Position numbers and translations under genes: made by a program | Assembly (NCBI RefSeq): GCF_048403405.1 | Contig: NZ_CP183129.1 | DNA: 64,000 nucleotides | DNA from: Escherichia coli | Lineage (GTDB): Bacteria; Pseudomonadota; Gammaproteobacteria; Enterobacterales; Enterobacteriaceae | Reading direction: 5' to 3' (one strand) | Part shown: piece by piece, positions 1-64,000 of the stretch | Position numbering within the stretch: the first letter of the stretch is position 1 | How the letters are laid out: each line of letters begins with the position of its first letter | The notes under the pieces: generated by a model | The model's input: the letters and a program-made list of their open reading frames with translations, nothing else | What the model was told of the DNA's origin: nothing | Databases searched by the model: none

Positions 1-278
1 AGGTTGATATCATTCGCCAGCAACGTTTTTAAACGGTTACGCTTCATGCCGCGAATGACCGGGGATTCGCCTTTCCAGAAGTAGCCATGATGCACAATGA
101 CCGCATCCGCGCCCAGACGCACCGCTTCATCGAGCAAAGCCTGGCTGGCAGTGACACCGGTAACAATTTTTTGCACCGTCTCTTTGCCTTCCACCTGCAA
201 ACCATTCGGCGCGTAATCACTAATCGCCGCGCTGTTCAGTTTTTCGTTAATCAGTTGTTCCAGTTCGGTGTTTTTCAT
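1..278 (-). CDS. ybgI: Nif3-family metal-binding protein YbgI, 5' portion (continues beyond window start)
   Basis: Minus-strand translation from the ATG at 278..276 reads MKNTELEQLINEKLNSAAISDYAPNGLQVEGKE..., which I recognise as the YbgI N-terminus. The + ORF 87..320 is its antisense shadow. Confidence 0.85.
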   Translation of the reverse strand, partial: MKNTELEQLINEKLNSAAISDYAPNGLQVEGKETVQKIVTGVTASQALLDEAVRLGADAVIVHHGYFWKGESPVIRGMKRNRLKTLLANDIN

Positions 279-365
279 CTTCGCGCCTTCCGTATTCTGA
301 TAGCTACACCGTTAACATAGCGTTACCTCGCCTGTTCGTCGATAGCCAATCTTTTGACATATTAA

Positions 366-2030
<1,665 letters not shown>

Positions 2031-2048
2031 CAGGCCAGCACCGATGCC

Positions 2049-2080
2049 TGATAAAACGCTCGCTGCGTTTTATCAGGCTC
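2049..2080. terminator. Hairpin between convergent dtpD and phr (ctgataaaacgctcgctgcgttttatcag)
   Basis: Inverted repeat ctgataaaacg...cgttttatcag immediately after the dtpD stop; its far end overlaps the first codons past the phr stop. Probably a bidirectional terminator. Confidence 0.4.
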
Positions 2081-3491
2081 CTTTCCTCGCTTCTTCGTAC
2101 GCTGCCAGCGTTCGCAGCCTTGCCTCTTTGTGATCAACTATCGGTTGCGGATAATCCAGCGTCACACCTGCTTTCTGCGCCCACTTCCACGGCTCATGCA
2201 CCACTTTCCCTGGCACATCGCGCAGTTCCGGTAGCCACTGGCGGATAAACTCGCCTTCGCGGTCAAATTTCTCGCCCTGGGTTGTCGGGTTAAAAATACG
2301 AAAATACGGCGCTGCATCGGTTCCGGTTGAAGCGGCCCACTGCCAGCCACCGTTATTAGCTGCCAAATCACCATCAATCAGCTGCGACATGAAATATCGC
2401 TCGCCTTCGCGCCAGTCGATCAACAAATCTTTCACCAGAAAACTGGCTGTAATCATCCGTAGCCTGTTATGCATCCAGCCAGTGCTGTTAAGCTGACGCA
2501 TGGCAGCATCGACAATCGGGTATCCCGTTTTGCCTTCCTGCCAGACCTGTAAATGTGCGGGATTGCTCTGCCACTGCACACGATCCGTCCAGGCAATAAA
2601 CGGACAATGTTTACACAACGAGGGGTAATACGTCATCAGATGACGGTAGAACTCGCGCCAGATCAGCTCACTAAGCCAGACACTACCGGCCCCACCGTCC
2701 AGCGCCTGCGGCTGTTCCGCCAACAAGCGATGCAAACACTGGCGAGGCGATAACCCGCCCGTTGCCAGGCTGGCGGACAAACGACTGGTGCCTTCCACTG
2801 CCGGAAAATCTCGTTGTTGCTCATATTCTCCGGCACCGTTCTGGCAAAACTGGCGTAATTGCGCAATCGCCGCTTTTTCTTCCACCGGGAAATGCGCAGT
2901 ATCGAAAGGCTGACGAGGATAATTCAGCGTAATGGATGGCGCGGGATCTATCGATCCACTACTACGTACTTTTGGCGCAGCGACGCACTCCGGCATCCCT
3001 TCCCGCAGCCGTTTCAGCCAGGCGTTTTTAAATGGCGTAAAGACTTTGTACATCTCATGATTGCCAGTCATCACCGCCCCCGGCGGCAGGATCACGCTGT
3101 CGTCAAATCCTTCACACACCACGTTACGCAGCGTTCTCTCAACCTGCGCATCCCGCGCCCGCTCATTCACCTCATACTGATAGTTATAAAACAGATGGGT
3201 AACACGATTTTCCGCGCACACCTGTTTAACTATTTCGACGCTGGCAGCAAAGTCATCCACTTCATGAAACAGCAAAGGAATGCCTTTTTCCGCCAGCGCG
3301 ATTTGTAGCCTATTCAGTTGAGCATTGATAAGTTCAGCCTGACGCGGCGACACATTATGCGCCGCCCACTGGCGTGGTGTAGCGATATACAACGCCAGCA
3401 CGCGTGCAGACGAATAGCGGCAAGCGGCAGCCAGCGCGAGATTATCGTGCTGACGTAAATCCTGGCGAAACCAGACCAGATGGGTAGTCAT
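2073..3491 (-). CDS. phr: Deoxyribodipyrimidine photolyase
   Basis: 472-aa product beginning MTTHLVWFRQDLRQHDNLALAAA with the FAD-binding C-terminal region (WQWAASTGTDAAPYFRIFNP); length and sequence match E. coli photolyase. Confidence 0.95.
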   Translation of the reverse strand: MTTHLVWFRQDLRQHDNLALAAACRYSSARVLALYIATPRQWAAHNVSPRQAELINAQLNRLQIALAEKGIPLLFHEVDDFAASVEIVKQVCAENRVTHLFYNYQYEVNERARDAQVERTLRNVVCEGFDDSVILPPGAVMTGNHEMYKVFTPFKNAWLKRLREGMPECVAAPKVRSSGSIDPAPSITLNYPRQPFDTAHFPVEEKAAIAQLRQFCQNGAGEYEQQRDFPAVEGTSRLSASLATGGLSPRQCLHRLLAEQPQALDGGAGSVWLSELIWREFYRHLMTYYPSLCKHCPFIAWTDRVQWQSNPAHLQVWQEGKTGYPIVDAAMRQLNSTGWMHNRLRMITASFLVKDLLIDWREGERYFMSQLIDGDLAANNGGWQWAASTGTDAAPYFRIFNPTTQGEKFDREGEFIRQWLPELRDVPGKVVHEPWKWAQKAGVTLDYPQPIVDHKEARLRTLAAYEEARKGA

Positions 3492-3997
3492 AAAACTCCT
3501 GAATGGCGCAAGTTAATCACATGCGGCCAAAGTTCGAAATAACGCTGCCCTGAAAGCCAGGCGTCAGGATAAAGCGCCATATAGTGTTTGATACGCATCA
3601 GCGGCGCAAGAAGCGGTTGCTCGCCACGGCGATAACTGTCGATAAGCGCCGCCAGCTGCTGGCGTTCTGTGGAATCAATATGCGGGCGAAAATACCCCTG
3701 AACGTGCATCAAAACGTTGGTGTGATCGCGCGGGTTGGCGGGATGAGAAAGCAAAACAATTACGCGTTGACGGTACTGGCTGTAAAAATCATCCAGATTT
3801 TGCCACTGGTGAATATCAGCCACAAACGGGCCAAGTTTGCGGTATTCCGGCTGGGAATGCGCCAGAAAGACGAGTTTATAGCGGCTGTGATAATCGTTGA
3901 GTGCCCCGCGCGTTAAGCCATGTTCTTTCAGTCGATATAGCTCATAAATCGCGAAGATGCGGATTAGGGTGCTTTCATCAAATCGTTGCTGATTCAT
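3488..3997 (-). CDS. ybgA: DUF1722-family protein YbgA
   Basis: 169-aa ORF directly upstream of phr with a 4-nt ATGA stop/start overlap (3488..3491), the known ybgA-phr operon arrangement. Confidence 0.85.
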   Translation of the reverse strand: MNQQRFDESTLIRIFAIYELYRLKEHGLTRGALNDYHSRYKLVFLAHSQPEYRKLGPFVADIHQWQNLDDFYSQYRQRVIVLLSHPANPRDHTNVLMHVQGYFRPHIDSTERQQLAALIDSYRRGEQPLLAPLMRIKHYMALYPDAWLSGQRYFELWPHVINLRHSGVL

Positions 3998-4057
3998 TAC
4001 TGCTCCTGAGATATTAACAGGAGTAAGTGTAGACGTTGGGAAATGATGTTTGTGAAG

Positions 4058-4906
4058 TTAATCCTGTTGTAGCAGGACAAGATTACGAAAGCGCGCTCCC
4101 CGCAAGGACTGACGCCAGATAGTTTCTGTCCATGGCTGCCCTTTCCATTCAAACGTGAAATCAATAAGTTCATCAGGGACACCGCAAACAATATGAAGAC
4201 GGATTTCTTCTCTGCCGTGACTCTTTTCACTCATTGCGAAACTGTCATGCTCTGGATTATTTAATTCTTTCAGTGGGAATTTTTCCTCAAAGGCTTTATT
4301 AAGCCGTCCCTGATTTCCTTTTACAGCGAATAAATAATCACCGCCCTGTTTTTGTATCTTCTCTGCGATATCTTTCTGGCAACCCATCGCATCAGTTGTG
4401 ATAATTTTTCCTTTAATATCCAACATGTTAAGAAGTTCAGGGATAGCTGTGATCTCATTGGATTTCTCATCCGTCCTGATCTGTCCGATGACCAGACTGT
4501 GCATTGTTGAGAACGCACTAATGACATGAATCGCTCCCCTGCGGCGACTCTTGTCATAAGAATGCCGGAGCGTTTTTCCATCAATTGCAATAACGTCTTT
4601 ATCATCTGAAGAATGGCAGTCACGCATCCAGTTAATAAAGCACTCGTGAAATTTTGCAGGACTGATACAGGATACAACTCTGGCAATGGTATCGTGAACA
4701 GGAATACCATTTTCAAAATCACCATATTGCTTCAAAAAATCGAGATGTGTTTCCCCAAAATCCTCTATATCTTCCCAGCCTTCTGCACCAGAAATAACGG
4801 CACAAATAGTCAACAGTAGAATATCCGACAATTTATGTTCCACTTTCCAGGCTTGTCTGTAATCGGGGATAATAGAAATATGTTCCATCAATTTTTTAAG
4901 TTCCAT
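4058..4906 (-). mobile_element. ISAs1-family (H-repeat-associated) transposase, 3'-truncated
   Basis: 282-aa ORF starting [58 protein letters not shown], the conserved H-repeat/ISAs1 N-terminus. It is shorter than the ~370-aa full-length proteins and its last ~30 residues ([26 protein letters not shown]) read as non-conserved sequence past a deletion breakpoint. Confidence 0.8.
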
Positions 4907-5013
4907 TTTGTTCTCCTTAATTATGTAAAGAGTATTTGATCATGTATACGCAATAAAAAACAGCTTCAGGTAATGAGGAATATCTCAATTTTTAAACATA
5001 AAATGCGAATTAC

Positions 5014-5615
5014 TTAGTACAAAAAGTGTACTTCTGATGATCTTTCCCTGTCCTTGGCACCATCATTTTTTGACGCTTCAAAAATACTACTACAAGTGAG
5101 TTTAGAAAACTCTTTTCCAGATAATTCTCCAGGTTGTAATCCTCCGCCGCCAAAAATCCTACTCCCAGGATTTCCATACCTATTTAGAGCATATGAATAG
5201 CAATTATTTACGGCAAGATAATACGCATCTGAATTTAGTTCTCGATTGAATACTGGAGCAGGTTTATCAATTAAGCCCAGCGGATCAATAGAATAGGTTG
5301 GATGTATGGAAGCATATACATACTGATTCCACCCGCCTTCCAGCCCAATCGGTTCCTGAGTGATATACCGCCCCTGCAGCGGGTCATAATAGCGGTGGCG
5401 GTTGTAATACAGGCCGGACTCCTCATCATACTGCTGCCCCGGCAGACGGATAAGCTGCTGCAGGTGCTGCGGGTTCTCTTCAGTCAGCAGGTTGCCCCAT
5501 TCATCATATTCTGCGCACCATTCTGTTGCCCCGTCAGGGCTGATAAGCGTCAGCGGCAGGCCGCGATAGTCGCAGTGGTAGAGGTGGATTATTCGCAGTG
5601 GTAGAGGTGGATTAT
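5014..5615 (-). pseudogene. Orphan rhs C-terminal fragment (core end plus alternative C-terminal tip), no start codon
   Basis: My minus-strand translation gives an open frame [106 protein letters not shown] followed by a distinct ~85-aa tip ending ...[12 protein letters not shown] and a TAA at 5016..5014. Nucleotides ~5290..5560 are a near-copy of rhsC 6650..6930. The frame contains no Met, which is why the ORF track shows only the antisense ORF 5302..5604. Confidence 0.8.
5561..5613. repeat. Tandem direct repeat, 23-bp unit cgcagtggtagaggtggattatt x2 plus partial third copy
   Basis: Read directly: 5561..5583 and 5584..5606 are identical, followed by cgcagtg. It lies at the upstream boundary of the orphan rhs fragment and corresponds to rhsC sequence near 6908..6930. 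Confidence 0.85.
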
Positions 5616-5706
5616 TCGCAGTGATCTATATGCCAACGTCATCTTATTTTTCATCTACTCCAACGAGTAGACAAGTTTTTTATTAAACCATTTATACCTT
5701 TTACGA

Positions 5707-6210
5707 TTAAATTTTCTTATGTAATAGAGGTGAATAATCTTCCCAAAAATCCATACAAGCTTTACTTGCATAAAAGAATCCAGCGTCTGATTCATAAGAC
5801 ATAAACTGTGCAATAATAGATAGTTGTATATCTGAAAAATTAAAAACAAAATTCAAAAAATCATCGTGATCCCGATACTCAGGACATAAATATTGTTGAA
5901 TAAAATCGGATTCAAAAACCCAAAAATCATTCTTATTAAACAACGAGGCATAAATATACAGAGGGATGTAATAGCAGAATACTTTCTCAGGGAGGAATGT
6001 AATTCCTAACTCTAAAGCATAAGAGTCATCCTTTATTTTAAAATTGTTGGCTATTTCATTCCATTGTTTCTTTTGGAAAAAATTATATACAATATCCAGT
6101 TCCTCCAGCCCTGTAATATCATTTGAAATATGAGGTAATGGCTGGCATGGGAAATGAATCATAAGTTCATCATAGACTGCACTCTCGTTAGAGAAAATTA
6201 TTTTTTTCAT
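5707..6210 (-). CDS. Putative RhsC-associated immunity protein (RhsI-type)
   Basis: AT-rich ORF directly downstream of rhsC. The ATG at 6210..6208 ([20 protein letters not shown]...) overlaps the rhsC TGA (6209..6207) in an ATGA arrangement. The track start at 6228 is a TTG extension. No recognisable catalytic motifs; position is typical for an Rhs immunity gene. Confidence 0.7.
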
Positions 6211-9200
6211 TTTATTAAGCCACTGCAATCAGCTGCTGTTTTATATGCTTTATTCTCTTCTTCCATATGGGCCTTATCTCCACCACCAAAGCACTGATTA
6301 TTAATCTGCTTTCTGACCGAAGCGCACGCCAAATTTATCTCGTACCGTCTCAATATTTCTTTTCTCAGCATCTGAGGAGCGCAAGCTCTAGACTGGTTAC
6401 ATAATCTGTTTTTTTCATTTTGTAAGTCACTCAGGTTCTGGGGACTACAGTTACCACCAGGATTTACACCTGACTTATGTTCATCTGTTAATTTGTCGGC
6501 TTCTGGATTAACTTTACGGCCATATTGATCTCTGCGTTGTTGCCCACTTTGGATAACACCACCTGATGAAAATAAACCGCAACTCATCAGTGCTACAACA
6601 CTAAGAATTAACGGATTTAACCCTTGTGGGTCTATCTCTGAGATCGGATTTAACGGATACTGATAAAAATTCCATCCCCCCTTAAGCCCAATCGGATCCT
6701 GAGTGATATACCGCCCCTGCAGCGGGTCATAATAGCGGTGGCGGTTGTAATACAGGCCGGACTCCTCATCATACTGCTGACCCGGCAGGCGGATGAGCTG
6801 CTGCAGCTGATGCGGGTTCTCTTCATTCAGCAGGTTGCCCCATTCATCGTATTCTGCGTACCACGCTGTTGTCCCTTCCGTGCTGACAAGCGCCAGCGGC
6901 AGGCCGCGATGGTCGCAGTGGTACAGGTGGATTTTTCGCGCCGGCGTGTACACCGGGTCCATCTGGTTTTGCATCTGCTCCACCGTCAGGCCGCACGATG
7001 CCAGCCAGCGGCGGCTTTCCTCGCTCACCCGGTCAGTAAGGATTTCACTTTCCAGCCGGTCGAGCATCTGCACCAGCACCGGCGGGAACACCACTCTGCC
7101 ACCGTCTTCGCCGCCGGACTGCTGAAGGGCATCCGCCAGGCTGCGGCGCTGCGTTTTCGCCAGCTCACCGGTGGCGGTTTCAACTCTGATGAGTGGCGTG
7201 AAGCTCCCCGGCTGATAAACCGTCTGGATGCGGGTTCTGTCGTTCTGTATTGTGGTCAGCCGGTCGCCGTCCCAGCCGTACCAGGTCACTTCCGGTTTCC
7301 GTGACAGCGACATCCAGCCCGTCAGGTCCCGTTCACGCCGCCATACCCGTTTTGCCACCCTGCGGCCCAGCGGGTCGTAAAGATAGCGACTTTCGACCAG
7401 CGGCTCTGCATATTGTGTCCGCGTGTAGTGCACCAGCCGGTGCCGGCTGTCGTAATGATACCGGTGAGTCCGCTCATCATCCGTGCGGATAACCCCTTCC
7501 GGGATGAGGTCGGTTTTCTCTGTCAGCCTGCCGTGACGGTCATACCGGTAAAGATAGTGCGCGTCACGGGCGATACGGTTATCCGGCCACATGCTGAGGG
7601 TGCTGTCCGGGTGCAGCTCCGGGTCGGGCAGGCGGTTGCCTGCCGGGTCCGTGGCATACGGGATGCGGATATCCAGATTCGCTGCGGTGGTGTGGACGCC
7701 GGTCAGCCTGCCGGTGTCGCTGTAGCTGTAACTCCGGGTCTGGCGCGGGCTGCTGATGCGGATGAGTTCGCCGTTGTCGTTCCAGGTGTAATCGCGGTCA
7801 TACTGCAGGCTGTTCAGGTGCTGGCTCTGTAACTGCCCGGCAGAGGTGTAAGCGGTGGTGAGTTCATAACGGCCGAAGCTGCGCAGCGTTTCCCGGTGCA
7901 GGCGGTCGCGGGTGAAATCCACCAGCGGTGTGTCGCCGAGTTTCATGCCTGACAGCCAGCCGCTGCCGTAGGTCAGCCATTCCACGGCGGGCAGGCTGTC
8001 CGGTATACAGCGGTTCGCCAGTCCCTGCGCGTTGTACGCATGTCTGGTTTCATGCTGCCAGAGCAGTGCTTCCGTCTGCGGGTGATGCACCGTCTGGCGC
8101 TCACCGGTCAGGCGGCCTTTCTCATCATACCCGTAATGCACCGTCACCCGGTGGCCTTCGCTGAGATGGCTGATGCCTGTCAGCCAGCCGCGTTCGTCAT
8201 ACTGCCACTGCTCTGCAGGTTCACCCTTCACGGTGCGGTGAGTGAGGCGGTCTGCTTCGTCATAGTGCCAGTGGGTGACCAGCCCCTCATCCTCGCTGCG
8301 GATAAGTTTACCGGTCAGGTCGTGGTGATAACGCTGTGTGCGGCCGTCAAAGCCGGTTTCCTGTATCAGCCGGTCAAGTACATCGTAACGGAAGGTGGTG
8401 TGGCTGCCGTTTTCACTGGTCAGGCGGATGACCCGCCCGGCAGCATCGTATTCCATACTGCGCGTCAGACCGCCCTGCGTGGTACGAACGGGCTTTCCCC
8501 ACGCATCGTACTGTGTCCCGTTTCTGCTGCCGTCCGGGGCAATGACGGCGGTCAGGTCACCGGCGGCGTTGTATTCATACCGCGTTTCATGGCCCTGCGT
8601 GTCTTTCACCGCAATTAACTGTCCACGGCTGTCGTATGCGCGGTACTGACTCAGCCCTTCCTCGCGGTGCACCGCCGTCACCTGACCAAAACGGTCATGG
8701 TCATAACGGGTTACATAACCGGAACAGTCAGTGACGGTCAGCAACTGACCGTAACGGCTCCATGTCATGGTTTTCCGGCTGCCGGTGGCATCTTCCGTTG
8801 CGCAGGGTAAGTCACTGTGTGGATTATCATAACGGTAGCGGGTGATATCGCCGTTGTGTGCGGTTTCCTGAATCAGACGGCCGGATTCATCATATTTGCG
8901 GCGCAACTCCAGCCCGTCAGTCCCGGTGGCTGACGTTAACTGGTTGTGGTGGTTATAGTAAAATGCCGATGCCCTGCCATCCGGTGTGGTGATGCGCGTG
9001 ATGAGTCCCGTCACCACATCCGGGCTGTACTCAGTCGTCCGGCCTGCGGCATCCGTCTGTGCCTTAAGCCCGCCCACCGCGTCAAACTGACTCTGCGTGA
9101 CGCTGCCGTCCGCGTGTTCCTTTTTCACCACCCGCTTCAGCCCGCCTTCGCCCTGCGTGTGCAGCACTTCACGGCGGTCCAGACTGTCGGTGATGGTGAT

Positions 9201-10358
9201 GCGGTCTTTCTCATACTGATACGTGTAGCTTAAGCCTGCCGGGTTTAGCTGTTCTGTCACCCGCCCGTCGCTGTCGTAACGGTAACGGATATCCGGCCGG
9301 CCCGTGTGACGGTGCGCCACCATCCGGCCCCGGTATTTATCATCGTAAGTAAAGCTGCGCACCTGTGTATTGCTGCGGTCATACACCGCCGCCAGTTCGC
9401 CGCGTGGCGTCCAGCCATAGCGCACCAGCGGCGCGGCAGGTAAATTCTCCGGGTATTCCGGGTCGTGCGTCAGCCACACGGCAGACAGACGGATGCCGTT
9501 GTCCCGGCCATATTCGGTGTAACCCGGCAGGGTATCAGGAAAAACGGACGGTTCCGTCCCGCCGGAAATGGCCTGCTGCCGGGCTTCTTCTGCCCGCTGC
9601 GCCTGCGTGGTCAGTACCAGCCGGAAGTGACGCCCGGCACCATCCGTCACGCCGGTGATTTCGCCGCTGAATTCGCCGCCAGCCTCACGGTGAAACGTCT
9701 GTGTGCGCCCGAAGCGGTCCACCAGCCCGGTCAGTACCCGGTACGGCGGCAGCGGCGCGGGCAGCACCTCATCCGCCTCCGGCACCCGCTCACACCAGCC
9801 GAGTACCCACCACGGCCCCTGCGGACTGTTTGTCGCCAGATAACGATGCGGACTCAGGCGAAGCTCTTCCGGCAGCGCCTGCCAGAGTGCGGCCAGCCGG
9901 TGACCTTCATCCAGTTTCGCCACGCCGCCGCGCACCAGCCAGAGTGACTCGCTGCGGCTGTAACCGTCCTCACCGGGAAACAGGTGCTCAAAATACAGGC
10001 TTCTGCCGCCGTTATCACTGAGTGTCAGTGTGTTATCGCGCAGCTGTAAGCGGATATCCGCAGGCATTTTCCAGCCGGGGCCGAGGCTCCCCACCGGCGC
10101 GGGCGTTTTTGTCCGGTAACTGCTGTAGGTGCGGGAGAGGATGAACGGCAGCGGGCCGGGCAGGGCAAGGTCGGTTTCGCCGGGAAGGACCTTCGCACCG
10201 AGCAGCGGATTGACCGGATGGCCGGACGTCACCCCGCCGGGGCACACCGAACAGGCCACGCCGGTGGGGGCACCAATACGTACCCCGGCTGAACCCTGAA
10301 CAATGCTACCGCCATACTGCGTCATGTCGCCCTGACGCGCCGCCGGTTTTCCGCTCAT
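6207..10358 (-). CDS. rhsC: Rhs-family polymorphic toxin (YD-repeat protein) with variable C-terminal tip
   Basis: 1383-aa product; N-terminus [31 protein letters not shown] (PAAR-like), many YD repeats ([33 protein letters not shown]), and the core-ending PxxxxDPxGL region ([32 protein letters not shown]) followed by a ~140-aa divergent tip. Chromosomal context (ybfA, kdp) matches rhsC. Confidence 0.9.
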
Positions 10359-10546
10359 CTGCTCATCCTTGTTTTATCGGGTTATTTGTCTGCTGACAGG
10401 CGAAACCCTACAGATTTATAAGAAAGCCTTAAGTGAGATATCTGTCAGATAAGAACAATTAGGAAAATATTTATATATATTTCATGAATATATGTTTCGA
10501 TTGGTATAACGGTGTCTAAATATTCCTCTGAACATCTTCCTGATAC

Positions 10547-10580
10547 AAAAAAAACCGCCAGCGTTTCCGCTGGCGGTTTT
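10547..10580. terminator. Rho-independent terminator hairpin (aaaaaaaaccgccagcgtttccgctggcggtttt)
   Basis: GC stem ccgccagcg/cgctggcgg flanked by an A-run and a T-run, just downstream of ybfA on the minus strand. Confidence 0.6.
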
Positions 10581-10602
10581 CAATGTATTCAAAACTCAGC
10601 AA

Positions 10603-10809
10603 TCAGTAAAAATCACCAGTTGCCTTTTCGGCCTGATCCATCCACACCGGTTTCTCGCTGGTTTTCGACCAGACGCGGTGCAGGTAGCTGTAAAAGCGGG
10701 CGCGGTCTTTCCAGAAAAGCATGAAAGGCAGCGCCAGAACGCCCGCTGCAACCGCATAAGTACGGCGTAAAAAGATAAGCCATGCAGGATATTCTCTGTA
10801 GAGTTCCAT
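10603..10809 (-). CDS. ybfA: DUF2517-family small protein YbfA
   Basis: 68-aa [71 protein letters not shown] at the expected position between rhsC and the kdp operon. Confidence 0.8.
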
Positions 10810-11018
10810 ACTTTTCTCCCCCTTTTGTATCTACCCGGTGAATGGCACCGGAAAAATGAATTTGTTTATCTGATGAAAATAGTACCGCCTTTTGTGTAAT
10901 TTTACTACTCATCCGACCACCTATTTTTGCTTATTGATGGTTTATTTACATTCACACTGTAATTAAGTTACACAAAAGTTAAATTAATACTAACCATCAG
11001 TTAAATCATGGCTTTTGC

Positions 11019-11048
11019 CATTTTTATACTTTTTTTACACCCCGCCCG
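11019..11048 (+). promoter_or_regulatory. kdpFABC promoter region with KdpE-binding site (catttttatactttttttacaccccgcccg)
   Basis: T-rich element about 75 bp upstream of the kdpF start; matches my recollection of the KdpE operator in the kdpFABC promoter. Confidence 0.55.
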
Positions 11049-11121
11049 CAGATTTTTGCGAAATCTTTGCAGCCAGAATTCTACTCTTCCGGTATCACTT
11101 TTAGGCCACTGGAGGTGCACT

Positions 11122-11211
11122 GTGAGTGCAGGCGTGATAGCCGGCGTGTTGCTGGTGTTTTTATTACTGGGTTATCTGGTTTATGCCCTGATCAATGCGG
11201 AGGCGTTCTGA
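11122..11211 (+). CDS. kdpF: K+-transporting ATPase small subunit KdpF
   Basis: GTG-initiated 29-codon ORF giving [29 protein letters not shown]; its TGA (11209..11211) overlaps the kdpA ATG by 1 nt. Embedded in the longer track ORF 11008..11211. Confidence 0.85.
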
Positions 11212-12884
11212 TGGCTGCGCAAGGGTTCTTACTGATTGCCACGTTTTTACTGGTGTTAATGGTGCTGGCGCGTCCTTTAGGCAGCGGGCTGGCGCGGCTG
11301 ATTAACGACATACCTCTTCCCGGTACAGCGGGCGTTGAACGTATACTCTTTCGTTTACCTGGCGTCTCTGACAGTGAGATGAACTGGAAGCAGTATCTCT
11401 CTGCCATTCTCGGCCTGAACATGCTGGGGCTGGCGGTGCTGTTTTTTATGTTGCTCGGTCAGCACTATCTGCCGCTTAATCCACAGCAGTTGCCAGGGCT
11501 GTCGTGGGATCTGGCGCTGAATACCGCCGTCAGCTTTGTCACCAATACCAACTGGCAATCTTATAGCGGTGAAACCACGTTGAGCTATTTCAGCCAGATG
11601 GCGGGCTTAACGGTACAAAACTTTCTTTCTGCCGCCAGCGGGATTGCGGTGATTTTTGCCCTCATTCGTGCGTTTACCCGCCAGAGCATGAGCACACTCG
11701 GGAATGCCTGGGTCGATCTGTTACGTATCACGTTATGGGTGCTAGTCCCTGTGGCGTTGTTGATCGCACTGTTTTTTATTCAACAAGGTGCACTGCAAAA
11801 CTTTCTGCCCTATCAGGCGGTGAATACCGTTGAAGGAGCGAAACAGCTGTTACCCATGGGTCCGGTGGCTTCTCAGGAAGCGATAAAGATGCTCGGCACT
11901 AACGGCGGTGGCTTCTTTAATGCCAACTCGTCGCATCCGTTTGAAAACCCAACCGCACTGACCAACTTCGTGCAGATGCTGGCGATCTTCTTGATCCCAA
12001 CGGCACTGTGCTTTGCCTTTGGCGAAGTGGCGGGCGATCGCCGTCAGGGGCGCATGTTGCTGTGGGCGATGTCAGTGATTTTTGTCATCTGCGTAGGCGT
12101 GGTGATGTGGGCAGAAGTTCAGGGTAATCCTCATCTGCTGGCGCTGGGTGCGGACAGCAGCATCAATATGGAAGGTAAAGAGAGCCGTTTCGGCGTGCTG
12201 GTCAGTAGCCTGTTTGCGGTCGTGACTACGGCGGCTTCCTGCGGCGCGGTGATTGCGATGCATGATTCGTTTACCGCCCCCGGTGGCATGGTGCCGATGT
12301 GGCTGATGCAAATTGGTGAAGTGGTATTCGGCGGTGTCGGTTCTGGTCTTTACGGCATGATGCTGTTTGTCCTGCTGGCGGTGTTTATTGCCGGGCTGAT
12401 GATTGGTCGTACACCGGAATATCTGGGTAAAAAAATCGACGTACGCGAGATGAAACTGACCGCACTGGCGATTCTGGTCACCCCGACGCTGGTGCTGATG
12501 GGCGCGGCGCTGGCAATGATGACCGACGCCGGACGTAGCGCCATGCTCAACCCGGGCCCGCATGGTTTTAGCGAAGTGCTGTACGCCGTGTCGTCCGCCG
12601 CTAACAACAACGGCAGCGCCTTTGCCGGATTAAGCGCCAACTCCCCATTCTGGAACTGTTTGCTGGCGTTCTGCATGTTTGTTGGTCGCTTCGGGGTGAT
12701 TATCCCGGTGATGGCAATTGCCGGTTCGTTGGTGAGTAAAAAGAGCCAACCCGCCAGCTCCGGCACGCTGCCAACGCACGGCCCGCTGTTTGTTGGCCTG
12801 TTAATCGGCACCGTGTTGCTGGTTGGCGCACTGACCTTTATCCCTGCCCTGGCGCTTGGTCCGGTGGCGGAATATCTCTCCTGA
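11211..12884 (+). CDS. kdpA: K+-transporting ATPase subunit A
   Basis: True start is the ATG at 11211 ([24 protein letters not shown]...), giving 557 aa. The track ORF from 11067 is an in-frame upstream extension spanning kdpF. Confidence 0.95.
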
Positions 12885-12906
12885 TGATATTGAGTGAGCA
12901 CTGAAT

Positions 12907-14955
12907 ATGAGTCGTAAACAACTGGCGCTATTCGAACCAACACTTGTCGTTCAGGCGCTGAAAGAAGCGGTGAAAAAATTAAACCCGCAGGCGCAATGGC
13001 GCAATCCGGTGATGTTTATCGTCTGGATCGGCAGTCTGCTGACCACCTGTATTAGCATCGCGATGGCAAGCGGTGCGATGCCTGGCAATGCGCTGTTTAG
13101 CGCGGCCATTAGCGGCTGGCTGTGGATCACCGTACTGTTCGCTAATTTCGCCGAGGCGCTGGCAGAAGGCCGCAGTAAAGCGCAGGCCAACAGCCTGAAA
13201 GGGGTGAAAAAAACTGCCTTTGCCCGCAAGCTGTGTGAGCCGAAATATGGCGCTGCGGCGGACAAAGTTCCCGCCGATCAACTGCGTAAAGGCGATATCG
13301 TACTGGTAGAAGCTGGCGATATTATCCCCTGCGATGGTGAAGTCATTGAAGGGGGCGCATCGGTCGATGAAAGCGCCATCACCGGGGAATCGGCACCGGT
13401 GATCCGTGAATCCGGCGGCGATTTTGCCTCCGTCACTGGCGGCACGCGTATTCTTTCTGACTGGCTGGTGATTGAGTGCAGCGTTAACCCCGGCGAGACA
13501 TTTCTGGATAGGATGATCGCGATGGTGGAAGGCGCACAGCGACGCAAAACGCCGAACGAGATTGCCCTGACCATTCTCCTGATTGCCCTGACTATCGTCT
13601 TTTTACTGGCAACCGCCACGCTGTGGCCGTTTTCCGCGTGGGGCGGTAATGCAGTGAGTGTAACGGTACTGGTGGCGCTGCTGGTCTGTCTGATCCCAAC
13701 CACTATTGGCGGCCTGTTGTCAGCGATCGGCGTCGCCGGGATGAGTCGGATGCTGGGCGCGAATGTGATTGCCACCAGCGGACGTGCAGTTGAAGCGGCA
13801 GGTGACGTTGACGTTCTGCTACTGGATAAAACCGGCACCATCACACTCGGTAACCGTCAGGCGTCGGAGCTTATCCCCGCGCAGGGCGTGGATGAAAAAA
13901 CGCTGGCTGACGCCGCACAACTGGCTTCACTGGCTGATGAAACGCCGGAAGGCCGCAGTATTGTGATCCTCGCCAAGCAGCGTTTTAACCTGCGCGAGCG
14001 CGATGTGCAGTCGCTCCATGCCACCTTTGTACCGTTTACTGCGCAAAGCCGGATGAGCGGGATCAACATCGACAACCGCATGATCCGTAAAGGTTCTGTC
14101 GATGCCATTCGCCGCCATGTTGAGGCTAACGGCGGTCACTTCCCTGCCGATGTCGATCAAAAAGTCGATCAGGTTGCGCGTCAGGGAGCCACGCCGCTGG
14201 TAGTAGTAGAAGGCTCCCATGTGCTTGGCGTTATTGCGCTGAAAGATATCGTCAAAGGCGGTATTAAAGAGCGCTTCGCCCAGCTGCGCAAAATGGGCAT
14301 TAAAACGGTGATGATTACCGGCGATAACCGTCTGACTGCCGCCGCGATAGCTGCGGAAGCGGGTGTCGATGATTTTCTCGCCGAAGCGACACCGGAGGCC
14401 AAGCTGGCATTGATTCGTCAGTATCAGGCGGAAGGCCGTTTGGTGGCGATGACCGGCGACGGCACCAACGATGCTCCGGCGCTGGCGCAGGCAGATGTCG
14501 CGGTGGCGATGAACTCTGGTACTCAGGCGGCGAAAGAAGCGGGCAATATGGTGGATCTCGACTCTAACCCGACCAAGTTGATCGAGGTGGTACATATTGG
14601 CAAACAGATGCTGATGACCCGTGGCTCGCTGACCACCTTCAGCATTGCCAACGATGTGGCGAAATACTTCGCCATTATTCCGGCGGCGTTCGCGGCAACG
14701 TATCCACAGTTAAATGCGCTGAACATCATGCGCCTGCATTCGCCCGACTCCGCCATTCTCAGTGCGGTCATTTTCAACGCCTTGATTATCGTCTTTTTGA
14801 TTCCCCTGGCGTTAAAAGGCGTGAGTTATAAACCGCTTACCGCTTCTGCCATGTTGCGCCGTAACTTATGGATTTACGGTCTGGGTGGGCTGCTGGTGCC
14901 GTTTATTGGTATCAAAGTCATTGATTTACTGCTGACCGTTTGCGGTCTGGTGTGA
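12907..14955 (+). CDS. kdpB: K+-transporting P-type ATPase subunit B
   Basis: 682 aa with the P-type phosphorylation motif DKTGTIT ([12 protein letters not shown]) and the [11 protein letters not shown] hinge motif. Confidence 0.95.
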
Positions 14956-14963
14956 GGTTTACC

Positions 14964-15536
14964 ATGAGTGGATTACGTCCGGCATTATCAACATTTATCT
15001 TTCTGTTATTGATCACTGGCGGCGTTTACCCGCTGCTGACCACCGTGCTGGGGCAATGGTGGTTTCCCTGGCAGGCCAACGGTTCGTTGATTCGTGAAGG
15101 TGATACGGTGCGCGGTTCGGCATTAATCGGGCAGAATTTTACCGGCAACGGCTATTTTCATGGTCGCCCGTCGGCAACGGCAGAAATACCCTATAATCCA
15201 CAGGCTTCTGGCGGGAGCAATCTGGCGGTCAGTAACCCTGAGCTGGATAAACTAATAGCCGCACGCGTTGCTGCATTACGGGCCGCTAACCCGGATGCCA
15301 GCGCGAGCGTTCCGGTTGAACTGGTGACGGCATCGGCAAGCGGGCTGGACAATAATATCACCCCGCAAGCGGCGGCATGGCAGATCCCACGCGTGGCGAA
15401 AGCGCGTAATCTCAGCGTTGAACAGCTCACGCAACTGATCGCAAAATACAGCCAACAACCGCTGGTGAAATATATCGGCCAGCCGGTCGTCAACATTGTC
15501 GAACTCAATCTGGCGCTGGATAAGCTTGATGAATAA
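14964..15536 (+). CDS. kdpC: K+-transporting ATPase subunit C
   Basis: Start set at internal ATG ([25 protein letters not shown]...), giving 190 aa; the track ORF begins 8 codons upstream and overlaps the kdpB 3' end. Confidence 0.9.
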
Positions 15537-18213
15537 CGAACCCTTACGTCCCGACCCCGATCGTCTGCTGGAACAAACTGCCGCGCCGCATCGGGGGAAG
15601 CTGAAAGTTTTCTTCGGTGCCTGCGCAGGCGTCGGGAAGACCTGGGCGATGCTGGCAGAAGCCCAGCGACTGCGGGCGCAAGGGCTGGATATTGTGGTTG
15701 GCGTGGTAGAAACCCACGGGCGGAAAGATACCGCCGCAATGCTGGAAGGGCTGGCTGTTCTGCCGTTAAAACGCCAGGCGTACCGTGGGCGGCACATCAG
15801 CGAGTTTGATCTCGATGCCGCCCTCGCCCGCCGTCCGGCACTGATCTTAATGGACGAACTGGCGCACAGTAATGCGCCAGGTTCTCGTCATCCCAAACGC
15901 TGGCAGGATATTGAAGAGTTGCTGGAAGCTGGCATTGATGTTTTCACTACCGTCAACGTTCAACATCTGGAAAGTCTGAATGATGTGGTCAGCGGCGTCA
16001 CCGGAATTCAGGTACGAGAAACCGTGCCCGATCCTTTTTTCGATGCCGCCGACGACGTGGTGCTGGTGGACTTGCCCCCGGACGATCTGCGCCAGCGGCT
16101 GAAAGAAGGCAAAGTCTATATTGCCGGGCAGGCGGAGCGCGCCATTGAACATTTTTTCCGCAAAGGCAATCTGATCGCCCTGCGCGAACTGGCACTGCGC
16201 CGTACTGCCGATCGCGTAGATGAGCAAATGCGCGCCTGGCGGGGGCATCCTGGCGAAGAGAAAGTCTGGCACACGCGCGACGCGATCCTTTTATGCATCG
16301 GGCATAACACCGGCAGCGAAAAACTGGTCCGCGCGGCGGCGCGGCTGGCGTCACGGCTGGGAAGCGTCTGGCACGCGGTGTATGTTGAAACCCCTGCCCT
16401 GCACCGCTTACCGGAGAAAAAACGTCGGGCAATTCTCAGCGCCTTACGTCTGGCGCAGGAGCTGGGCGCGGAGACGGCAACACTTTCTGATCCAGCGGAA
16501 GAGAAAGCGGTAGTGCGTTATGCCCGTGAACATAATCTCGGCAAGATTATTCTCGGTCGCCCGGCCTCGCGCCGCTGGTGGCGTCGGGAAACGTTTGCTG
16601 ACCGACTGGCGCGAATCGCCCCCGATCTCGATCAGGTGCTGGTCGCGCTTGATGAACCACCCGCCCGCACGATAAACAACGCGCCGGATAGCCGCTCTTT
16701 TAAAGACAAGTGGCGGGTACAGATTCAGGGATGCGTGGTTGCCGCCGCGTTATGCGCCGTTATCACCTTAATTGCCATGCAGTGGCTGATGGCGTTTGAT
16801 GCCGCCAACCTGGTGATGCTGTATCTGCTTGGCGTGGTGGTGGTGGCGCTATTTTATGGACGCTGGCCTTCGGTGGTTGCCACCGTTATTAATGTGGTGA
16901 GTTTCGATCTCTTTTTTATCGCCCCACGCGGCACGCTCGCCGTCTCTGATGTGCAATATCTGCTGACCTTCGCGGTGATGTTAACCGTCGGGCTGGTGAT
17001 CGGGAACCTTACTGCGGGTGTGCGTTATCAGGCGCGGGTAGCCCGTTACCGCGAGCAACGCACACGGCACTTATATGAAATGTCGAAAGCTCTGGCTGTG
17101 GGCCGCAGTCCGCAGGACATCGCCGCCACCAGCGAACAATTTATTGCCTCCACGTTTCATGCCCGCAGTCAGGTGTTGTTGCCCGATGACAACGGTAAAT
17201 TGCAGCCGTTAACACATCCGCAAGGAATGACGCCGTGGGACGATGCCATCGCGCAGTGGAGTTTTGATAAAGGCCTGCCTGCGGGCGCGGGCACCGACAC
17301 GTTACCCGGTGTACCGTACCAGATTCTGCCGTTAAAAAGCGGCGAGAAAACCTACGGACTGGTGGTGGTAGAACCGGGGAATCTGCGTCAGTTGATGATC
17401 CCGGAACAGCAGCGCCTGCTGGAGACATTTACGCTGTTAGTCGCCAATGCGCTTGAGCGGCTGACGCTGACCGCCAGCGAAGAACAGGCGCGGATGGCAA
17501 GCGAACGAGAACAGATCCGCAACGCCCTGCTGGCGGCGCTTTCGCATGATTTACGCACGCCGCTTACGGTGCTGTTCGGTCAGGCAGAAATCTTAACGCT
17601 CGATCTGGCAAGCGAAGGATCGCCTCACGCCCGCCAGGCCAGCGAGATTCGCCAGCATGTGCTGAACACGACCCGACTGGTGAATAATCTACTGGATATG
17701 GCGCGAATTCAGTCCGGCGGCTTTAATTTGAAGAAAGAGTGGTTAACGCTGGAAGAAGTGGTCGGCAGCGCGCTGCAAATGCTGGAACCGGGTTTATCGT
17801 CGCCCATCAATCTTTCTCTGCCAGAACCGCTGACCTTAATCCACGTTGACGGGCCGCTCTTTGAACGGGTGCTGATTAATCTGCTGGAGAACGCGGTGAA
17901 ATACGCGGGGGCGCAGGCCGAAATTGGTATCGATGCCCACGTTGAGGGCGAGAAGCTACAACTGGATGTCTGGGATAACGGCCCCGGTCTTCCGCCAGGC
18001 CAGGAGCAGACGATATTTGATAAGTTTGCTCGCGGGAATAAAGAGTCGGCGGTACCGGGTGTCGGGCTTGGGCTGGCAATTTGTCGGGCGATTGTGGATG
18101 TACACGGCGGCACCATTACCGCGTTCAACCGACCGGAAGGTGGTGCCTGTTTTCGTGTTACACTTCCCCAGCAAACTGCCCCTGAACTTGAAGAATTTCA
18201 TGAGGATATGTGA
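15529..18213 (+). CDS. kdpD: Sensor histidine kinase KdpD
   Basis: Start set at [16 protein letters not shown] (894 aa). Contains the Walker-type N-terminal domain (GACAGVGKT), membrane segments and the H-box [12 protein letters not shown]. Confidence 0.95.
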
Positions 18214-18887
18214 CAAACGTTCTGATTGTTGAAGATGAACAGGCTATTCGTCGCTTTCTGCGCACGGCGCTGGAGGGCGACGGTATGCGCGTCTTTGAGG
18301 CCGAAACGCTGCAACGCGGCTTGCTGGAAGCGGCAACCCGTAAGCCAGATTTGATTATTCTCGATCTCGGCCTGCCCGATGGTGATGGGATTGAGTTTAT
18401 CCGCGACCTGCGCCAGTGGAGCGCGGTGCCGGTGATTGTGCTTTCCGCACGTAGCGAAGAGAGCGATAAAATCGCCGCGCTGGATGCCGGAGCGGATGAT
18501 TACCTGAGTAAGCCATTTGGTATTGGCGAATTGCAGGCCCGTCTGCGCGTCGCTTTACGCCGCCACTCCGCCACCACCGCGCCCGATCCGCTGGTGAAAT
18601 TTTCCGATGTTACCGTCGATTTAGCGGCTCGTGTGATCCATCGCGGTGACGAAGAGGTGCATCTCACCCCGATTGAGTTCCGCCTGCTGGCGGTGCTACT
18701 TAACAATGCCGGAAAAGTACTCACCCAGCGCCAGTTACTCAATCAGGTGTGGGGACCAAACGCGGTCGAACACAGTCATTATTTGCGTATTTATATGGGG
18801 CATCTGCGACAAAAACTGGAACAGGATCCCGCCCGGCCTCGCCATTTCATTACTGAAACCGGTATTGGGTATCGGTTTATGCTTTAG
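18210..18887 (+). CDS. kdpE: Response regulator KdpE (OmpR family)
   Basis: 225 aa; GTG start overlapping the kdpD stop (GTGA), receiver domain (IILDLGLPDGDG) and winged-helix C-terminus. Confidence 0.95.
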   Translation: MTNVLIVEDEQAIRRFLRTALEGDGMRVFEAETLQRGLLEAATRKPDLIILDLGLPDGDGIEFIRDLRQWSAVPVIVLSARSEESDKIAALDAGADDYLSKPFGIGELQARLRVALRRHSATTAPDPLVKFSDVTVDLAARVIHRGDEEVHLTPIEFRLLAVLLNNAGKVLTQRQLLNQVWGPNAVEHSHYLRIYMGHLRQKLEQDPARPRHFITETGIGYRFML

Positions 18888-18894
18888 GCGGTTA

Positions 18895-18995
18895 AATGCT
18901 GGATCCGGCATGAACGCCTTATCCGGCCTACAAAATAGCGCAAATTCAATATATTGCACCATCCTCGCAGGCCTGATAAGCGTAGCGCATCAGGC
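18895..18995. repeat. REP/palindromic-unit-like elements in the kdpE-pgm intergenic region
   Basis: Imperfect palindromes ccggcatgaacgccttatccgg and gcctgataagcgtagcgcatcaggc, typical of enterobacterial REP sequences. Confidence 0.55.
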
Positions 18996-19005
18996 AGTCA
19001 TAAGT

Positions 19006-19038
19006 AAAAAAGGGCGATCTTCCGACCGCCCTTTTTCT
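19006..19038. terminator. Rho-independent terminator downstream of pgm (aaaaaagggcgatcttccgaccgccctttttctt)
   Basis: GC-rich stem gggcg...cgccc with flanking A- and T-runs, 13 bp past the pgm stop. Confidence 0.6.
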
Positions 19039-19050
19039 TATTTAATGTGT

Positions 19051-20691
19051 TTACGCGTTTTTCAGAACTTCGCTAACAATCTCGACCGCTTCTTTCTCGA
19101 TCTGCTTGCGATGCTCTTCACCGAGGAAGCTTTCGCAATAAATCTTGTACGCGTCTTCCGTGCCTGACGGACGCGCGGCGAACCAGCCGTTGTCAGTCAT
19201 CACTTTCAGACCGCCAATAGAAGCACCATTGCCCGGTGCCGCAGTCAGGCGCGCAGTGATCGGGTCACCTGCCAGGGTGCTGGCGCTCACCATTTCCGGA
19301 GACAGCTTAGACAACGCCGCTTTTTGTGCGGAAGTCGCAGCTGCCTGCAAACGGTTGTAGCTCGGCGCACCAAAGCGTTTTGCCAGTTCGTTGTAGTGTT
19401 CCTGCGGGTTCTTACCGGTGACAGCGGTGATTTCCGCCGCCAGCAGACACATAATGATGCCGTCTTTGTCGGTGGACCACGGCGTGCCGTCGAAACGCAG
19501 GAAGGAAGCCCCTGCGCTCTCTTCGCCGCCAAAGCCGAAGCTGCCATCGAACAGACCATCAACAAACCATTTGAAACCTACCGGGACTTCTACCAGCTTA
19601 CGGCCCAAGTCATTGACCACACGGTCGATCATCGCAGATGAAACCAGCGTTTTACCGACAGCAACATCTTTGCCCCACTGCGGACGATGCTGGAACAGGT
19701 AGTTGATCGCCACCGCCAGGTAGTGGTTCGGATTCATCAAACCTGCCGGAGTGACGATACCGTGACGGTCATAATCCGGGTCGTTAGCAAACGCCAGATC
19801 GAACTTATCACGCAGTGCCAGCAGGCCCGCCATCGCACACTCGGAGGAGCAGTCCATACGGATCGCACCGTCTTTATCGAGGTGCATAAAGCGGAAGGTT
19901 TGATCGACCTGATCGTTAACGATGGTCAGGTTGAGGTTGTAATACTCGCCAATGCGCTTCCAGTATTCGATACCGGAACCACCCAGCGGATCAACGCCCA
20001 GCGTCAGGCCCGCTTTCTGAATCGCCGCCATATCAACGATATCGGCCAGCCCTTCCACAAACGGCTGCACCAGATCCTGCTCTTTCACATGACCGGATGC
20101 CATCGCTTCGTCGAGGGAGATACGCTTCACGCCTTTCAGGCCATCGGCCATCAGTGCGTTGGCCCTGTCTTCCACCACTTTGGTGACGTTAGTATCAGCC
20201 GGGCCACCATTTGGCGGATTGTACTTGATACCACCATCTTCCGGCGGGTTATGGGACGGTGTAATCACGATACCGTCTGCCAGAGGGCCACCTTTTTTAT
20301 TGTGAACCAGAATGGCATTGGAAATGGCAGGTGTCGGAGTGAAGCCATTGTTTTCCTGCACAATGACATCAACGCCGTTCGCTGCCAGCACTTCCAGTAC
20401 GGAAATGAACGCAGGCTCGGACAGGGCGTGAGTATCTTTACCCACATAGCAAGGGCCAGTGATGCCGTTTTTCGCACGTTCTTCAGCAATTGCCTGAGCG
20501 ATCGCCAGAATGTGCGGCTCGTTAAAGCTGTGGCGCGCTGCACTGCCACGGTGACCGGAAGTACCGAATTTCACCGCGTGCTCCGCATTCCCTGCTTCTG
20601 GTTTCAGTACATAATATTGCGCCGTCAGTTGGGCGACGTTAATCAAATCACTCTGTTGTGCAGGTTGGCCTGCACGATTGTGGATTGCCAT
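19051..20691 (-). CDS. pgm: Phosphoglucomutase
   Basis: Start set at [22 protein letters not shown] (546 aa); active-site phosphoserine loop [14 protein letters not shown] present. The track ORF is extended 17 codons upstream. Confidence 0.95.
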
Positions 20692-20716
20692 TGCTTTGTC
20701 CTTTGTCTGCAACGTT

Positions 20717-21262
20717 TTAGATAGTTCCGCAAACCTTCTCAATCAATTCCGCCGGGAATTGCATCGACTGCATGATGTGTTCGATCATGCTGCATTTACG
20801 GCCGGTGTTGGTGTTGGTGATCACCCAATACGGCGTGCCAGGCACATGTTTCGGCTTGGTCTGATTACCATTTTTCAGCAGCGTTTGTTCATCTGCCGCA
20901 AAGTAAACGCGTGTACGACCGTGCAACGATTCCGTTGCCTCGGCAAACGCCTGGGCGTCAAGAGAATATAGTGTAGACAACAGCAGCATGAAGCGATTGA
21001 CCGCTCGCTTTTGCTCTGCGTATTCGTCCGAAAGCAGAAGTTCACGCATTGCGCGAACCTTGTCTTTAATCGTTTTGACCGGCTTCGCTTCGACGATAGC
21101 AGGTGACGCAACGCGAACCTCTTTCGTCACCGGAGCAGCAGGCTGTGATGCGGCGGAAAATTTCAACATACGCCGTAAAATGTCGGATGCGCTCTCGCCG
21201 ATATGCTTAGTGTGGCTGGCAATATAGCTGTAGAGTTCATCATCAACTTCAATCGTTTTCAT
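20717..21262 (-). CDS. seqA: Negative regulator of replication initiation SeqA
   Basis: Start set at [33 protein letters not shown] (181 aa); the track ORF has a 45-codon upstream extension. Confidence 0.93.
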
Positions 21263-21446
21263 CTTAATCCAGTGCAGTGTCTTAGCTGAATACAAGTCGC
21301 CAGGAGTATATGAATAAATCCCGGCAGCGGATAGCGTCAAGCCTGGCTTGCAGAAAAACTCGGAATAAACCTTATTTGTTGCAGCCCTGTGGCACAATGG
21401 TCAACATAATACCCTAACCCGACAACGCGAAAAAAAGAACTTTGCC

Positions 21447-22211
21447 ATGAAATTGAATATCCGCGCGCAAACTGCACAAAACCAGCACAATAATTCTCCC
21501 ATCGTTCTTGTCCACGGTCTGTTTGGCAGCCTCGACAACCTTGGCGTACTGGCTCGCGATCTGGTAAACGATCACAATATCATCCAGGTTGATATGCGTA
21601 ACCACGGTCTTTCACCGAGAGATCCGGTGATGAATTACCCGTCGATGGCGCAGGATCTTGTTGATACCCTGGATGCACTGCAGATCGATAAAGCAACATT
21701 TATCGGTCACTCCATGGGCGGTAAAGCGGTAATGGCACTTACTGCACTGGCCCCCGATCGCATCGATAAACTGGTGGCGATTGACATCGCGCCGGTCGAC
21801 TATCACGTACGCCGTCATGATGAGATTTTCGCGGCCATCAACGCAGTCAGTGAATCGGACGCACAAACTCGCCAGCAAGCAGCAGCAATAATGCGCCAGC
21901 ATCTTAATGAAGAAGGGGTGATTCAGTTTCTGTTGAAATCTCTTGTTGACGGGGAGTGGCGCTTTAACGTGCCGGTATTGTGGGATCAGTATCCGCATAT
22001 TGTGGGTTGGGAGAAAATCCCGGCATGGGATCACCCTGCCCTGTTTATCCCTGGCGGCAATTCTCCGTATGTTAGCGAGCAGTACCGTGATGATTTACTG
22101 GCACAATTTCCACAGGCACGGGCGCATGTGATTGCAGGCGCGGGTCACTGGGTCCATGCTGAAAAACCGGATGCGGTATTACGCGCTATCCGTCGCTATC
22201 TCAATGATTAA
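21447..22211 (+). CDS. ybfF: Alpha/beta-hydrolase-fold esterase YbfF
   Basis: 254 aa with GHSMGG nucleophile-elbow motif (FIGHSMGGKAV). Confidence 0.9.
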   Translation: MKLNIRAQTAQNQHNNSPIVLVHGLFGSLDNLGVLARDLVNDHNIIQVDMRNHGLSPRDPVMNYPSMAQDLVDTLDALQIDKATFIGHSMGGKAVMALTALAPDRIDKLVAIDIAPVDYHVRRHDEIFAAINAVSESDAQTRQQAAAIMRQHLNEEGVIQFLLKSLVDGEWRFNVPVLWDQYPHIVGWEKIPAWDHPALFIPGGNSPYVSEQYRDDLLAQFPQARAHVIAGAGHWVHAEKPDAVLRAIRRYLND

Positions 22212-22215
22212 CGCA

Positions 22216-22231
22216 ACTGATTAAAAACCCA
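22216..22231 (+). promoter_or_regulatory. Possible LexA box (ctgattaaaaacccag) upstream of ybfE - tentative
   Basis: CTG-N10-CAG spacing read in sequence, about 120 bp upstream of ybfE, which I recall as LexA-regulated. The match to the CTGT-N8-ACAG consensus is imperfect. Confidence 0.2.
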
Positions 22232-22350
22232 GCGTCCGCGTCGCTTTCCGCGCGTGGGCGTTGGCGTGACTCATCGCGCTGATGTATTATGGCGCGCTAT
22301 CCATCCGGGCAGAGGCCTGGCTGATTGTTTCCCCCGAAGTCACCAAAATC

Positions 22351-22644
22351 ATGGCCAAAGAACAAACGGACCGTACGACATTAGATCTGTTCGCGCACGA
22401 GCGTCGACCGGGACGACCGAAAACTAATCCGCTTTCGCGCGATGAACAGCTGCGTATTAATAAACGCAACCAGCTAAAACGCGACAAAGTACGTGGCCTT
22501 AAGCGTGTCGAACTGAAGCTGAACGCGGAAGCTGTCGAGGCGCTGAACGAGCTGGCGGAATCGCGCAATATGAGCCGTAGCGAACTGATCGAAGAGATGT
22601 TAATGCAGCAACTGGCGGCGCTGCGTAGTCAGGGCATCGTTTAA
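22351..22644 (+). CDS. ybfE: LexA-regulated small protein YbfE
   Basis: Start set at [46 protein letters not shown] (97 aa); the track ORF is extended upstream. Confidence 0.8.
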
Positions 22645-22783
22645 ATTTCCACTTTCATGTAGCACAGTGTGCAGTCCTGCTCGTTTGCTGATTCCGCAAG
22701 ACTGCCTGTTCTGCTATGATTGCCTTTATCCGTGGGCAATTTTCCACCCCCATTTCAATAAGTTTCAAGAGGTTATTTCACTC

Positions 22784-23314
22784 ATGGCTATCACTGGCAT
22801 CTTTTTCGGCAGCGACACCGGTAATACCGAAAATATCGCAAAAATGATTCAAAAACAGCTTGGTAAAGACGTTGCCGATGTCCATGACATTGCAAAAAGC
22901 AGCAAAGAAGATCTGGAAGCATATGACATTCTGCTGCTGGGCATCCCAACCTGGTATTACGGCGAAGCGCAGTGTGACTGGGATGACTTCTTTCCGACTC
23001 TCGAAGAGATTGATTTCAATGGCAAACTGGTTGCGCTGTTTGGTTGTGGTGACCAGGAAGATTACGCTGAATACTTCTGTGACGCATTGGGCACCATCCG
23101 CGACATCATTGAACCGCGCGGTGCAACCATTGTTGGTCACTGGCCAACTGCGGGCTATCATTTCGAAGCATCAAAAGGTCTGGCTGATGACGACCACTTT
23201 GTCGGTCTGGCTATCGACGAAGACCGTCAGCCGGAACTGACCGCTGAACGTGTAGAAAAATGGGTTAAACAGATTTCTGAAGAGTTGCATCTCGACGAAA
23301 TTCTCAATGCCTGA
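22784..23314 (+). CDS. fldA: Flavodoxin 1
   Basis: Start set at [27 protein letters not shown] (176 aa), with the flavodoxin FMN-binding T/SxTGxT loop. The track ORF is a 39-codon upstream extension. Confidence 0.95.
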
Positions 23315-23330
23315 TGTGATGCGGCGTAGA

Positions 23331-23360
23331 CTCATGTCTACGCCGTATTAATAGATAATG
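23331..23360 (+). terminator. Hairpin downstream of fldA (ggcgtagactcatgtctacgcc)
   Basis: Perfect inverted repeat read in sequence; the T-tract is weak, so it may act as a stabilising stem-loop or partial terminator. Confidence 0.4.
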
Positions 23361-23519
23361 CCAATCAAAATAATTGCTACAAATTTGTAACTTTTGCTGT
23401 TGTACCTGTACAATGTCCCGGTGTTCAAGTGGCCTTGCCGTTGTAAATGTAAGCAGTGCCACGTTTTTATTAACAATATTTGCCAGGGACTTGTGGTTTT
23501 CATTTAGGCGTGGCAATTC

Positions 23520-23538
23520 TATAATGATACGCATTATC
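23520..23538 (+). promoter_or_regulatory. Fur box (tataatgatacgcattatc) in the uof/fur promoter
   Basis: 19-bp match to the Fur-box consensus GATAATGATAATCATTATC, overlapping the uof start codon. Confidence 0.75.
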
Positions 23539-23610
23539 TCAAGAGCAAATTCTGTCACTTCTCCTAATGAAGTGAACCGCTTAGTAACAGGACAGATTCC
23601 GCATGACTGA
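23524..23610 (+). CDS. uof: Upstream ORF of fur (leader peptide Uof)
   Basis: 28-codon ORF MIRIISRANSVTSPNEVNRLVTGQIPHD ending 8 nt inside fur; this is the known fur translational-coupling leader. Confidence 0.7.
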   Translation: MIRIISRANSVTSPNEVNRLVTGQIPHD

Positions 23611-24049
23611 TAACAATACCGCCCTAAAGAAAGCTGGCCTGAAAGTAACGCTTCCTCGCTTGAAAATCCTGGAAGTTCTTCAGGAGCCGGACAACCATCA
23701 CGTCAGTGCGGAAGATTTATACAAACGTCTGATCGATATGGGTGAAGAAATTGGTCTGGCTACGGTATATCGCGTACTGAACCAGTTTGACGACGCTGGT
23801 ATCGTCACCCGCCACAATTTTGAAGGCGGTAAATCCGTATTTGAACTGACACAGCAACATCACCACGATCACCTGATCTGCCTCGACTGCGGCAAGGTAA
23901 TCGAATTTAGTGATGATTCCATCGAAGCGCGTCAGCGTGAAATTGCCGCAAAACATGGCATTCGCCTGACTAACCACAGTCTCTATCTTTACGGTCACTG
24001 TGCCGAAGGCGATTGCCGCGAAGATGAGCACGCGCACGAAGGCAAATAA
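23603..24049 (+). CDS. fur: Ferric uptake regulator
   Basis: 148 aa, MTDNNTALKKAGLKVTLPRLKILEVLQ... with histidine-rich metal site (HHHDH) and C-terminal Cys motifs. Confidence 0.97.
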   Translation: MTDNNTALKKAGLKVTLPRLKILEVLQEPDNHHVSAEDLYKRLIDMGEEIGLATVYRVLNQFDDAGIVTRHNFEGGKSVFELTQQHHHDHLICLDCGKVIEFSDDSIEARQREIAAKHGIRLTNHSLYLYGHCAEGDCREDEHAHEGK

Positions 24050-24064
24050 GCCAGCCGGAACGAG

Positions 24065-24094
24065 AAAAGCCAACCTGCGGGTTGGCTTTTTTAT
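24065..24094. terminator. Rho-independent terminator after fur (aaaagccaacctgcgggttggcttttttat)
   Basis: Stem gccaacc/ggttggc followed by a T-run; lies between convergent fur and chiQ. Confidence 0.7.
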
Positions 24095-24132
24095 ACACGG
24101 GAAATAAGAAAAGCGAGAGTTACAGCTCTCAC

Positions 24133-24459
24133 TTATTTGTTATTACTGCGAATTTCCTGCCAGACCTTATCACAATCGGCTTTTACCGCCTGGTCATTAC
24201 CGGTTTGCGTTGCGCGCAGACACTGCTGATAATCCAGTACGCGTACACTTTCCTGGTCGGCAAAATGCTGATGTTGTCTCTCTTTCTTCAGCACGTTTAA
24301 CACGCTCTGGCAGGCTTCAATTTTTTCCGGCGAACCTTGCGCGGTGTTAATACAGGCGCTGTATGCCTCTTTCAGACGACTGTCTTCCTGTGGCGCGGTT
24401 GATTGCGCACAAGCTACCAGCCCCGATGCCATTATGGCGATGAGAATCAGTTTTTTCAT
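24133..24459 (-). CDS. chiQ: Lipoprotein ChiQ (YbfN)
   Basis: 108 aa with lipoprotein signal peptide and lipobox (MKKLILIAIMASGLVACAQ), immediately downstream of chiP. Confidence 0.85.
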   Translation of the reverse strand: MKKLILIAIMASGLVACAQSTAPQEDSRLKEAYSACINTAQGSPEKIEACQSVLNVLKKERQHQHFADQESVRVLDYQQCLRATQTGNDQAVKADCDKVWQEIRSNNK

Positions 24460-24508
24460 AGCAAATTCCTCAAACGTGCGGCAGGCACAAAACCTGCCGT
24501 GTCGGACA

Positions 24509-25915
24509 TCAGAAGATGGTGAATGGTGCGATTACCATAAATTTCACGTCACGCTCATCCTGGAAGATGTTGCCGTAACCACCGCCCCAGCTTGGGATGT
24601 CGGAGTGGTTGTCGTATTCGGTGAAGTGCAGTTTGAACATCGTGCCTTTGGCGCGACCGTCCTGAATGGTGTACACCGCATCCAGGCTGTAGGCAGACTC
24701 TTCAATAGTCCGGTTTTTGTCGTAGTACGCATCCGGATTGCTCTGCCAGGTAGCGGGCTTAGCATCCCATGCGTAAACGTAGGAAGCGCCGATGGCGAAG
24801 CCTGGAAGATTCCAGTTTTTCAGGTCATACATCGCACCGAAGAAGACCGCTTTTTCGCCGTTAGCGTTGAAGTCGGAACGGTTATCCCACCAGATATCCA
24901 GGCGGCCGTTGGAGGAAGCGTAGGTTGGAGTCATACGTTGCAGGAAGTATCCCTGCTGACCGTCGGCTTTAACCCAGGTGCCTTCCAGACGCAAATCCAC
25001 TACATCAGCCGCCCGGTAACCAAAGGTCAACGCTTGCAGCCAGGCAGTGCCGTCGTAAAGGTCGTTGACGCTGCGATCGTCAACTTTATCGCGCGTACCG
25101 TAGAACTGGTAGCTGGTGGTTAACGGGCTACCGGCGATATCAAATTTGTAGCTGGCTTTGGCAAAGTATTGATCGATATACCCTTCCGCCTGACCAAATG
25201 CTGCTTCCAGTACAAAGTTATTTTTGAAGTCGTACTTCGCACCGATGGAGTGCAGATAATCAACTTTGGTAGTTTTATCGTTCTGATAAAACTCATCCAT
25301 TTCGAGATGCCACGGTGCTTTGTATTCGTTGGTCCACATGTAGGAGAAACTCAACGCACCAGCATCGCCGTAATCAAAATTCGCCCCGGCTTCCGCCCCC
25401 TGATAAGTACCCGGCATAAAGCTCCAGTGCGGCGCTAACAGCGTTTGACCAGTTGGCTGAATGTAACCTGCCCTCGCCCAAACCGGACCGTATTTAAATT
25501 TGGCCGCTGCTTTATACAGGCTTATACCGCTTTTGTCGCCGGACCAGTCTTCGTCATAGGCTTTATTACTTTTTGAAAACGCGATTTCGTTCGGGTGAGA
25601 GCTGTCACCGTTTTCCGCCATTTCAATCGCCGTAAACGCAGCAATATCAAGGCCGAACATATCAGCAGCATAACCAGACTGAAAATCGAGGTTGGCGTTC
25701 CAGGTGGAGTGAGAAAGGTTGGTTTTGTATTTGTCGCCGTCGGTAACATCTTTACGGTCGCGTTCACGCTGCCAGTAATAGATACCGCCGGTTAAGGTTG
25801 AATCGTCGATGAATCCTTCGGCGCGAGCCTCCGGCATTGCCATAAAGCCCGACATTGCTGTAACACCGGCGATAGCCAGCGCCAGCGTACTACGTTTGCC
25901 ACTAAACGTACGCAT
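24509..25915 (-). CDS. chiP: Chitooligosaccharide outer-membrane porin ChiP (YbfM), OprD family
   Basis: 468 aa with signal peptide ([32 protein letters not shown]) and C-terminal aromatic residue (…FTIF), typical of a beta-barrel porin. Confidence 0.9.
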
Positions 25916-26269
25916 GGGTTAATCCTCTTTGACGTATAAATTGCTGCACCAAAGGTGAACAGCGAAAAAAATAAAAATTAAAAAAGTAGCGTTGAGAAAA
26001 GTCTCGCTGACTACAGGAACAGACTATTTTTCGCGACGCGAATTATCAATCTCTTTCTGTAACCAGAATGTAAGAACATGAGCAACCGCACATATTTTGA
26101 TGATTTTTGTTACAAGGCTTAAGTTGTAGTTGAAAGGTGTGTTGAAGAAAAAATGCGTGAATTTCCAGCAAGATGAAAGCGGTTACATTTTATTTAATTA
26201 TGATTTGTAATTTTAAATTTGCTTTATGAATAAATTACGAAGCAGAATTAATTCGCGAAGAAAAGCAGA

Positions 26270-26294
26270 AAAAAACGCCGCGGAGCGCGGCGTT
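26270..26294 (-). terminator. Rho-independent terminator downstream of glnS
   Basis: On the minus strand: hairpin cgccgcgctccgcggcg followed by a T-run. Confidence 0.6.
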
Positions 26295-26362
26295 TGGGAT
26301 TGTTTGCATATTTCTTGCCGGATGCGGCGTAAACGCCTCACCCGGCCTGGTAGAACTTAAAA

Positions 26363-28027
26363 TTACTCGCCTACTTTCGCCCAGGTATCACGCAGCCCAA
26401 CGGTGCGATTAAATACCGGTTTTTCCGCCGTAGAATGGCGGCTGTCGAGGCAGAAATAACCTTCACGCTCAAACTGGAATGCTTTACCCGCTACCGCGTC
26501 TTTCAGAGACGGTTCAGCAAAGCCCTGTTTGATCACCAGCGATTCCGGGTTAATCACCGACAGGAAATCATCCGCAGCACCTGGGTTCGGCACGCTGAAC
26601 AGACGATCGTACAGGCGGATTTCAACCGGCAGCGCATGTGCCGAGCTCACCCAGTGAATAACGCCTTTCACTTTACGACCATCTGCCGGATCTTTGCTTA
26701 AGGTGTCGGCGTCATAAGTACAGAAGATGGTGGTGATATTGCCTTCGGCATCTTTCTCCACGCGTTCTGCCTTAATGACGTAAGCATTACGCAGACGCAC
26801 TTCTTTACCCAGCACCAGACGCTTGTACTGCTTGTTAGCTTCTTCGCGGAAATCGGCGCGGTCGATCCAAATCTCACCGCTAAACGGCACCTGACGGCTC
26901 CCCATTTCCGGTTTGTTCGGATGGTTCGGCATGGTAACCATTTCGCCTTCGCCCTGGTAGTTTTCGATAACCAGTTTCACCGGATCGATAACCGCCATTG
27001 CGCGCGGGGCGTTTTCGTTGAGATCTTCACGGATGCAGGATTCCAGCGACGCCATTTCAATGGTGTTGTCCTGCTTGGTCACGCCGATGCGTTTGCAGAA
27101 CTCACGAATAGAAGCCGCAGTGTAACCACGACGACGCAGACCGGAAATGGTCGGCATACGCGGGTCATCCCAGCCTTCAACGTGCTTGTCGGTCACCAGC
27201 AGGTTCAGCTTACGCTTGGACATCACAGTGTATTCCAGATTCAGGCGCGAGAATTCGTACTGGCGCGGGTGAACAGGAATGGTGATGTTGTCCAACACCC
27301 AGTCGTACAGGCGACGGTTGTCCTGGAACTCAAGCGTACACAGAGAGTGCGTAATACCTTCCAGCGCATCGCTGATGCAATGGGTGAAGTCGTACATCGG
27401 GTAGATGCACCACTTGTTGCCAGTCTGGTGGTGTTCAGCAAATTTAATGCGGTACAGCACCGGATCGCGCATTACGATAAATGGCGACGCCATGTCGATT
27501 TTCGCACGCAGGCAGGCTTTACCTTCTTCAAAACCGCCGGCACGCATTTTTTCGAACAGCGCCAGGTTCTCTTCAACGCTGCGGTCGCGGTACGGGCTGT
27601 TTTTACCCGGCTGCGTCAGGGTGCCACGGTATTCGCGGATCTGTTCCGGCGTCAATTCATCAACGTACGCCAGGCCTTTATTGATCAGTTCGATCGCATA
27701 GGCGTGGAGCTGATCAAAATAATCGGAGGAGTAACGGACGTTACCAGACCAGTGAAAACCTAACCACTCAACGTCGTTTTTGATCGACTCGACATACTCG
27801 ATATCTTCTTTTACCGGGTTAGTGTCGTCGAAACGCAGGTTGCACTGGCCTTTATAGTCCTGGGCGATCCCGAAGTTCAGGCAGATAGATTTCGCATGGC
27901 CAATATGCAGATAGCCATTCGGCTCCGGCGGGAAACGGGTGTGTACTGTGGTGTGCTTACCACTGGCCAGATCTTCATCGATGATCTGACGGATAAAGTT
28001 AGTCGGGCGGGCTTCTGCCTCACTCAT
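26363..28027 (-). CDS. glnS: Glutaminyl-tRNA synthetase
   Basis: 554 aa; class I motifs HIGH (LHIGHAKS) and KMSKS-type (VMSKRKL). Confidence 0.97.
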
Positions 28028-28246
28028 CGTGGATTCCTCAAAGCGTAAACAACGTATAACGGCGTATGATCTTATAAGCGGGACAGGCTGACAACTGTTA
28101 GTTAGTGAAAAAGTGGTTTTGCGTAAGATATTGGGGCGTTTTCTGCGCTACAGCCAGCAGATCCTCGCGCTGGAGACGTAAGGCCAAACGTCGCCAGCCT
28201 GACGCGTCTATTAAATTTCCGGATGAGCTGGCCGCAGAGTCGTAGA

Positions 28247-29008
28247 TTAATCGGCTATGATTAAACGCGTCGATAAGGACGCAAGCGTTCTACGCGTCTG
28301 CCCATCAAGCTGATTATCCGTAATAATCTCTGTCAGTTCATTAAGATGCGCGATATTAAACAGCGACCATGAACCGTATTTTGAGCTGTCAGCCAGGAGA
28401 ATTTTGCGCGAAGCATGCGCGATAAGATCGCGTTTTAGTGCGGCTTTCTCTTCCGTGGGTGCTGTAATACCCTTTTCAAGATCCCAGCTGTTACAGCTTA
28501 AAAATGCCACGTCCGGCCAGGTATTTTGCAGCAATTTACGACCATGTTCGCCAATGCAGGACTGGCTGGAGTCGTCGATACGTCCACCGATAATCGTCAC
28601 TTCAATCTGCTTGAATTCAGCCAAAAAAAGCGCGATATGCAGGTCGCTGGTGATCACGCGAAGCGGTAAATGTGTAATCTGCCGCGCAAGTTCAATCATT
28701 GTCGTACCGGCATCAAGGACGACGGAATCCCCCGCTTTGACCATTGACGCCGCTGCGCTGGCGATGGCATGTTTTTCCGCCAGGCTGCGCTGCATTTTCT
28801 CATGGGTAGTCGGTTGGGTAGGAATAAACCGGTTGAGGGTCACACCGCCGTGTGTACGGCTGATAACACCCTGCTCATCGAGTTTTATCAGGTCTCGACG
28901 AATCGTGGCCGGCGACGCATTGGTTACCGCCACCAGCTCATCAACGGTGACCAGATTATGGCTTTTCAGGTAATCCATGATCTGCTCTAACCGGTTATAT
29001 CCCTTCAT
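28247..29008 (-). CDS. DeoR-family transcriptional regulator (island gene)
   Basis: 253 aa with N-terminal HTH ([37 protein letters not shown]) and a DeoR-type C-terminal sugar-phosphate sensor domain. Its start codon lies 1 nt from the stop of the upstream PdxA-family gene. Confidence 0.8.
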
Positions 29009-29009
29009 T

Positions 29010-29996
29010 TTATTCTCGCGAAATCTGCATTGCTAACTGGATGGAAACTGCCATGCTCTCAGACTTGGCTTTTCCTGTCCAGGCAATATCAAACGCGGTG
29101 CCGTGGTCGGCAGAAGTGCGAATAAATGGCAACCCGGCGGTGATATTCACCCCATCATAAAATCCAAGCAGTTTTAAAGGGATATGCCCCTGATCGTGGT
29201 ACATAGCCACTACCATATCGAATAGCCCTTCATGGCATTGCATAAACACGGTATCTGGCGGGCACGGGCCAGTAACATCAATATCTTCGGCCTGCATTGC
29301 TTCAATCGCAGGCGCGATAATCTCGATTTCTTCAGTGCCGAATAAACCGTGTTCCCCTGCATGTGGATTTACACCCGCCACGGCAATACGCGGACGCTCA
29401 ATACCAACACGTTTCAGGAAGTGGTTCGCAACTCGAATAACCGTTTTGACCCTTTCACCATTCAAAGTATCCAGGAATTTACGCAGTGAGATATGCGTCG
29501 AAATATGGATAACCTTGAGCTTATCGGTATAGAGCACCATCGCGTACTCTTTGCTGCCGGTAAGATGGGCCAGCAATTCCGTATGCCCCGGATAGTTATG
29601 CCCGCCAAGATGCAACGCTTCTTTATTCAGCGGCGCAGTGGCTATGGCTTTCACCTCGCCTGATAAGGCCAGGGCCGTTGCACGTTTGATACAGCGATAC
29701 GCTAAATCGCCTGCCGCAGCCTGTACCACTCCGGGTGTCAGCGCATCGGGGTTAGCCAGCGGCTCATCCATCACGTTAATCACGCCGGGAGCAAAATGGG
29801 CGTCGCACACCTTTTCAATGACGCGTAACTCTGCCTTCGGCGTGATATTCATCGCCATAATACGTCTCAGCGTGCGCACACAGCCCACCACCACCACCGG
29901 GGCACCAGCAAGCCCGGCTTCGCTCAGGGATTTAATAATGATCTCCGGGCCAATACCCGCCGGGTCGCCCATCGTTACCGCAATAATATTATTCAC
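29010..29996 (-). CDS. PdxA-family NAD-dependent dehydrogenase (PdxA2-like)
   Basis: 328 aa; N-terminus [22 protein letters not shown] matches the PdxA GxPxGIGPE signature, and [11 protein letters not shown] matches the conserved metal-binding His region. Confidence 0.8.
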
Positions 29997-31227
29997 TACG
30001 CTTCTCCTCGATAAAATTCAGAACCTGATGCAACGTGGTCTCATCGCCAAACCCACCGGCTTTCGTCATCACCGAACGGGACCAGACGCCGCCCAGAAAG
30101 TGACCGTATGGAACGCATTGCGCCACCTTCGCCGTAATACGAAATCCGGTCGCGCCTAACGCACTGGCTGTTGCCATTGCGACATCACCACCAGAGAGAT
30201 AAAGCGCATCGGGCATTGCGCGAAGCAGAACTTGCCGGGTAAGTTCGCCAAGAAACCGGCAAATTTTTTCCCCAAGCGCAGCGCGACTCATCTGCCAACG
30301 CTGGCAAAGGGTGTCGATCTGGTGCCTTGCTACAGAATCGTTACAGGTGTGGACAATGCAGTGGTCGCCTTTCTGCAAGGCCTGCACAATACGCGCGTCA
30401 TAGTCACTGGCATTGCCTGCCAGAATGTGTTCAACATCGACGTATATCTGTGTGATACGTGGGTGTGAATGAAGTGTGGCGATCTGCCGTTGAGCGATTT
30501 CGCTCATTGAACCAATAATGGCCAGCACGGTGGGTGGCGGCATAATCGTGGAGCGCCGGGCAACGGCATCACAAATACCAGCGGAGCCGACCAGCAGCAG
30601 CGGTTGTTTAGCCTGCATCACAGCGGCAGCGATGCGATCCAGGTCGCTGTCCGTCTGCGCATCTATCACGCCAATCCACGGTTGCTCATAAGACAAATGG
30701 CTGAGCTGAGAAACCGTAACGGGCTGGCATGGAATGGCCGTCTGCAACCGGATGATGTCCGCAATTCGGGCGCTCAATACCGGGGTTTTCGGATCGCTGG
30801 CAAACTCGGTTTCCGTTATCCGCACACCGTTTACCCAACACTCACCGGCCACTGTGGTCCTTCCCGCCTGAGGAAATGCGGGGGCAACCACTGCGCCCGT
30901 TATACCGCATGCCTTCATCAGGGCTTCAATTTCTGCGCCAATATTGCCTCGCAGCGTGGAATCTATCTTTTTAATCACGAGCGGAGGGTTATTCGCCAGA
31001 GGGAGATGACTCATCAGCGAGGTTATTTTCATCGCCGCCAGCTTAGGATCCATCGCCCGGCTGTCGCTGTTAATCACCCATACGCTGGCATCACCGCGAT
31101 AAGGCATTTCAAAGGCCACATCAACTGTATGCCCCACCTGCGCCAGGCTTACCCCCGCGTCATTGGCTCCCGTGAAATCATCGGCAACGACGAGAATGCT
31201 CGGCTTAGTGATTCCCTTTTCCATCAT
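29989..31227 (-). CDS. DUF1537-family four-carbon acid-sugar kinase
   Basis: N-terminal signature VVADDFTGANDAG characteristic of OtnK/DtnK-type kinases; 8-nt overlap with the downstream PdxA-family gene. Start chosen at the ATG preceded by GGAG (MMEKGITKPS...); the track ORF starts 13 codons upstream. Confidence 0.75.
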   Translation of the reverse strand: MMEKGITKPSILVVADDFTGANDAGVSLAQVGHTVDVAFEMPYRGDASVWVINSDSRAMDPKLAAMKITSLMSHLPLANNPPLVIKKIDSTLRGNIGAEIEALMKACGITGAVVAPAFPQAGRTTVAGECWVNGVRITETEFASDPKTPVLSARIADIIRLQTAIPCQPVTVSQLSHLSYEQPWIGVIDAQTDSDLDRIAAAVMQAKQPLLLVGSAGICDAVARRSTIMPPPTVLAIIGSMSEIAQRQIATLHSHPRITQIYVDVEHILAGNASDYDARIVQALQKGDHCIVHTCNDSVARHQIDTLCQRWQMSRAALGEKICRFLGELTRQVLLRAMPDALYLSGGDVAMATASALGATGFRITAKVAQCVPYGHFLGGVWSRSVMTKAGGFGDETTLHQVLNFIEEKRSE

Positions 31228-31264
31228 CACTCCAGGTTGTTTTATGATAACAATGATTATATTC

Positions 31265-31278
31265 AATCACGATTGATT
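31265..31278. promoter_or_regulatory. Operator-like inverted repeat AATCA-cgat-TGATT in the island divergent promoter
   Basis: Read directly; shares the TGATT/AATCA half-site with the second palindrome at 31360..31375. Confidence 0.4.
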
Positions 31279-31359
31279 AAATGTGAGCAAGCTCAAGTTA
31301 TTAATCACTCGAATAAATTATAAAATTAGACCATGTTACGTAGGCTACGGCATTTTGAA

Positions 31360-31375
31360 TGATTGAATTCAATCA
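31360..31375. promoter_or_regulatory. Perfect 16-bp palindrome TGATTGAATTCAATCA in the island divergent promoter
   Basis: Read directly; lies about 20 bp upstream of the Fe-ADH GTG start, consistent with a repressor operator. Confidence 0.45.
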
Positions 31376-31393
31376 CCAGAAGAGAGGTTATTT

Positions 31394-32551
31394 GTGGTAA
31401 TTATCAATAGCACGATACTGAGCGGCGCAGGCGCTATCCCTTCCCTGACGTCGCTCTTACCCGACATCAGAAAAATGCTGCTGGTCACTGACCGTAATAT
31501 TGCGCAGCTCGACGGTGTGCAGCAGATTCGCGCCTTACTGGAAAAGCACTGCCCGCAGGTTAACGTTATCGATAATGTGCCCGCAGAGCCCACGCATCAT
31601 GATGTGCGCCAGCTAATGGACGCCCCTGGCGATGCCTCTTTTGATGTGGTGGTCGGGATCGGCGGTGGCAGCGTGTTGGATGTGGCGAAGCTGCTATCGG
31701 TGCTTTGCCATCCACAATCACCAGGGCTGGATGCGCTGCTTGCGGGTGAAAAACCGACTCAGAGGGTGCAATCATGGTTGATTCCTACAACCGCCGGAAC
31801 CGGCTCAGAAGCCACGCCGAATGCGATTCTGGCAATCCCTGAGCAAAGCACGAAGGTGGGTATTATTTCCCCGGTGCTGTTACCAGACTATGTGGCGCTT
31901 TTCCCGGAACTGACCACCAGCATGCCCGCGCATATTGCGGCGTCCACGGGCATTGATGCTCTTTGCCACTTACTGGAGTGTTTTACCGCGACCGTGGCAA
32001 ATCCGGTCAGCGATAACGCGGCGCTGACTGGGTTAAGTAAGCTTTTCCGGCACATTCAACCCGCCGTGAACGATCCTCAGGATCTGCGCGCAAAACTGGA
32101 AATGCTGTGGGCGTCTTACTATGGCGGCGTAGCGATAACCCATGCGGGCACGCATCTCGTTCATGCGCTCTCCTACCCGTTAGGTGGCAAATATCATCTG
32201 CCGCATGGCGTCGCGAATGCCATCTTGCTGGCGCCGTGCATGGCGTTTGTTCGCCCCTGGGCGGTCGAGAAATTTGCCCGGGTCTGGGATTGCATTCCCG
32301 ATGCGGAAACCGCCCTGAGCGCGGAAGAAAAATCTCATGCCCTGGTGGCCTGGCTACAGGCATTAGTCAATCAACTCAAGCTACCCAACAATCTCGCGGA
32401 TCTCGGCGTACCGCCAGAGGATATTGCCTCTCTTAGCGAGGCGGCACTGAACGTGAAGCGCCTTATGAACAATGCGCCGTGCCAGCTTGATCTACAGGAC
32501 GTACAGGCCATTTACCAAACACTGTTTCCGCAACATCAATTTAAGGAATAA
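31394..32551 (+). CDS. Iron-containing (group III) alcohol dehydrogenase family oxidoreductase
   Basis: 385 aa; NAD-binding GGGSxxD motif (VGIGGGSVLDVAKLL) and conserved His cluster (HALSYPLGGKYHLPHGVANA). GTG start preceded by GAGAGG. Confidence 0.8.
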   Translation: MVIINSTILSGAGAIPSLTSLLPDIRKMLLVTDRNIAQLDGVQQIRALLEKHCPQVNVIDNVPAEPTHHDVRQLMDAPGDASFDVVVGIGGGSVLDVAKLLSVLCHPQSPGLDALLAGEKPTQRVQSWLIPTTAGTGSEATPNAILAIPEQSTKVGIISPVLLPDYVALFPELTTSMPAHIAASTGIDALCHLLECFTATVANPVSDNAALTGLSKLFRHIQPAVNDPQDLRAKLEMLWASYYGGVAITHAGTHLVHALSYPLGGKYHLPHGVANAILLAPCMAFVRPWAVEKFARVWDCIPDAETALSAEEKSHALVAWLQALVNQLKLPNNLADLGVPPEDIASLSEAALNVKRLMNNAPCQLDLQDVQAIYQTLFPQHQFKE

Positions 32552-32554
32552 ATC

Positions 32555-33442
32555 ATGCCGAAAACCATTGAAGGTGTATTAACCGCCATCGTCACCCCGT
32601 TTACCGCGACCGGCAGTCTGAATATCCCGGCGTTAAAAGTGCAGGTGAATCGTCAACTGGAAGCGGGTAACGCGATTTTTTGCGGCGGCACCAACGGCGA
32701 GTTTTTTGTGTTGAATGAACAGGAGAAGCTCAGCGTTACGCAAACCTGCGTGGATGAAGTGGCTGGTCGTGCGCCGGTCGTGGCACACATTGGCGAGATC
32801 TCGACGCGCGAAACGATTCGTCTGGGTCAGCAGATTGAAAAACTTGGCGTAGATGCTGTGTCGGTCATTACCCCTTACTTCGTACCGCTGAAACAGGAAG
32901 AGTTGATTGCGCATTACAGCGCAATTGCCGACGCGCTGAGCATTCCGATGTTTCTCTATAACATCCCGGCCCGCACTGGCAATACGATCCAGCCGGAAAC
33001 CGCGCGTGCTCTGGCGTCGCATCCCAATATCATTGGGATTAAAGACAGCGCCGGAAGCGACGAAAGCCTGAAGGGTTTTCTCGATGCTGTGCGCAACATT
33101 GACGGCTTTAATGTACTCAACGGCCCGGATTCGCTGATCCATAAAGGGTTTGTCGAGGGGTGTTCAGCCTGTATCTCTGGGCTCGCCAACGTCGCACCGC
33201 GGGAAATCAATGCTATCTGGTCTCGCGTCCATGCCGGTGATATTGAAGGGTCTTATGAAGCACAGGAGAGTGTAACGGGCCTGCGTACCGACCTTTATAA
33301 AGTAGCGTTCTCCCCGGCTGCGGTGAAAAAAGCGTTGCAGCTTATGGGGCATGATGTTGGTGATAGCCGCTACGCGGTTAATTTCACGCCTGAACAGATC
33401 AGCGAGATTCAACAAATTATTCGTCATTATAACATTAATTAA
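32555..33442 (+). CDS. DHDPS/N-acetylneuraminate-lyase-family class I aldolase or dehydratase
   Basis: 295 aa; GTNGEF motif (CGGTNGEFFVLNEQEK), the Tyr-containing ITPYF segment and the Schiff-base lysine context IGIKDSAG, typical of DapA/NanA-family enzymes. Confidence 0.8.
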   Translation: MPKTIEGVLTAIVTPFTATGSLNIPALKVQVNRQLEAGNAIFCGGTNGEFFVLNEQEKLSVTQTCVDEVAGRAPVVAHIGEISTRETIRLGQQIEKLGVDAVSVITPYFVPLKQEELIAHYSAIADALSIPMFLYNIPARTGNTIQPETARALASHPNIIGIKDSAGSDESLKGFLDAVRNIDGFNVLNGPDSLIHKGFVEGCSACISGLANVAPREINAIWSRVHAGDIEGSYEAQESVTGLRTDLYKVAFSPAAVKKALQLMGHDVGDSRYAVNFTPEQISEIQQIIRHYNIN

Positions 33443-33501
33443 ATTAACTCTATTATCCAGCCCGCGATAAAGTTTAGATAAAGAGAATAAAGGATTACTC
33501 C

Positions 33502-34260
33502 ATGTTTTTGTGGTTTATGCAGCCAGATATCTGGCTCACTTTAATTACCCTCACCTTTCTGGAAATTATTCTTGGGGTGGATAATATTATTTTTCTTTCA
33601 CTGGTGGTGGCAAAACTTCCGTTATCACAACAAAATATGGCGCGTAAACTGGGTTTAAGCTGCGCGATGATTATGCGGATATTATTGCTGATATCCATTG
33701 CGTGGCTTTCACATATTACCCAGCCGCTTTTTACCGTGCTGACGCTGGAGATTTCGTTCCGCACGTTGATTCTGCTCGGGGGCGGGCTGTTCCTGATTTA
33801 TAAAGCGATACAGGAGATACGCGAAGAGCTGTCGCCCGCGCAGGAAGACGAACATGGCAGCGGATCGCGGCAACTGTCGTTGTGCGGTGCCATCGTACAG
33901 ATAATGCTGCTCGATATCGTGTTTAGCCTGGATTCGGTGATCACCGCCGTCGGCCTTTCTCAGCATATATTTATCATGATTGCCGCCGTAATGATTGCCG
34001 TCGGTGTCATGATGTTTGCGGCGAAAACAATTGGTGATTTCGTTAACGCCACGCCGTCAATAAAAATACTGGCGTTAACCTTTTTATTATTTGTCGGTGT
34101 ATTGCTGGTTGCCGATAGTCTCAACATTCATATTGCCAAAGAGTATCTCTACTTCGCGATATTTTTCTCATTAAGTGTTGAGACACTCAATATTATCCGT
34201 GAAAGAAGAAATAAAAAAGTTTCGACATTGATCGAAACGCATGAATCGCACTCGCATTAA
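33502..34260 (+). CDS. TerC-family integral membrane protein
   Basis: 252 aa, multiple TM segments, paired TerC motifs GVDNIIF and LDIVFSLDSV. Confidence 0.7.
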   Translation: MFLWFMQPDIWLTLITLTFLEIILGVDNIIFLSLVVAKLPLSQQNMARKLGLSCAMIMRILLLISIAWLSHITQPLFTVLTLEISFRTLILLGGGLFLIYKAIQEIREELSPAQEDEHGSGSRQLSLCGAIVQIMLLDIVFSLDSVITAVGLSQHIFIMIAAVMIAVGVMMFAAKTIGDFVNATPSIKILALTFLLFVGVLLVADSLNIHIAKEYLYFAIFFSLSVETLNIIRERRNKKVSTLIETHESHSH

Positions 34261-34295
34261 TAAATCTATTACCGACTTTAAGATGGAGTCTAACT

Positions 34296-35465
34296 ATGTC
34301 TGTAGCCCTTATTCGTGACGGCGTCATCCGTCCATCCGAAAACGATTCGCATGTGCTTACCGCCATGCTGCCCTCGTCCTGCCCACAAAACCACGCGGCG
34401 AATATTCTGCCTTTGCCGGATGGCGCGTTAATGTGCGTCTGGTTTGCGGGAACGCAGGAAGGTATTGCCGATATTTCTGTCTGGGGATCGCGATTGCCCG
34501 CTGGCGGGATGCAGTGGAGCGATGCGGTCAAACTTTCCCACGATGACACGCGTTCAGAGCAAAACCCAGTGCTGTTTCTCGCGCCGGATAACGTGCTGTG
34601 GCTGCTATGGACCGCACAAATATCCGGGAATCAGGACACCGCCATCGTCCGCTACCGTAAGTCAGACGACCTCGGACAAACCTGGGGCGAGATTGCCACG
34701 CTGCTCGATAAACCCGGCACGTTCATTCGCCAGCCGATCACGGTGCTTGATAACGGCAACTGGCTGCTGCCCGTCTTTTATTGCCGTACCCAACCCGGTG
34801 AAAAATGGGTCGGCAATGATGATATCAGCGCAGTGAAAATTTCCGCTGACGGTGGTCACTCCTGGCGCGATGTCGTGGTGCCGCAAAGTCTCGGCTGCGT
34901 TCATATGAATATCACAATGCTGCACGACAGTACGTTGGTTGCTCTCTTTCGAAGCCGTTGGGCAGACAACATCTATATCAGCCATTCAGTGGACAACGGC
35001 GAGAGTTGGTCGGTGCCGCAAGCTACCGAATTGCCCAACAACAATTCGTCTATTCAGGTAACGACGCTTGCCAGCGGCGAACTGGCGCTGGTGTACAACG
35101 CGATGAGTGCGGCAGGCGCAGTAGAACGTCGCGCGTCGCTTTATGACGAAATCGACGATGGCGACGACAGCCGCAAAGAACCGACAGCCGTCGGACGCTC
35201 CGCTTTCTGGGGGGCCCCACGCGCGCCGATGACGGTAGCGATTTCTGCCGATGGTGGGAAAAGCTGGCCGTGGCGGCGCAATCTCGATGAAGGCGACGGC
35301 TACTGCATGACCAACAATTCCCTGGAAAAGCTAAATCGTGAGTTCTCCTACCCCAGCATCAAACAAAGCCCGGACGGTACGCTACATATCGCTTACACCT
35401 GGTGGCGTCAGGCCATCAAGTACGTGCGCATCTCCCCCGAGTGGGTTAAGGGGCAGGCATCATGA
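34296..35465 (+). CDS. BNR/Asp-box repeat protein (sialidase-like beta-propeller), apparently cytoplasmic
   Basis: 389 aa with four Asp-box motifs (SDDLGQTW, SADGGHSW, SVDNGESW, SADGGKSW). The N-terminus MSVALIRDGVIRPSENDSHV has no signal-peptide features. Confidence 0.75.
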   Translation: MSVALIRDGVIRPSENDSHVLTAMLPSSCPQNHAANILPLPDGALMCVWFAGTQEGIADISVWGSRLPAGGMQWSDAVKLSHDDTRSEQNPVLFLAPDNVLWLLWTAQISGNQDTAIVRYRKSDDLGQTWGEIATLLDKPGTFIRQPITVLDNGNWLLPVFYCRTQPGEKWVGNDDISAVKISADGGHSWRDVVVPQSLGCVHMNITMLHDSTLVALFRSRWADNIYISHSVDNGESWSVPQATELPNNNSSIQVTTLASGELALVYNAMSAAGAVERRASLYDEIDDGDDSRKEPTAVGRSAFWGAPRAPMTVAISADGGKSWPWRRNLDEGDGYCMTNNSLEKLNREFSYPSIKQSPDGTLHIAYTWWRQAIKYVRISPEWVKGQAS

Positions 35466-35932
35466 TTATCGGTAATCTCAACCATTTGTCGCTGGCGGGG
35501 CTTCCCGCCTGGGTGAGAAATATTCTGCTGTGCCCGGAGTGTTCGTTATCGGCGTTATCCGCCAGAGAGGACGGTCGCTGGCAACCTGAAGGATGTCGGT
35601 GGTTCTGCACGCTGGGAACTTCAGACACGCAACCCGCCGAACTCCGCCATACGGAGTATCACCATCTGTGGGCCGATATCCAGGTGGTGATTACTGGTTG
35701 TGAGGGCATTAATGCGGGAACGCGGCCCATCGCTCGCGAAAACGATGAAGAACGTAAGCCCGATCTGTTTATCGCCCCATCCCCTGAAAACAGTGTCGCC
35801 ATCACTCTACACCCCGGTGATTTCGCCGTCTTTATGCCTGAGGAACCTCACCAGGCGCTGTGCGCGATTGGCGCGGCTACGTCAGTACGCAAAGCGGTCT
35901 TTAAGGTACCGCGCGACATGCTGGAAGCCTAA
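35462..35932 (+). CDS. YhcH/YjgK/YiaL (DUF386) family protein
   Basis: 156 aa; C-terminal segment LHPGDFAVFMPEEPHQALCAIG resembles the conserved PGxFxVFxPxEPH motif of the YhcH/EbgC-like family. 4-nt overlap with the upstream BNR gene. Confidence 0.7.
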   Translation: MIIGNLNHLSLAGLPAWVRNILLCPECSLSALSAREDGRWQPEGCRWFCTLGTSDTQPAELRHTEYHHLWADIQVVITGCEGINAGTRPIARENDEERKPDLFIAPSPENSVAITLHPGDFAVFMPEEPHQALCAIGAATSVRKAVFKVPRDMLEA

Positions 35933-35945
35933 AAGGAGAGAAAAA

Positions 35946-37226
35946 ATGACAATGGAAATGATCCTGGCATTAGGAATACTGGTCCTGATGATCGTGCTGA
36001 TCATGTCGGACAAAATGCCATTTGGCGCACCGCCACTGCTTGCGTGTTTATTGCTGGTTGTCTCGGGACTTTCGACCGTTCAACAGGCTTTTGCCGGATT
36101 CGTCAATCCAAGCGTGGTGATGATTGCAGGGTTTATGGTGGTCATGGCAGCGCTACAAAAAACCCGGCTTATCAGCAACGTTAAATCTGCGATGATAAGC
36201 CTGGTCAATAAAGGCAGTTACCGCAGCTACGGGCTGTTGTTAGTCATTGTTATGCTGGGTGCCAGTCTTGCAGGCACCGGCGCGACCGGTTATTACGTGC
36301 TGATTCTGTCGCTGGTATCCACCATTCCGTACAGTAAAAAGCTACCAACATCGAAATTAATGATGCCCCTGGGATTTGCCACCAACCACCCGCTTCTTCC
36401 TATCAATCTCGCGCTTCTCTTTGGCGTTACGGCGACCGTACTCGAAACCGCGGGTTTTCATCAGGAGATTTCGATGGGGCGCTTTGCGCTGGTGAATCTC
36501 ATCATGTCAGCGGCGTTCCTCGCATGGAGTCTTATTGCCTACCGTTTTCTTCCGGATCATCCCATTGCGGATGCTTCCGAGGATGCGCTGGCGGCACGCG
36601 AGGAAACGTTTAACGCCCTTCCTGCCTGGAAAGAATATTGCACTATTGCCGCATTCGCTGTCAGCGTTATCGGCATGATGCTAATGAACATTCTGGGAAA
36701 TATCGCCTTCGTTATTCCGGGTCTTGCGGGTGCGTTTGTTCTGATGATCGATGTACTGGACTTTAAAGAAGTTCGCGATCATATGGGAGCGCCGGTCATT
36801 TTAATGATGGCGGGGGTGATCGGTGTAGCTGATGCACTGGCGGGCACCGGCTTTACGGCGATGGTTGGCGATGCCGTTGCAGGTGTGCTCGGTTCTGGCG
36901 TCTCACCGTTTGTATTTATTGTCGCCTTTGCTTTGCTTACCAGTACCTGCGCCACCTTCACGGGTTCGAATATGGGGTCTGTTTATATTTTTGCCCCCAT
37001 CGCCATTGCCGCCTGTACCAGCCTTGGGCTTAACCCGACCGCTGCAGCGATTGCGGTGGTGATTTCAGGCTGGAACGGCGGCTATATGCCTATTGACGGA
37101 ATGCCAGCCATGATCCTCGGAATGGGGAAATACAAACTTCCCGAATTCTGGGTGTTCTCTGTACCAATGTATCTCATCCGCATTCTGGCGCTTTGTGCAG
37201 GCGCTGTTTTTATCTTCCCAATGTAA
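35946..37226 (+). CDS. Ion-transporter-superfamily anion permease (GntP/CitMHS/DASS-like), putative sugar-acid importer
   Basis: About 426 aa of polytopic membrane protein from the ATG at 35946 preceded by AGGAGA. The track ORF 35700..37226 carries an 82-codon non-membrane extension that overlaps the YhcH gene in another frame. Confidence 0.7.
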   Translation: MTMEMILALGILVLMIVLIMSDKMPFGAPPLLACLLLVVSGLSTVQQAFAGFVNPSVVMIAGFMVVMAALQKTRLISNVKSAMISLVNKGSYRSYGLLLVIVMLGASLAGTGATGYYVLILSLVSTIPYSKKLPTSKLMMPLGFATNHPLLPINLALLFGVTATVLETAGFHQEISMGRFALVNLIMSAAFLAWSLIAYRFLPDHPIADASEDALAAREETFNALPAWKEYCTIAAFAVSVIGMMLMNILGNIAFVIPGLAGAFVLMIDVLDFKEVRDHMGAPVILMMAGVIGVADALAGTGFTAMVGDAVAGVLGSGVSPFVFIVAFALLTSTCATFTGSNMGSVYIFAPIAIAACTSLGLNPTAAAIAVVISGWNGGYMPIDGMPAMILGMGKYKLPEFWVFSVPMYLIRILALCAGAVFIFPM

Positions 37227-37234
37227 TCTCAGAC

Positions 37235-37272
37235 AAAAAAAGCGGCAGAGAAGATCCCTGCCGCTTTTTATT
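37235..37272. terminator. Bidirectional rho-independent terminator between the island permease and nagE
   Basis: Hairpin agcggcagagaagatccctgccgct flanked by an A-run and a T-run; a REP-like palindrome gatgcgacgctgccgtgtcgcatc follows at 37277..37300. Confidence 0.65.
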
Positions 37273-37314
37273 GTTGGATGCGACGCTGCCGTGTCGCATC
37301 AGGTATAAAGCAGA

Positions 37315-39261
37315 TTACTTTTTGATTTCATACAGCGGCGTTTGACCCGCCACGACATGGCCCTGAGCTTTAATGATCAAGCCGCTGAAATCGTCGATAT
37401 TGCTGCAAACCACCGGGCTAATCATCGAGCGGGCGTTAGCGTTCAGGTAATCCAGATCCATTTCCAGAATCGGTTGTCCTGCGCTTACCTGCGCGCCCTC
37501 TTCCACCAGACGTTTAAAACCTTTACCTTCCAGCGCTACGGTGTCGATACCCATATGGACGACGATCTCCGCGCCTTTTTCGGTTTCCAGGCAGAACGCG
37601 TGGTTGGTATTGAAGATTTTCACGATTGTCCCTGCGGCTGGTGATACGACGATTTTATCTGTCGGTTTCACCGCCACACCGTCACCCACCGCTTTGCTGG
37701 CGAATGCTTCGTCAGGAACCTGATCCAGTGCCACAACATCACCGGTAATCGGCGATACCAGCTCCGCGACAGACACCGCGTTTGGTATAGCCTGCGGTTT
37801 TGCTACAGGCGCGGCAGTTGCAGGCGCAGTTTCAGCTGACGTAGCGGCTACCGGACCACGGGCAACAACTTTCTTCATTGCATCGCCAATGGATTCCGCT
37901 TTCGCGCCAACAATCACCTGAATAGTCTGTTTGTTCAGTTTCACTACCCCAGAAGCACCCAGCCGTTTACACATCGCATCGTTGACGCGAGCCGAGTCAA
38001 CCACGGTCAGGCGCAGACGAGTAATACAGGCGTCAATTGCTTTCAGGTTGTCAGTGCCGCCAACCGCAGCAATATAGTTGGTCGCCAGTTGATTGAGGCC
38101 TTCTTCAGTGTTGCTGTTGGCTTCTTCAGTAACGATCTCATCTTCTTTATCTTCACGACCCGGCGTTTTCAGGTTGAACATGCGGATAACCAAACTGAAC
38201 ACCACGAAGTAGATAGCGAAGAAGACAACACCCATCACCAGCAGCATCCAGACGTTCTGGCTGGCGGCCGGCAGGTTATACATCAACGCGTAGTCGATAG
38301 CCCCCGCAGAGAAGGAGAAGCCCGCGTGGATACCCAGCAGCGTTGCCACAAACAGGCTGATACCGGTCAGCAGTGCGTGCAGGAGGTACAGCAGCGGCGC
38401 AAGGAACATGAACAGGAATTCCAGCGGCTCAGTCACACCGGTCAGGAACGCAGTAACAGCAACAGAAAGCAGCATACCGCCAACCATCGGACGACGCTCT
38501 TTCGGTGCTGCAAAGTACATCGCCAGCGCCGCACCCGGCAGACCGAACATCATGATCGGGAAGAAGCCGGACATGAACATCCCCGCGGTGCCGTCACCGG
38601 CATAGAAGCGGTTGATGTCACCGTGGAAAACCGTACCCGCCGCGTTGGTGAATTCACCAATCTGGAACCAGGCGATGGTGTTCAGTACCTGATGCAGACC
38701 GGTTGGGATCAGCAGACGGTTGATGAAACCAAAGATACCGGAACCCAGCGCGCCCGCAGAAACGATCCACTCGCCGCCTGCATGGATAGCGTGCTGTACC
38801 GGCGGCCAGACGTAACCAAAAATGGCCGCCAGCACCAGGCAGAAGAAGCCGGTGGCAATCGGCACAAAGCGTTTGCCGCCGAAGAAACTCAGGAAGTCCG
38901 GCAGTTTAATATCGGACCAACGGTTATAAGCTGCGCCACCAACCAGACCGGTAATGATACCCGCCAGTACACCCATGTTAATTTCCGGGTTGATGGTCAC
39001 CATCGCTTTGGTTAACACAAAGTAACCTACCGCACCCGCCAGCGCCGCCGCACCTGCGCTGTCTTTCGACCAGCTGGATGCCACACCGATGGCGAAGATT
39101 AATGCGAGGTTATCAAAAATCGCACCGCCCGCCTGGGCAATAAACGCAACGTTAAGTAAATCTGGCTGACCGAATCGCAGCAACAGCGCCGCCACCGGCA
39201 GCACCGCGATAGGGAGCTGTAACGCCCTACCGAGTCGCTGGAAAAAACCTAAAATATTCAT
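37315..39261 (-). CDS. nagE: PTS N-acetylglucosamine-specific EIICBA component
   Basis: 648 aa; EIIC membrane domain, EIIB Cys region (IDACITRLRL) and C-terminal EIIA domain. Confidence 0.95.
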   Translation of the reverse strand: MNILGFFQRLGRALQLPIAVLPVAALLLRFGQPDLLNVAFIAQAGGAIFDNLALIFAIGVASSWSKDSAGAAALAGAVGYFVLTKAMVTINPEINMGVLAGIITGLVGGAAYNRWSDIKLPDFLSFFGGKRFVPIATGFFCLVLAAIFGYVWPPVQHAIHAGGEWIVSAGALGSGIFGFINRLLIPTGLHQVLNTIAWFQIGEFTNAAGTVFHGDINRFYAGDGTAGMFMSGFFPIMMFGLPGAALAMYFAAPKERRPMVGGMLLSVAVTAFLTGVTEPLEFLFMFLAPLLYLLHALLTGISLFVATLLGIHAGFSFSAGAIDYALMYNLPAASQNVWMLLVMGVVFFAIYFVVFSLVIRMFNLKTPGREDKEDEIVTEEANSNTEEGLNQLATNYIAAVGGTDNLKAIDACITRLRLTVVDSARVNDAMCKRLGASGVVKLNKQTIQVIVGAKAESIGDAMKKVVARGPVAATSAETAPATAAPVAKPQAIPNAVSVAELVSPITGDVVALDQVPDEAFASKAVGDGVAVKPTDKIVVSPAAGTIVKIFNTNHAFCLETEKGAEIVVHMGIDTVALEGKGFKRLVEEGAQVSAGQPILEMDLDYLNANARSMISPVVCSNIDDFSGLIIKAQGHVVAGQTPLYEIKK

Positions 39262-39375
39262 CTTATTCCCCCTACGAGAACCCTATTTGGCTCGTTTAAA
39301 GCCGTATTTTTATTTTGCTGCAAATTGTACTGCCGATGTTCTGTAATCAGATTGTTAGATCATCTGCTACAGAGT

Positions 39376-39505
39376 GTGTGAAAATTTAATTCGTATCGCA
39401 AATTAAACGCGTGTCTTTTGTGAGTTTTGTCACCAAATATCGTTATCATCACTCCCTTTTACTGGCTAAACCAGAAAACTTATTTTATCATTCAAAAAAT
39501 CAGGT
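39376..39505. promoter_or_regulatory. nagE-nagB divergent control region: NagC operators and CRP site
   Basis: aatttaattcgtatcgcaaattaaacg (NagC-type operator), tgtgagttttgtcacc (CRP-like TGTGA-N6-TCAC) and cttattttatcattcaaaaaatcagg (second NagC-type site). Confidence 0.55.
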
Positions 39506-39593
39506 CGGATTGACGCCTGTCTGCGCAAATCCAGGTTACGCTTAAAGATGCCTAATCCGCCAACGGCTTACATTTTACTTATTGAGGTGAATA

Positions 39594-41602
<2,009 letters not shown>

Positions 41603-41610
41603 GAGAAAGT

Positions 41611-42831
41611 ATGACACCAGGCGGACAAGCTCAGATAGGTAATGTTGATCTCGTAAAACAGCTTAACAGCGCGGCGGTTTATCGCTTGATTGACCAGTAC
41701 GGGCCAATCTCGCGGATTCAGATTGCCGAGCAAAGCCAGCTTGCCCCCGCCAGCGTAACCAAAATTACGCGTCAGCTTATCGAACGCGGGCTGATTAAAG
41801 AAGTTGATCAGCAGGCCTCCACCGGGGGCCGCCGCGCTATCTCTATCGTCACCGAAACCCGCAATTTCCACGCAATCGGCGTACGGCTTGGTCGTCACGA
41901 CGCCACCATCACTCTGTTTGATCTCAGTAGCAAAGTGCTGGCAGAAGAACATTACCCGCTGCCGGAACGTACCCAGCAGACGCTGGAACATGCCCTGCTG
42001 AATGCCATTGCTCAGTTTATTGATAGCTACCAGCGCAAACTGCGCGAGCTGATCGCCATTTCCGTGATCCTGCCAGGACTTGTTGACCCGGACAGCGGCA
42101 AAATTCATTACATGCCGCATATTCAGGTAGAAAACTGGGGGCTGGTAGAAGCTCTGGAAGAACGTTTTAAAGTGACCTGTTTCGTCGGTCACGATATCCG
42201 TAGTCTGGCGCTGGCGGAGCACTACTTCGGTGCAAGTCAGGATTGCGAAGACTCCATTCTGGTGCGTGTACATCGCGGAACCGGGGCCGGGATTATCTCT
42301 AACGGGCGCATTTTTATTGGCCGCAACGGTAACGTCGGTGAAATTGGCCATATTCAGGTCGAACCGCTGGGTGAACGCTGCCACTGCGGCAACTTTGGCT
42401 GCCTGGAAACTATCGCCGCCAACGCTGCCATTGAACAACGGGTGTTGAATCTGTTAAAGCAGGGCTACCAGAGCCGTGTGCCACTGGACGACTGCACCAT
42501 CAAAACTATCTGCAAAGCCGCGAACAAAGGCGATAGCCTGGCGTCGGAAGTGATTGAGTATGTCGGTCGTCATCTGGGCAAAACCATCGCCATTGCTATC
42601 AACTTATTTAATCCGCAAAAAATTGTTATTGCCGGTGAGATCACCGAAGCCGATAAAGTGCTGCTCCCTGCTATTGAAAGCTGCATTAATACCCAGGCGC
42701 TGAAGGCGTTTCGTACTAATCTGCCGGTGGTACGTTCTGAGCTGGATCACCGCTCGGCAATCGGCGCTTTTGCGCTGGTAAAACGCGCCATGCTCAACGG
42801 TATTTTGCTCCAGCATTTGCTGGAAAATTAA
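41611..42831 (+). CDS. nagC: ROK-family repressor NagC
   Basis: 406 aa; N-terminal HTH and ROK domain with Cys/His zinc motif (GERCHCGNFGCLE). Confidence 0.95.
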   Translation: MTPGGQAQIGNVDLVKQLNSAAVYRLIDQYGPISRIQIAEQSQLAPASVTKITRQLIERGLIKEVDQQASTGGRRAISIVTETRNFHAIGVRLGRHDATITLFDLSSKVLAEEHYPLPERTQQTLEHALLNAIAQFIDSYQRKLRELIAISVILPGLVDPDSGKIHYMPHIQVENWGLVEALEERFKVTCFVGHDIRSLALAEHYFGASQDCEDSILVRVHRGTGAGIISNGRIFIGRNGNVGEIGHIQVEPLGERCHCGNFGCLETIAANAAIEQRVLNLLKQGYQSRVPLDDCTIKTICKAANKGDSLASEVIEYVGRHLGKTIAIAINLFNPQKIVIAGEITEADKVLLPAIESCINTQALKAFRTNLPVVRSELDHRSAIGAFALVKRAMLNGILLQHLLEN

Positions 42832-42878
42832 TGTGCTTTTATAGTGGCGCTTATTGTTGTCAATATTCTGGGTAGTCC

Positions 42879-43631
42879 ATGACCATTAAAAATGTAATTT
42901 GCGATATCGACGGCGTGCTGATGCACGATAACGTCGCCGTACCGGGTGCAGCGGAATTTTTGCACGGGATTATGGATAAAGGCCTGCCGCTGGTGTTGCT
43001 GACCAACTATCCTTCGCAGACCGGGCAAGATCTGGCGAACCGCTTTGCCACTGCCGGTGTCGATGTACCGGATAGCGTGTTTTATACCTCCGCGATGGCA
43101 ACCGCCGATTTCCTGCGTCGCCAGGAAGGCAAGAAAGCATATGTGGTGGGCGAAGGCGCACTGATTCATGAACTGTACAAAGCCGGTTTCACTATTACCG
43201 ATGTGAACCCTGATTTTGTGATTGTTGGCGAAACGCGTTCCTACAACTGGGACATGATGCATAAAGCAGCCTATTTCGTCGCTAACGGTGCACGCTTTAT
43301 CGCCACCAACCCGGACACCCACGGGCGCGGTTTTTATCCCGCGTGTGGCGCGTTGTGTGCAGGCATCGAAAAAATCTCCGGGCGTAAACCGTTCTATGTT
43401 GGTAAACCGAGTCCGTGGATCATCCGCGCAGCATTAAACAAAATGCAGGCGCATTCGGAAGAAACAGTGATTGTCGGCGATAACCTGCGTACCGATATTC
43501 TGGCGGGCTTCCAGGCCGGTCTGGAGACGATTCTGGTACTCTCTGGCGTTTCGTCGCTCGACGATATCGACAGTATGCCATTCCGCCCCAGCTGGATTTA
43601 CCCATCGGTCGCTGAAATCGACGTTATCTGA
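42879..43631 (+). CDS. nagD: HAD-superfamily UMP phosphatase NagD (UmpH)
   Basis: 250 aa; HAD motif I DxDG (ICDIDGVLM). Confidence 0.93.
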   Translation: MTIKNVICDIDGVLMHDNVAVPGAAEFLHGIMDKGLPLVLLTNYPSQTGQDLANRFATAGVDVPDSVFYTSAMATADFLRRQEGKKAYVVGEGALIHELYKAGFTITDVNPDFVIVGETRSYNWDMMHKAAYFVANGARFIATNPDTHGRGFYPACGALCAGIEKISGRKPFYVGKPSPWIIRAALNKMQAHSEETVIVGDNLRTDILAGFQAGLETILVLSGVSSLDDIDSMPFRPSWIYPSVAEIDVI

Positions 43632-43887
43632 ATAGCAACCACGCCTCAGGGCGTGGTTTCTTATTTTTACCCATCATTAAAATTCACCCATTCAATAAAA
43701 CCCGCCAAAAATTATCGATTCATCAATAAATACACCTCCACACCCTACCCTTTTTCATTAATCAGCAATCACCATTACGTTTTTTATTTACCCCCTGCCA
43801 AATCGCTTGCGTACAGTGCTGCTTTGCGGCATTTTTTTAAACAAGCAAACACAACAAGCAACAAATACCAGGTTAACGGAGAAGGTT

Positions 43888-45552
43888 ATGTGTTCAATTT
43901 TTGGCGTATTCGATATCAAAACAGACGCAGTTGAGCTGCGTAAGAAAGCACTCGAACTGTCACGCCTGATGCGTCATCGTGGCCCGGACTGGTCCGGTAT
44001 TTATGCCAGCGATAACGCCATTCTCGCCCACGAACGTCTGTCAATTGTTGACGTTAACGCGGGGGCGCAACCTCTCTACAACCAACAAAAAACTCATGTG
44101 CTGGCGGTAAACGGTGAAATCTACAACCACCAGGCACTGCGCGCCGAATATGGCGATCGTTATCAGTTCCAGACCGGATCTGACTGCGAAGTGATCCTCG
44201 CGCTGTATCAGGAAAAAGGGCCGGAATTTCTCGACGACTTGCAGGGCATGTTTGCCTTTGCCCTGTACGACAGCGAAAAAGATGCATATCTGATTGGTCG
44301 CGACCATCTGGGGATCATCCCACTGTATATGGGCTATGACGAACACGGTCAGCTGTATGTGGCCTCAGAAATGAAAGCCCTGGTGCCAGTTTGCCGCACG
44401 ATTAAAGAGTTCCCGGCGGGGAGCTATTTGTGGAGCCAGGACGGCGAAATCCGTTCTTATTATCACCGCGACTGGTTCGACTTTGATGCAGTGAAAGATA
44501 ACGTGACCGACAAAAACGAGCTGCGTCAGGCACTGGAAGATTCCGTTAAAAGCCATCTGATGTCTGACGTTCCTTACGGTGTGCTGCTATCTGGTGGCCT
44601 GGATTCCTCAATCATTTCCGCGATCACCAAGAAATACGCCGCCCGTCGCGTGGAAGATCAGGAACGCTCTGAAGCCTGGTGGCCGCAATTACACTCCTTT
44701 GCTGTAGGTCTGCCGGGTTCACCGGATCTGAAAGCAGCCCAGGAAGTGGCAAACCATCTGGGCACGGTGCATCACGAAATTCACTTCACTGTACAGGAAG
44801 GTCTGGACGCCATCCGCGACGTGATTTACCACATCGAAACCTATGATGTGACCACTATTCGCGCTTCAACACCGATGTATTTAATGTCGCGGAAGATCAA
44901 GGCGATGGGCATTAAAATGGTGCTGTCCGGTGAAGGTTCTGATGAAGTGTTTGGCGGTTATCTTTACTTCCACAAAGCACCGAATGCCAAAGAACTGCAT
45001 GAAGAGACGGTGCGTAAACTGCTGGCCCTGCATATGTATGACTGCGCGCGTGCCAACAAAGCGATGTCAGCCTGGGGCGTGGAAGCACGCGTTCCGTTCC
45101 TCGACAAAAAATTCCTCGACGTGGCGATGCGCATTAACCCACAGGATAAAATGTGCGGTAACGGCAAAATGGAAAAACACATCCTGCGTGAATGTTTTGA
45201 GTCGTACTTGCCCGCAAGTGTGGCCTGGCGGCAGAAAGAGCAGTTCTCCGATGGCGTCGGTTACAGTTGGATCGACACCCTGAAAGAAGTAGCGGCACAG
45301 CAGGTTTCTGATCAACAGCTGGAAACTGCCCGCTTCCGCTTCCCGTACAACACGCCGACGTCCAAAGAAGCGTATCTGTACCGCGAGATCTTTGAAGAAC
45401 TGTTCCCGCTTCCGAGCGCCGCTGAGTGCGTGCCGGGCGGCCCTTCCGTCGCGTGTTCTTCCGCTAAAGCGATCGAGTGGGATGAGGCGTTCAAGAAAAT
45501 GGACGATCCGTCTGGTCGTGCGGTTGGTGTTCACCAGTCGGCGTATAAGTAA
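43888..45552 (+). CDS. asnB: Asparagine synthetase B (glutamine-hydrolysing)
   Basis: Start at ATG 43888 (MCSIFGVFDIK, catalytic Cys2), preceded by GGAGAAGG; PP-loop SGGLDSS present; 554 aa. The track ORF is extended 27 codons upstream. Confidence 0.95.
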   Translation: MCSIFGVFDIKTDAVELRKKALELSRLMRHRGPDWSGIYASDNAILAHERLSIVDVNAGAQPLYNQQKTHVLAVNGEIYNHQALRAEYGDRYQFQTGSDCEVILALYQEKGPEFLDDLQGMFAFALYDSEKDAYLIGRDHLGIIPLYMGYDEHGQLYVASEMKALVPVCRTIKEFPAGSYLWSQDGEIRSYYHRDWFDFDAVKDNVTDKNELRQALEDSVKSHLMSDVPYGVLLSGGLDSSIISAITKKYAARRVEDQERSEAWWPQLHSFAVGLPGSPDLKAAQEVANHLGTVHHEIHFTVQEGLDAIRDVIYHIETYDVTTIRASTPMYLMSRKIKAMGIKMVLSGEGSDEVFGGYLYFHKAPNAKELHEETVRKLLALHMYDCARANKAMSAWGVEARVPFLDKKFLDVAMRINPQDKMCGNGKMEKHILRECFESYLPASVAWRQKEQFSDGVGYSWIDTLKEVAAQQVSDQQLETARFRFPYNTPTSKEAYLYREIFEELFPLPSAAECVPGGPSVACSSAKAIEWDEAFKKMDDPSGRAVGVHQSAYK

Positions 45553-45863
45553 GAAATGCGGTACTGCCCCGGAGAAATCCGGGGCTGTTTTAGTTATTGA
45601 GCTGCTTGTTGATTCTGATATGCAGTAAGGAAATGTTCCGGGTTTGCCACATCACTGTTTGACAACTCATCACTGTAGGCCAGTACTTCATAGATTAATT
45701 TCCCACCACTATTGTTGAATTCCGAATTTCATCCTGTATGACAAAAGAATGGCTGTAGGGTGGGGAAAAAACACAAAGTAAACAATAATTGACGAATATA
45801 GCGCCACGCTGTTCGCAACCTAACCAAACAGTCACTTTCGAGCAATTTTCCTTGAAAAAGAGG

Positions 45864-45892
45864 TTGACGCTGCAAGGCTCTATACGCATAAT
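45864..45892 (+). promoter_or_regulatory. metT tRNA-operon promoter (-35 ttgacg, 17-bp spacer, -10 cataat, GC-rich discriminator)
   Basis: Read directly upstream of the first tRNA; the GC-rich discriminator gcgccccgc is typical of stringently controlled stable-RNA promoters. Confidence 0.55.
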
Positions 45893-45931
45893 GCGCCCCG
45901 CAACGCCGATAAGGTATCGCGAAAAAAAGAT

Positions 45932-46008
45932 GGCTACGTAGCTCAGTTGGTTAGAGCACATCACTCATAATGATGGGGTCACAGGTTCGAATCCCGTCGT
46001 AGCCACCA
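45932..46008 (+). tRNA. metT: tRNA-Met (CAU), elongator
   Basis: 77-nt cloverleaf ggctacgtagctcagttggttagagcacatcactCATaatgatg...agccacca with encoded CCA. Confidence 0.9.
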
Positions 46009-46016
46009 TCTTTTTT

Positions 46017-46101
46017 GCGGGAGTGGCGAAATTGGTAGACGCACCAGATTTAGGTTCTGGCGCCGCAAGGTGTGCGAGTTCAAGTCTCGCCTCCCGCACC
46101 A
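46017..46101 (+). tRNA. leuW: tRNA-Leu (UAG)
   Basis: 85-nt type II tRNA with long variable arm; anticodon loop ...agatTTAGgtt...; ends gcacca. Confidence 0.9.
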
Positions 46102-46124
46102 TTCACCAGAAAGCGTTGTACGGA

Positions 46125-46199
46125 TGGGGTATCGCCAAGCGGTAAGGCACCGGTTTTTGATACCGGCATTCCCTGGTTCGAATCCAGGTACCCCAGCCA
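46125..46199 (+). tRNA. glnU: tRNA-Gln (UUG)
   Basis: tggggtatcgccaagcggtaaggcaccggtttTTGataccgg...ccccagcca. Confidence 0.9.
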
Positions 46200-46233
46200 T
46201 CTTCTTCGAGTAAGCGGTTCACCGCCCGGTTAT

Positions 46234-46308
46234 TGGGGTATCGCCAAGCGGTAAGGCACCGGTTTTTGATACCGGCATTCCCTGGTTCGAATCCAGGTAC
46301 CCCAGCCA
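46234..46308 (+). tRNA. glnW: tRNA-Gln (UUG)
   Basis: Identical copy of the previous tRNA-Gln(UUG). Confidence 0.9.
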
Positions 46309-46323
46309 TCGAAGAAACAATCT

Positions 46324-46400
46324 GGCTACGTAGCTCAGTTGGTTAGAGCACATCACTCATAATGATGGGGTCACAGGTTCGAATCCCGTCGTAGCCACCA
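46324..46400 (+). tRNA. metU: tRNA-Met (CAU), elongator
   Basis: Identical copy of the metT sequence. Confidence 0.9.
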
Positions 46401-46448
46401 AATTCTGAATGTGTCGAATATGTTCGGCAAATTCAAAAACCAATTTGT

Positions 46449-46523
46449 TGGGGTATCGCCAAGCGGTAAGGCACCGGATTCTGATTCCGGCATTCCGAGG
46501 TTCGAATCCTCGTACCCCAGCCA
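46449..46523 (+). tRNA. glnV: tRNA-Gln (CUG)
   Basis: tggggtatcgccaagcggtaaggcaccggattCTGattccgg...ccccagcca. Confidence 0.9.
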
Positions 46524-46550
46524 ATTTATTCAAGACGCTTACCTTGTAAG

Positions 46551-46625
46551 TGCACCCAGTTGGGGTATCGCCAAGCGGTAAGGCACCGGATTCTGATTCC
46601 GGCATTCCGAGGTTCGAATCCTCGT
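46551..46625 (+). tRNA. glnX: tRNA-Gln (CUG)
   Basis: Identical copy of the previous tRNA-Gln(CUG). Confidence 0.9.
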
Positions 46626-46629
46626 ACCC

Positions 46630-46662
46630 CAGCCACATTAAAAAAGCTCGCTTCGGCGAGCT
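46630..46662 (+). terminator. Rho-independent terminator of the tRNA operon (aaaaaagctcgcttcggcgagctttttgctttt)
   Basis: Stem gctcgc/gcgagc with ttcg loop and a T-run. Confidence 0.75.
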
Positions 46663-46757
46663 TTTTGCTTTTATGAAATCCGAAAAAATCACCCATACAT
46701 AGTGGTCGTTAATGACCAGTGATACATTGCCTGCCTTCATAACAAAAGGATCTTGCA

Positions 46758-47342
46758 ATGAATTATCAGCTATTCTCACCATTCTTTACCAAAGTCATCA
46801 TGCTGCTTATCGCATTGCTTTGCATTGTTCTTGCCTCATTTGGTATTTCTGCCCCATTTTGTTACATCGTTTTTATCGGCATCATTTTCCCCGTTGCTAT
46901 ATCAATGCGCATACACCGTCTCAATGAAACAGGAACAGCACTCACACTAACCGAAAGCTCACACTGGATCGTTTACATCCATGGTTTTCCAGCTGAGGAA
47001 CAACGTGAAGTTTTGAAAAACCCCTGTTTCTGGTCAACAGAAAGAGTGAAACAGTTTTTCCTTCGCGGTCTTGCTGGCAAGGTTATTCTTCAACTCGCCT
47101 GCCTTGCACTTCTGGTCAATGAATATTTCCGCTCAACACCAGGTTCCGGGCAAGACTTACTCGCAGCAGGCGTGCTGTTTTTTATTTTGTTTTCGATAAG
47201 CAAAAATTTCTGGACGATGTATCTTCTCGCCACAGATAAATGGCAGTGCGAATCCCTGACCACCACCAGCGGTAGCCTTTGGTATCAGGGATTTCTGTGT
47301 AAAGGAAACAGAAGAGTTACGCTGTTTTCGCGGCTGGTGTAA
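46758..47342 (+). CDS. Hypothetical small membrane protein in an AT-rich tRNA-adjacent segment
   Basis: 194-aa ORF with two or three hydrophobic segments at the N-terminus (LLIALLCIVLASFGISAPFCYIVFIGIIFPVAI); convergent with ubiF with a 6-bp gap. The composition is visibly more AT-rich than its neighbours. I do not recognise the product. Confidence 0.45.
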   Translation: MNYQLFSPFFTKVIMLLIALLCIVLASFGISAPFCYIVFIGIIFPVAISMRIHRLNETGTALTLTESSHWIVYIHGFPAEEQREVLKNPCFWSTERVKQFFLRGLAGKVILQLACLALLVNEYFRSTPGSGQDLLAAGVLFFILFSISKNFWTMYLLATDKWQCESLTTTSGSLWYQGFLCKGNRRVTLFSRLV

Positions 47343-47348
47343 CAGCTA

Positions 47349-48524
47349 CTACAACCCTAACGCATATTTCAGCGCCTGACGTTTCAACATGCCAGCACGC
47401 TCCGCCGCCATCAAACCAAGATTACGCACAAAACGCAGTGGTGGCAGATTATTGCTGAATCCGGCATAGAACAGATCCATACCGCTCTGCATAATGAAGT
47501 TATCCGCCATGCGCCGCATCTGGTAACGCTTGAGGATCGGATAACTGGCCCACGCTTCGCCATAGCTGCGAGCGTTGACCAGAACGTCAATCAGGGCATC
47601 GACATCACGATAACCAAGATTCACCCCCTGCCCCGCCAGCGGATGGATGGTATGCGCGGCATCGCCCACCAGCGCAAGCCCCGGCTGCACATACTGCAAC
47701 GCATGGCGGCGCGTCAGCGGAAAAGCGCCAGCGGCAAGCGGTGTTACATACCCAAGACGCGACGGGAAATGCTTCGCGATTTCCGCCTGTAACTGCGCCA
47801 TATTCATATTCTGCAACTGGCGAATGCGTGCCGGAGAGTCATACCACACCAGCGATGCCCAGTTATCAAACAACGGCAGAAACGCACGAGGTCCATCCGG
47901 GGTAAATTGCTGCCAGGTGCTGTCGCCGGGATCGTTCTCACACTGTACGCTAATTAACATACACGACTGTGCATACTGCCAGGCATGAACGCCAATTCCC
48001 GCCATCTGCCGCACCTGGGAATTTGCGCCGTCGGCACCAATCACCAGCTTCGCGCGGATCGTTTCACCGCCCTTCAGTTCCAGCTCCTGAAGATCATTAT
48101 GGCGATGCAGCGCAATCAGCGAGCCTGGCACACGTAACGTTACTTTCGGATGCGCTTCCAGCGCCTGCCACAGCGCCTGTTGCAGAACAGTGTTTTCCAC
48201 CATGTAGCCAAGCACAGGCAGCTTTAATTCGGCTGCATCAAACACCACATGCGCCGTTTCCCACTCCCAAGTTTCCAGTCTGCGGTAAGGATGGCAACGC
48301 ATAGCCTGTACCGCGTCCCAGACGCCTAAACCTTTAAGCAATGATACCGAAGCCGCACTGATCGCCGAGATCCGCACGTCCGGCTGGCTATCAACAACAA
48401 ACGTCGCAGATTGGGCATGTTCGATAACCGTTACCGAAAATCCGTGCTGAGCCAGTCCCAGCGCCAGTGCGCCGCCGACCATTCCTCCGCCGACAATGGC
48501 AATTTCCGTTGGTTGATTTGTCAT
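47349..48524 (-). CDS. ubiF: 2-octaprenyl-3-methyl-6-methoxy-1,4-benzoquinol hydroxylase (flavin monooxygenase)
   Basis: Start set at MTNQPTEIAIVGGGMVGGALALG (FAD GxGxxG fold); about 391 aa. The track ORF begins 2 codons upstream at a TTG. Confidence 0.93.
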   Translation of the reverse strand: MTNQPTEIAIVGGGMVGGALALGLAQHGFSVTVIEHAQSATFVVDSQPDVRISAISAASVSLLKGLGVWDAVQAMRCHPYRRLETWEWETAHVVFDAAELKLPVLGYMVENTVLQQALWQALEAHPKVTLRVPGSLIALHRHNDLQELELKGGETIRAKLVIGADGANSQVRQMAGIGVHAWQYAQSCMLISVQCENDPGDSTWQQFTPDGPRAFLPLFDNWASLVWYDSPARIRQLQNMNMAQLQAEIAKHFPSRLGYVTPLAAGAFPLTRRHALQYVQPGLALVGDAAHTIHPLAGQGVNLGYRDVDALIDVLVNARSYGEAWASYPILKRYQMRRMADNFIMQSGMDLFYAGFSNNLPPLRFVRNLGLMAAERAGMLKRQALKYALGL

Positions 48525-48669
48525 GGTCAATCATCCTGTTAGCAATATGCTTTAAGTTTACAGGATTTTTACCCCTAAGGGCTGATAACGCTCATACTGG
48601 TCACAACGGCAGCAAAGCATTACACTATGCGCCCTGCATTCCTGGCTACTATTTCGCAAGAGCAAGTCG

Positions 48670-50094
48670 ATGACCAAAAAACTCCATATTAAAACCTGGG
48701 GCTGTCAGATGAACGAGTACGATTCATCGAAGATGGCCGATCTGCTGGATGCCACCCACGGCTATCAACTGACCGACGTGGCGGAAGAAGCGGATGTGCT
48801 GCTGCTGAACACCTGCTCAATCCGCGAGAAGGCTCAGGAAAAAGTCTTCCATCAGTTGGGTCGCTGGAAACTGTTAAAAGAGAAGAATCCAGACCTGATT
48901 ATCGGCGTCGGCGGCTGCGTGGCATCGCAAGAAGGTGAGCACATTCGCCAGCGCGCCCACTATGTCGATATTATTTTTGGGCCGCAAACGCTGCACCGTC
49001 TGCCGGAGATGATCAACTCCGTGCGCGGCGACCGCAGCCCGGTTGTAGATATCAGCTTCCCGGAAATCGAGAAGTTTGACCGTCTGCCGGAACCGCGTGC
49101 CGAAGGGCCGACCGCGTTTGTCTCCATCATGGAAGGCTGCAATAAATATTGCACCTACTGCGTAGTGCCTTACACCCGTGGTGAAGAGGTAAGCCGTCCG
49201 TCCGACGATATTCTGTTTGAGATCGCCCAGCTTGCGGCTCAGGGCGTGCGTGAAGTCAACCTGCTCGGTCAGAACGTGAACGCCTGGCGTGGTGAAAACT
49301 ACGACGGCACCACCGGATCGTTTGCCGATCTGCTGCGTCTGGTTGCGGCGATCGACGGGATCGATCGTATTCGCTTTACCACCAGCCATCCGATCGAATT
49401 CACCGACGATATCATCGAAGTGTACCGCGACACGCCGGAGCTGGTGAGCTTCCTGCATCTGCCGGTACAGAGCGGTTCCGATCGCATTCTGAACCTGATG
49501 GGACGTACCCATACAGCGCTGGAGTACAAAGCGATCATCCGTAAGCTGCGTGCGGCGCGTCCGGATATTCAGATCAGTTCTGACTTCATCGTTGGCTTCC
49601 CTGGCGAAACCACCGAAGACTTCGAGAAAACGATGAAGCTGATTGCCGACGTCAATTTCGACATGAGCTACAGCTTTATCTTCTCCGCTCGTCCAGGTAC
49701 ACCAGCCGCCGATATGGTTGATGATGTTCCGGAAGAAGAGAAGAAGCAGCGTCTGTATATTCTGCAAGAGCGCATTAACCAGCAAGCGATGGCATGGAGC
49801 CGCCGGATGCTCGGCACCACCCAGCGTATTCTGGTAGAAGGTACATCGCGTAAGAGCATCATGGAGCTTTCCGGGCGTACCGAAAATAACCGCGTGGTCA
49901 ACTTCGAGGGCACACCGGATATGATCGGTAAATTCGTCGATGTAGAAATTACCGACGTCTACCCGAACTCTCTGCGCGGTAAAGTGGTGCGTACTGAAGA
50001 TGAAATGGGTCTGCGCGTGGCAGAAACACCAGAATCGGTGATTGCCCGTACCCGCAAAGAAAACGACCTTGGCGTGGGTTATTATCAGCCGTAA
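48670..50094 (+). CDS. miaB: tRNA-i6A37 methylthiotransferase
   Basis: 474 aa; radical-SAM CxxxCxxC (CNKYCTYC) plus N-terminal MTTase Cys residues and TRAM domain. Confidence 0.95.
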
Positions 50095-50246
50095 TTCTCA
50101 GGCCCGCCGTTCCGGTGGGCCTTGTTTTTTCTCTCTTTATCCCCATCTTTATTGCAATGCTTGCGCCTTTTTCCTGTGGCGTGAATAATTTCCTTATAGG
50201 CCGGTGAATGTTCAGCTTCCGGCGGCATACAGATAAGAGGAACGGT

Positions 50247-51287
50247 TTGAACATAGACACTCGCGAAATCACCCTGGAGCCAGCAGACAATGCGCGTCTG
50301 TTGAGCCTGTGCGGCCCGTTTGATGACAACATCAAACAACTCGAACGCCGTCTCGGCATCGAGATCAATCGCCGCGATAACCACTTTAAACTGACCGGCC
50401 GTCCGATTTGCGTCACCGCTGCGGCAGACATTCTGCGTAGCCTGTATGTCGATACCGCCCCGATGCGCGGTCAGATTCAGGATATCGAACCGGAACAGAT
50501 CCACCTTGCGATTAAAGAAGCGCGAGTACTGGAGCAAAGCGCGGAGAGCGTGCCGGAGTACGGCAAAGCGGTCAATATCAAAACCAAACGCGGCGTAATT
50601 AAGCCGCGCACACCAAACCAGGCGCAGTACATCGCCAATATTCTCGACCATGACATCACCTTCGGCGTTGGCCCGGCGGGTACGGGTAAAACCTACCTGG
50701 CAGTGGCTGCGGCAGTTGATGCCCTGGAGCGTCAGGAAATTCGCCGTATTCTGCTGACTCGTCCGGCGGTAGAAGCCGGTGAGAAACTGGGCTTCCTGCC
50801 TGGCGATTTAAGCCAGAAAGTAGATCCGTATCTGCGCCCGCTGTACGACGCGCTGTTTGAAATGCTGGGCTTTGAGAAAGTCGAGAAACTGATTGAGCGC
50901 AACGTTATTGAAGTCGCGCCGCTGGCCTATATGCGTGGTCGTACGCTGAATGACGCCTTTATCATTCTCGATGAGAGCCAGAACACCACCATCGAACAGA
51001 TGAAGATGTTCCTGACCCGTATCGGTTTTAACTCAAAAGCGGTTATCACCGGCGACGTCACACAGATCGACCTGCCGCGTAATACTAAATCAGGCTTACG
51101 TCACGCCATCGAAGTGCTGGCCGATGTTGAAGAGATCAGCTTTAACTTCTTCCACAGCGAAGACGTGGTTCGTCACCCGGTGGTGGCGCGTATCGTTAAC
51201 GCTTATGAAGCCTGGGAAGAAGCAGAACAAAAACGTAAAGCGGCGCTGGCAGCAGAACGCAAGCGCGAAGAACAGGAACAAAAATGA
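50247..51287 (+). CDS. ybeZ: PhoH-like ATPase YbeZ
   Basis: Walker A GPAGTGKT. Start tentatively placed at the TTG (…[11 protein letters not shown]) preceded by AAGAGG; an in-frame ATG at 50208 is the alternative. Confidence 0.85.
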
Positions 51288-51751
51288 GTCAGGTGATCCT
51301 CGATTTACAACTGGCATGTGAAGATAATTCCGGGTTACCGGAAGAGAGCCAGTTTCAAACATGGCTGAATGCGGTGATCCCGCAGTTTCAGGAAGAGTCG
51401 GAAGTGACTATTCGCGTGGTCGATACCGCCGAAAGCCACAGTCTGAATCTGACCTATCGCGGTAAGGATAAGCCGACCAACGTGCTCTCCTTCCCGTTTG
51501 AAGTGCCGCCTGGCATGGAAATGTCGCTACTGGGCGATCTGGTTATCTGCCGTCAGGTGGTTGAGAAGGAAGCTCAGGAGCAAGGCAAACCACTGGAGGC
51601 GCACTGGGCGCATATGGTGGTGCACGGCAGTCTGCATTTGTTAGGTTACGATCACATCGAAGATGACGAAGCAGAAGAAATGGAAGCCATCGAAACAGAG
51701 ATTATGCTTGCTCTGGGCTATGAGGATCCGTACATTGCCGAGAAAGAATAA
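51284..51751 (+). CDS. ybeY: Endoribonuclease YbeY (16S rRNA maturation)
   Basis: 155 aa; HxxxH metal motif in [11 protein letters not shown]; 4-nt overlap with ybeZ. Confidence 0.95.
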
Positions 51752-51840
51752 TTTGCCAGGCATTTGACTGGCAGACGTCCCCGCCGTTGGTGATTAACGA
51801 CGGCGTTTTGATTAACTAACATGAGAACCCATACGACGCC

Positions 51841-52719
51841 ATGAGCGACGACAATTCACACAGTAGTGACACGATAAGCAACAAGAAGGGATTTTTCTCC
51901 CTGTTACTCAGCCAACTTTTCCACGGTGAACCGAAAAACCGTGACGAACTGCTGGCGCTGATCCGTGATTCCGGGCAGAACGACCTTATCGACGAAGATA
52001 CGCGCGATATGCTCGAAGGGGTGATGGACATCGCAGACCAACGCGTCCGCGACATCATGATCCCCCGCTCCCAGATGATTACCCTGAAACGCAACCAGAC
52101 GCTGGACGAATGCCTTGATGTCATCATCGAGTCCGCCCACTCACGTTTCCCGGTGATTAGCGAAGACAAAGATCACATTGAAGGGATTCTGATGGCGAAA
52201 GACTTGCTGCCGTTTATGCGCAGCGATGCTGAAGCCTTCAGCATGGACAAAGTGTTACGTCAGGCGGTTGTCGTTCCTGAAAGTAAGCGCGTAGACCGGA
52301 TGCTGAAAGAGTTTCGCTCTCAGCGTTACCACATGGCGATCGTCATTGACGAATTCGGTGGGGTTTCCGGTCTGGTGACCATTGAAGACATCCTGGAACT
52401 GATTGTTGGTGAGATTGAAGACGAGTATGACGAAGAAGATGATATCGACTTCCGTCAGCTGAGTCGTCATACCTGGACCGTGCGCGCACTGGCTTCCATC
52501 GAAGATTTCAACGAAGCGTTCGGCACCCACTTTAGCGATGAAGAGGTTGACACTATCGGTGGTCTGGTGATGCAGGCATTTGGGCATCTTCCGGCGCGTG
52601 GCGAAACCATCGACATCGACGGTTACCAGTTCAAAGTGGCGATGGCCGACAGTCGGCGTATTATTCAGGTTCATGTCAAAATCCCGGATGACTCACCCCA
52701 GCCGAAGCTGGATGAATAA
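51841..52719 (+). CDS. corC: CBS-domain Mg/Co efflux-associated protein CorC (YbeX)
   Basis: 292 aa with tandem CBS domains and C-terminal CorC/HlyC transporter-associated domain. Confidence 0.93.
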
Positions 52720-52743
52720 AACCGAAACTGGATAGATAACTAC

Positions 52744-54282
52744 ATGGCTTTTGCCTCATTAATTGAACGCCAGCGCATTCGCCTGCTGCTGGCGTTATTA
52801 TTCGGTGCCTGCGGAACGCTGGCCTTCTCTCCTTACGACGTCTGGTCTGCGGCGATTATTTCGCTGATGGGGCTTCAGGCGCTGACCTTTAACCGCCGTC
52901 CACTCCAGTCTGCCGCTATTGGCTTTTGCTGGGGATTTGGCCTCTTTGGCAGCGGTATTAACTGGGTCTATGTCAGCATCGCGACTTTTGGCGGAATGCC
53001 TGGCCCGGTTAACATCTTCCTGGTGGTACTGCTGGCGGCGTATTTGTCGCTGTATACCGGATTATTTGCTGGCGTGCTGTCGCGTCTGTGGCCGAAAACC
53101 ACCTGGCTGCGCGTGGCGATTGCCGCCCCTGCTCTCTGGCAAGTGACCGAGTTTCTGCGCGGTTGGGTGCTGACTGGTTTCCCGTGGTTACAGTTCGGCT
53201 ATAGCCAGATTGATGGCCCGTTAAAAGGGCTGGCACCGATAATGGGCGTGGAAGCCATTAACTTCCTGCTAATGATGGTTAGCGGCCTGCTGGCACTGGC
53301 GTTGGTCAAACGCAACTGGCGTCCGATGGTGGTGGCCGTCGTGCTGTTCGCCCTTCCCTTCCCGCTGCGTTACATCCAGTGGTTTACCCCGCAACCGGAG
53401 AAAACCATTCAGGTTTCGATGGTTCAGGGCGATATTCCGCAATCGCTGAAGTGGGACGAAAGCCAGCTTCTTAATACGCTGAAAATTTATTACAACGCGA
53501 CGGCACCGCTGATGGGCAAATCGTCGCTGATTATCTGGCCGGAGTCGGCGATAACCGATCTGGAAATTAATCAGCAACCGTTCCTCAAAGCACTGGACGG
53601 TGAGTTGCGCGATAAAGGTAGCTCGCTGGTCACCGGGATTGTCGACGCGCGTCTCAATAAGCAGAACCGCTACGATACCTACAACACCATCATCACGCTG
53701 GGGAAAGGTGCGCCGTACAGCTACGAATCAGCCGATCGCTATAACAAAAACCATCTGGTGCCGTTTGGCGAGTTTGTCCCGCTGGAGTCGATTCTGCGTC
53801 CGTTAGCGCCGTTCTTTGATCTGCCGATGTCGTCGTTCAGCCGTGGGCCATATATCCAGCCGCTGCTGTCGGTAAACGGTATTGAGCTTACTGCGGCTAT
53901 TTGCTACGAGATCATTCTTGGCGAGCAAGTGCGTGATAACTTCCGCCCGGATACCGACTACCTGCTGACTATCTCCAACGATGCGTGGTTTGGTAAATCT
54001 ATTGGTCCATGGCAACACTTCCAGATGGCGCGAATGCGTGCGCTGGAGTTGGCGCGCCCGCTACTGCGCAGCACCAATAACGGCATTACGGCGGTGATTG
54101 GCCCGCAGGGTGAGATTCAGGCGATGATCCCGCAATTCACCCGCGAAGTATTAACCACTAACGTGACGCCGACTACCGGACTCACACCGTACGCACGTAC
54201 CGGCAACTGGCCGCTGTGGGTACTGACGGCATTGTTTGGTTTTGCTGCTGTGCTGATGAGCCTGCGTCAACGACGTAAATAA
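52744..54282 (+). CDS. lnt: Apolipoprotein N-acyltransferase
   Basis: 512 aa; N-terminal membrane domain and C-terminal nitrilase-fold domain. Confidence 0.95.
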
Positions 54283-54381
54283 TCCCTTCTTATCGTGCCG
54301 GAATACATCCCGTATTTCGGCACGCTCACCGGATGCGGCATCAGTGCGTTATCCGGATAACAAAATTCCCCTATCCAACTT

Positions 54382-54397
54382 TGGCACATCTATTGCT
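54382..54397 (+). promoter_or_regulatory. Sigma-54-like -24/-12 element (TGGCAC-N5-TTGCT) upstream of gltI - tentative
   Basis: Good match to the consensus TGGCACG-N4-TTGCW read in sequence, but it lies about 280 bp upstream of the gltI start, so assignment is uncertain. Confidence 0.3.
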
Positions 54398-54678
54398 TTG
54401 TTATACAAGGCAAAGCTTGAACCAGCATCAGTACAACCCGGTTGCACCACAGCAATCCACGGGTAGCACCAAAAGAGTGCATTTTAAGAATTTTGCTTCG
54501 GAATGGTGCGGCGCATCTCGCAAAAACAAACAATAAAACAGCAATATCTTTACATTTAACCAAACTAAATGTTACCTAACAGGCACAACACTGCACAATA
54601 AAGTTGCAGACGATAACAACACAAACACTCACAACAGGTATCCATGCGTTCTTAACGCAGAAGATAAAGGAGTTGGAT

Positions 54679-55587
54679 ATGCAATTACGTAAACCTGCCA
54701 CAGCAATCCTCGCCCTGGCGCTTTCCGCAGGACTGGCACAGGCAGATGACGCCGCCCCGGCAGCGGGCAGTACGCTGGACAAAATCGCCAAAAACGGTGT
54801 GATTGTCGTCGGTCACCGTGAATCTTCAGTACCTTTCTCTTATTACGACAATCAGCAAAAAGTGGTGGGTTACTCGCAGGATTACTCCAACGCCATTGTT
54901 GAAGCAGTGAAAAAGAAACTCAACAAACCGGACTTGCAGGTGAAACTGATTCCGATCACCTCACAAAACCGTATTCCACTGCTGCAAAACGGCACTTTCG
55001 ATTTTGAATGTGGTTCCACCACCAATAACGTCGAACGCCAAAAACAGGCGGCTTTCTCTGACACTATTTTCGTGGTCGGTACGCGCCTGCTGACCAAAAA
55101 GGGCGGCGATATCAAAGATTTTGCCGACCTGAAAGACAAAGCCGTAGTCGTCACTTCCGGCACTACCTCTGAAGTTTTGCTCAACAAACTGAATGAAGAG
55201 CAAAAAATGAATATGCGCATCATCAGCGCCAAAGATCACGGTGACTCTTTCCGCACCCTGGAAAGCGGTCGTGCCGTTGCCTTTATGATGGATGATGCCC
55301 TGCTGGCCGGTGAACGTGCGAAAGCGAAGAAACCAGACAACTGGGAAATCGTCGGCAAGCCGCAGTCTCAGGAAGCCTACGGTTGTATGTTGCGTAAAGA
55401 TGATCCGCAGTTCAAAAAGCTGATGGATGACACCATCGCTCAGGTGCAGACCTCCGGTGAAGCGGAAAAATGGTTTGATAAATGGTTCAAAAATCCAATT
55501 CCGCCGAAAAACCTGAACATGAATTTCGAACTGTCAGACGAAATGAAAGCACTGTTCAAAGAACCGAATGACAAAGCACTGAACTAA
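54679..55587 (+). CDS. gltI: Glutamate/aspartate ABC transporter periplasmic binding protein
   Basis: Start set at MQLRKPATAILALALSAGLAQA (signal peptide), 302 aa; the track ORF is a 25-codon upstream extension. Confidence 0.95.
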   Translation: MQLRKPATAILALALSAGLAQADDAAPAAGSTLDKIAKNGVIVVGHRESSVPFSYYDNQQKVVGYSQDYSNAIVEAVKKKLNKPDLQVKLIPITSQNRIPLLQNGTFDFECGSTTNNVERQKQAAFSDTIFVVGTRLLTKKGGDIKDFADLKDKAVVVTSGTTSEVLLNKLNEEQKMNMRIISAKDHGDSFRTLESGRAVAFMMDDALLAGERAKAKKPDNWEIVGKPQSQEAYGCMLRKDDPQFKKLMDDTIAQVQTSGEAEKWFDKWFKNPIPPKNLNMNFELSDEMKALFKEPNDKALN

Positions 55588-55589
55588 TT

Positions 55590-55744
55590 ACAAGAACCAG
55601 GGGCGGAAATTCCAGCCCTCTCGATTGTTACGTAGCACGGACAGACTATACGCCTGATGGTCGTTCCCCATCGGGCCTGAAAACCGCAATACGCTGGGTA
55701 ACAATCTTCGAGGGTAGCAGTTAACGCTGCTACCCTCTTTTTTC
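55590..55744 (+). ncRNA. sroC: SroC-like sRNA region in the gltI-gltJ spacer
   Basis: The 169-bp gltI-gltJ intergenic region ends in a strong hairpin plus T-run (agggtagcagttaacgctgctaccctctttttt) just 12 bp before the gltJ ATG. This matches the known SroC location; exact boundaries are not determinable from sequence. Confidence 0.45.
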
Positions 55745-55756
55745 TGGAGTAGATTT

Positions 55757-56497
55757 ATGTCTATAGACTGGAACTGGGGTATTTTTTTACAACAAGCCCC
55801 GTTCGGCAACACCACCTATCTTGGTTGGATCTGGAGTGGTTTTCAGGTGACGATCGCTTTGTCGATCTGCGCCTGGATTATCGCTTTCCTCGTCGGTTCA
55901 TTTTTCGGCATTTTACGTACCGTTCCAAACCGTTTTCTCTCCGGTCTGGGTACGTTGTATGTCGAACTGTTCCGCAACGTGCCGTTGATTGTGCAATTCT
56001 TTACCTGGTATCTGGTGATCCCGGAGCTGCTGCCGGAGAAAATCGGCATGTGGTTTAAGGCCGAGCTGGATCCCAATATTCAGTTTTTCCTTTCATCCAT
56101 GCTCTGCCTGGGGCTGTTTACCGCCGCCCGTGTTTGCGAACAGGTACGCGCCGCGATCCAGTCGCTGCCGCGAGGGCAAAAAAATGCCGCGCTGGCGATG
56201 GGCCTGACGCTACCGCAGGCTTATCGATACGTACTGTTGCCTAATGCTTATCGCGTTATCGTCCCGCCGATGACCTCCGAGATGATGAACCTGGTGAAAA
56301 ACTCTGCCATCGCCTCGACTATTGGTCTGGTGGATATGGCGGCGCAGGCGGGTAAATTGCTTGATTACTCAGCCCACGCCTGGGAGTCGTTTACCGCCAT
56401 CACGCTGGCGTATGTATTGATTAACGCTTTTATCATGCTGGTGATGACGCTGGTTGAACGTAAAGTTCGCCTGCCTGGCAACATGGGGGGCAAATAA
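55757..56497 (+). CDS. gltJ: Glutamate/aspartate ABC transporter permease
   Basis: 246-aa polytopic membrane protein with ABC permease EAA-type loop. Confidence 0.93.
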
Positions 56498-57171
56498 TGT
56501 ACGAGTTTGACTGGAGTTCCATTGTCCCTTCCCTGCCATATCTGCTCGACGGGCTGGTGATCACGCTGAAAATCACCGTCACAGCAGTCGTGATTGGTAT
56601 TTTGTGGGGCACCATGCTGGCGGTGATGCGCTTGTCCAGCTTTGCGCCCGTAGCGTGGTTTGCCAAAGCCTACGTTAACGTATTCCGCTCGATTCCTTTA
56701 GTTATGGTTTTGCTGTGGTTTTACCTGATCGTGCCGGGTTTTCTGCAAAACGTACTGGGATTATCACCAAAAAATGACATCCGTTTAATTTCGGCGATGG
56801 TGGCGTTTTCGATGTTTGAAGCAGCCTACTATTCAGAGATTATCCGTGCCGGTATTCAAAGTATTTCCCGTGGTCAGTCGAGCGCCGCGCTGGCGTTGGG
56901 GATGACTCACTGGCAGTCGATGAAACTGATTATTCTGCCGCAGGCTTTCCGCGCGATGGTGCCGCTGCTGCTCACTCAGGGCATCGTACTGTTCCAGGAT
57001 ACCTCACTGGTGTATGTGTTATCTCTGGCCGATTTCTTCCGTACCGCTTCAACCATTGGTGAGCGTGATGGTACGCAGGTCGAGATGATCCTGTTTGCCG
57101 GATTTGTTTATTTCGTTATTAGCCTTAGCGCGTCGTTGTTGGTCAGCTACTTGAAAAGAAGGACAGCTTAA
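56497..57171 (+). CDS. gltK: Glutamate/aspartate ABC transporter permease
   Basis: 224 aa; start overlaps the gltJ stop by 1 nt. Confidence 0.93.
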
Positions 57172-57896
57172 TGATTACCCTGAAAAATGTTTCAAAATGG
57201 TATGGTCACTTTCAGGTGCTGACCGACTGCTCAACCGAAGTGAAAAAAGGCGAAGTGGTGGTGGTTTGCGGCCCGTCTGGTTCCGGCAAATCAACGCTGA
57301 TTAAAACCGTCAACGGCCTCGAACCGGTGCAGCAAGGTGAAATTACCGTCGATGGCATCGTGGTTAACGATAAGAAAACCGATCTGGCAAAGCTGCGTTC
57401 CCGCGTCGGGATGGTGTTCCAGCATTTCGAGTTGTTCCCCCATTTGTCGATTATTGAAAACCTGACCCTGGCGCAGGTGAAAGTGCTTAAACGCGATAAA
57501 GCACCCGCTCGTGAAAAAGCATTGAAATTGCTGGAGCGCGTCGGGCTTTCCGCTCATGCCAATAAGTTTCCGGCGCAGCTTTCCGGCGGTCAGCAGCAGC
57601 GTGTGGCGATCGCTCGCGCATTGTGCATGGATCCTATCGCGATGCTGTTCGACGAACCGACATCGGCGCTGGATCCGGAGATGATCAACGAAGTGCTGGA
57701 CGTGATGGTGGAACTGGCGAACGAAGGAATGACCATGATGGTGGTGACCCACGAAATGGGCTTTGCCCGTAAAGTGGCGAATCGGGTGATCTTTATGGAC
57801 GAGGGTAAAATTGTCGAAGACTCGCCGAAAGACGCTTTCTTCGATGATCCGAAATCGGACCGCGCAAAAGACTTCCTCGCGAAAATCCTGCATTAA
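57171..57896 (+). CDS. gltL: Glutamate/aspartate ABC transporter ATP-binding protein
   Basis: 241 aa; Walker [13 protein letters not shown] signature LSGGQQQR, Walker [12 protein letters not shown]. Confidence 0.95.
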
Positions 57897-58013
57897 TCAC
57901 TCTGGCGCGCATACCCAAGTGCGCGCCATCTCACGCTTTATCGTTTCACTCCTCGTATCTGTTACATCCTGGCGTTACCCTTGTCGCAAAGAAGCACACA
58001 ACAAGGAGCAACA

Positions 58014-58949
58014 ATGGCACTGCCAATTCTGTTAGATTGCGACCCAGGTCATGACGACGCTATCGCAATAGTTCTTGCCCTCGCCTCACCAGAGCTTGAT
58101 GTCAAAGCAATTACGTCTTCCGCCGGAAACCAGACTCCAGAAAAAACCTTACGCAATGTTCTGCGTATGCTGACCTTGCTTAATCGCACCGATATTCCGG
58201 TAGCAGGCGGCGCGGTAAAACCGTTAATGCGTGAGTTGATTATCGCGGACAATGTGCACGGCGAAAGCGGTCTCGACGGCCCGGCATTACCGGAACCGAC
58301 GTTCGCACCGCAAAACTGTACGGCGGTGGAGCTGATGGCGAAAACGCTGCGTGAAAGTGCGGAACCTGTCACGATTGTGTCTACCGGACCGCAAACTAAC
58401 GTTGCCTTGCTGCTCAATAGCCATCCGGAACTGCATAGCAAAATTGCCCGTATCGTGATTATGGGCGGCGCAATGGGGCTTGGTAACTGGACGCCAGCCG
58501 CCGAGTTTAATATTTATGTTGACCCGGAAGCGGCAGAAATTGTTTTCCAGTCAGGGATCCCGGTGGTGATGGCCGGTCTGGATGTTACTCACAAAGCACA
58601 AATTCACGTTGAGGACACCGAGCGTTTCCGCGCGATTGGCAACCCTGTTTCAACCATTGTTGCCGAACTGCTGGATTTCTTCCTCGAATATCATAAAGAC
58701 GAAAAATGGGGCTTTGTCGGCGCACCGCTGCATGACCCATGCACCATCGCCTGGCTGTTAAACCCGGAGTTGTTTACCACTGTTGAGCGCTGGGTTGGCG
58801 TGGAAACACAAGGGAAATATACCCAGGGTATGACGGTTGTTGATTATTATTATCTGACCGGCAATAAACCGAATGCTACTGTAATGGTCGATGTTGATCG
58901 TCAGGGCCTTGTTGATTTACTGGCTGATCGTCTGAAATTTTACGCTTAA
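58014..58949 (+). CDS. rihA: Pyrimidine-specific ribonucleoside hydrolase
   Basis: Start set at [22 protein letters not shown] (nucleoside-hydrolase DxDxxxDD motif), 311 aa. Confidence 0.93.
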
Positions 58950-58993
58950 TCACTCGCCGGATGACATCACGCCATCCGGCACCACTCATTTCA

Positions 58994-59476
58994 TTAAGGC
59001 TCGAACGGGCGTCTCTGGAACTGGTCATGACCACATTTCGGGCATAGCGTCAGCACTTCCGGTGTGTAGATCGGGAGATGGAAATGACATTTCTCGCAGA
59101 CCAGATTACCCAGCCCTACCACTTCTCCGCTGTGATAAACCCCGTGATGATTGAGGTCCTGGAAAACTTCGCGCCATTCAAGCTGCGTTTTATCGGTGAT
59201 GTCTGCCAGCTCCTGCCACAAGCTTTCTTTAATCACCCGCATAAAGACGCTGTCAGACTCTTCTTTCAGGCTCTCTTCATAGCTCATGGCGAACTCTTCC
59301 AGGTCACGTCTGACAGCTCGCGTCAGCTCATCGACTTCGGTTCGCGTTAACTCCCCTGTTTTTATTACGCGCTCGCGCGCCTGTTCCACCAGTGCGTCGA
59401 TATCACGTTCGCCATTGCGCAGGCGTTCGCTCAGTGACGCGACCAGTTCACGGTAATATTGAGCAACCTTGTTCAT
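58994..59476 (-). CDS. ybeL: DUF1451-family protein YbeL
   Basis: 160 aa with C-terminal CxxC...CxxC zinc-ribbon (CEKCHF...CPKCGH). Confidence 0.85.
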   Translation of the reverse strand: MNKVAQYYRELVASLSERLRNGERDIDALVEQARERVIKTGELTRTEVDELTRAVRRDLEEFAMSYEESLKEESDSVFMRVIKESLWQELADITDKTQLEWREVFQDLNHHGVYHSGEVVGLGNLVCEKCHFHLPIYTPEVLTLCPKCGHDQFQRRPFEP

Positions 59477-59710
59477 CGTTTCATCTCCCGGGTCGTTAAC
59501 TGACTATAATAATAGACGTTCTTTGTTCCTTGCTTTGCTAATACGCCCACAAACTCTGTAAATTAATGTATGAATAATCCGGGCATCATTTCAACGTCGA
59601 ATGCGCGAAAGGCTGTTTTGACGCGGACGTTTGGGCTATGCTATGCGGATCTGAAAAACCACCTCAACGCTACATTTGTAGCCGTATTGAAAACAGGACC
59701 ACTGGCTGCC

Positions 59711-62293
59711 ATGCAAGAGCAATACCGCCCGGAAGAGATAGAATCCAAAGTACAGCTTCATTGGGATGAGAAGCGCACATTTGAAGTAACCGAAGACGAG
59801 AGCAAAGAGAAGTATTACTGCCTGTCTATGCTTCCCTATCCTTCTGGTCGACTACACATGGGCCACGTACGTAACTACACCATTGGTGACGTGATCGCCC
59901 GCTACCAGCGTATGCTGGGCAAAAACGTCCTGCAGCCGATCGGCTGGGACGCGTTTGGTCTGCCTGCGGAAGGCGCGGCGGTGAAAAACAACACCGCACC
60001 GGCACCGTGGACGTACGACAACATCGCGTACATGAAAAACCAGCTCAAAATGCTGGGCTTTGGTTATGACTGGAGCCGCGAGCTGGCAACCTGTACACCG
60101 GAATACTACCGTTGGGAACAGAAATTCTTCACCGAGCTGTATAAAAAAGGCCTGGTATATAAGAAGACTTCTGCAGTCAACTGGTGCCCGAACGACCAGA
60201 CCGTACTGGCGAACGAACAAGTTATCGACGGCTGCTGCTGGCGCTGCGATACCAAAGTTGAGCGTAAAGAGATCCCGCAATGGTTTATCAAAATCACCGC
60301 TTACGCTGACGAGCTGCTTAACGATCTGGATAAACTGGATCACTGGCCAGACACCGTTAAAACCATGCAGCGTAACTGGATCGGTCGTTCCGAAGGCGTG
60401 GAAATCACCTTCAACGTTAACGACTATGACAACACGCTGACCGTTTACACTACCCGCCCGGACACCTTTATGGGTTGTACCTACCTGGCGGTAGCGGCAG
60501 GTCATCCGCTGGCGCAGAAAGCGGCGGAAAATAATCCTGAACTGGCGGCCTTTATTGACGAATGCCGTAACACCAAAGTTGCCGAAGCTGAAATGGCAAC
60601 GATGGAGAAAAAAGGCGTCGATACTGGCTTTAAAGCGGTTCACCCATTAACGGGCGAAGAAATTCCCGTTTGGGCAGCAAACTTCGTATTGATGGAGTAC
60701 GGCACGGGCGCAGTTATGGCGGTTCCGGGTCACGACCAGCGCGACTACGAGTTTGCCTCTAAATACGGCCTGAATATCAAACCGGTTATCCTGGCAGCTG
60801 ACGGCTCTGAGCCAGATCTTTCTCAGCAAGCCCTGACTGAAAAAGGCGTTCTGTTCAACTCTGGCGAGTTCAACGGTCTTGACCATGAAGCGGCCTTCAA
60901 CGCTATCGCCGATAAACTGACTGCGATGGGCGTTGGCGAGCGTAAAGTGAACTACCGCCTGCGCGACTGGGGTGTTTCCCGTCAACGTTACTGGGGCGCG
61001 CCGATTCCGATGGTGACGCTGGAAGACGGTACCGTAATGCCGACCCCGGACGACCAGCTGCCGGTGATCCTGCCGGAAGATGTGGTGATGGACGGTATTA
61101 CCAGCCCGATTAAAGCAGATCCGGAGTGGGCAAAAACTACCGTTAACGGTATGCCAGCGCTGCGTGAAACCGACACTTTCGACACCTTTATGGAGTCCTC
61201 CTGGTACTATGCGCGCTACACTTGCCCGGAGTACAAAGAAGGTATGCTGGATTCCAAAGCGGCTAACTACTGGCTGCCGGTGGATATCTACATTGGTGGT
61301 ATCGAACACGCCATTATGCACCTGCTCTACTTCCGCTTCTTCCACAAACTGATGCGTGATGCAGGCATGGTGAACTCTGACGAACCAGCGAAACAGTTAC
61401 TGTGTCAGGGTATGGTGCTGGCAGATGCCTTCTACTATGTTGGCGAAAACGGCGAACGTAACTGGGTTTCCCCGGTTGATGCTATCGTTGAACGTGACGA
61501 GAAAGGCCGTATCGTGAAAGCGAAAGATGCGGCAGGCCATGAACTGGTTTATACCGGCATGAGCAAAATGTCCAAGTCGAAGAACAACGGTATCGACCCG
61601 CAGGTGATGGTTGAACGTTACGGCGCGGACACCGTTCGTCTGTTTATGATGTTTGCTTCTCCGGCTGATATGACTCTCGAATGGCAGGAATCCGGCGTGG
61701 AAGGGGCTAACCGCTTCCTGAAACGTGTCTGGAAACTGGTTTACGAGCACACAGCGAAAGGTGATGTTGCGGCACTGAACGTTGATGCGCTGACTGAAGA
61801 TCAGAAAGCGCTGCGTCGCGATGTGCATAAAACGATCGCTAAAGTGACCGATGATATCGGCCGTCGTCAGACCTTCAACACCGCAATTGCGGCGATTATG
61901 GAGCTGATGAACAAACTGGCGAAAGCACCGACCGATGGCGAGCAGGACCGCGCCCTGATGCAGGAAGCGCTGCTGGCGGTAGTCCGTATGCTTAACCCGT
62001 TCACCCCGCACATCTGCTTCACGCTGTGGCAGGAACTGAAAGGCGAAGGCGATATCGACAACGCACCGTGGCCGGTTGCTGACGAAAAAGCGATGGTGGA
62101 AGACTCCACGCTGGTCGTGGTGCAGGTTAACGGTAAAGTCCGTGCAAAAATCACCGTTCCGGTGGACGCAACGGAAGAACAGGTTCGCGAACGTGCTGGC
62201 CAGGAACATCTGGTAGCAAAATATCTTGATGGCGTTACTGTACGTAAAGTGATTTACGTACCAGGTAAACTCCTCAATCTGGTCGTTGGCTAA
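59711..62293 (+). CDS. leuS: Leucyl-tRNA synthetase
   Basis: Start set at [18 protein letters not shown] (860 aa); HMGH (HIGH-class) and KMSKS motifs present. The track ORF has a 47-codon upstream extension. Confidence 0.97.
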
Positions 62294-62307
62294 GCGCGGG
62301 AGGAAGC

Positions 62308-62889
62308 GTGCGATATCTGGCAACATTGTTGTTATCTCTGGCGGTGTTAATCACCGCCGGGTGTGGCTGGCATCTGCGTGATACCACGCAGGTTCCTTCC
62401 ACTATGAAGGTCATGATCCTGGACTCAGGCGATCCGAACGGGCCATTAAGCCGTGCGGTGCGTAACCAGTTACGTCTGAATGGTGTCGAGTTGCTTGATA
62501 AAGAAACCACGCGTAAGGACGTTCCATCCCTGCGTTTGGGTAAAGTGAGCATCGCGAAAGATACCGCATCGGTATTCCGTAACGGTCAAACAGCAGAGTA
62601 TCAGATGATCATGACGGTCAATGCGACCGTGTTGATCCCCGGCCGTGACATCTACCCGATTAGCGCCAAAGTCTTCCGTTCGTTCTTCGATAACCCGCAA
62701 ATGGCGTTAGCGAAAGATAACGAACAAGACATGATCGTAAAAGAGATGTACGACCGTGCTGCCGAACAGCTGATTCGTAAGCTGCCAAGCATCCGTGCTG
62801 CGGATATTCGTTCCGACGAAGAACAGACGTCGACCACAACGGATACTCCGGCAACGCCTGCACGCGTCTCTACCACGCTGGGTAACTGA
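62308..62889 (+). CDS. lptE: LPS-assembly lipoprotein LptE
   Basis: 193 aa; GTG start, lipobox LITAGC. Confidence 0.93.
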
Positions 62890-63920
62890 TGATTCGGTTG
62901 TACCCGGAACAACTCCGCGCGCAGCTCAATGAAGGGCTGCGCGCGGCGTATCTTTTACTTGGTAACGATCCTCTGTTATTGCAGGAAAGCCAGGACGCTA
63001 TTCGTCAGGTAGCTGCGGTACAAGGATTCGAAGAACACCACACTTTTTCCATTGATCCCAACACTGACTGGAATGCGATCTTTTCGTTATGCCAGGCCAT
63101 GAGTCTGTTTGCCAGTCGACAAACGCTATTGCTGTTGTTATCAGAAAACGGACCGAATGCGGCGATTAATGAACAACTTCTCACACTCACCGGACTTCTG
63201 CATGACGACCTGCTGTTGATCGTCCGCGGCAATAAATTAAGCAAAGCGCAAGAAAATGCCGCCTGGTTTACTGCTCTTGCGAATCGCAGCGTGCAGGTGA
63301 CCTGTCAGACACCGGAGCAGGCTCAGCTTCCCCGTTGGGTTGCTGCGCGTGCAAAACAGCTCAACTTAGAACTGGATGACGCGGCGAATCAGGTGCTCTG
63401 CTACTGTTATGAAGGTAACCTGCTGGCGCTGGCTCAGGCACTGGAGCGTTTATCGCTACTCTGGCCAGACGGCAAACTGACATTACCTCGCGTTGAACAG
63501 GCGGTGAATGATGCCGCGCATTTCACCCCTTTTCATTGGGTTGATGCTTTGTTGATGGGAAAAAGTAAGCGCGCGTTGCATATTCTTCAGCAACTGCGTC
63601 TGGAAGGCAGCGAACCGGTTATTTTGTTGCGCACATTACAACGTGAACTGTTGTTACTGGTTAACCTGAAACGCCAGTCTGCCCATACGCCACTGCGTGC
63701 GTTGTTTGATAAGCATCGGGTATGGCAGAACCGCCGGGGCATGATGGGCGAGGCGTTAAATCGCTTAAGCCAGCCGCAGTTACGTCAGGCCGTGCAACTC
63801 CTGACACGAACGGAACTCACCCTCAAACAAGATTACGGTCAGTCAGTGTGGGCAGAGCTGGAAGGGTTATCTCTTCTGTTGTGCCATAAACCCCTGGCGG
63901 ACGTATTTATCGACGGTTGA
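62889..63920 (+). CDS. holA: DNA polymerase III delta subunit
   Basis: 343 aa starting [30 protein letters not shown]; start overlaps the lptE stop. Confidence 0.95.
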
Positions 63921-63921
63921 T

Positions 63922-64000
63922 ATGAAATCTTTACAGGCTCTGTTTGGTGGCACCTTTGATCCGGTGCACTATGGTCATCTTAAACCCGTGGAAACGCTGG
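63922..64000 (+). CDS. nadD: Nicotinate-mononucleotide adenylyltransferase, 5' end (continues beyond window)
   Basis: [26 protein letters not shown] with the nucleotidyltransferase (H/T)xGH motif; truncated by the window end. Confidence 0.85.

Follow-up and report, generated by a model that had tools for sequence, protein, structure and literature searches.

The H-repeat (H-rpt), listed as ISEc1 in ISfinder, is represented in Escherichia coli K-12 by the intact copies yhhI and ydcC (H-rptB and H-rptE, respectively), each exactly 1291 bp long and encoding a 378-aa transposase; these two copies served as the reference element. Members of the ISAs1 family carry imperfect terminal inverted repeats that start with CAGGG (ISfinder), and such ends were confirmed on the intact K-12 copies, which run from CAGGGAAAGATCATCA... 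to ...TTTCGTAATCTTGCCCTG and whose termini agree at 14 of the first 18 positions. The closest described relative of the locus studied here is K-12 ybfD (b0706, 'H repeat-associated putative transposase YbfD'), situated where the RhsC region meets ybgA-phr and the third tandem H-rpt of RhsC, named H-rptC3 in the nomenclature of the Hill laboratory. The three tandem H-rpts of K-12 RhsC were reportedly described by Zhao and colleagues in J Bacteriol in 1993, with the internal-deletion anatomy already implicit there. In K-12 the order is ybfQ, ybfL, ybfD, then ybgA and phr, where ybfQ comprises positions 1-381 of the element, ybfL is full length but decayed, and ybfD joins positions 25-913 to 1225-1291.

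Here we describe the corresponding locus in a stretch of E. coli DNA of 64,000 nucleotides (contig NZ_CP183129.1), referred to below as the window. At the downstream edge of RhsC it carries what is very probably ybfD itself: a defective copy of the 1291-bp H-repeat, and a fixed, non-autonomous internal-deletion derivative that has kept both ends and has no functional transposase (Table 1). The copy descends from the ISEc1/H-rpt lineage of the ISAs1 family, and has neither a complete transposase nor the full length of the element. ybfD is already known, RefSeq annotates it as a pseudogene, and nothing at the locus would surprise a specialist.

The window copy and K-12 ybfD have in common the 313-bp junction, the right flank, and the 75-bp spacer, and they differ in several respects. 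The window holds one copy at the locus where K-12 holds three in tandem; the first 24 bp, and with them the left repeat, are missing from K-12 ybfD, whereas the left end of the window copy is complete; a TGG to TAG change at codon 254 limits the K-12 product to 253 aa, whereas the window frame is open to 282 aa; and the right end of K-12 ybfD is 86.6% identical to the intact copies as opposed to 97% in the window. Compared with the intact yhhI and ydcC copies, the window copy is 96.6% identical at the nucleotide level over the parts that it keeps and shares the same CAGGG-type ends, ribosome-binding site, and start codon, but lacks 313 bp (residues 257-360), is frameshifted thereafter, and is without the HWHVEN region. 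A further relative is the copy at the rhsB locus of strain 4621, which, like the window copy, has an internal deletion between two retained termini, but differs in its breakpoints, in the amount lost, and in its locus.

Table 1. Features of the ybfD locus and related H-rpt copies (window coordinates unless another record is named)
Feature	Coordinates	Strand	Remarks
dtpD	549-2030	+	
phr	2073-3491	-	
ybgA	3488..3997	-	DUF1722, 169 aa; first gene of ybgA-phr; Pfam and PGAP
Spacer, element right tip to ybgA start codon	3998..4072	-	75 bp; same length in 10/10 alleles
Right-tip flank variants	about 4054-4072; L005 3794-3876; L006 3791-4150		
Defective H-rpt/ISEc1 (ISAs1-family) element	4073..5050	-	978 bp; positions 1-913 joined to 1225-1291 of 1291
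Right terminal inverted repeat	4073..4090	+	CAGGACAAGATTACGAAA read inward; tip mutated
Left terminal inverted repeat	5033..5050	-	tip CAGGGAAAGATCATCA at 5050-5035; intact
Deletion junction	4138..4139	-	313 bp missing; 2-bp GC microhomology (two BLASTN blocks overlap by 2 bp)
ybfD ORF	4058..4906	-	282 codons plus stop; ORF call, Pfam, NCBIfam
Conserved part of ORF, codons 1-256	4139..4906	-	PF13808 and first two thirds of DDE domain (AIDGK, DAMGCQ)
Out-of-frame tail of ORF	4058..4138	-	26 codons plus stop, through right repeat into flank
Shine-Dalgarno AAGGAG	4913-4918	-	read from sequence
Promoter-like site TATACA-17-CATAAT	4920..4948	-	in left part of element; consensus match only
Orphan Rhs C-terminal fragment adjoining element	5014..5601	-	PF03527 RHS, E 3.4e-12
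DUF6714 ORF	5707-6228	-	173 aa; weak match, E 4.7e-05, below Pfam cut-off
Rhs protein	6207-10358	-	1383 aa; main Rhs of region
rhsB-locus copy, strain 4621	NZ_CP103479 351,350-351,927 (L010 350-927)		1-531 joined to 1245-1291; 713 bp lost; both ends kept
rhsE-locus copy, strain 4621			3'-truncated, positions 1-696
Distinct ISAs1 element, strain 4621			68-70% identity; internal stop
Full-length ISEc1 copy beside T6SS-linked Rhs, strain 4621	NZ_CP103479 4,075,450-4,076,586 (L021 13450-14586)		1291 bp; 378 open codons, ATA start

Locus, termini and deletion junction

The first 10 kb of the window correspond to the RhsC neighbourhood of E. coli, and positions 3900-5300 are 100% identical to strain 4621 and to three other complete genomes. 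The core genes at this locus have diverged unusually far from K-12 (ybgA 94.5% and phr 93.9% identity; window 549-3997 against L002), with dS values of 0.15-0.21 for ybgA, phr, and dtpD, and an identity of at least 99% to the locus is reached by only 6 of 5370 records; the window thus carries a rare, deep haplotype here. Within the 64 kb, BLASTN finds this one H-rpt copy only. No terminator-like site is predicted in the 75-bp spacer or around the ybfD-ybgA gap, promoter-like sites near the element are no more numerous than in shuffled sequence, and Rfam returns no match within window 3000-6500.

On the left of the element, the orphan Rhs fragment preserves the end of the conserved core (...DPLGL) and continues into a tip of ~75 residues, for which Pfam gives nothing beyond the RHS repeat. 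The frame of the fragment ends 12 codons inside the left end of the H-rpt, so that the element either borders on the orphan toxin tip or cuts it short; the two have no immunity ORF between them. The DUF6714 ORF overlaps the downstream end of the main Rhs gene by 22 nt and is presumably the cognate immunity protein of that Rhs. On the right, three different sequences follow the H-rpt tip depending on the strain, 18, 83, and about 360 bp in length, and converge some 55 bp ahead of the ybgA start on CACAAA/CATAAA..., a point that looks like a fixed limit, with the variable RhsC region on one side and the core genome on the other. One full-length copy next to ybgA, Z869 of O157:H7, was considered as the undeleted ancestor at this site and rejected: 83 bp separate its right tip from this shared sequence, as opposed to 18 bp in the window, and the copy does not therefore represent the same insertion junction.

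Aligned to the yhhI copy by BLASTN, the window copy falls into two blocks, with element positions 1-913 at window 5050-4138 (96.6% identity) and positions 1225-1291 at window 4139-4073 (97.0% identity, 65 of 67 bases). Its 978 bp thus fall short of the intact 1291 bp by 313 bp that are missing internally, corresponding to element positions of about 913-1225. Where the intact sequence reads ...GGAAAGGGC|TGAAG... at one breakpoint and ...CGAAAAGC|AGCCATGG... at the other, the window reads GGAAAGGGCAGCCATGG. A single internal deletion joined transposase codon 256 to the last 67 bp of the element, out of frame, and slippage or illegitimate recombination at the microhomology is the probable mechanism. 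The junction, the right flank (CTACAACAGGATTAACTT...), and the 75-bp spacer are identical in 10 of 10 sampled alleles, and the deletion is thus a single old event.

CAGGG-type ends are present at both termini of the window copy. The left tip is identical to the intact K-12 left tip over its first 16 nt; the right tip, CAGGACAAGATTACGA (4073-4088), has one substitution within CAGGG, a G to A change at position 5, and the two repeats agree at 12 of 18 positions (14 in the intact copies). A search of the 64 kb with the pattern CAGGRMAAGATYAYSA matches only the left tip and 4073-4088, in inverted orientation, against 0 matches expected by chance; since the pattern was written from these very ends, the real evidence is the identity of 65 of 67 bases to the intact right ends. 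Comparison of the flanks, ...GCCAAGGA and CTACAACA..., brings out no direct repeat of 3-12 bp that could be a target-site duplication, which says little, given that the intact K-12 copies, inspected by eye, also lack one.

The truncated frame and its decay across E. coli

The original prediction had described an H-repeat ORF with some 250 conserved N-terminal residues that diverges, stops early, and ends 60 bp from ybgA, and in these respects it was accurate: 250 of the 256 N-terminal residues are identical to YhhI and the sequence is unrelated from residue 257 on, the product has 282 aa as opposed to 378 aa, and 60 bp exactly (3998-4057) lie between the ORF and ybgA. The matches given below are not due to chance. 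PF13808 matches aa 8-94 (E 3.5e-34), and PF01609 matches aa 102-232 (E 1.3e-18) over profile positions 3-139 of 200 only. Membership in the ISAs1 family is indicated by NCBIfam NF033564 'ISAs1 family transposase' (aa 29-255, 295 bits against a cut-off of 70), though the profile is covered only from 1 to 229 of 314; intact K-12 YhhI (378 aa) covers both profiles in full (NF033564 1-314/314, PF01609 3-200/200). In strain 4621, PGAP labels the stretch equivalent to window 4139-4906 as 'ybfD, ISAs1 family transposase, incomplete, missing C-terminus', a pseudogene.

A loss of 313 bp, not being divisible by three, shifts the frame after the junction. The ORF ends near ybgA because the shifted frame reads the last 67 bp with the right repeat and meets a TAA 12 nt beyond; the 60-bp gap is small for this reason, the frameshifted ORF running through the right repeat and 12 nt of flank, and not because flanking sequence was lost.

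YhhI and an ISAs1 paralogue of strain 4621 that is 50% identical to it have three conserved motifs in common, namely AIDGK (D109), DAMGCQ (D172), and HWHVENKLHWRLD (E306), the third of them as HWxVEN. PF01609 transposases have a usual layout of catalytic residues, and by comparison with it D109, D172, and E306 would form the DDE triad, with HWHVEN carrying the probable catalytic glutamate; a sequence search of the PDB for structural support found no relative. HWHVEN (aa 302-307 of YhhI) lies within the deleted part and is absent from the window ORF, since the deletion takes residues 257-360 and frameshifts the remainder, and with the loss of this motif the copy cannot move by itself. Whichever residues are catalytic, one third of the family profile is missing and no active transposase can be made from the copy; a product of about 378 aa with the C-terminal glutamate motif is not present.

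The distribution of the deleted element was assessed in 60 evenly spaced records of the 5370 that matched. It lies next to ybgA as one uninterrupted match in 32 of the 60; another five have about 370-650 extra bp at ybgA, and the two of these that were fetched (H77, H107) hold a full-length copy; three show multi-piece tandem arrangements; and in the remaining 20 the best match lies elsewhere. By this measure, roughly half of about 5,400 complete E. coli genomes carry the same junction at the same site, ybfD being a fixed chromosomal pseudogene. Copy number at the locus varies from one in the window to two in several strains and three in K-12. In strain 14EC017 (L015 214-281), the left tip is duplicated in tandem, with two CAGGGAAAGATCATCAGAAGTTCAC... 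tips 34 bp apart.

Ten alleles picked for diversity (the window, K-12, NCTC9088, 405, P15-25, 14EC017, 1585m1, HB-Coli0, MSB1_9I, and E2865) document the decay of the frame. Stops occur as Q18* in four strains, E65* in P15-25, K119* in strain 405, the nearest distinct haplotype to the window, and W254* in all seven K-12-type alleles. The frame beyond the junction stops after 8 codons in 405, P15-25, and the seven K-12-type alleles and is open only in the window. An open frame of 282 codons is thus peculiar to this lineage and is what is left where no stop has yet arisen. ybfD is a decaying pseudogene, marked by independent stops and by mosaic recombinant alleles.

Preserved ends and the question of mobility

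The original prediction further held that a deletion had run out through the 3' end of the element, removing the end of the transposase gene together with any terminal inverted repeat, and had left a one-ended, probably immobile stump. The short ORF, its end so close to ybgA, and the PGAP wording 'missing C-terminus' are all in keeping with such a model, and the gene is indeed truncated. However, alignment with the intact H-rpt copies shows that the lesion is internal, and a search for terminal repeats on both sides recovers one at each end: the last 67 bp of the element lie at 4139-4073, ending in the right repeat, and the spacer to ybgA is of constant length in all ten alleles. Both the 3' terminus and the right repeat are therefore in place, the alignment refutes the stump, and we regard that model as next to impossible. 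Re-analysis thus recovered both IS ends, and no full-length transposase. Immobility is still the likeliest state of the copy, but for reasons other than a missing end. With two termini in place, the copy could also be imagined as a still mobilisable, MITE-like element whose ends are cut in trans by the ISEc1 transposase. Strain 4621 (NZ_CP103479), treated as the window's own genome in the search for other copies, carries a full-length ISEc1 ORF of 378 codons by its T6SS-linked Rhs locus, called intact by PGAP, so that a source of transposase is conceivable and mobilisation in trans is formally possible. The rhsB-locus H-rpt of the same strain has a different internal deletion with both ends kept, and internal deletions that spare both ends seem to recur in H-rpt. 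Full-length 1291-bp copies with 92-97% identity also exist in other genera: among the 100,044 GTDB species representatives, a control pattern located them in Escherichia sp. E1V33, E. whittamii, and Pseudocitrobacter vendiensis, along with contig-truncated copies in Citrobacter and another MAG. Against mobilisation, the junction has 0 matches in that same set of representatives, and in every genome sampled, the population records and the ten alleles alike, it was seen among the matches listed only beside ybgA. Nor is there a target-site duplication at the window copy, the conserved CAGGG tip of the right repeat carries a substitution, and the sole full-length ORF located in strain 4621 starts with ATA, not ATG. 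Transposition of H-rpt has, moreover, not been observed in E. coli (PMC3032704). A mobilisable element is accordingly extremely improbable. The fixed, non-autonomous derivative named at the outset is favoured over it, and present-day mobility has probably been lost: the absence of the catalytic C-terminal part together with fixation at one site in thousands of genomes makes immobility the likeliest state.

Exchange among copies and apparent constraint

Typing of the alleles at the 52 sites where K-12 ybfL and ybfD differ reveals mosaics of ybfL type and ybfD type that change over at different places: in MSB1_9I the switch falls between positions 315 and 363, in HB-Coli0 and E2865 it falls between 653 and 657, and 1585m1 and NCTC9088 show more complex patterns. 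Homologous recombination with other H-rpt copies, both neighbouring and distant, reshuffles the 5' part of ybfD time and again. The right ends present a further observation. In the window (4073-4139) the right end has 2 differences from the intact copies in 67 positions; in the K-12-type ybfD (L002 11860-11926) it has 9 in 67 (86.6% identity), next to a 5' part of 889 bp at 96.2%. Gene conversion may pass over so short a right end, which would then show how old the copy truly is. A recent donor of gene conversion was sought in strain 4621 and none was close among the four copies located (one or two others stood outside the comparison): identity to the window copy is 95.5% for the rhsB-locus copy, 92.0% for the rhsE-locus copy, 68-70% for the distinct ISAs1 element, and 95.7% for the full-length copy at the T6SS locus, which differs at 35 of 768 coding nt. 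The dkgB region of this strain contains no H-rpt copy.

Truncated transposases are known to inhibit Tn5 or P elements, and by analogy the truncated protein might be kept by selection, for example as a domesticated trans-acting inhibitor of the H-rpt transposase. The dN/dS ratio over the first 256 codons is 0.05-0.30 across all pairs (0.20 between the window and K-12 ybfD, 0.08-0.09 against the intact copies), as low as in functional neighbours (ybgA 0.17, phr 0.12), and would alone suggest constraint; dN between the window and K-12 ybfD, at 0.027, is far below the local neutral dS given by ybgA, phr, and dtpD. The 768-nt coding part is free of indels in 10 of 10 alleles, PF13808 at the N terminus and part of the DDE domain are retained, and a strong ribosome-binding site, AAGGAG, lies upstream of the ORF. 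The ybfD probe signal also rises in long-term stationary phase, with a probe that probably cross-hybridises with other copies (PMC4032248). Nevertheless, independent early stops at codons 18, 65, and 119 interrupt 6 of the 10 alleles, including that of strain 405, and dN/dS is just as low, 0.19, between the stop-bearing alleles 405 and P15-25, from which it follows that the low ratio is a legacy of the variation received from functional paralogues. The mosaic alleles attest to frequent exchange among copies, and about one third of the sampled records lack any H-rpt next to ybgA. Selection on the truncated protein was dropped as the main reading on account of the independent stops, the equally low ratios in stop-bearing pairs, and the mosaic recombinants, and we consider it very unlikely. 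The simplest reading is that H-rpt copies often undergo unequal crossing-over and gene conversion with one another, and thereby take in variation already filtered in functional elements. Also highly doubtful is the idea that ybfD is not inert: the N-terminal 256-residue product, or the two intact-looking ends, would titrate or inhibit the H-rpt transposase and so account for the presence of the copy in about half of E. coli, and the unusually low nonsynonymous divergence would come from selection and not from gene conversion; were it true, such inhibition would help explain why H-rpt transposition has never been seen.

The finding itself matters little beyond correct annotation. The label 'missing C-terminus', in RefSeq as in the original prediction, hides an internal deletion with both IS ends preserved, and it is this anatomy that would decide if mobilisation in trans, or a role as recombination partner, is open to the copy. 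The locus is also a clear case of concerted evolution, in which tandem and dispersed H-rpts exchange so frequently that a demonstrable pseudogene shows dN/dS values of 0.1-0.2. This calls for caution in taking low dN/dS in repeated elements as evidence of function.

What the first reader, a model, noticed from the sequence alone, without database searches (positions are those of the whole stretch)
5014..5615. Silent orphan rhs C-terminal cassette with an alternative toxin tip and no detectable cognate immunity gene
Downstream of rhsC and its immunity gene lies a second copy of the rhs core end (…[20 protein letters not shown]…DPLGL) fused to a different ~85-aa tip (…[33 protein letters not shown]…). 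The frame is open for about 200 codons but has no start codon, so it could only be expressed after recombination into rhsC. Only 107 bp separate its stop from the truncated ISAs1 gene, leaving no room for an immunity ORF. Either the immunity gene was deleted or the tip is not a toxin; if the former, a recombination swap would be self-intoxicating.
Basis: seen in the sequence. Interest (0 to 1): 0.5.

Follow-up and report, generated by a model that had tools for sequence, protein, structure and literature searches.

The report
IS-truncated dead orphan rhs toxin tip
The fragment is a real leftover end of an E. coli Rhs toxin gene, but an insertion element has cut the toxin domain in half and removed its immunity gene, so it is an ordinary dead remnant and not a hidden self-poisoning hazard.

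Summary
Downstream of rhsC (10358..6207, minus strand) and its immunity gene (6210..5707) lies a start-less reading frame of 203 codons (5625..5017, stop 5016..5014). It repeats the Rhs core end, including DPLGL, and then carries a different tip.

The tip is not a complete toxin. In E. coli O7:H15 ST70 the same tip is the working C-terminus of rhsC. There it is 147 aa long and is followed by an overlapping 124-aa gene with a signal peptide (WP_000494465.1), the likely cognate immunity gene.

Homology between the window and ST70 stops at 5051/5050, which is exactly the left inverted repeat of an H-rpt/ISAs1 element (5050..4073). The orphan therefore keeps tip residues 1-74. Its last 11 codons and its stop codon are IS sequence. 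The 107-bp "gap" is the IS leader.

The lost half holds the family-invariant His104, Arg107, Gly112 and Lys117, and all five beta strands of a confidently modelled domain that distantly resembles the papain fold. The immunity gene is absent from the window.

About 242 of 5,426 complete E. coli genomes share this architecture, and RefSeq annotates the fragment as a pseudogene. A swap into rhsC would most likely disarm the cell, not poison it. This is a known phenomenon of low interest.

The parts
6207..10358 (-). Main rhsC gene (1383 aa). The N-terminal and YD-repeat core ends in ...DPQGL, followed by the resident C-terminal tip.
   Evidence: ORF list. It lies between ybfA/kdp and ybgA, as rhsC does in K-12. 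The tip matches Pfam Ntox16 PF15523, E=1.6e-12.
5707..6210 (-). Presumed immunity gene of the resident tip (167 aa from the PGAP start; 173 aa from TTG 6228). It overlaps the rhsC stop.
   Evidence: RefSeq annotation WP_000720081.1 in the identical locus L002. No NCBIfam match.
5570..5623 (.). Perfect tandem duplication of 23 bp (2.3 copies) at the 5' edge of the orphan. Because 23 is not a multiple of 3, the first ~11 codons of the open frame are an out-of-frame copy, not Rhs sequence.
   Evidence: Tandem Repeats Finder: period 23, 100% matches. Seen in sequence. Also present in L002 and L003.
5326..5596 (-). Core-homology part of the orphan (IHLYHCD...[15 protein letters not shown]...). This is the only substrate for homologous recombination with rhsC.
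   Evidence: 91% identity to rhsC 6939..6669, longest identical run 83 nt.
5014..5625 (-). Whole start-less open frame of the orphan (203 codons plus stop). RefSeq pseudogene 'RHS repeat-associated core domain-containing protein, missing N-terminus' (equivalent to 5601..5014).
   Evidence: Annotation in L002 and L003.
5051..5271 (-). Authentic part of the alternative tip: residues 1-74 of a 147-aa toxin domain. It contains the invariant N23-C24-x-x-Y27-A28 motif (Cys24 codon at 5202..5200) and P47.
   Evidence: 100% nucleotide identity to the main rhsC tip of strain ST70 up to 5051. Family alignment A2. Residue count.
5014..5050 (-). IS-derived tail of the frame: third base of codon D74, 11 codons ([11 protein letters not shown]) and the TAA stop.
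   Evidence: Homology to ST70 ends at 5051. Homology to H-rpt copies in K-12 (ybfL, ybfQ) and L005 starts at exactly 5050.
4073..5050 (-). H-rpt / ISAs1-family element, 978 bp, orthologous to K-12 ybfD. The left inverted repeat CAGGGAAAGAT is at 5050..5040 and the right end ...CTTGTCCTG at 4073. It has an internal 313-bp deletion (junction 4140/4139) relative to a 1290-bp full copy, and no target-site duplication.
   Evidence: BLAST against K-12 (L004) and L005. Many unrelated genomic H-rpt copies begin matching at 5056-5050.
4058..4906 (-). Truncated ISAs1 transposase ORF (282 aa). It matches only positions 1-229 of the 314-position model.
   Evidence: NCBIfam NF033564 transpos_ISAs1, E=5.6e-88, profile 1-229/314. 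RefSeq pseudogene ybfD.
4907..5013 (-). The 107-bp 'gap' between the orphan stop and the transposase ATG. It is the 5' leader of the IS, not a space from which an immunity ORF could be missing.
   Evidence: It lies inside the 5050..4140 block that is 94% identical to the K-12 ybfL H-rpt. No ORF of 30 aa or more lies within it; the listed ORFs only clip its edges.

Best explanation
This is a displaced ('orphan') rhsC C-terminal tip that has been cut in half. A tipX-immX module once ended rhsC at this locus, and still does in about 40 complete E. coli genomes. An H-rpt/ISAs1 element now abuts tipX at codon 74, with its intact left inverted repeat at the junction. About 0.8 kb has been lost: tip residues 75-147, the whole immunity gene and most of the spacer before ybgA. 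A newer module (Ntox16-type tip plus its immunity gene) now occupies the rhsC 3' end, so the old fragment sits downstream without a start codon. The order of the IS event and the displacement is not resolved. The fragment is a pseudogene. It keeps the helix bearing Cys24 but lacks His104, Arg107, Gly112 and Lys117 and all five beta strands of a Cys-His domain that distantly resembles the papain fold, so it cannot fold into the enzyme. RecA-type recombination between the 271-nt core repeats is possible. It would delete the working tip and its immunity gene and load a dead tip, leaving a cell that is disarmed and sensitive to its kin, not self-poisoned. Shown: the anatomy, the breakpoint, the identity of the full-length tip and its partner gene, and the conserved residues. 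Inferred: inactivity of the half-domain, Cys-His hydrolase chemistry, a periplasmic site of action, and the order of events.
Confidence: 0.9

Rival explanations
1. One reading: the orphan carries a complete alternative toxin whose immunity gene was lost, so a recombination swap into rhsC would poison the cell or its siblings.
For: The frame is open to a stop codon, and 85 aa is within the size range of small Rhs tips. No immunity gene follows. An 83-nt perfect repeat with rhsC allows recombination.
Against: The full-length domain is 147 aa, and homology breaks at residue 74, exactly at the IS inverted repeat. The invariant His104/Arg107/Gly112/Lys117 and the whole beta sheet are missing. No recombinant of this kind exists in 5,426 complete genomes, although that is also expected if recombinants are simply unfit.
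Confidence: 0.03
2. The tip is not a toxin at all, so no immunity gene is needed.
For: No Pfam, NCBIfam or PDB sequence match. No experimental data for this family were found.
Against: The domain sits directly after DPxGL on full-length Rhs proteins in E. coli and in distant bacteria. It occurs in orphan arrays next to known toxin and immunity families. It is followed by a small overlapping or adjacent envelope-targeted ORF in three contexts. It has invariant Cys and His residues on a fold that distantly resembles papain-type hydrolases.
Confidence: 0.05
3. The orphan is not silent. It is expressed from an internal promoter and a non-canonical start codon as a toxin-antitoxin-like module, as reported for Salmonella Rhs orphans.
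For: Internal P2 promoters and a CTG start drive Rhs-CT orphan expression in S. Typhimurium, and P2-like sequences were reported in E. coli (PMC7043789). Several in-frame CTG, ATT and ATC codons exist.
Against: The orphan core contains no sigma-70-like site, and the region has fewer hits than shuffled sequence. There is no ATG or GTG. There is no antitoxin partner. The product would be the truncated half-domain. The immunity partners of this family carry signal peptides or membrane segments, which points to an envelope target that a cytoplasmic product would not reach.
Confidence: 0.03
4. The truncated fragment is retained because it is useful, for example as a homology landing pad for re-acquiring the intact module or as a regulatory or decoy sequence.
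For: The architecture is kept in about 242 genomes, and the tip part shows no substitutions relative to the intact allele.
Against: Identity without decay fits recent common ancestry equally well. Nothing beyond conservation points to a function. RefSeq treats it as a pseudogene.
Confidence: 0.05

Closest known systems
Orphan / displaced rhs C-terminal tips (Jackson et al. 2009, PMC2935791; Poole et al. 2011, PMC3150448; Koskiniemi et al. 2014, PMC3967940)
   Same: It lies downstream of a full-length rhs and its immunity gene. It keeps part of the conserved core with the DPxGL motif and lacks initiation signals. Its tip occurs as the attached tip of the same gene in other strains. It shares a core repeat with the main gene that could mediate recombination.
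   Different: The canonical orphan is a complete toxin-immunity pair. Here the toxin domain is cut at residue 74 of 147 and the immunity gene is gone, so the Salmonella-type 'reload and deploy' outcome is not available.
IS-disrupted orphan toxin fragments without immunity genes (described for cdiA-CT orphans in PMC3150448)
   Same: An orphan toxin fragment is interrupted by a mobile element and lacks its immunity gene.
   Different: Those examples are CDI loci. Here it is an Rhs locus, and the element is the H-rpt/ISAs1 copy long known as part of the rhsC element (ybfD in K-12).
H-rpt (H-repeat, ISAs1-family) components of E. coli Rhs elements, e.g. ybfD/ybfL/ybfQ at K-12 rhsC (PMC3032704)
   Same: Same element and same position next to ybgA. 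It has the same 313-bp internal deletion as K-12 ybfD.
   Different: In K-12 the left side of this copy joins another H-rpt. Here its intact left inverted repeat is fused directly to the middle of a toxin domain.
Papain-fold T6SS cell-wall effectors (Tse1/Tae family, Tae3, TseH) with periplasmic immunity proteins
   Same: The intact tip is modelled with a Cys at the start of a helix and a His on a beta strand. These proteins appear among the structural hits. The partner protein has a signal peptide.

Membership tests
Orphan rhs-CT module | [quoted passage not shown] | tested here: met
   rhsC 10358..6207, immunity gene 6210..5707, orphan 5625..5014, all on the minus strand.
Orphan rhs-CT module | Retains part of the conserved core ending in PxxxxDPxGL, homologous to the main gene | tested here: met
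   91% identity over 271-272 nt to rhsC; DPLGL at 5286..5272.
Orphan rhs-CT module | Lacks the N-terminal region and translation initiation signals | tested here: met
   No in-frame ATG or GTG, stop codon at 5628..5626 just upstream, no promoter-like site in the core part.
Orphan rhs-CT module | The tip is found attached to a full-length Rhs in other strains | tested here: met
   It is the main rhsC tip in ST70 and about 40 other complete genomes.
Orphan rhs-CT module | Complete toxin domain | tested here: not met
   Only residues 1-74 of 147 remain; the breakpoint is at the IS inverted repeat.
Orphan rhs-CT module | Followed by a cognate immunity gene | tested here: not met
   The partner ORF (L001 6443..6817) has no match in the window by tblastn or blastn. 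The sequence after the stop is IS leader.
ISAs1-family insertion sequence (H-rpt) | ISAs1-type transposase gene | tested here: met
   NF033564, E=5.6e-88, but only profile positions 1-229 of 314.
ISAs1-family insertion sequence (H-rpt) | Terminal inverted repeats at both ends | tested here: met
   CAGGGAAAGAT at 5050 and ...CTTGTCCTG at 4073, matching the ends of the 1290-bp copy in L005.
ISAs1-family insertion sequence (H-rpt) | Intact, potentially mobile copy with flanking target duplication | tested here: not met
   313-bp internal deletion truncates the transposase. The flanks GCCAAGGA and CTACAACAGG are not a duplication.
Papain-like (clan CA-type) Cys-His hydrolase toxin domain (applies to the intact tip) | Conserved nucleophile Cys at a helix N-terminus and conserved His on a beta strand | tested here: met
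   C24 and H104 are invariant in 40 diverse homologues. In the model, helix 24-29 and strand 102-108.
Papain-like (clan CA-type) Cys-His hydrolase toxin domain (applies to the intact tip) | Significant structural or sequence similarity to known members | tested here: inconclusive
Papain-like (clan CA-type) Cys-His hydrolase toxin domain (applies to the intact tip) | Catalytic activity and toxicity neutralised by the partner protein | not testable with these tools
   Needs expression and enzymology.

The most novel reading that the evidence does not exclude
The intact form of this tip (NNCYSYA...DYHWYRQD...K) may represent an uncharacterised and very widespread Cys-His domain family that acts as an envelope- or periplasm-directed Rhs toxin. 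The family has 825 cluster representatives, and predicted-structure relatives include bacterial Rhs proteins and lipoproteins, coral and mollusc 'insoluble matrix shell protein 1' and giant-virus metagenome proteins. The window would then hold a fossil half-copy of a new toxin family. The orphan itself remains a dead remnant under this reading.
Probability: 0.4. Interest if true: 0.4.

Novelty: already known. Interest (0 to 1): 0.13.

Why it matters
It matters little for biology and somewhat for annotation. It shows that an orphan toxin with no immunity gene should first be checked for truncation against an attached copy of the same tip in another strain. Here that single comparison removes the apparent paradox of a toxin without an antidote. 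It also identifies the probable immunity partner (WP_000494465.1) of a toxin domain that no profile library recognises. It also documents how the H-rpt element of the rhsC locus erodes old toxin-immunity modules: half a toxin is left in about 242 genomes, and a 132-nt immunity-gene stub in 337 others.

Tried and rejected
1. The real frame is offset by one base.

2. Pfam, NCBIfam and PDB sequence searches with the full tip and with its family profile found nothing usable. The hits were a rice beta-glucosidase at E=0.017, an autolysin at E=0.78, and weak DUF7689.

3. The word-indexed protein search returned only 5 relatives. The exhaustive representative search was needed to reach 825.

5. I looked for the missing toxin half and the immunity protein anywhere in the 64-kb window by tblastn and found only chance hits.

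6. I looked for natural rhsC::orphan recombinants with a synthetic chimeric query. None of 5,426 genomes matched through the tip/IS junction.

7. I looked for an intact orphan copy of tipX-immX downstream of another tip. The two candidates annotated as fragments turned out (one inspected) to be an rhsC with an internal deletion.

8. A simple IS insertion model was rejected, because no target duplication flanks the element and about 0.8 kb is missing.

9. A literature search for DUF7689 found nothing.

10. I could not inspect model coordinates, so Cys-His geometry and possible disulfides were not measured.

Full report
**Setting.** The first 12 kb of the window is the E. coli rhsC locus in reverse orientation. 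It runs dtpD (549..2030), phr (3491..2073), ybgA (3997..3488), a truncated ISAs1 transposase ORF (4906..4058), the fragment in question, a small gene (6210..5707), a 1383-aa rhs gene (10358..6207), then ybfA and kdpFA. The gene order matches K-12. The 2.3 kb around the finding is 100% identical to E. coli strains 4621 and MS 69-1. RefSeq annotates the same stretch there as 'RHS element core protein', 'hypothetical protein', a pseudogene 'RHS repeat-associated core domain-containing protein, missing N-terminus' and a pseudogene 'ybfD ISAs1 family transposase, missing C-terminus'.

**Checking the observation.** In the correct phase the frame is open from 5625 to 5017 (203 codons), with TAA at 5016..5014 and a stop just upstream at 5628..5626.
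- No in-frame ATG or GTG exists; the only canonical start is a TTG at codon 202.
- The core part (5596..5326) is 91% identical to rhsC 6939..6669, with an 83-nt perfect run.
- The distance from the stop to the transposase ATG is 107 bp.

**What the tip is.** A search of 5,426 complete E. coli genomes with the tip region found strain O7:H15 ST70. There the match is 100% identical but stops after 235 of 286 nt and lies inside a full-length 'RHS element core protein'. At that locus the same tip is the attached C-terminus of rhsC (L001 2283..6458).
- After DPLGL the ST70 tip runs for 147 aa.
- It is followed, with a 16-nt overlap, by a 124-aa ORF (WP_000494465.1) that begins MFTKLSIAILLAFSAYVHA/ETS, a typical Sec signal peptide.
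- Position and overlap are those of an rhsI immunity gene.

The missing part of the tip plus this gene are present together in 41 genomes, nearly always as the main rhsC tip.

**The breakpoint.** Alignment of the window with ST70 is identical through ...GGTGCCAAGGA and diverges after window position 5051. From 5050 downward the window matches H-rpt (ISAs1-family) copies. Two different K-12 copies (ybfL, ybfQ) and two copies in strain WCHEC020032 all start matching at exactly 5050, and hundreds of unrelated genomic H-rpt copies start matching at 5056-5050.

A full 1290-bp copy (L005 5711..7000) defines the ends as CAGGGAAAGAT... and ...CTTGCCCTG. The window element runs from 5050 to 4073 and has both ends. 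It has an internal 313-bp deletion (junction 4140/4139) that truncates the transposase to profile positions 1-229 of 314. It is the orthologue of K-12 ybfD, with the same deletion and the same junction toward ybgA.

This gives three corrections.
- The authentic tip is residues 1-74, encoded by 5271..5051.
- The last 11 codons ([11 protein letters not shown]) and the stop are IS sequence.
- The 107-bp 'gap' is the IS leader, so it never had room for an immunity gene.

Relative to ST70, about 0.8 kb is missing (L001 6236 to about 7030-7044): tip residues 75-147, the entire immunity gene and most of the spacer. No target duplication flanks the element, so an insertion plus at least one adjacent deletion or rearrangement is required. 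The order of that event and the arrival of the present tip is not resolved.

**Is the lost half essential?** An exhaustive search found 825 cluster representatives of the tip family at E<=0.001, usually at protein C-termini.
- In a 40-sequence alignment the invariant positions are N23, C24, Y27, A28, P47, H104, R107, G112 and K117. D102, W105, D109, W114, S115, C60 and C80 are nearly invariant.
- An AlphaFold2 model of the 147-aa tip is confident (pLDDT 91.7, pTM 0.86). It has helices at 10-13, 16-21, 24-29 and 60-69 and strands at 84-92, 102-108, 114-117, 123-127 and 138-146.
- Cys24 starts a helix and His104 lies on a strand, the papain-type arrangement.
- Foldseek against PDB is not significant.
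- Against AFDB50 there are 116 matches at E<=0.001, nearly all uncharacterised.
- No Pfam, NCBIfam or PDB sequence match exists, apart from weak DUF7689 hits in a few members.
- Eleven of 20 long homologues carry RHS repeats at E<=0.1, six of them at E<=0.001.
- In two metagenomic contexts the domain ends an Rhs protein or orphan and is followed by a small membrane or signal-peptide ORF.

I infer that the intact tip is a Cys-His hydrolase-type toxin acting in the cell envelope. This is plausible but unproven. What is shown is that the window copy keeps only the helical lobe with Cys24. It lacks every long strand and four of the nine invariant residues, so it cannot form the domain.

**Immunity.** Neither the 124-aa protein nor the missing toxin half is encoded anywhere in the window. 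The 41 genomes with the immunity gene include none of the 30 top-ranked genomes, among them the two that are 100% identical to the window. The conclusion drawn from it is not.

**Consequences of a swap.** The 271-nt core repeat with its 83-nt perfect run could support homologous recombination, as shown for the Salmonella orphan (PMC3967940). Here a deletion recombinant would lose the resident tip (Pfam Ntox16, E=1.6e-12) and that tip's immunity gene. It would gain a half-domain with an IS-encoded tail.

Such a cell would be disarmed and exposed to its parents' toxin. This is the cost already discussed for CDI orphans (PMC3150448). It would not be self-poisoning. A synthetic query representing that recombinant found no genome that reads through from rhsC-specific core into the tip/IS junction. 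All 40 long matches stop at the breakpoint and are the intact allele.

**Silence.** The fragment has no ATG or GTG, and the orphan core has no sigma-70-like site. Internal promoters and a CTG start do drive Rhs orphan expression in Salmonella (PMC7043789), so absolute silence is not proven. Any product would still be the truncated fragment.

**Comparison with what is known.** Displaced C-terminal tips downstream of rhs genes are the classic outcome of 'C-terminal displacement' (PMC2935791). Their lack of initiation signals and their activation by recombination are documented (PMC3967940). Orphan fragments disrupted by IS elements and lacking immunity genes are described for CDI loci (PMC3150448). 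H-repeats next to C-terminal tips are a long-known component of E. coli Rhs elements (PMC3032704). About 242 complete genomes carry exactly this architecture, and RefSeq already labels both pieces as pseudogenes. The feature meets the positional and sequence criteria of an orphan rhs tip but fails the two functional ones, a complete toxin and a cognate immunity gene.

**Verdict.** The only mildly novel by-product is that the intact tip belongs to a large, unannotated Cys-His domain family with a signal-peptide partner. That family would merit experimental characterisation, but it is not what the window encodes.

Noticed in passing
window 5570..5623: A perfect 23-bp tandem duplication (2.3 copies of ATAATCCACCTCTACCACTGCGA, written on the minus strand) sits exactly at the 5' edge of the orphan's core homology. 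Because it shifts the frame, the first ~11 codons of the open frame are not Rhs sequence. It is also present in the identical loci L002 and L003. Its origin is not explained; replication slippage or a scar of the displacement event are possibilities.
   Followed up: partly
window 5626..5700 (minus strand): Upstream of the orphan, the spacer after the immunity gene still aligns loosely with the rhsC core just upstream of IHLYHCD (compare ...GGAGTAGATGAAAAATAAGATGAC... with ...GGAGCAGATGCAAAACCAGATGGAC...). It is AT-enriched and full of stops, as if an older, decayed piece of core precedes the well-preserved part.
   Followed up: no
window 6207..6650 and 5707..6210: The resident rhsC tip matches Pfam Ntox16 (PF15523, E=1.6e-12) after a hydrophobic stretch. 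Its downstream 167-aa partner has no NCBIfam match.
   Followed up: partly
window 4073..5050; L004 (K-12) 9973..10950: The H-rpt copy next to ybgA is orthologous to K-12 ybfD and shares the same 313-bp internal deletion and the same right junction, so that copy predates the split of these lineages. In K-12 its first 24 nt are replaced by the end of another H-rpt (ybfL). In the window its intact left end is fused to the toxin tip.
   Followed up: partly
L005 7001..7132 (strain WCHEC020032), and 337 genomes: In K-12-like rhsC loci, the last 132 nt of the same immunity gene survive as an unannotated stub directly after the right end of a full-length H-rpt. This is the mirror image of the window's half-toxin at the left end. 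The two breakpoints (L001 6235 and 6686) are 450 bp apart, so these are not the two sides of one simple insertion.
   Followed up: partly
AlphaFold DB matches to model m4e2268c441b0: Predicted-structure relatives of the intact tip (TM about 0.7-0.8, 20-32% identity) include many uncharacterised bacterial proteins, one 'amidase domain-containing protein', coral and mollusc 'insoluble matrix shell protein 1', and proteins from viral metagenomes. The fold family seems widespread and unstudied.
   Followed up: no
L007 1..7977 (JGI metagenome contig): A long array of Rhs orphan fragments. One carries this tip family and is followed by a 154-aa multi-pass membrane ORF. It sits next to orphans with GH-E and Tox-HDC tips and Imm44 and SUFU-type immunity genes.
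   Followed up: no
L006 5398..7223 (strain E300010): Here rhsC itself has a large internal deletion and is annotated as two pseudogene pieces, yet it keeps the intact tip and its partner gene. This is another route by which the same module is inactivated.
   Followed up: no

Follow-up and report, generated by a model that had tools for sequence, protein, structure and literature searches.

Displaced Rhs toxin tips are the closest described relatives of the arrangement analyzed here. In the part of Jackson et al. (2009, BMC Genomics 10:584, PMC2935791) that deals with their movement, tips are proposed to travel as circles; homologous recombination of the main core with a core fragment downstream of it would release the circle, and a single homologous crossover would return it to the chromosome. 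The displaced tips treated there and in the corresponding sections of Poole et al. (2011, PMC3150448) share one layout, wherein an rhs gene of full length, together with its immunity gene, is followed by a core 3'-end fragment with a different, AT-rich tip; the same sections of the latter report include a Yersinia example in which the retained core carries in-frame stops. In Salmonella Typhimurium, the core homology of the orphan is a recombination substrate with the main gene, and orphan tips can be expressed from internal starts (Starsta et al. 2020, PMC7043789, which cites earlier work on orphan mobilization). The feature of concern here, a 23-bp stretch of core sequence duplicated in tandem where such a fragment has its 5' edge, does not appear in the parts of PMC2935791 and PMC3150448 covered by a targeted look.

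The stretch of DNA that we analyzed, hereafter the window, is 64 kb long and comprises the Escherichia coli rhsC locus in inverted orientation, with all of the relevant features on the minus strand. From left to right, dtpD (549 to 2030, plus strand) is followed by phrB and ybgA, while ybfA and kdpFA lie to the right of the main rhs gene. Read along the minus strand, the order is main rhs gene, immunity gene, an 83-nt spacer, array, orphan rhs fragment, and ISAs1. The main rhs gene (6207 to 10358), annotated as an "RHS element core protein," occupies the rhsC position and is full length, encoding 1,383 amino acids with an Ntox16 C-terminal toxin (Pfam Ntox16, 47.8 bits versus a cutoff of 25). 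The immunity-type gene behind it (5707 to 6210) encodes a 167-amino-acid protein annotated as hypothetical (WP_000720081.1), with a weak DUF6714 match (24.4 bits, below the cutoff of 27); homologs of this protein sit behind Ntox16 Rhs tips in Citrobacter and Enterobacter, and further homologs are named from Salmonella and Lelliottia. Between its stop codon and the core-like sequence lies the noncoding tail of the Ntox16/immunity cassette (5666 to 5706), followed by a stub, AT-rich and decayed, that forms the 5' part of the orphan core fragment (5624 to 5665; 46 nt if CACT of the first repeat unit is included), the tandem array with its period of 23 (5570 to 5623), the E. coli-like part of the core fragment from the D-Y-R-G-L-P codons to the DPLGL motif region (5326 to 5569), and the truncated remnant of a displaced toxin tip, CT2 (5051 to 5325). 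An ISAs1-family (H-repeat, ybfD-like) transposase pseudogene and element end (4139 to 5050, minus strand, by annotation in identical loci) complete the arrangement, and the element end itself (4950 to 5051) matches ISAs1 contexts in thousands of genomes.

We take the rhsC element of E. coli K-12 to carry a downstream orphan, ybfO, together with H-repeat/ISAs1 sequences (ybfD, ybfL), and the order ybfA-rhs-...-ybfD-ybgA-phrB-dtpD is confirmed by annotation here. The window resembles K-12 in the site, between ybfA/kdp and ybgA/phrB, and in the H-repeat (ISAs1) that adjoins the orphan region, but it has another toxin tip, immunity gene, and orphan, and K-12 genomes match only the generic core, up to position 5596.

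The orphan (5051 to 5665, minus strand) adjoins the main rhs and immunity genes in the layout of a displaced rhs C-terminal fragment, being a core 3'-end fragment with a DPxGL-type motif followed by a unique variable tip. Over 5326 to 5596, which takes in the E. coli-like part and the repeat unit next to it, its identity to the main core of the window is 91%. Its tip, moreover, is found on a full-length gene: strain VTB96933v (L003, NZ_CP178659.1, 5419 to 9953) carries a single, 1,391-amino-acid, full-length Rhs at the same ybfA/ybgA site, the C-terminal tip of which is 100% identical to the orphan over 5051 to 5352. Between 5353 and 5596 the two differ by 17 mismatches, and they are identical from 5352 downstream. 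This strain has its own 124-amino-acid immunity gene, neither orphan nor ISAs1, and the repeat unit in single copy within its core; the tip that it shares with the orphan has no Pfam match. VTB96933v represents the predisplacement state, with the layout that should precede displacement of the old tip by the Ntox16 cassette.

In contrast to the displaced tips described previously, the orphan of the window has lost part of its tip to ISAs1 and lacks an immunity gene: the ISAs1 joint at 5050/5051 cuts the tip, and both its last 66 amino acids and the cognate, VTB96933v-type immunity gene of 124 amino acids are absent. Like the retained Yersinia core covered in PMC3150448, it contains in-frame stops. 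The Salmonella orphan (PMC7043789) is intact and functional, possesses an immunity gene, and has no tandem repeat, whereas that of the window is a truncated relic. The annotation pipeline PGAP flags the orphan open reading frame ("RHS repeat-associated core domain") as a pseudogene in all alleles. Because the N-terminal shell is absent, an in-frame TAG is present, the tip is cut by ISAs1, and no immunity gene follows, we regard the orphan as dead; it is a degraded, nonfunctional relic and not an intact toxin/immunity module.

It is at the 5' edge of this dead orphan that the array lies, and we consider it highly probable that it is a neutral 23-bp tandem duplication of Rhs core sequence with a variable copy number, that is, a small variable-number tandem repeat (VNTR). 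On the plus strand, the 23-mer CGCAGTGGTAGAGGTGGATTATT occurs in exactly two tandem copies (5571 to 5593 and 5594 to 5616), the second of which is followed by a partial copy, cgcagtg (5617 to 5623), while the base preceding the first copy also belongs to the period. Tandem Repeats Finder reports 5570 to 5623 with a period of 23, 2.3 copies, 100% matches, and a score of 108, making this the sole tandem array with a score of at least 60 in the window. Shuffled windows yield 0.00 expected 23-mer matches, even with 3 mismatches allowed, and the duplication is therefore not due to chance. An initial, sequence-only reading of this stretch had described a perfect 23-bp tandem duplication with a partial third copy; the two copies and 7-nt partial found here bear out that description, but its coordinates, 5561 to 5613, were about 10 bp too low. 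On the minus strand, unit 1, CACTGCGAATAATCCACCTCTAC (5623 to 5601), is followed by the identical unit 2 (5600 to 5578) and by the partial unit CACTGCGA (5577 to 5570), which continues into the native core sequence CTATCGCGG. In its context, the array thus reads GGCATATAGAT, then CACTGCGAATAATCCACCTCTAC, CACTGCGAATAATCCACCTCTAC, CACTGCGA, and CTATCGCGGCCTGCCG.

The unit encodes (R)-I-I-H-L-Y-H-C-(D), a conserved stretch of the Rhs core. The main gene of the window encodes R-K-I-H-L-Y-H-C-D by GCGAAAAATCCACCTGTACCACTGCGAC, which matches the unit at 21 of 23 positions and is present in a single copy. This counterpart, the K-I-H-L-Y-H-C-encoding stretch of the minus strand, lies at 6914 to 6936 (plus strand, CGCAGTGGTACAGGTGGATTTTT), where both units of the array align with 21/23 identity. 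Such a match argues that the repeat is duplicated Rhs core coding sequence and not foreign filler. In a megablast search with positions 5350 to 5850 as the query, the high-identity match to thousands of E. coli rhs cores stops at 5596, within the array; at this sensitivity, the earlier statement that the repeat lies where the homology of the orphan to rhsC begins is correct.

The locus, defined by the 3' end of the immunity gene, the spacer, the array, and the orphan, is present in 242 to 243 of 5,426 complete E. coli genomes (4.5%). Alleles with one, two, and three full units occur among the carriers, so that the variation in copy number between strains that the initial reading had proposed to look for does exist. 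At an identity of at least 99%, 130 genomes match the two-unit query and 113 match the one-unit query, corresponding to approximately 54% and 45% of carriers, respectively, with counts that are uncertain by a few genomes, as BLAST splits alignments over the repeat; three-unit alleles are not countable by a short three-unit query, which returns overlapping pieces and places two-unit loci at the top. Across a spread sample of 58 loci, spans of 283, 306, and 329 bp, corresponding to one, two, and three units, were recorded for 27, 30, and 1 genomes, respectively. M2021-10044802/2-E, for example, differs only in having a single full unit, LH85-a carries three of them, and four metagenome contigs have one, one, two, and one.

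An assembly or sequencing artifact is a candidate that we rejected, since some 130 complete genomes, independent of one another, carry the two-unit allele, as does one metagenome contig. An array of 54 bp is shorter than any read, and each allele recurs in many independent complete genomes as well as in metagenome contigs, so that the probability left for an artifact is negligible.

Another reading would make the array a conserved element regular to rhs loci, such as a recombination site, a small RNA, or a protein-binding repeat. The stretch coding for IHLYHCD is indeed an island that is nearly invariant in rhs cores across several genera, which is what such an element would lead one to expect. 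However, the other E. coli rhs cores, with about 19,700 matching places spread over 3,885 genomes, can be aligned no further than 5596 and have no tandem copy, the main core of the window is likewise single copy, and the array is confined to one orphan in 242 genomes. A search of the region against Rfam matched no family. The initial reading had itself named a repeat universally present in rhs loci as the outcome that would speak against it, and the single-copy cores elsewhere show that the repeat is no such element. The same cores, together with that of the main gene in the window, led us to reject the conserved-element candidate, to which we assign a vanishingly small probability. A distant blastn search of all complete E. 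coli genomes with the spacer and the 3' end of the immunity gene returned the same 243 loci only, at an identity of at least 99%, and these genomes thus contain no family of related cassette tails.

The history of the copy number was followed in 16 loci, compared over 10,370 ungapped flank columns (5.2 kb per side, with the array left out). The one-unit strain PRO_A-1407 shows 0 flank differences from CFSAN061763 and 2 from Ec-U18, both of which have two units. Such identity of flanks between one-unit and two-unit strains argues that the copy number changes recurrently. LH85-a, with its three units, is nested among two-unit strains, differing by 7 to 9 flank positions from 746, 19A14, CFSAN061763, and A1_136 and by 11 from Ec-U18. 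Clade B (7/2, F5446, PEC1013, M2021, YL03, and EBJ003) has one unit throughout. The window represents a third flank background, with 173 to 247 differences from all of the others, yet it has two units, and the two-unit allele is therefore found on two flank backgrounds that are approximately 225 differences apart. Taken together, these haplotypes would require at least three or four independent unit changes, which would include a probable contraction in PRO_A-1407 and an expansion in LH85-a. We infer the directions of these changes, because they are drawn from 16 local haplotypes of about 10 kb in which the rhs core of the flanks is itself mosaic. On these local haplotypes, the copy number appears to be homoplastic and recurrently changing.

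What lies upstream of the array bears directly on its origin. The 46 nt that end with the CACT of unit 1 are 57% to 65% identical to three rhs cores, which are 74% to 78% identical to each other. The GC content of this stub is 37%, versus 52% to 65% in rhs cores, and 12 of its 16 private changes are from GC to AT. Its ungapped collinear match (29/57) is 4.9 standard deviations above shuffles (P = 2e-5), and the collinear offset is tied for best with one other among 4,194 offsets along the main gene. In the one-unit frame, moreover, the 23-letter translation of the stub is collinear with a core stretch of 24 letters. The homology is modest, but these data suggest that the stub is a diverged, AT-biased core homolog, with core-like sequence running 42 to 46 nt upstream of the array. 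The array lies 42 nt within the orphan core fragment, where the decayed stub gives way to E. coli-like core, and from the array onward the core homology is of high identity (87% to 91%).

The metagenome contig L018 provides a related locus for comparison. Its immunity gene is 82% identical to that of the window and is followed, after the stop codon, by the same noncoding tail, which meets a GC-rich core fragment at the same point. The downstream tip of L018 is different, and its unit is single copy, with no duplication. The joint common to the window and L018 places the junction between cassette tail and core fragment at about 5665/5666 and suggests that this joint is old and travels with the cassette.

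The initial reading had offered two origins for the repeat, a slipped-strand event or an illegitimate-recombination scar marking the displacement breakpoint. In the latter case, the Ntox16/immunity cassette would have displaced the old tip by a one-time illegitimate (microhomology-mediated) recombination, and the array would mark the breakpoint between foreign and core sequence. The AT-rich sequence upstream, which is like that of the cassette, and the start of high-identity E. coli core homology inside the array at 5596 are both in keeping with such a scar. Nevertheless, the unit is itself part of the core, the one-unit allele follows the core collinearly and contains no additional sequence, and core-like homology continues upstream of the array, which consequently does not lie at a joint of unrelated sequences. 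The tail/core joint at about 5665/5666 is common to L018, which lacks the duplication, and the number of units differs between strains without any flank difference. We therefore consider a one-time scar very unlikely. Its role as a breakpoint is contradicted by the position of the joint, by the core-like sequence upstream, and by the variable copy number, while the slipped-strand alternative agrees with a tandem duplication of variable copy number at the 5' edge of the orphan.

A second locus or a donor with the AT-rich stub was not found among complete E. coli genomes, one genome per species, viral contigs, or metagenome contigs. With one genome per species, a peptide-pattern scan for the immunity protein returned no relative, and an exact-DNA scan for the stub returned no match and hence no donor species; a scan of viral contigs for the unit junction also gave no match. 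Further immunity homologs (L019, L020, L021, L023, L024, L025, and L026) have tails or junctions that differ from those of the window. In L020 (Citrobacter freundii CP092442.2, 6486 to 8200), the orphan after the cassette keeps a much longer core fragment, and in L026 (GCA_018597345.1, with an immunity homolog named from Enterobacter quasimori), an RHS-repeat fragment lies behind the cassette. The orphan fragments of these two loci start at quite different points of the core. Since orphans of other genera start elsewhere in the core, the tail/stub joint of the window is peculiar to a single cassette lineage. This joint is spanned, at 5654 to 5671, by a perfect inverted repeat of 7 bp (TCTACTC GTTG GAGTAGA, minus strand); followed by a run of T on the plus strand, it has a terminator-like score and is predicted to stop antisense transcription. 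L018 has no perfect hairpin at the joint.

The circular-intermediate model, as set out in the relevant part of PMC2935791, predicts a hybrid core fragment, the 5' end of which travels with the cassette, and this is the composition seen in the window. In this scenario, the circle would retain the tail of the cassette together with the core fragment's 5' end, and the inserted orphan would be cassette derived upstream of the crossover and recipient derived downstream of it. The switch from stub to core would then be the 5'-most homologous crossover boundary of a C-terminal displacement via a circular intermediate. Sequence upstream of the 5'-most usable crossover would never be refreshed from a functional core and may for this reason undergo decay from GC to AT. 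The IHLYHCD-coding island would be the first stretch to permit pairing, and the divergence would therefore change abruptly at the unit. The view that the boundary marks how far homologous crossover can reach, rather than an illegitimate joint, is moderately supported, as is the account of the stub as a hitchhiking, never-refreshed arm, for which L018 is the one related locus.

Returning to the array as a neutral duplication of core sequence that varies in copy number, its anatomy suggests how it may have formed. Short tandem duplications and VNTRs arise by misalignment at short direct repeats (replication slippage), and perfect direct repeats of 8 bp are classical substrates for this process. 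The one-unit allele (L002) contains the octamer CACTGCGA twice, with 15 nt between the two occurrences, i.e., 23 bp apart. Within this octamer, GCGA is intrinsic to the core, and CACT comes from the diverged upstream stub; the main core has CGGCGCGA at the site of the upstream octamer, matching at only 5 of 8 positions. Misalignment of the octamers, through replication slippage or unequal sister-strand exchange, would generate the two-unit allele of the window. The result would be a 31-bp perfect direct repeat, which could undergo recurrent expansion to three units or contraction to one, and a 31-bp direct repeat is expected to change more readily after one slip. Every added unit shifts the reading frame, because 23 is not a multiple of 3. 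The duplication would be tolerated in the orphan but not in main rhs genes, since inserting 23 bp shifts the frame and, of these genes, only the orphan has already lost its function. Whether slippage or unequal recombination, and with or without RecA, the mechanism is inferred from this anatomy.

The array has in common with slippage VNTRs its perfect, high-identity head-to-tail copies, an 8-bp direct repeat at unit spacing, a strain-variable and homoplastic copy number with recurrent changes, and the apparent occurrence of both expansion and contraction. It differs from them in its low copy number (one to three), its long unit (23 bp), and the lack of an attached gene function. With so few copies of so long a unit, its rate of change is probably far below that of classical contingency-locus repeats.

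The reading frames raise one further possibility. The duplication creates a TAA at the unit junction (TGC GAA TAA), which ends the upstream ATG frame after 21 codons, and brings a TAG just upstream of the array (5626 to 5628) into the orphan frame. The initial claim that the repeat places stop codons upstream of the orphan frame is accurate to this extent, but the one-unit allele already has an in-frame TAG (5655 to 5657) directly before the ATG (5652 to 5654), and a stop precedes this ATG in every allele. In the one-unit allele, the ATG opens a 205-amino-acid open reading frame that runs through the orphan into ISAs1-derived sequence. The array could thus be viewed as a heritable frameshift switch, with one unit giving an ATG-fused orphan product of 205 amino acids and two or more units giving 21 codons, the OFF state. 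Apart from the frames themselves, the high frequency of both states, with shares of about 45% and 54% among carriers, and the precedent of Salmonella orphan Rhs tips that undergo internal transcription and translation and function as toxin-antitoxin modules (PMC7043789) are compatible with this view. However, all alleles with at least two units are OFF, so the switch would not be symmetric. The product would lack the last 66 amino acids of the toxin tip, would have an ISAs1-derived end, and would have no immunity gene behind it; the GGAG motif is only 3 nt from the ATG, a promoter scan of 5300 to 6300 found no promoter-like site, and the pseudogene call by PGAP extends to all alleles. The array therefore does not have the properties of a phase-variable contingency locus, for although the frame switches, the reading frame is that of a truncated pseudogene without an immunity partner or promoter-like site. 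Because the tip is truncated and the immunity gene is missing, we hold a switch to be very unlikely, and it would be just as surprising if selection on an internally translated orphan product kept both states common and drove recurrent switching.

The surroundings of the array vary as well. The main rhs gene is 4,152 or 4,140 nt long, owing to a 12-nt indel, when the window is compared with L002, L006 to L009, L011, L013, and L014, and blocks of single-nucleotide polymorphisms within it are mosaic, a pattern that gene conversion among rhs cores typically leaves. An internal stop in F5446 and a frameshift in A1_136 make it a pseudogene in these two strains, and in strain Ch1 the annotated immunity gene is shorter (456 nt). 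In the two-unit strain cS51a (L005, NZ_CM176585.1), an IS2 (6682 to 7910) is inserted in the 3' end of the immunity gene, immediately before the spacer and the array, which shows further, ongoing erosion of the locus. On the metagenome contig L022 (ENA k141_3927), an ISAs1-type end (735 to 883), 87% identical to the window at about 4935 to 5025, lies approximately 20 nt past the stop codon of an immunity gene of 82% identity; ISAs1/H-repeat elements thus target the region behind the Ntox16/immunity cassette repeatedly. The dtpD-phrB-ybgA side of the window (549 to 5050) has many site differences from both of the other flank backgrounds (L001/L002), even though the segment from 5350 to 5850 is 100% identical to clade A, which suggests that the rhs cassette region and its flanks have recombined between lineages.

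In conclusion, the array is a real, well-defined, and ordinary feature at what we take to be an old homologous crossover boundary. Alone, it matters little, being a neutral length polymorphism in a pseudogene, but it could perhaps serve as a rapidly changing marker among E. coli lineages with this arrangement at the rhsC locus. Duplications of this kind would be expected in orphans only, as the same 23-bp slip in a live rhs gene would be a function-destroying frameshift and would be purged. The locus as a whole places side by side the predisplacement state of VTB96933v, the displaced state, and a cassette tail with a decayed core stub that has its counterpart in the related L018, which comes from another sample. 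It thereby supports, at the level of sequence, the movement of Rhs cassettes by homologous crossovers within a hitchhiking core fragment, as opposed to illegitimate joins.

Follow-up and report, generated by a model that had tools for sequence, protein, structure and literature searches.

The variable end of an rhs gene of Escherichia coli, together with the 167-aa ORF that follows it, is probably the toxic tip of a polymorphic Rhs toxin with its immunity gene, the tip being proposed to act as an enzyme in the cytoplasm. The tip belongs to Ntox16 (PF15523), a predicted polymorphic-toxin family, and the ORF product is a borderline member of DUF6714 (PF20461), a family without described function. 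Rhs tips serve as a reservoir for antibacterial activities, but for a good part of the catalogued "Ntox" families no target is known; the pairing with DUF6714 likely fills a gap of the 2012 catalogue and would give DUF6714 a role. Coordinates refer to the window, the 64,000-nucleotide stretch of contig NZ_CP183129.1 that was analyzed.

The rhs locus and the end of its core

The features of the locus, with the basis of each call in parentheses, are as follows:

10358..6207, minus strand: rhs gene, 1383 aa (ORF call)
6627..10358, minus strand: Rhs core, comprising N-terminal region, DUF6531, YD/RHS repeats and RHS core domain, and closing with the ten residues of the core-end motif (Pfam and K-12 identity)
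6618..6632, minus strand: DPQGL codons, the core-end (cleavage-site) motif, within which homology to other rhsC alleles stops (translation and BLAST)
6207..6210, minus strand: ATGA overlap of the rhs TGA (6209-6207) with the ATG of the next ORF (6210-6208) (read directly)
5707..6210 from ATG (167 aa), or 5707..6228 from TTG, minus strand: downstream ORF (ORF call)
5597..5706, minus strand: distal cassette end, a spacer with a hairpin (5654-5671), overlapped by a 23-bp tandem repeat (5570-5623) where the next rhs fragment adjoins (no K-12 match)

By its repeats, its core-end motif and a variable tip with partner gene, the rhs gene is assigned to the Rhs/YD-repeat polymorphic toxins. Pfam matches in the core are PF05593 RHS_repeat (3e-67, 11 stretches), DUF6531 (1.6e-18) and PF03527 RHS (7.6e-17). 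The gene lies at the K-12 rhsC position (kdpFAB-ybfA-rhs...ybgA-phrB-dtpD), and in BLAST comparisons its identity to K-12 rhsC is 96.4% down to 6627, ending inside the D-P codons of DPQGL; after 6627 the tip and partner of K-12 (rhsC/ybfB) have no homology to the present sequence. The core terminates in PxxxxDPxGL, past which alleles lose homology. Together with DUF6531 and the RHS repeats, a core ending in this motif is shared with E. coli RhsA-D and with the Rhs effectors of Dickeya and Enterobacter, and a variable AT-rich tip, a small gene next to it and orphan tip fragments downstream are likewise found among Enterobacterales Rhs toxins. In contrast to these, the link of the present locus to a type VI secretion system (T6SS) is only putative. 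The rhs reading frame ends ...GGC TTA ATA AAA TGA, and the start codon of the next ORF lies within the same ATGA; the first-pass annotation had described this overlap correctly, and the peptide that it quoted occurs in the rhs translation. Between 5500 and 6800, no sigma-70-like promoter was found where 4.5 would be expected.

An exchangeable cassette

The core (6627-10358) has a GC content of 0.618, which drops to 0.405 across the tip (6207-6626) and further to 0.304 in the 167-aa ORF. The 1030 bp from 5597 to 6626 (GC 0.35) are the lowest-GC segment of that size across the 64 kb (mean 0.522, sd 0.044). The first-pass annotation had noted AT-rich composition in tip and ORF, which these values bear out, and a GC drop at about 6640; the cassette break is now placed at 6626/6627, the point at which the 96% identity to K-12 rhsC breaks off and the Rhs core reaches its DPxGL end.

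The 1,030-bp cassette is present in 243 of 5,426 complete E. coli genomes (~4.5%), and the flanking core in 4,217. As an E. coli gene, this Ntox16 member is genetically tractable. Related pairs of tip and ORF stand behind Rhs genes in Citrobacter, Enterobacter, Lelliottia, Rahnella and Salmonella, the E. mori pair at another chromosomal site. When the tip was searched against plasmids by tblastn, one distant Acetobacter match was the only result, which gives no indication of a plasmid route. The 243 E. coli copies share at least 99.8% identity, and their intactness therefore says little on selection within the species. Between genera, the toxin has a dN/dS of 0.044 and the immunity gene one of 0.105 (the latter against C. 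freundii), values that place both cassette genes under purifying selection. The DPxGL border, the 243 genomes against 4,217, the pairs in other genera and the purifying selection thus support what had been proposed from composition and gene overlap, namely that the tip and the 167-aa ORF form a laterally exchanged, swappable toxin/immunity cassette, where "toxin" and "immunity" derive from family and gene order.

The tip belongs to Ntox16

Within the tip, the following features were located:

6543..6617, minus strand: tip residues 1-25, a hydrophobic, TM-like linker that leads into the toxin domain (hydropathy)
6210..6539, minus strand: folded toxin domain, tip residues 27-136 (AF2 model)
6219-6458, minus strand: Pfam Ntox16 match, tip residues 54-133 (PF15523)
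6312-6314, minus strand: near-invariant Arg, R102 (family conservation)
6276-6278 and 6267-6269, minus strand: D114 and H117 of the GGDxxH motif (D114-K-A-H117; family conservation)

The tip had earlier been described as unrecognized, and an HMM search had been suggested. Such a search assigns it to PF15523 with 49.6 bits (gathering threshold 25, E 4.8e-13, profile positions 2-84 of 85), so that it is not unclassified; the other half of the description stands, since no characterized nuclease, deaminase, ART or NADase toxin family was matched in Pfam, NCBIfam, PADLOC, PDB or fold comparisons. Pfam gives Ntox16 alone for 60 of 60 aligned relatives, and neither the tip nor the ORF product has a match in NCBIfam or PADLOC.

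Ntox16 was predicted as a polymorphic-toxin domain with the signature R, [DNE]xxH (Zhang et al., 2012, PMC3482391), and the tip contains this signature as R102 and D114-K-A-H117. It also agrees with the described family in being alpha-helical, C-terminal and borne by RHS or PVC/eCIS carriers. The domain is matched in 281 clusters (50% identity), with RHS repeats or an eCIS core domain ahead of it, and is nearly always found at the extreme C-terminus (median of 7.5 residues beyond it); here it makes up the C-terminal 110 residues of the Rhs protein. Pfam scans of Ntox16 proteins in which the domain is duplicated or which extend further at the C-terminus revealed no new fusion partners. Beyond the family description, the Enterobacterales clade has a conserved helix ahead of the domain, marked by a 15-residue stretch, as well as the hydrophobic linker. 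In the literature searched, no experimental report of Ntox16 activity or toxicity was found, "PF15523" and "DUF6714" were not mentioned, and "Novel toxin 16" occurred solely in an unrelated microbiome paper. Whereas characterized Rhs nuclease tips have an assigned activity, the family of the present tip has none.

The AF2 model of the tip is a bundle of four helices (pLDDT 97-99) with no meaningful match in structure comparison, and a PDB profile search of the tip gave no match. Across 138 Ntox16 sequences, six Cys (C57, C73, C79, C98, C109 and C131 in the tip), the Arg, GG[DN]xxH and N residues are near-invariant: R is present in 138/138, H in 137/138 and D/N in 137/138. Six Cys occur in 82 of these proteins and seven in 49, a weak hint from parity against an all-disulfide scheme. 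The linker reaches a 19-aa Kyte-Doolittle mean of 1.98 at its maximum and is modeled with low confidence (pLDDT 52-61); a comparable TM-like stretch lies at most 90 aa upstream of the domain in 35 of 111 diverse Ntox16 proteins.

Among other toxin classes, Ntox15, whose proteins we take to be DNases (the Agrobacterium Tde effectors), offers an analogy rather than membership. Its domain is small and mostly helical, with a short His/Asp motif and delivery by T6SS or PVC (PMC3482391). However, the motif order is HxxD rather than the [DN]xxH of the tip, the tip has six invariant Cys and another immunity family, and no sequence relationship was detectable, Pfam giving Ntox16 alone. Three further candidates were provisionally set aside. 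Saposin-like and CHCH-type disulfide folds have a mismatched Cys spacing, the Fic/Doc motif differs, and the Rx4-6H of HEPN RNases is missing because R and H lie 15 residues apart.

The downstream gene and DUF6714

Against DUF6714, the product of the 167-aa ORF scores 24.4 bits (E 3.3e-5, profile positions 65-159 of 161), short of the cut-off of 27, and is a borderline member on this basis. It resembles the family in length, in its all-alpha prediction and in the motifs FP..., gKxW, FYxPxY, Qxxaiaxfl and FW. Its relatives have 53-82% identity, some of them passing the DUF6714 cut-off, as do those at 59-65%, and the Rahnella counterpart passes at 32.3 bits. The product is predicted to be soluble, and its AF2 model is all-alpha (pLDDT 84.7); neither a Foldseek comparison of this model nor a PDB profile search gave a match, and a profile search with the immunity alignment returned no relatives beyond those of the first search.

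The pairing was followed across nine related loci (L002, L003, L004, L005, L006, L008, L009, L012, L014). A DUF6714-type gene lies directly 3' of Ntox16 in eight of the nine, a count in which L014 enters by ORF homology and the L012 hit is weak. A Pfam DUF6714 match is recorded in this position in L002, L004, L005, L006, L008, L009 and, weakly, L012; the partner in L014 has no DUF6714 match on record but is a 64%-identical homolog of the window ORF, and that in L003 is an ORF of weak similarity only. Starting from the immunity homologs, an Rhs-Ntox16 gene is found directly upstream in L012 and L014. The same 4-bp ATGA overlap recurs in L002, L003, L008, L009, L010, L011, L012 and L014. The pair is carried by Rhs main genes, orphan Rhs fragments and an eCIS core protein. 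Since DUF6714 directly follows Ntox16 in 8/9 loci, it is likely the cognate immunity family of Ntox16, for which the 2012 table, in contrast, lists no immunity protein.

The ORF might instead have an accessory function, for example as a chaperone or adaptor that loads or stabilizes the tip; immunity would then be provided elsewhere or not be needed. Its lack of similarity to any characterized immunity family would suit such a role, as would the absence of an immunity protein for Ntox16 in the catalog of Zhang et al. (PMC3482391). We regard this as very improbable. Whatever the carrier, the ORF stands immediately 3' of the toxin, usually with the 4-bp overlap, which marks an immunity gene and not a chaperone specific to one carrier; orphan toxin fragments retain it; and it diverges faster than the toxin, with a swap of the C-terminal toxin helix coinciding with a partner of only 35% identity, as would be expected of a specificity binder.

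Proposed mode of action

In the favored reading, that of a toxin with a cytoplasmic enzymatic activity, the tip would remain inside the YD-repeat shell until freed by self-cleavage at DPxGL, by analogy with other Rhs proteins, and would probably be carried to neighboring bacteria by the type VI secretion spike. The hydrophobic linker may aid the domain in reaching or crossing the inner membrane, after which the domain would work in the cytoplasm. As candidate active site we propose the near-invariant Arg, which lies on helix 3, together with the glycine-rich GG[D/N]xxH turn with which helix 4 begins. This arrangement fits the binding and cleavage or transfer of phosphate, which makes a nuclease, or an activity directed at nucleotides, the best guess, and we infer a phosphate-bearing substrate. 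Disulfides between the six conserved Cys, or a metal bound by them, may staple the small bundle. The DUF6714 protein would bind the toxin one-to-one in the cytoplasm and thereby shield sister cells, and the ATGA overlap and the lack of an own promoter may tie its synthesis to rhs translation.

A cytoplasmic site of action is suggested by the eCIS core carrier and by the DUF6714 partners, none of which, among those translated or aligned, has a signal peptide or TM segment (N-termini judged by eye, without a predictor). The same observations bear on a different proposal, according to which the tip is a disulfide-stapled toxin acting at or in the membrane or periplasm, for instance as a pore or by envelope damage, with the linker as anchor and the Cys oxidized by the Dsb system of the target. 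Six invariant Cys in a helical domain of ~85 residues, a Gly/Ala-rich TM-like stretch before the domain both here and in the relatives counted above, and the absence of any detected similarity to an enzyme fold are consistent with it. However, partners that also lack a lipobox point to protection in the cytoplasm, an eCIS-borne member would enter the cytosol, the invariant Arg, His and Asp/Asn with the GG turn look catalytic rather than lytic, and the seventh Cys of the 49 proteins would be unpaired. A membrane or periplasmic toxin is thus considered unlikely.

Ntox16 could represent a new toxic activity, that is, a four-helix bundle of ~85 residues stapled by Cys or metal and without relation to any solved enzyme fold, with an active site of Arg and GG[D/N]xxH, its own membrane-entry helix and DUF6714 as a dedicated immunity family; this we put forward tentatively, as a possibility that we think will more probably fail than hold. 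If true, it would add a new toxin fold, and the rhsC cassette would provide a handle on both the toxin mechanism and the toxin-immunity interface; if the tip is a nuclease, it would be one more routine entry in the list of Rhs tips. R102, D114, H117 and the six Cys are the residues singled out as targets for mutation. Against the favored cytoplasmic reading, six invariant Cys are unusual for a protein that acts in the cytoplasm and better fit an oxidizing compartment.

Functional state and the neighboring rhs fragment

The cassette could also be a functionally silent relic, rhsC-type genes being unexpressed or unsecreted in this lineage and the cassette kept by clonal descent. Several features of the locus are compatible with this: no vgrG was found within the 14-kb neighborhood and no T6SS genes flank the locus, the N-terminal PAAR_motif match is weak (16.5 bits, Pfam cut-off 27), and promoter-like sites are absent from the cassette. 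The literature is uncertain on delivery, the carrier VgrG, if any, of rhsA-D-type proteins being unclear (PMC7216683). The lack of an adjacent vgrG, the weak PAAR match and this uncertainty also count against the delivery route proposed above. Furthermore, the near identity of the 243 copies fits one recent lineage, and the adjacent orphan module has decayed, broken by an ISAs1 element. However, both ORFs of the cassette are full length and keep all family-invariant residues, purifying selection on both genes is strong between genera, and the same pair is kept behind full-length Rhs genes in several of them. These features argue against a relic, which we judge quite unlikely.

The orphan module itself lies outside the cassette and is given as context:

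5013..5604, minus strand: orphan rhs core fragment (5326-5596) with a second, unclassified, truncated tip (Pfam RHS 3.4e-12; PGAP pseudogene)

From about 5050, this fragment is cut by ISAs1/H-repeat homology.

The rhsC locus and its cassette

The sequence corresponds to the rhsC locus of E. coli. A record with 100% identity exists for strain 4621 (and for MS 69-1); PGAP annotates its genes in the order pxpB, ybgI, dtpD, phrB, ybgA, ISAs1/ybfD (pseudogene), rhs fragment (pseudogene), hypothetical protein, "RHS element core protein", ybfA and kdpFA. In K-12, rhsC-ybfB occupies the same position. The K-12 ybfO/ybfC/ybfQ/ybfL stretch is replaced here by an ISAs1-family ORF. The main features are:

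6207-10358, minus strand: rhs ORF, 1383 aa
5707-6210, minus strand: small ORF, 167 aa, starting at the ATG of an ATGA overlap
6543-6617, minus strand: TM-like, Gly/Ala/Ser-rich hydrophobic stretch directly after DPQGL
5013-5604, minus strand: orphan rhs core fragment with a second, different tip (core part 5326-5596)
4061-4906, minus strand: ISAs1-family (H-repeat, ybfD-like) transposase ORF, which the identical RefSeq entry marks as a pseudogene

The rhs gene ends with the codons GGC TTA ATA AAA TGA, and the ATG of the same ATGA (read at 6210/6207) opens the small ORF, an overlap already reported by the first-pass annotation. The shift from a GC-rich core to an AT-rich tip and ORF that it described is equally clear: GC content is 0.618 for the core, drops to 0.405 across the tip and reaches 0.304 over the small ORF, and the 1030 bp at 5597-6626 (GC 0.35) are the lowest same-size window in the 64 kb (mean 0.522, sd 0.044). 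The boundary, first set at about 6640, is placed more sharply at 6627, where identity to K-12 rhsC (96.4% over 4275 bp) ends. This break sits within the D-P codons of the DPQGL motif, the canonical end of Rhs cores. Homology to K-12 rhsC starts again only at 5596, in the downstream orphan core fragment, which is 91-93% identical to K-12 core ends. The orphan tip is truncated and without a Pfam match, and its partner gene is no longer present. ISAs1/H-repeat homology begins at about 5050, within the region of this fragment. The 5′ edge of this fragment coincides precisely with a perfect 23-bp tandem repeat (5570-5623, 2.3 copies, plus-strand unit TCGCAGTGGTAGAGGTGGATTAT) that copies the piece of the rhs core encoding IHLYHCD; it looks like a scar of recombination or slippage joining the cassette to the next fragment.

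Of 5426 complete E. coli genomes, 243 carry the segment with tip and small ORF (5707-6640), in every case undivided and ≥99.8% identical, whereas a query including the flanking core finds matches in 4217 genomes. Homologues of the tip (63-90% identity) and of the small ORF (53-82%) are present in Shigella, Citrobacter, Enterobacter, Lelliottia, Rahnella and Salmonella, side by side at every locus examined. In Enterobacter mori, the pair terminates a full-length Rhs at another chromosomal site. This distribution agrees with the horizontally exchanged module first proposed: tip and small ORF form a mobile, polymorphic Rhs cassette of the textbook type, a toxin tip with its predicted immunity gene.

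The predicted toxin domain

The first-pass annotation did not recognise the tip as a known nuclease or deaminase family and suggested an HMM search. That search gives a clear match of tip residues 54-133 to Pfam PF15523 (Ntox16; 49.6 bits, cut-off 25); the tip thus belongs to a classified family, albeit not a known nuclease or deaminase family. Ntox16 was defined by comparative genomics as an alpha-helical, RHS-repeat-associated domain in which R and [DNE]xxH are conserved; T2SS, T6SS or PVC are given as its export routes, and no immunity protein is named for it (Zhang et al., 2012, PMC3482391). A literature search found no experimental work on Ntox16, and a PDB search no solved structure. In an exhaustive HMMER search, 281 clusters (50% identity) match at E ≤ 1e-3, with the domain almost always at the extreme C-terminus; of ten long members scanned, nine carry it behind RHS repeats and one behind an eCIS core domain.

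Across 138 aligned members, six cysteines are fully or almost fully conserved (135-138), an Arg is invariant, the His of a G-G-[D/N]-x-x-H turn occurs in 137, and conservation is also strong at several Asn, Leu and Gln positions. The E. coli tip retains all the conserved residues (C57, C73, C79, C98, C109, C131, R102, G112-G113-D114, H117). AlphaFold2, run on a 60-sequence alignment, models residues 27-136 at pLDDT 97-99 and places helices at 38-49, 59-73, 85-109 and 115-135; confidence is low for the first 25 residues, which make up the TM-like stretch after DPQGL. This stretch may serve as a membrane-entry or anchoring helix, and a comparable one precedes Ntox16 in 35 of 111 diverse members. 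The conserved cysteines could form three disulfides or ligate a metal. A seventh, unpaired cysteine recurs in 49 of the 138 members, in 45 of these where helix 3 begins, in the alignment column of R85 in the E. coli tip of 136 residues (position 60 in the 111-residue query); because this makes the count odd, a purely disulfide role is slightly disfavoured.

The partner gene and DUF6714

The small ORF is a real gene. Its homologues are conserved across genera at constant length, and dN/dS against C. freundii is 0.105 (0.044 for the toxin). Its model is all-alpha and confident (pLDDT 84.7). It scores 24.4 bits against Pfam DUF6714, just under the threshold of 27, which is exceeded by several relatives (59-65% identity) and by the counterpart from Rahnella. 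Immediately 3′ of Ntox16 there is a DUF6714 gene in Rahnella (L002) and in five further distant Ntox16 loci (L004, L005, L006, L008 and L009), L005 being the eCIS-core carrier; at L003, the downstream ORF shows weak profile similarity only. Conversely, when the immunity homologues are the starting point, the gene immediately upstream is Rhs-Ntox16 in both Salmonella and E. mori. Most Ntox16-partner loci share the four-base start/stop overlap. On the basis of this gene order in distant loci, DUF6714 is likely the cognate immunity family of Ntox16. The pairing does not appear in the 2012 table; together with the uncharacterised activity and fold of the family, it is what goes beyond the ordinary here, the tip family itself being already in Pfam. 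That the small ORF is instead an accessory factor is very improbable, as the linkage of partner to Ntox16 is independent of the carrier.

The partner evolves faster than the toxin: identities to the E. coli pair are 75% vs 90% in C. freundii and 35% vs 78% in E. cloacae. In the latter variant (L011, 2488-3347; alignment A1), the last ~20 toxin residues are replaced (…HMSEESEAYGVSAVCSRYASTK) together with the partner. Both features fit a specificity-determining binder that touches helix 4. With Arg in place of the fifth conserved Cys, this E. cloacae copy may be a decaying orphan. C. freundii (L010, 1-2762) carries two different Ntox16-partner modules in tandem, the first formed by the main rhs end and a 161-aa ORF, the second by an orphan rhs-CT and a 174-aa ORF. 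With identities of only 38% and 33% to the E. coli pair, this second pair suggests allele-specific immunity within the family.

Mode of action, delivery and expression

Anatomy, family membership, linkage, polymorphism and selective constraint are established for this pair. As in Rhs systems generally, the tip would be encapsulated in the YD shell, released by self-cleavage at DPxGL and delivered by a T6SS. The least secure step is delivery, because the Rhs N-terminus (10230-10358, minus strand) spells the letters PAAR but lacks the length of a complete PAAR domain and matches the Pfam PAAR motif weakly (16.5 bits, cut-off 27), no vgrG lies near the locus, and which VgrG, if any, carries RhsA-D-type proteins is unclear (PMC7216683).

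With a soluble immunity protein and an eCIS-borne relative, the toxin would act in the cytoplasm. A disulfide-stabilised toxin acting at the membrane or in the periplasm is unlikely: the partner proteins, whose N-termini were read by eye, show no signal peptide or TM segment, and this cytoplasmic nature argues against it. The conservation pattern points to an enzyme in which the Arg would face a glycine-rich, helix-N-terminal turn with Asp/Asn and His. Such geometry suits a phosphate group, making a nuclease or nucleotide-directed activity the best guess, if a tentative one; an activity of a new type is conceivable but doubtful.

A search of both strands at 5500-6800 finds no sigma-70-like promoter, against 4.5 ± 2.3 in shuffled sequence, although the region is AT-rich. 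Translation of the small ORF therefore probably takes place on the rhs transcript, coupled to that of rhs by the ATGA overlap. That the module is a silent relic seems quite improbable. The T-run of the sole terminator-like hairpin (5654-5671) lies on the plus strand, the wrong strand for the rhs operon.

Follow-up and report, generated by a model that had tools for sequence, protein, structure and literature searches.

Absence of speFL-speF-potE between kdpE and pgm in an Escherichia coli chromosome segment: probably one allele of an old structural polymorphism

Introduction

In Escherichia coli K-12 MG1655, the interval b0688–b0694 reads pgm, ybfP, ybfG (pseudogene), ybfI (pseudogene), potE, speF, speFL and kdpE, and the stop codons of kdpE and pgm are 5,857 bp apart. 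SpeF is the ornithine decarboxylase that is induced at low pH, and PotE is the putrescine/ornithine antiporter. The leader speFL senses ornithine through ribosome arrest (bioRxiv 10.1101/604074). Literature searches returned no paper that describes a polymorphism at the kdpE–pgm locus.

In Salmonella, tandem duplications have REP sequences where their segments join. The BIME-1 type of REP-containing element is defined by one y and one z1 REP, a long conserved L linker, often with an IHF site in it, and its occurrence in single copy (PMC3333891). TnpA(REP) requires a GTAG tetranucleotide for recognition and cleaves between CC and TAC (PMC3333891). Here, a kdpE–pgm junction that consists largely of such an element is compared with the K-12 arrangement, with other E. 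coli alleles and with the corresponding loci of other Enterobacterales.

Materials and methods

The window is the whole stretch of E. coli DNA that was analysed, 64,000 nucleotides in length. K-12 proteins served as tblastn queries. The allele survey covered 5,426 complete E. coli genomes, in 360 of which kdpE lay within 1.5 kb of pgm. The speFL-speF-potE cassette was called present at ≥80% (5,038 of 5,426 genomes, 93%), as was the ybfP-ybfG-ybfI segment (1,848 of 5,426). The number of cassette-only genomes is that of genomes with the cassette minus the 1,848 of K-12 type, and the number of ybfP-only genomes is the 360 adjacent minus the 115 direct ones. A chimeric query joined the junction to segments of speF and potE, and its match places were counted per genome. 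The outgroup scan took one genome per species and comprised 80 Enterobacterales loci among the matches listed, a sample without E. fergusonii, E. marmotae, E. ruysiae, Salmonella or the E. coli type genome.

Results

Layout of the locus

The kdpFABCDE operon heads toward the kdpE–pgm junction, where kdpE and pgm converge on a spacer of 163 bp. This is the length given in the initial annotation: the kdpE stop codon ends at 18887 and that of pgm, on the minus strand, starts at 19051. The features are as follows.

15529–18213, plus strand: kdpD, sensor kinase (from the annotation of the near-identical record NZ_CP128875.1 and tblastn against K-12 KdpD)
18210–18887, plus strand: kdpE, intact, 225 aa, TAG stop
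18888–19050: kdpE–pgm spacer, 163 bp, between convergent genes
18898–18931, plus strand: y-type REP in iREP orientation, ending in CTAC, variant GCTGGATCCGGCATGAACGCCTTATCCGGCCTAC
18932–18966, plus strand: L linker of BIME-1, about 35–37 nt, from the sequence
18967–18996, plus strand: z-type REP GCAGGCCTGATAAGCGTAGCGCATCAGGCA, exact match at 18969–18995, inverted repeat I2
19007–19036, no strand assigned: hairpin AAAAAGGGCGATC-TTCC-GACCGCCCTTTTT, inverted repeat I1 and RNA fold
19051–20691, minus strand: pgm, intact, 546 aa

The genes that flank the junction are intact and colinear. KdpE differs from its K-12 counterpart by a single amino-acid change (E147D) and Pgm by two. Across its 64,000 bases the window has 38 mismatches to E. 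coli TUM14771, whose annotation gives the identical order, with kdpFABCDE directly followed by pgm and seqA. The 5′ half of kdpE is 98–99% identical to the E. coli alleles compared, and its 3′ half (about 18501–18887) differs by 5–11% per 100 nt from every other E. coli allele examined, nearly always at synonymous positions. This patch of deep synonymous divergence beside a structural breakpoint is in line with a deep coalescence near the junction.

Two further regions of the window differ in gene content or are variable. A nine-gene block at about 28247–37226, between glnS and nagE, is an accessory insertion that comprises genes for a DeoR regulator, D-threonate 4-phosphate dehydrogenase, DtnK, an iron alcohol dehydrogenase, a DHDPS-family protein, TerC, a sialidase-family protein, YhcH and an SLC13 permease; the corresponding gap between nagE and glnS measures 202 bp in K-12. 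An RHS element at about 4100–10500 (especially 9252–9568) includes a core protein, an orphan RHS fragment and a truncated ISAs1 transposase (ybfD). Of the 38 differences from TUM14771, at least 18 are clustered in this RHS region, as expected of a variable rhs tip. Literature searches returned nothing on the phylogroup of strain MS 69-1.

The spacer

By its sequence, the spacer is made up of a single BIME-1 (y iREP, L linker and z REP) and a probable hairpin terminator. Its earlier description as REP-rich is accurate, with two REPs in inverse orientation at 18898–18931 and 18967–18996. The y REP has three mismatches to the canonical y REP, where the chance expectation was zero matches. Both REPs form hairpins in the RNA fold, and inverted repeat I2 connects them. 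The L linker contains a predicted IHF-like site, ATTCAATATATTG (18944–18956), which fits eight of the nine specified positions of the IHF consensus, WATCAANNNNTTR, with one mismatch. There is one y-L-z unit in the 163 bp and no tandem array. The 103-nt element belongs to a repeat family with at least 24–40 places per E. coli genome. Since full-length copies (≥80% of the 103 nt) are found in 5,425 of 5,426 genomes, including genomes that have no copy at kdpE–pgm, the linker is conserved among copies.

The element thus resembles BIME-1 (also RIP/RIB elements) in its inverse REPs, long linker, IHF-like motif, single copy, location in the gap between two convergent genes and place in a repeat family spread across the genome. 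It differs in the three substitutions of its y REP and in the tetranucleotide of its z REP (18967–18970), which is GCAG and not GTAG. The GCAG form is shared with O145:H28 and Ecol_316, while the alignment gives GTAG in K-12, Res13, E. whittamii and the cryptic clade. With GCAG, the BIME of the window looks like a decayed copy, and it may no longer be a substrate for TnpA(REP). By analogy with other BIMEs it would probably act as a stabiliser of mRNA 3′ ends and bind IHF and gyrase.

A curated RNA family was also considered for the spacer and rejected, as all Rfam matches were below threshold. ES036 scored 33.5 bits against a gathering score of 37.6 at 18932–18974, which spans the L linker and the start of the z REP; naRNA4 scored 26 bits against 59.5 on the y REP; STnc430 and MicX were at chance level.

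The hairpin at 19007–19036 is bordered by runs of AAAAAA and TTTTT, one on each side, and an identical hairpin is found between potE and pgm in the cassette-only alleles of LF82 and O157:H7. It is likely a bidirectional intrinsic terminator, predicted to serve pgm and, in the window, kdpE, so that both convergent transcripts would probably stop at a common hairpin. A consensus terminator scan of the spacer left it unflagged because its stem has one mismatch, but it stood out in the RNA fold and in the comparison of alleles.

Structural alleles in E. coli

At least five structural alleles are found at the kdpE–pgm locus in the survey.

(d) cassette only, kdpE-speFL-speF-potE-terminator-pgm: about 3,190 genomes (about 59%), among them LF82 and O157:H7
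(a) K-12 type, as (d) with ybfI′-ybfG-ybfP and BIME-1 between potE and pgm: 1,848 genomes (34%)
(b) ybfP only, kdpE-BIME-2-ybfP-BIME-1-pgm: about 245 genomes (about 4.5%), among them Ecol_316
(c) direct, kdpE-BIME-1-pgm, the allele of the window: 115 genomes (2.1%), among them O145:H28, swine ETEC and a dog isolate
(b″) kdpE-ybfG-ybfP-BIME-1-pgm: three genomes (CUWW10, GF4-3 and KL53)

The spacer of the window stands in place of 4.3–5.9 kb of other alleles. The window has kdpE, pgm and an identical pgm-proximal hairpin in common with the majority arrangement, which is also that of E. albertii, but this arrangement has the 4.3-kb cassette where the window has about 115 bp with BIME-1. With K-12 it shares the flanking genes, their orientation, and the BIME-1 and pgm terminator beside pgm, and window positions 18897–19050 align with the K-12 pgm–ybfP spacer. 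Unlike the window, K-12 has a further 5.7 kb that consist of ybfP, ybfG′, ybfI′, a second terminator, potE, speF and speFL.

According to the initial annotation, kdpE and pgm are not neighbours in K-12. This is right, because the MG1655 interval carries the genes in question over the 5,857 bp between the two stop codons. Its gene list was correct for ybfP, speF and potE, but the region it called ybfG/ybfH is annotated as the ybfG and ybfI pseudogenes, and speFL has to be added. It had also offered an insertion in K-12 as an alternative to a deletion. This description fits the ybfI′-ybfG′-ybfP segment with BIME-1, which is extra, in 34% of genomes, to the majority arrangement with its 56-bp gap between potE and pgm. 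Each of the two alternatives is partly right, and neither is exact in its original form. The ybfP, ybfG and ybfI of K-12 are accessory DNA present in one third of E. coli genomes, and K-12 does not represent the reference state of the locus. The feature in the window is an ordinary, already-sequenced gene-content variant.

Absence of the cassette

Tblastn searches of the 64-kb window with K-12 SpeF, PotE, SpeFL, YbfP and YbfG gave zero matches, in agreement with the earlier claim that the speF-potE block is absent between kdpE and pgm. Six genomes share the exact allele; with the chimeric query, speF and potE gave no added match place in four of them and one added match place in each of the other two (TUM14771 and GN02461). 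This added match is probably a cross-match to speC, by analogy with H220, a weak-match cassette-less genome among the matches listed, whose best match is speC at 78% identity. By match class, 81 cassette-less genomes have a match at 60–80% identity and 296 have none, and at least some cassette-less genomes keep the constitutive speC. The number of genomes without the cassette (377–388) approximates that of the 360 genomes with adjacent kdpE and pgm plus the three with allele (b″). From these match places and counts, the cassette appears to have been lost and not moved. For the strain of the window, genome-wide absence of speF is read from its closest relatives.

In the spacer of the window, tblastn with the K-12 proteins reveals no trace of the cassette; the case for loss comes from phylogenetic distribution and not from a scar. 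The 10-nt flank at 18888–18897 (GCGGTTAAAT) has 8 nt, CGGTTAAA, in common with the 3′-terminal codons of potE and its stop (ACACGGTTAAA in O157:H7). It is possible that the CGGTTAAA match is a tiny remnant of the cassette, or it may be a coincidence; it is not common to other cassette-less alleles.

Age and spread of the direct junction

The kdpE stop codon is TAG in cassette-less alleles and TGA in cassette-bearing ones, so that homology between the two classes ends inside this codon. On the pgm side, the breakpoint precedes the terminator's A-tract by about 5 nt. The junction haplotype of the window (TAG stop, flank GGCGGTTAAA and y REP with TGCTGGATCC) is common to O145:H28, EC2641, CFSAN018748, 18KM2445 and, partly, Res13. 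The spacers of these strains are 96–98% identical to that of the window, and their kdpD and pgm flanks differ from it by up to 8% per 100 nt. Direct alleles of E. coli are 93–98% identical among themselves and are polymorphic for an 11-bp indel.

The same junction architecture and breakpoints are found, at 85–90% identity, in E. whittamii and in a cryptic Escherichia genome deposited as E. coli, where the junction likewise comprises a TAG stop, a flank of about 10 nt, a y iREP, L, a z REP and the terminator. A genome deposited as E. coli (L004; SCPM-O-B-8794, NZ_JAATUR010000017.1), which stood for a species of its own in the comparison, is only about 93–96% identical to the window across kdpA–kdpD and probably belongs to a cryptic Escherichia clade, not to E. 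coli proper. Because it is shared with diverged strains and two sister species, the junction is much older than the clone of six genomes. By this comparison the direct junction is old, and it has presumably persisted or spread by recombination in its flanks.

REPs as recombination sites

In Ecol_316, ybfP is bracketed by two direct copies of a 35-nt y REP, and window positions 18896–18932 align to both sides of the gene. Strain N3 is exactly Ecol_316 minus the ybfP segment, and ybfP-bearing and ybfP-less sequences part immediately after the CTAC of the shared y REP, at a reported cleavage site of TnpA(REP) (PMC3333891). This is good comparative evidence for a putative REP-to-REP exchange by which ybfP was lost or gained, and RecA or TnpA(REP) may have made the junction. 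The kdpE–pgm locus resembles known REP-mediated rearrangements in this divergence of alleles right after the y REP CTAC. The left flank and y REP of the window differ from those of the ybfP-bearing allele at about 8 of 25 positions; a simple REP–REP deletion is therefore evidenced for ybfP (Ecol_316/N3) and not for the allele of the window. The speF-potE loss, by contrast with that of ybfP, has no visible REP pair at its breakpoints. REPs at a deletion junction, which the initial annotation had pointed to, are thus borne out for the loss of ybfP (Ecol_316 against N3), but not for that of speF-potE or for the window haplotype.

The K-12 mosaic and the kdpE–ybfG allele

Just beyond potE (L003, 7722–7871 and 7872–7946), K-12 carries ybfI, a decayed 142-bp copy of the 3′ end of kdpE that is 92% identical to the kdpE end of the window (18744–18885). 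It is preceded by the second terminator, an E. albertii-like hairpin, and by a partial duplicate of the ybfP upstream region fused to half a y REP. From its composition, the ybfI region looks like a rearrangement scar that records the assembly of the K-12-type allele. In a noisy 148-nt alignment, ybfI is 84–89% identical to the kdpE 3′ ends of both classes; it ends in TGA and shares some variants with the window. Its assignment to the cassette-less or the cassette-bearing class was dropped, given the noise and the 84–89% identity to all. An integrase-type genomic island was considered for the K-12 cassette because of the duplicated 142-bp kdpE 3′ end and was rejected, as the annotation of the K-12 kdpE–pgm interval shows neither an integrase nor any other mobility gene.

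In allele (b″), a full kdpE is joined to ybfG at TGAA/AAAAGTGG, the same junction as that of ybfI and ybfG in K-12. CUWW10 (L094) and GF4-3 (L095), compared at 2867–5067, have different kdpE 3′ haplotypes and an identical kdpE–ybfG junction. Their ybfG, a pseudogene in K-12, is intact and encodes a 216-aa DUF2625 protein. Allele (b″) could be either a resident allele that received a cassette fragment, with ybfI as the displaced kdpE end, or a derivative of the K-12 type by recombination in the last 19 identical nucleotides of the repeat. The ybfI scar of K-12 and allele (b″) would fit at least one gain of the cassette into a cassette-less allele; the direction of change at the locus has not been uniform.

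Outgroups and inheritance of the cassette

In all sampled Serratia, Pantoea, Dickeya, Pectobacterium and Yersinia, kdpE adjoins pgm and the cassette is absent. The cassette is found at exactly the same site in about 30 of the 80 sampled species (among the matches listed). These include E. albertii and several members of Citrobacter, Enterobacter, Kluyvera, Lelliottia and Atlantibacter, which have close relatives without it. Nucleotide identity of the cassette is 94–96% within E. coli, 87–88% to E. albertii and 81–82% to Citrobacter. Its divergence tracks the species tree and looks like vertical inheritance in Escherichia, which makes its absence a presumed loss allele.

Erosion of the cassette is seen in other genera. 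In Klebsiella indica (L018, 10676–10760), the last 23 potE codons follow straight after kdpE, with 100% amino-acid identity to E. coli PotE 417–439, and this remnant has the clear appearance of a deletion scar. In Pseudocitrobacter faecalis (L023, 3251–5476), speF is apparently kept and there is no potE match. Like the window, K. indica has a cassette-less kdpE–pgm junction in a family with cassette-bearing relatives; unlike K. indica, the window has no such potE remnant. Neither ybfP nor ybfG was found at any of the 80 outgroup loci sampled. They are therefore accessory genes of E. coli, and outgroups cannot orient the gain or loss of ybfP.

Discussion

The window probably carries the cassette-less, or direct, allele of a structural polymorphism that is old, comprises several alleles and is situated where kdpFABCDE and seqA-pgm converge. 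According to this explanation, speFL-speF-potE would have entered an ancestrally adjacent kdpE–pgm pair early in the Enterobacteriaceae, would have been lost repeatedly thereafter, and would have passed vertically within Escherichia. In the loss allele, about 115 bp with BIME-1 would have replaced everything between a point inside the stop codon of kdpE and one shortly ahead of the pgm terminator. This allele would have arisen by about the time when E. coli parted from E. whittamii and the cryptic clade, or earlier, and persisted or moved between lineages via homologous recombination in the conserved flanks. Variants that contain ybfP would turn into direct ones when the two y REPs on either side of this gene, which are direct copies, recombine with each other. 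The lineage-specific deletion proposed in the initial annotation is right in that the absence is best read as a loss, but the same junction in varied E. coli, E. whittamii and the cryptic clade argues against its being specific to one lineage.

An assembly that collapsed at the REPs and dropped speF-potE is the least credible of the alternatives, to the point of being almost inconceivable. REPs are repeated and short-read assemblies can break there, but the identical junction is present in six independent complete genomes and the same architecture in 115, and the junction is therefore no assembly artefact. The cassette is, moreover, not found elsewhere in those chromosomes, and the genes beside the junction are intact and colinear. 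A recent, clone-specific deletion, in which y-REP recombination in a ybfP-bearing ancestor removed ybfP after speF-potE had been removed earlier in the same lineage, is improbable. It draws on Ecol_316, where ybfP lies between direct y REPs to both of which the window aligns, on N3 as the ybfP-bearing allele without ybfP, and on the pgm side of the window, which has the 11-bp deletion and GCAG in common with Ecol_316 at 98.3% identity. Against it, the left flank and y REP depart from Ecol_316 at the roughly eight positions noted above and are shared instead with diverged direct-allele strains, and two sister species have the same junction.

It is also unlikely that direct kdpE–pgm adjacency is a primitive state kept unbroken, with speFL-speF-potE gained by cassette-bearing E. 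coli, including K-12. Adjacency in the deep outgroups Serratia, Pantoea, Dickeya and Yersinia would agree with such a history. So would the 142-bp kdpE 3′ copy beyond potE in K-12, which is expected if incoming DNA displaced a resident kdpE end, the cassette-less kdpE-ybfG-ybfP-pgm alleles with intact ybfG in two kdpE haplotypes, and the post-potE terminator of K-12, which is like the E. albertii hairpin and unlike the pgm terminator of E. coli. However, 93% of E. coli have the cassette, E. albertii and many genera have it at the same site, its divergence agrees with the species tree and gives no signal of a foreign donor, and the scar that is visible, in K. indica, is one of deletion. The spacer of the window is, furthermore, a mobile BIME-1 where outgroups have a short terminator-only spacer, and ybfI ends in TGA like the cassette-bearing alleles, whereas cassette-less alleles end in TAG. 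A more elaborate history is tentatively conceivable, though we would not expect it to be the true one: the alleles with the cassette and the cassette-less ones with BIME-1 would both be older than the separation of E. coli from E. whittamii and the cryptic clade, maintained since then by selection or frequent flank recombination, and the K-12 type would be a fossil re-insertion into kdpE-ybfG-ybfP-pgm, with ybfI as the displaced kdpE 3′ end.

Under the preferred reading of an old polymorphism with a loss allele, the strain should, as predicted from its gene content, lack low-pH, ornithine-induced synthesis and export of putrescine. The interest of the locus is modest and lies in its multi-allelic, possibly trans-specific history. 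It is a compact example of a hotspot with several alleles between two convergent operons, and some of its junctions contain REP/BIME sequences. About 7% of sequenced E. coli (direct and ybfP-only alleles) should miss the SpeF/PotE branch of acid-stress and polyamine metabolism together with the ornithine-sensing leader, and carriers of cassette-less alleles include O145:H28 STEC as well as many clinical isolates from humans. This has little practical weight, but it matters when results on polyamines or acid resistance from K-12 are transferred to such strains.

Follow-up and report, generated by a model that had tools for sequence, protein, structure and literature searches.

The fldA-uof-fur control region of an Escherichia coli chromosome: a known Fur box and leader ORF, and a covarying hairpin in the fur leader

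Small upstream open reading frames (ORFs) that set the expression of the gene downstream, with a small RNA (sRNA) acting on the leader ORF itself, are known from thrL and ivbL, where the sRNA is GcvB (PMC7534054). The leader ORF uof stands in a similar relation to fur in E. coli, and PMC7534054 and PMC12683245, which cite Vecerek et al. 2007, describe translation of fur as coupled to that of uof and blocked by RyhB. Nucleotides G44 and C45 of RyhB are essential for this repression of uof and fur (PMC6191717). Moreover, the UCA at codon 6 of uof is read by MiaB-modified tRNA-Ser, which makes its decoding responsive to iron (PMC7466049, PMC11448259). Unlike thrL and ivbL, uof is coupled to its downstream gene via an 8-nt overlap rather than by attenuation, and the hairpin in its leader has no terminator following it; the junction was also compared with the overlapping stop-start coupling junctions ATGA and TGATG.

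Transcription of the locus is equally layered. Three promoters feed ybfE-fldA-uof-fur (PMC4161252), and co-transcription of fldA and fur is activated by SoxS (PMC12683245). Puof has been reported upstream of uof (PMC6191717, PMC7867234) and Pfur within it, with two mRNAs visible on Northern blots (PMC6191717). Both fur transcription starts have been placed within uof, and the Fur box overlaps the -10 element of Pfur-a (PMC7867234). A further parallel is fepA, where an early-coding stem-loop activates initiation and is the target of the sRNAs OmrA/B, according to the mention of Jagodnik et al. 2017 in PMC10342277.

At classical Fur-repressed promoters a 19-bp operator overlaps the -10 element, and the same holds at fur. 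Unlike those operators, however, the site at fur acts on the gene of the repressor itself, and the start codon of a leader ORF falls within it. Fur was reportedly footprinted on the Fur-box site of fur by de Lorenzo et al. 1988.

The uof-fur locus and its counterpart in K-12

The window, by which we mean the whole 64 kb stretch of E. coli DNA that was analysed, carries the gene order fldA-uof-fur-chiQ-chiP, with uof placed between fldA (which ends at 23314) and fur (which starts at 23603), as in K-12. The uof ORF occupies 23524..23610 on the plus strand: its ATG lies at 23524-23526, 28 sense codons encode the peptide MIRIISRANSVTSPNEVNRLVTGQIPHD, and a TGA at 23608-23610 closes the frame. Searched against NCBIfam, the peptide matches NF011344, 'fur leader peptide' (PRK14761), with 81.3 bits (cutoff 71) over positions 1-28 of 28. 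The fur CDS (23603..24049, plus strand, 148 aa) matches NF006999 with 309 bits (cutoff 146) over positions 1-147 of 148. The 28-codon uof ORF proposed in the initial annotation is therefore borne out by the sequence, by the RefSeq annotation and by the NF011344 match.

In K-12 MG1655 the annotated order is chiP-chiQ-fur-uof-fldA-ybfE, with uof (b4637, 'RyhB-regulated fur leader peptide') at 710639..710725 and fur (b0683) at 710200..710646, an overlap that is likewise 8 nt. The window is 99% identical to K-12 over the region, and the alignment holds three base differences between 23300 and 23660: one at 23455, in the intergenic DNA between fldA and uof (A in the window, T in K-12), one at 23563 within uof, and one at a synonymous position early in fur. 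The Fur box, the -35 and -10 hexamers and the position of the uof ATG are identical in the two genomes, as are the 28 codons in length, the UCA at codon 6 (23539..23541, plus strand, Ser), the 8-nt overlap ATGACTGA and the aligned part of Fur.

The same picture emerges across the species. A 361-nt stretch around the site finds a match of at least 95% identity in 5424 of 5426 complete E. coli genomes and is 100% identical in several, chiefly swine and human isolates; the RefSeq features under this match are 'uof: fur leader peptide' and fur. As an aside on copy number, the uof-fur region has no match in the other two of the 5426 genomes, some genomes hold two copies, and one copy among the complete genomes is plasmid-borne.

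The interval is thus very probably the standard, published and RefSeq-annotated fldA-uof-fur control region of E. coli. That this arrangement of fur and uof is a known one, as had been proposed, is upheld by the RefSeq annotation, the K-12 layout and both NCBIfam models, and the use of the locus as an internal check on the reading of the sequence succeeds, since coordinates and sequences agree base for base. The observation is correct but ordinary, and its interest is low because the feature is already known and annotated. It serves to confirm the window as ordinary E. coli chromosome and the first reading of it as accurate. The comparative additions reported below are modest: a start codon lying in the -10 and Fur box, a narrow distribution of uof, an unconstrained peptide and a covarying hairpin.

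The single base by which the window differs from K-12 within uof is a T>C change at 23563 (plus strand; alignment with K-12), which turns codon 14 from TCT (Ser) into CCT (Pro). Among the 5424 complete genomes, the exact 87-nt K-12 allele of uof occurs in 4810, the allele of the window in 393 and a Phe14 allele in 1, with other 87-nt variants making up the remaining 220 or so. Ser14Pro is therefore a minority natural allele, carried by 7% of complete E. coli genomes. Position 23563 is the second base of the loop of the leader hairpin described below, and we attribute the polymorphism of codon 14 in E. coli (Ser, Pro, Phe) to this location; Ser14Pro itself should be neutral. It could instead be argued that Ser14Pro alters function, either through slower translation of uof at the Pro codon or through changed access of RyhB or Hfq, in which case the arrangement would not be functionally intact. 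The change is, after all, non-synonymous and the sole difference from K-12 in uof. However, the Pro14 allele is fixed in those 393 genomes, the codon is also found as Phe, codons 14-15 are the most variable columns of uof between genera, and an unpaired loop base leaves the stem of a conserved hairpin unaltered, so that we find an effect of this kind most improbable.

The initial annotation had called the arrangement intact and had named a mismatch with the reference uof as evidence against it. When compared with K-12, the arrangement matches and the ORF, the Fur box, the overlap and the Ser-UCA codon 6 are all intact, but full identity with K-12 does not hold. A mismatch of the kind named is literally present, at 23563, and it is a natural minority allele that leaves these features unharmed.

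Fur box, promoters and the junction with fur

The Fur box TATAATGATACGCATTATC spans 23520..23538, is identical to that of K-12 and agrees with the 19-bp consensus GATAATGATAATCATTATC at 16 of 19 positions; it would serve as the operator for autorepression by Fe-Fur. On both strands of the 64 kb window it is the sole match at three or fewer mismatches, and 100 dinucleotide-preserving shuffles gave 0 chance matches. It begins at 23520, four nucleotides ahead of the uof ATG at 23524, exactly as first annotated.

The region's best sigma-70 match lies at the same place. A promoter scan put the -35 hexamer of Pfur, TTTTCA, at 23497..23502 and its -10 hexamer, TATAAT, at 23520..23525 (both plus strand), which with a 17-nt spacer agree with the consensus at 10 of 12 positions. 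The Fur box coincides with this -10, and the hexamer ends with the first two letters of the uof ATG, A and T. Two consequences follow from this packing. Bound Fur would shut off Pfur, since the box sits on its -10. Moreover, because the uof start codon lies inside the -10 and the Fur box, mutants of that codon also change the promoter or the operator, and experiments with them are confounded unless a foreign promoter is used.

From the promoter geometry, transcription from Pfur would be expected to start at approximately 23531-23533, within uof codons 3-4, which agrees with the placement of Pfur and of the fur starts inside uof in PMC6191717 and PMC7867234. A start inside uof leaves the Pfur transcript without the uof AUG; such a transcript cannot encode uof, and therefore coupling applies only to transcripts initiated upstream. 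A candidate for an upstream promoter, possibly Puof, is TTGTAA-18-TACAAT at 23385..23414 (plus strand), a match to the consensus at 9 of 12 positions that could yield a transcript containing uof.

At the other end of the ORF, uof ends 8 nt inside fur, again as first annotated: the fur ATG begins at 23603, the uof TGA occupies 23608-23610, and the shared nucleotides (23603..23610, plus strand) form the coupling junction. A Shine-Dalgarno-like AGGA lies at 23589..23592 (plus strand), 10 nt before the fur ATG. Its predicted duplex with the anti-SD is weak (-4.0 kcal/mol), and the block AACAGGAC is almost invariant in all 96 leaders that were aligned (see below).

Fur binding, coupling, the effects of RyhB and MiaB and the fur starts within uof are all reported in the literature, and together with the anatomy seen in the window they suggest the following scheme. 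Fe-Fur bound to the box at 23520-23538 would turn Pfur off, giving autorepression. Transcripts from Pfur would start about 7 nt past the -10, inside uof, and so lack its AUG, whilst the upstream promoters (Puof and those of fldA and ybfE) would supply longer transcripts with the whole of uof, the only ones on which it could be translated throughout. Ribosomes that finish uof at its UGA (23608-23610), which comes 5 nt after the fur AUG, would then feed initiation of fur through the overlap. Under iron limitation RyhB would block translation of uof and so lower Fur synthesis, and the UCA at codon 6 would make decoding of uof depend on the Fe-S enzyme MiaB. Autoregulation and leader-peptide coupling, which had been presented as one arrangement, are thus each supported by the literature but do not form a single arrangement, since they act on different transcripts. 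This is a nuance of emphasis and no error of the first reading.

The two controls would come together on one mRNA pool if Fur bound at 23520-23538 also acted as a roadblock to RNA polymerase arriving from Puof or fldA. The geometry fits, since all the upstream promoters precede the box, which itself sits at the 5′ end of uof. The literature examined offered no evidence of a roadblock, however, and the two mRNAs seen on Northern blots behave differently (PMC6191717), whilst co-transcription of fldA and fur is reported as activated by SoxS (PMC12683245). We regard a roadblock as unlikely, without dismissing it; it would in any case be compatible with autorepression at Pfur and coupling on the longer transcripts, which we continue to favour.

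Downstream of fur, an evident intrinsic terminator lies at 24068-24092 of the window, AGCCAACC-TGCG-GGTTGGCT followed by a T-run. A terminator scan omitted it and reported only a hairpin at 24111-24134 between fur and chiQ.

Distribution and selection of uof across Enterobacterales

To place the locus in a wider context, 120 fur loci of Enterobacterales were collected, one genome per species, by a scan anchored on the N-terminus of Fur. Of the loci examined, 68 carry the motif TATAATGA(G/T)ACGCA, placed 70-93 nt ahead of the fur ATG; they include loci of Enterobacteriaceae, Yersinia, Serratia, Pantoea and Edwardsiella. Further upstream they also have the block GGTTTTCATTT with the -35, which is likewise conserved across Enterobacterales fur loci.

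The reading frame that opens at the ATG in this box is far less constant. At 26 loci it reaches a TGA at fur +6 to +8 after 28 or 29 codons; these include Escherichia, Citrobacter, most Enterobacter, Leclercia, Kluyvera and Pseudocitrobacter, together with Phytobacter, Pseudescherichia, Siccibacter and Superficieibacter. A further six (Cedecea, Mangrovibacter and others) use a different frame: there the ORF opened by this ATG terminates in an ATGA overlap with fur. At 34 loci the frame closes early, including Klebsiella, Lelliottia and Shimwellia; in Salmonella arizonae and diarizonae a 1-nt deletion closes it at 16 codons, and in most Yersinia, Serratia and Pantoea loci it ends after 4. Closure in two Salmonella, two Klebsiella and four Yersinia loci and in Serratia and Pantoea falls within a range of 4-20 codons. 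The absence of uof had already been noted for Y. enterocolitica (PMC7867234).

On the sampled loci, uof is restricted to a subset of the Enterobacteriaceae, with none in Salmonella, Klebsiella, Yersinia or Serratia, and the -10/Fur-box motif that holds its AUG has a far wider distribution than the ORF. Since uof is absent from those four genera, the E. coli model in which RyhB and MiaB act via uof is not transferable to them.

Two unusual arrangements occur within Enterobacter. In Enterobacter asburiae, an ACA at codon 2 of fur removes the TGA of uof, and the ORF continues into fur, running 49 codons. In Enterobacter sp. R1 no stop separates the box ATG from fur, with which it shares its frame; use of that ATG would give a Fur of 172 aa with an N-terminal extension.

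We then asked what the sequence of uof reveals of selection. Across the 16 distinct sequences of the 28-codon class, the mean column entropies at the three codon positions are 0.40/0.30/0.41, in contrast to 0.04/0.02/0.85 for fur in the same genomes. Variation in uof shows no wobble excess and, therefore, the peptide does not appear to be under protein-type selection; the comparison gives no sign of codon-type selection on it. The conserved N-terminus of uof coincides with the -10/Fur box and the conserved C-terminus with the ribosome-binding region of fur. Even codon 6 varies, being TCA in Escherichia and Citrobacter and CCA in Enterobacter and Leclercia. Avoidance of stop codons in the uof frame did not reach significance in a column-shuffle test (P = 0.08), and therefore we do not claim selection for an open frame from sequence alone. 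The frame-preserving difference between the 28- and 29-codon classes and the near-universal openness of the frame within the clade are nevertheless suggestive of such selection.

These data bear on whether uof is a gene at all. It might be a chance ORF whose ATG exists only as part of the -10/Fur-box half-site TATAATG, its open frame being a lineage-specific accident with no role. The conservation of the ATG motif at loci where the frame closes after 4-20 codons would fit this, as would the lack of excess wobble variation and the P value of the shuffle test. Moreover, the main conserved promoter starts transcription downstream of the uof ATG, and the Shine-Dalgarno sequence of uof is unconvincing, its predicted anti-SD duplex of -3.6 kcal/mol placing it at the 23rd percentile among all ATGs of the window. 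Against this stand the experiments cited in the literature, in which uof is translated, fur is coupled to it and regulation is lost in RyhB G44/C45 mutants. The ORF is also open in 26 of the 28 Enterobacteriaceae loci with the box ATG in the uof frame, despite many substitutions in mid-ORF, the two length classes differ by a 3-nt indel that preserves the frame, and the six ORFs in another frame still end in an overlap with fur. We therefore consider a chance ORF very unlikely and retain uof as a probably translated leader. A literature search for ribosome-profiling evidence on uof gave nothing usable. At 23567-23575 of the window, across the loop and 3′ arm of the hairpin, the +1 frame holds a mini-ORF of three codons, ATGAAGTGA (M-K-stop), which is probably trivial.

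A covarying hairpin and predicted RyhB pairing in the fur leader

Both folds of the leader contain a hairpin, UCACUUC-UCCUAAU-GAAGUGA, at 23555..23575 (plus strand), which corresponds to uof codons 11-18 and lies 28-48 nt upstream of the fur AUG in the window. In the uof alignment the columns of its stem are invariant or covarying, and those of its loop (codons 13.3-15) are the most variable. Taken over its full length, the leader shows no unusual degree of structure, for its predicted minimum free energies do not improve on those of shuffled sequences (z = -0.03 and -0.37); the local hairpin alone stands out.

Among 103 distinct leaders, 98 have a hairpin in the interval -66 to -17, and the best one starts at -51 to -46 in 67 of these 98. 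Leader hairpins average -5.4 kcal/mol compared with -3.2 in shuffles, and 45% reach -6 kcal/mol or lower against 12% of shuffles. The stems themselves differ widely: ACUUCC/GGAAGU in many Enterobacteriaceae, ACUCCC/GGGGGU in the Enterobacteriaceae isolate LSJC7, CGCUCA/UGAGCG in Cedecea, GCCC/GGGC in Mangrovibacter, AGGCU/AGCCU in Yersinia, Dickeya and Pectobacterium, and AGGCG/CGCCU in Serratia.

In a MAFFT alignment of 32 sequences, 89.2% of cells are paired and 5 of 8 base pairs show change on both sides. An alignment of 96 leaders, related sequences fitted to a covariance model, has 84.9% of cells paired and both-sided change in 8 of 8 pairs; 48 cells are changed on both sides, compared with 13.3 ± 3.1 in shuffles and at most 16 in slid controls. 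In this alignment Yersinia, Serratia, Pectobacterium and the remaining distant families have their hairpins in insert columns, so that the formal pair counts are mainly those of Enterobacteriaceae and the support beyond that family is per-sequence hairpin prediction. On these grounds, compensatory changes preserve the hairpin in Enterobacteriaceae, and predicted positional equivalents with unrelated stems are present in Yersiniaceae, Pectobacteriaceae, Erwiniaceae and Hafniaceae. The covariance models of Rfam 15 gave only chance-level hits over 23250-23700, to mir-86 (E = 1.8) and whalefall-1 (E = 2.3).

By this comparison, no other RNA feature of the leader appears to be as widely conserved as the covarying hairpin at 23555-23575. 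It is kept in taxa that lack uof, and therefore any role it has must be independent of uof; in Salmonella, uof is destroyed by a 1-nt deletion that falls in the hairpin loop itself. Candidate roles are in the stability of fur mRNA, in access of Hfq or RyhB, or in initiation of fur. Like fepA, the fur leader has a small hairpin downstream of a start codon and beside a predicted sRNA pairing site. The fur-leader hairpin starts at +32 of uof, that of the fepA type at about +19, and the fur-leader hairpin is conserved in taxa without the ORF, so that no role of it could depend on initiation of uof.

We tentatively suggest, as a possibility rather than a probability, that the hairpin and not uof is the ancestral and most constrained post-transcriptional element of the fur leader. 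The ORF would then be a later, lineage-restricted overlay, its AUG a by-product of the -10/Fur-box motif and its peptide unconstrained, and it may range over Escherichia, Citrobacter, Enterobacter, Kluyvera and their relatives. The hairpin is in this respect a candidate conserved regulatory element. If it proves both undescribed and functional, the view of how Salmonella, Klebsiella and other species without uof control Fur synthesis would need revision.

Lastly, we considered where RyhB might pair. The predicted core, GAGCAAATTCTGTCA (23543..23557, plus strand), abuts the 5′ arm of the hairpin, a placement that was inferred by duplex prediction. There, GAGCAAA...GTCA would pair with RyhB nt 37-48, including G44 and C45, at -12.1 kcal/mol, a value that is no outlier against a window background with a mean of -8.6 and a 5th percentile of -14.9. 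Full-length RNAduplex runs of RyhB against 180-nt tiles had been discarded, as they returned meaningless long-range structures and ranked the uof tile 1045 of 1420. The seed-restricted scan of 24-nt targets adopted instead did not single out the uof site against the window background. The published RyhB-uof interaction has likewise been described as not computationally predictable with PETcofold.

Two predicted duplexes elsewhere in the locus may be recorded. The stretch 23442-23465 is predicted to pair with RyhB nt 35-55 at -15.3 kcal/mol, stronger than the site within uof, and the base at 23455 that differs from K-12 falls in this complementary stretch. Of the RyhB-seed duplexes predicted near the locus, the strongest (-17.8 kcal/mol) joins 23668-23688, CCTGGAAG..., to RyhB nt 43-61. 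This site corresponds to fur codons 22-29 and thus lies in the coding region, outside uof; a site in the fur coding sequence has also been predicted for RyhB1 and RyhB2 of Yersinia (PMC10342277).
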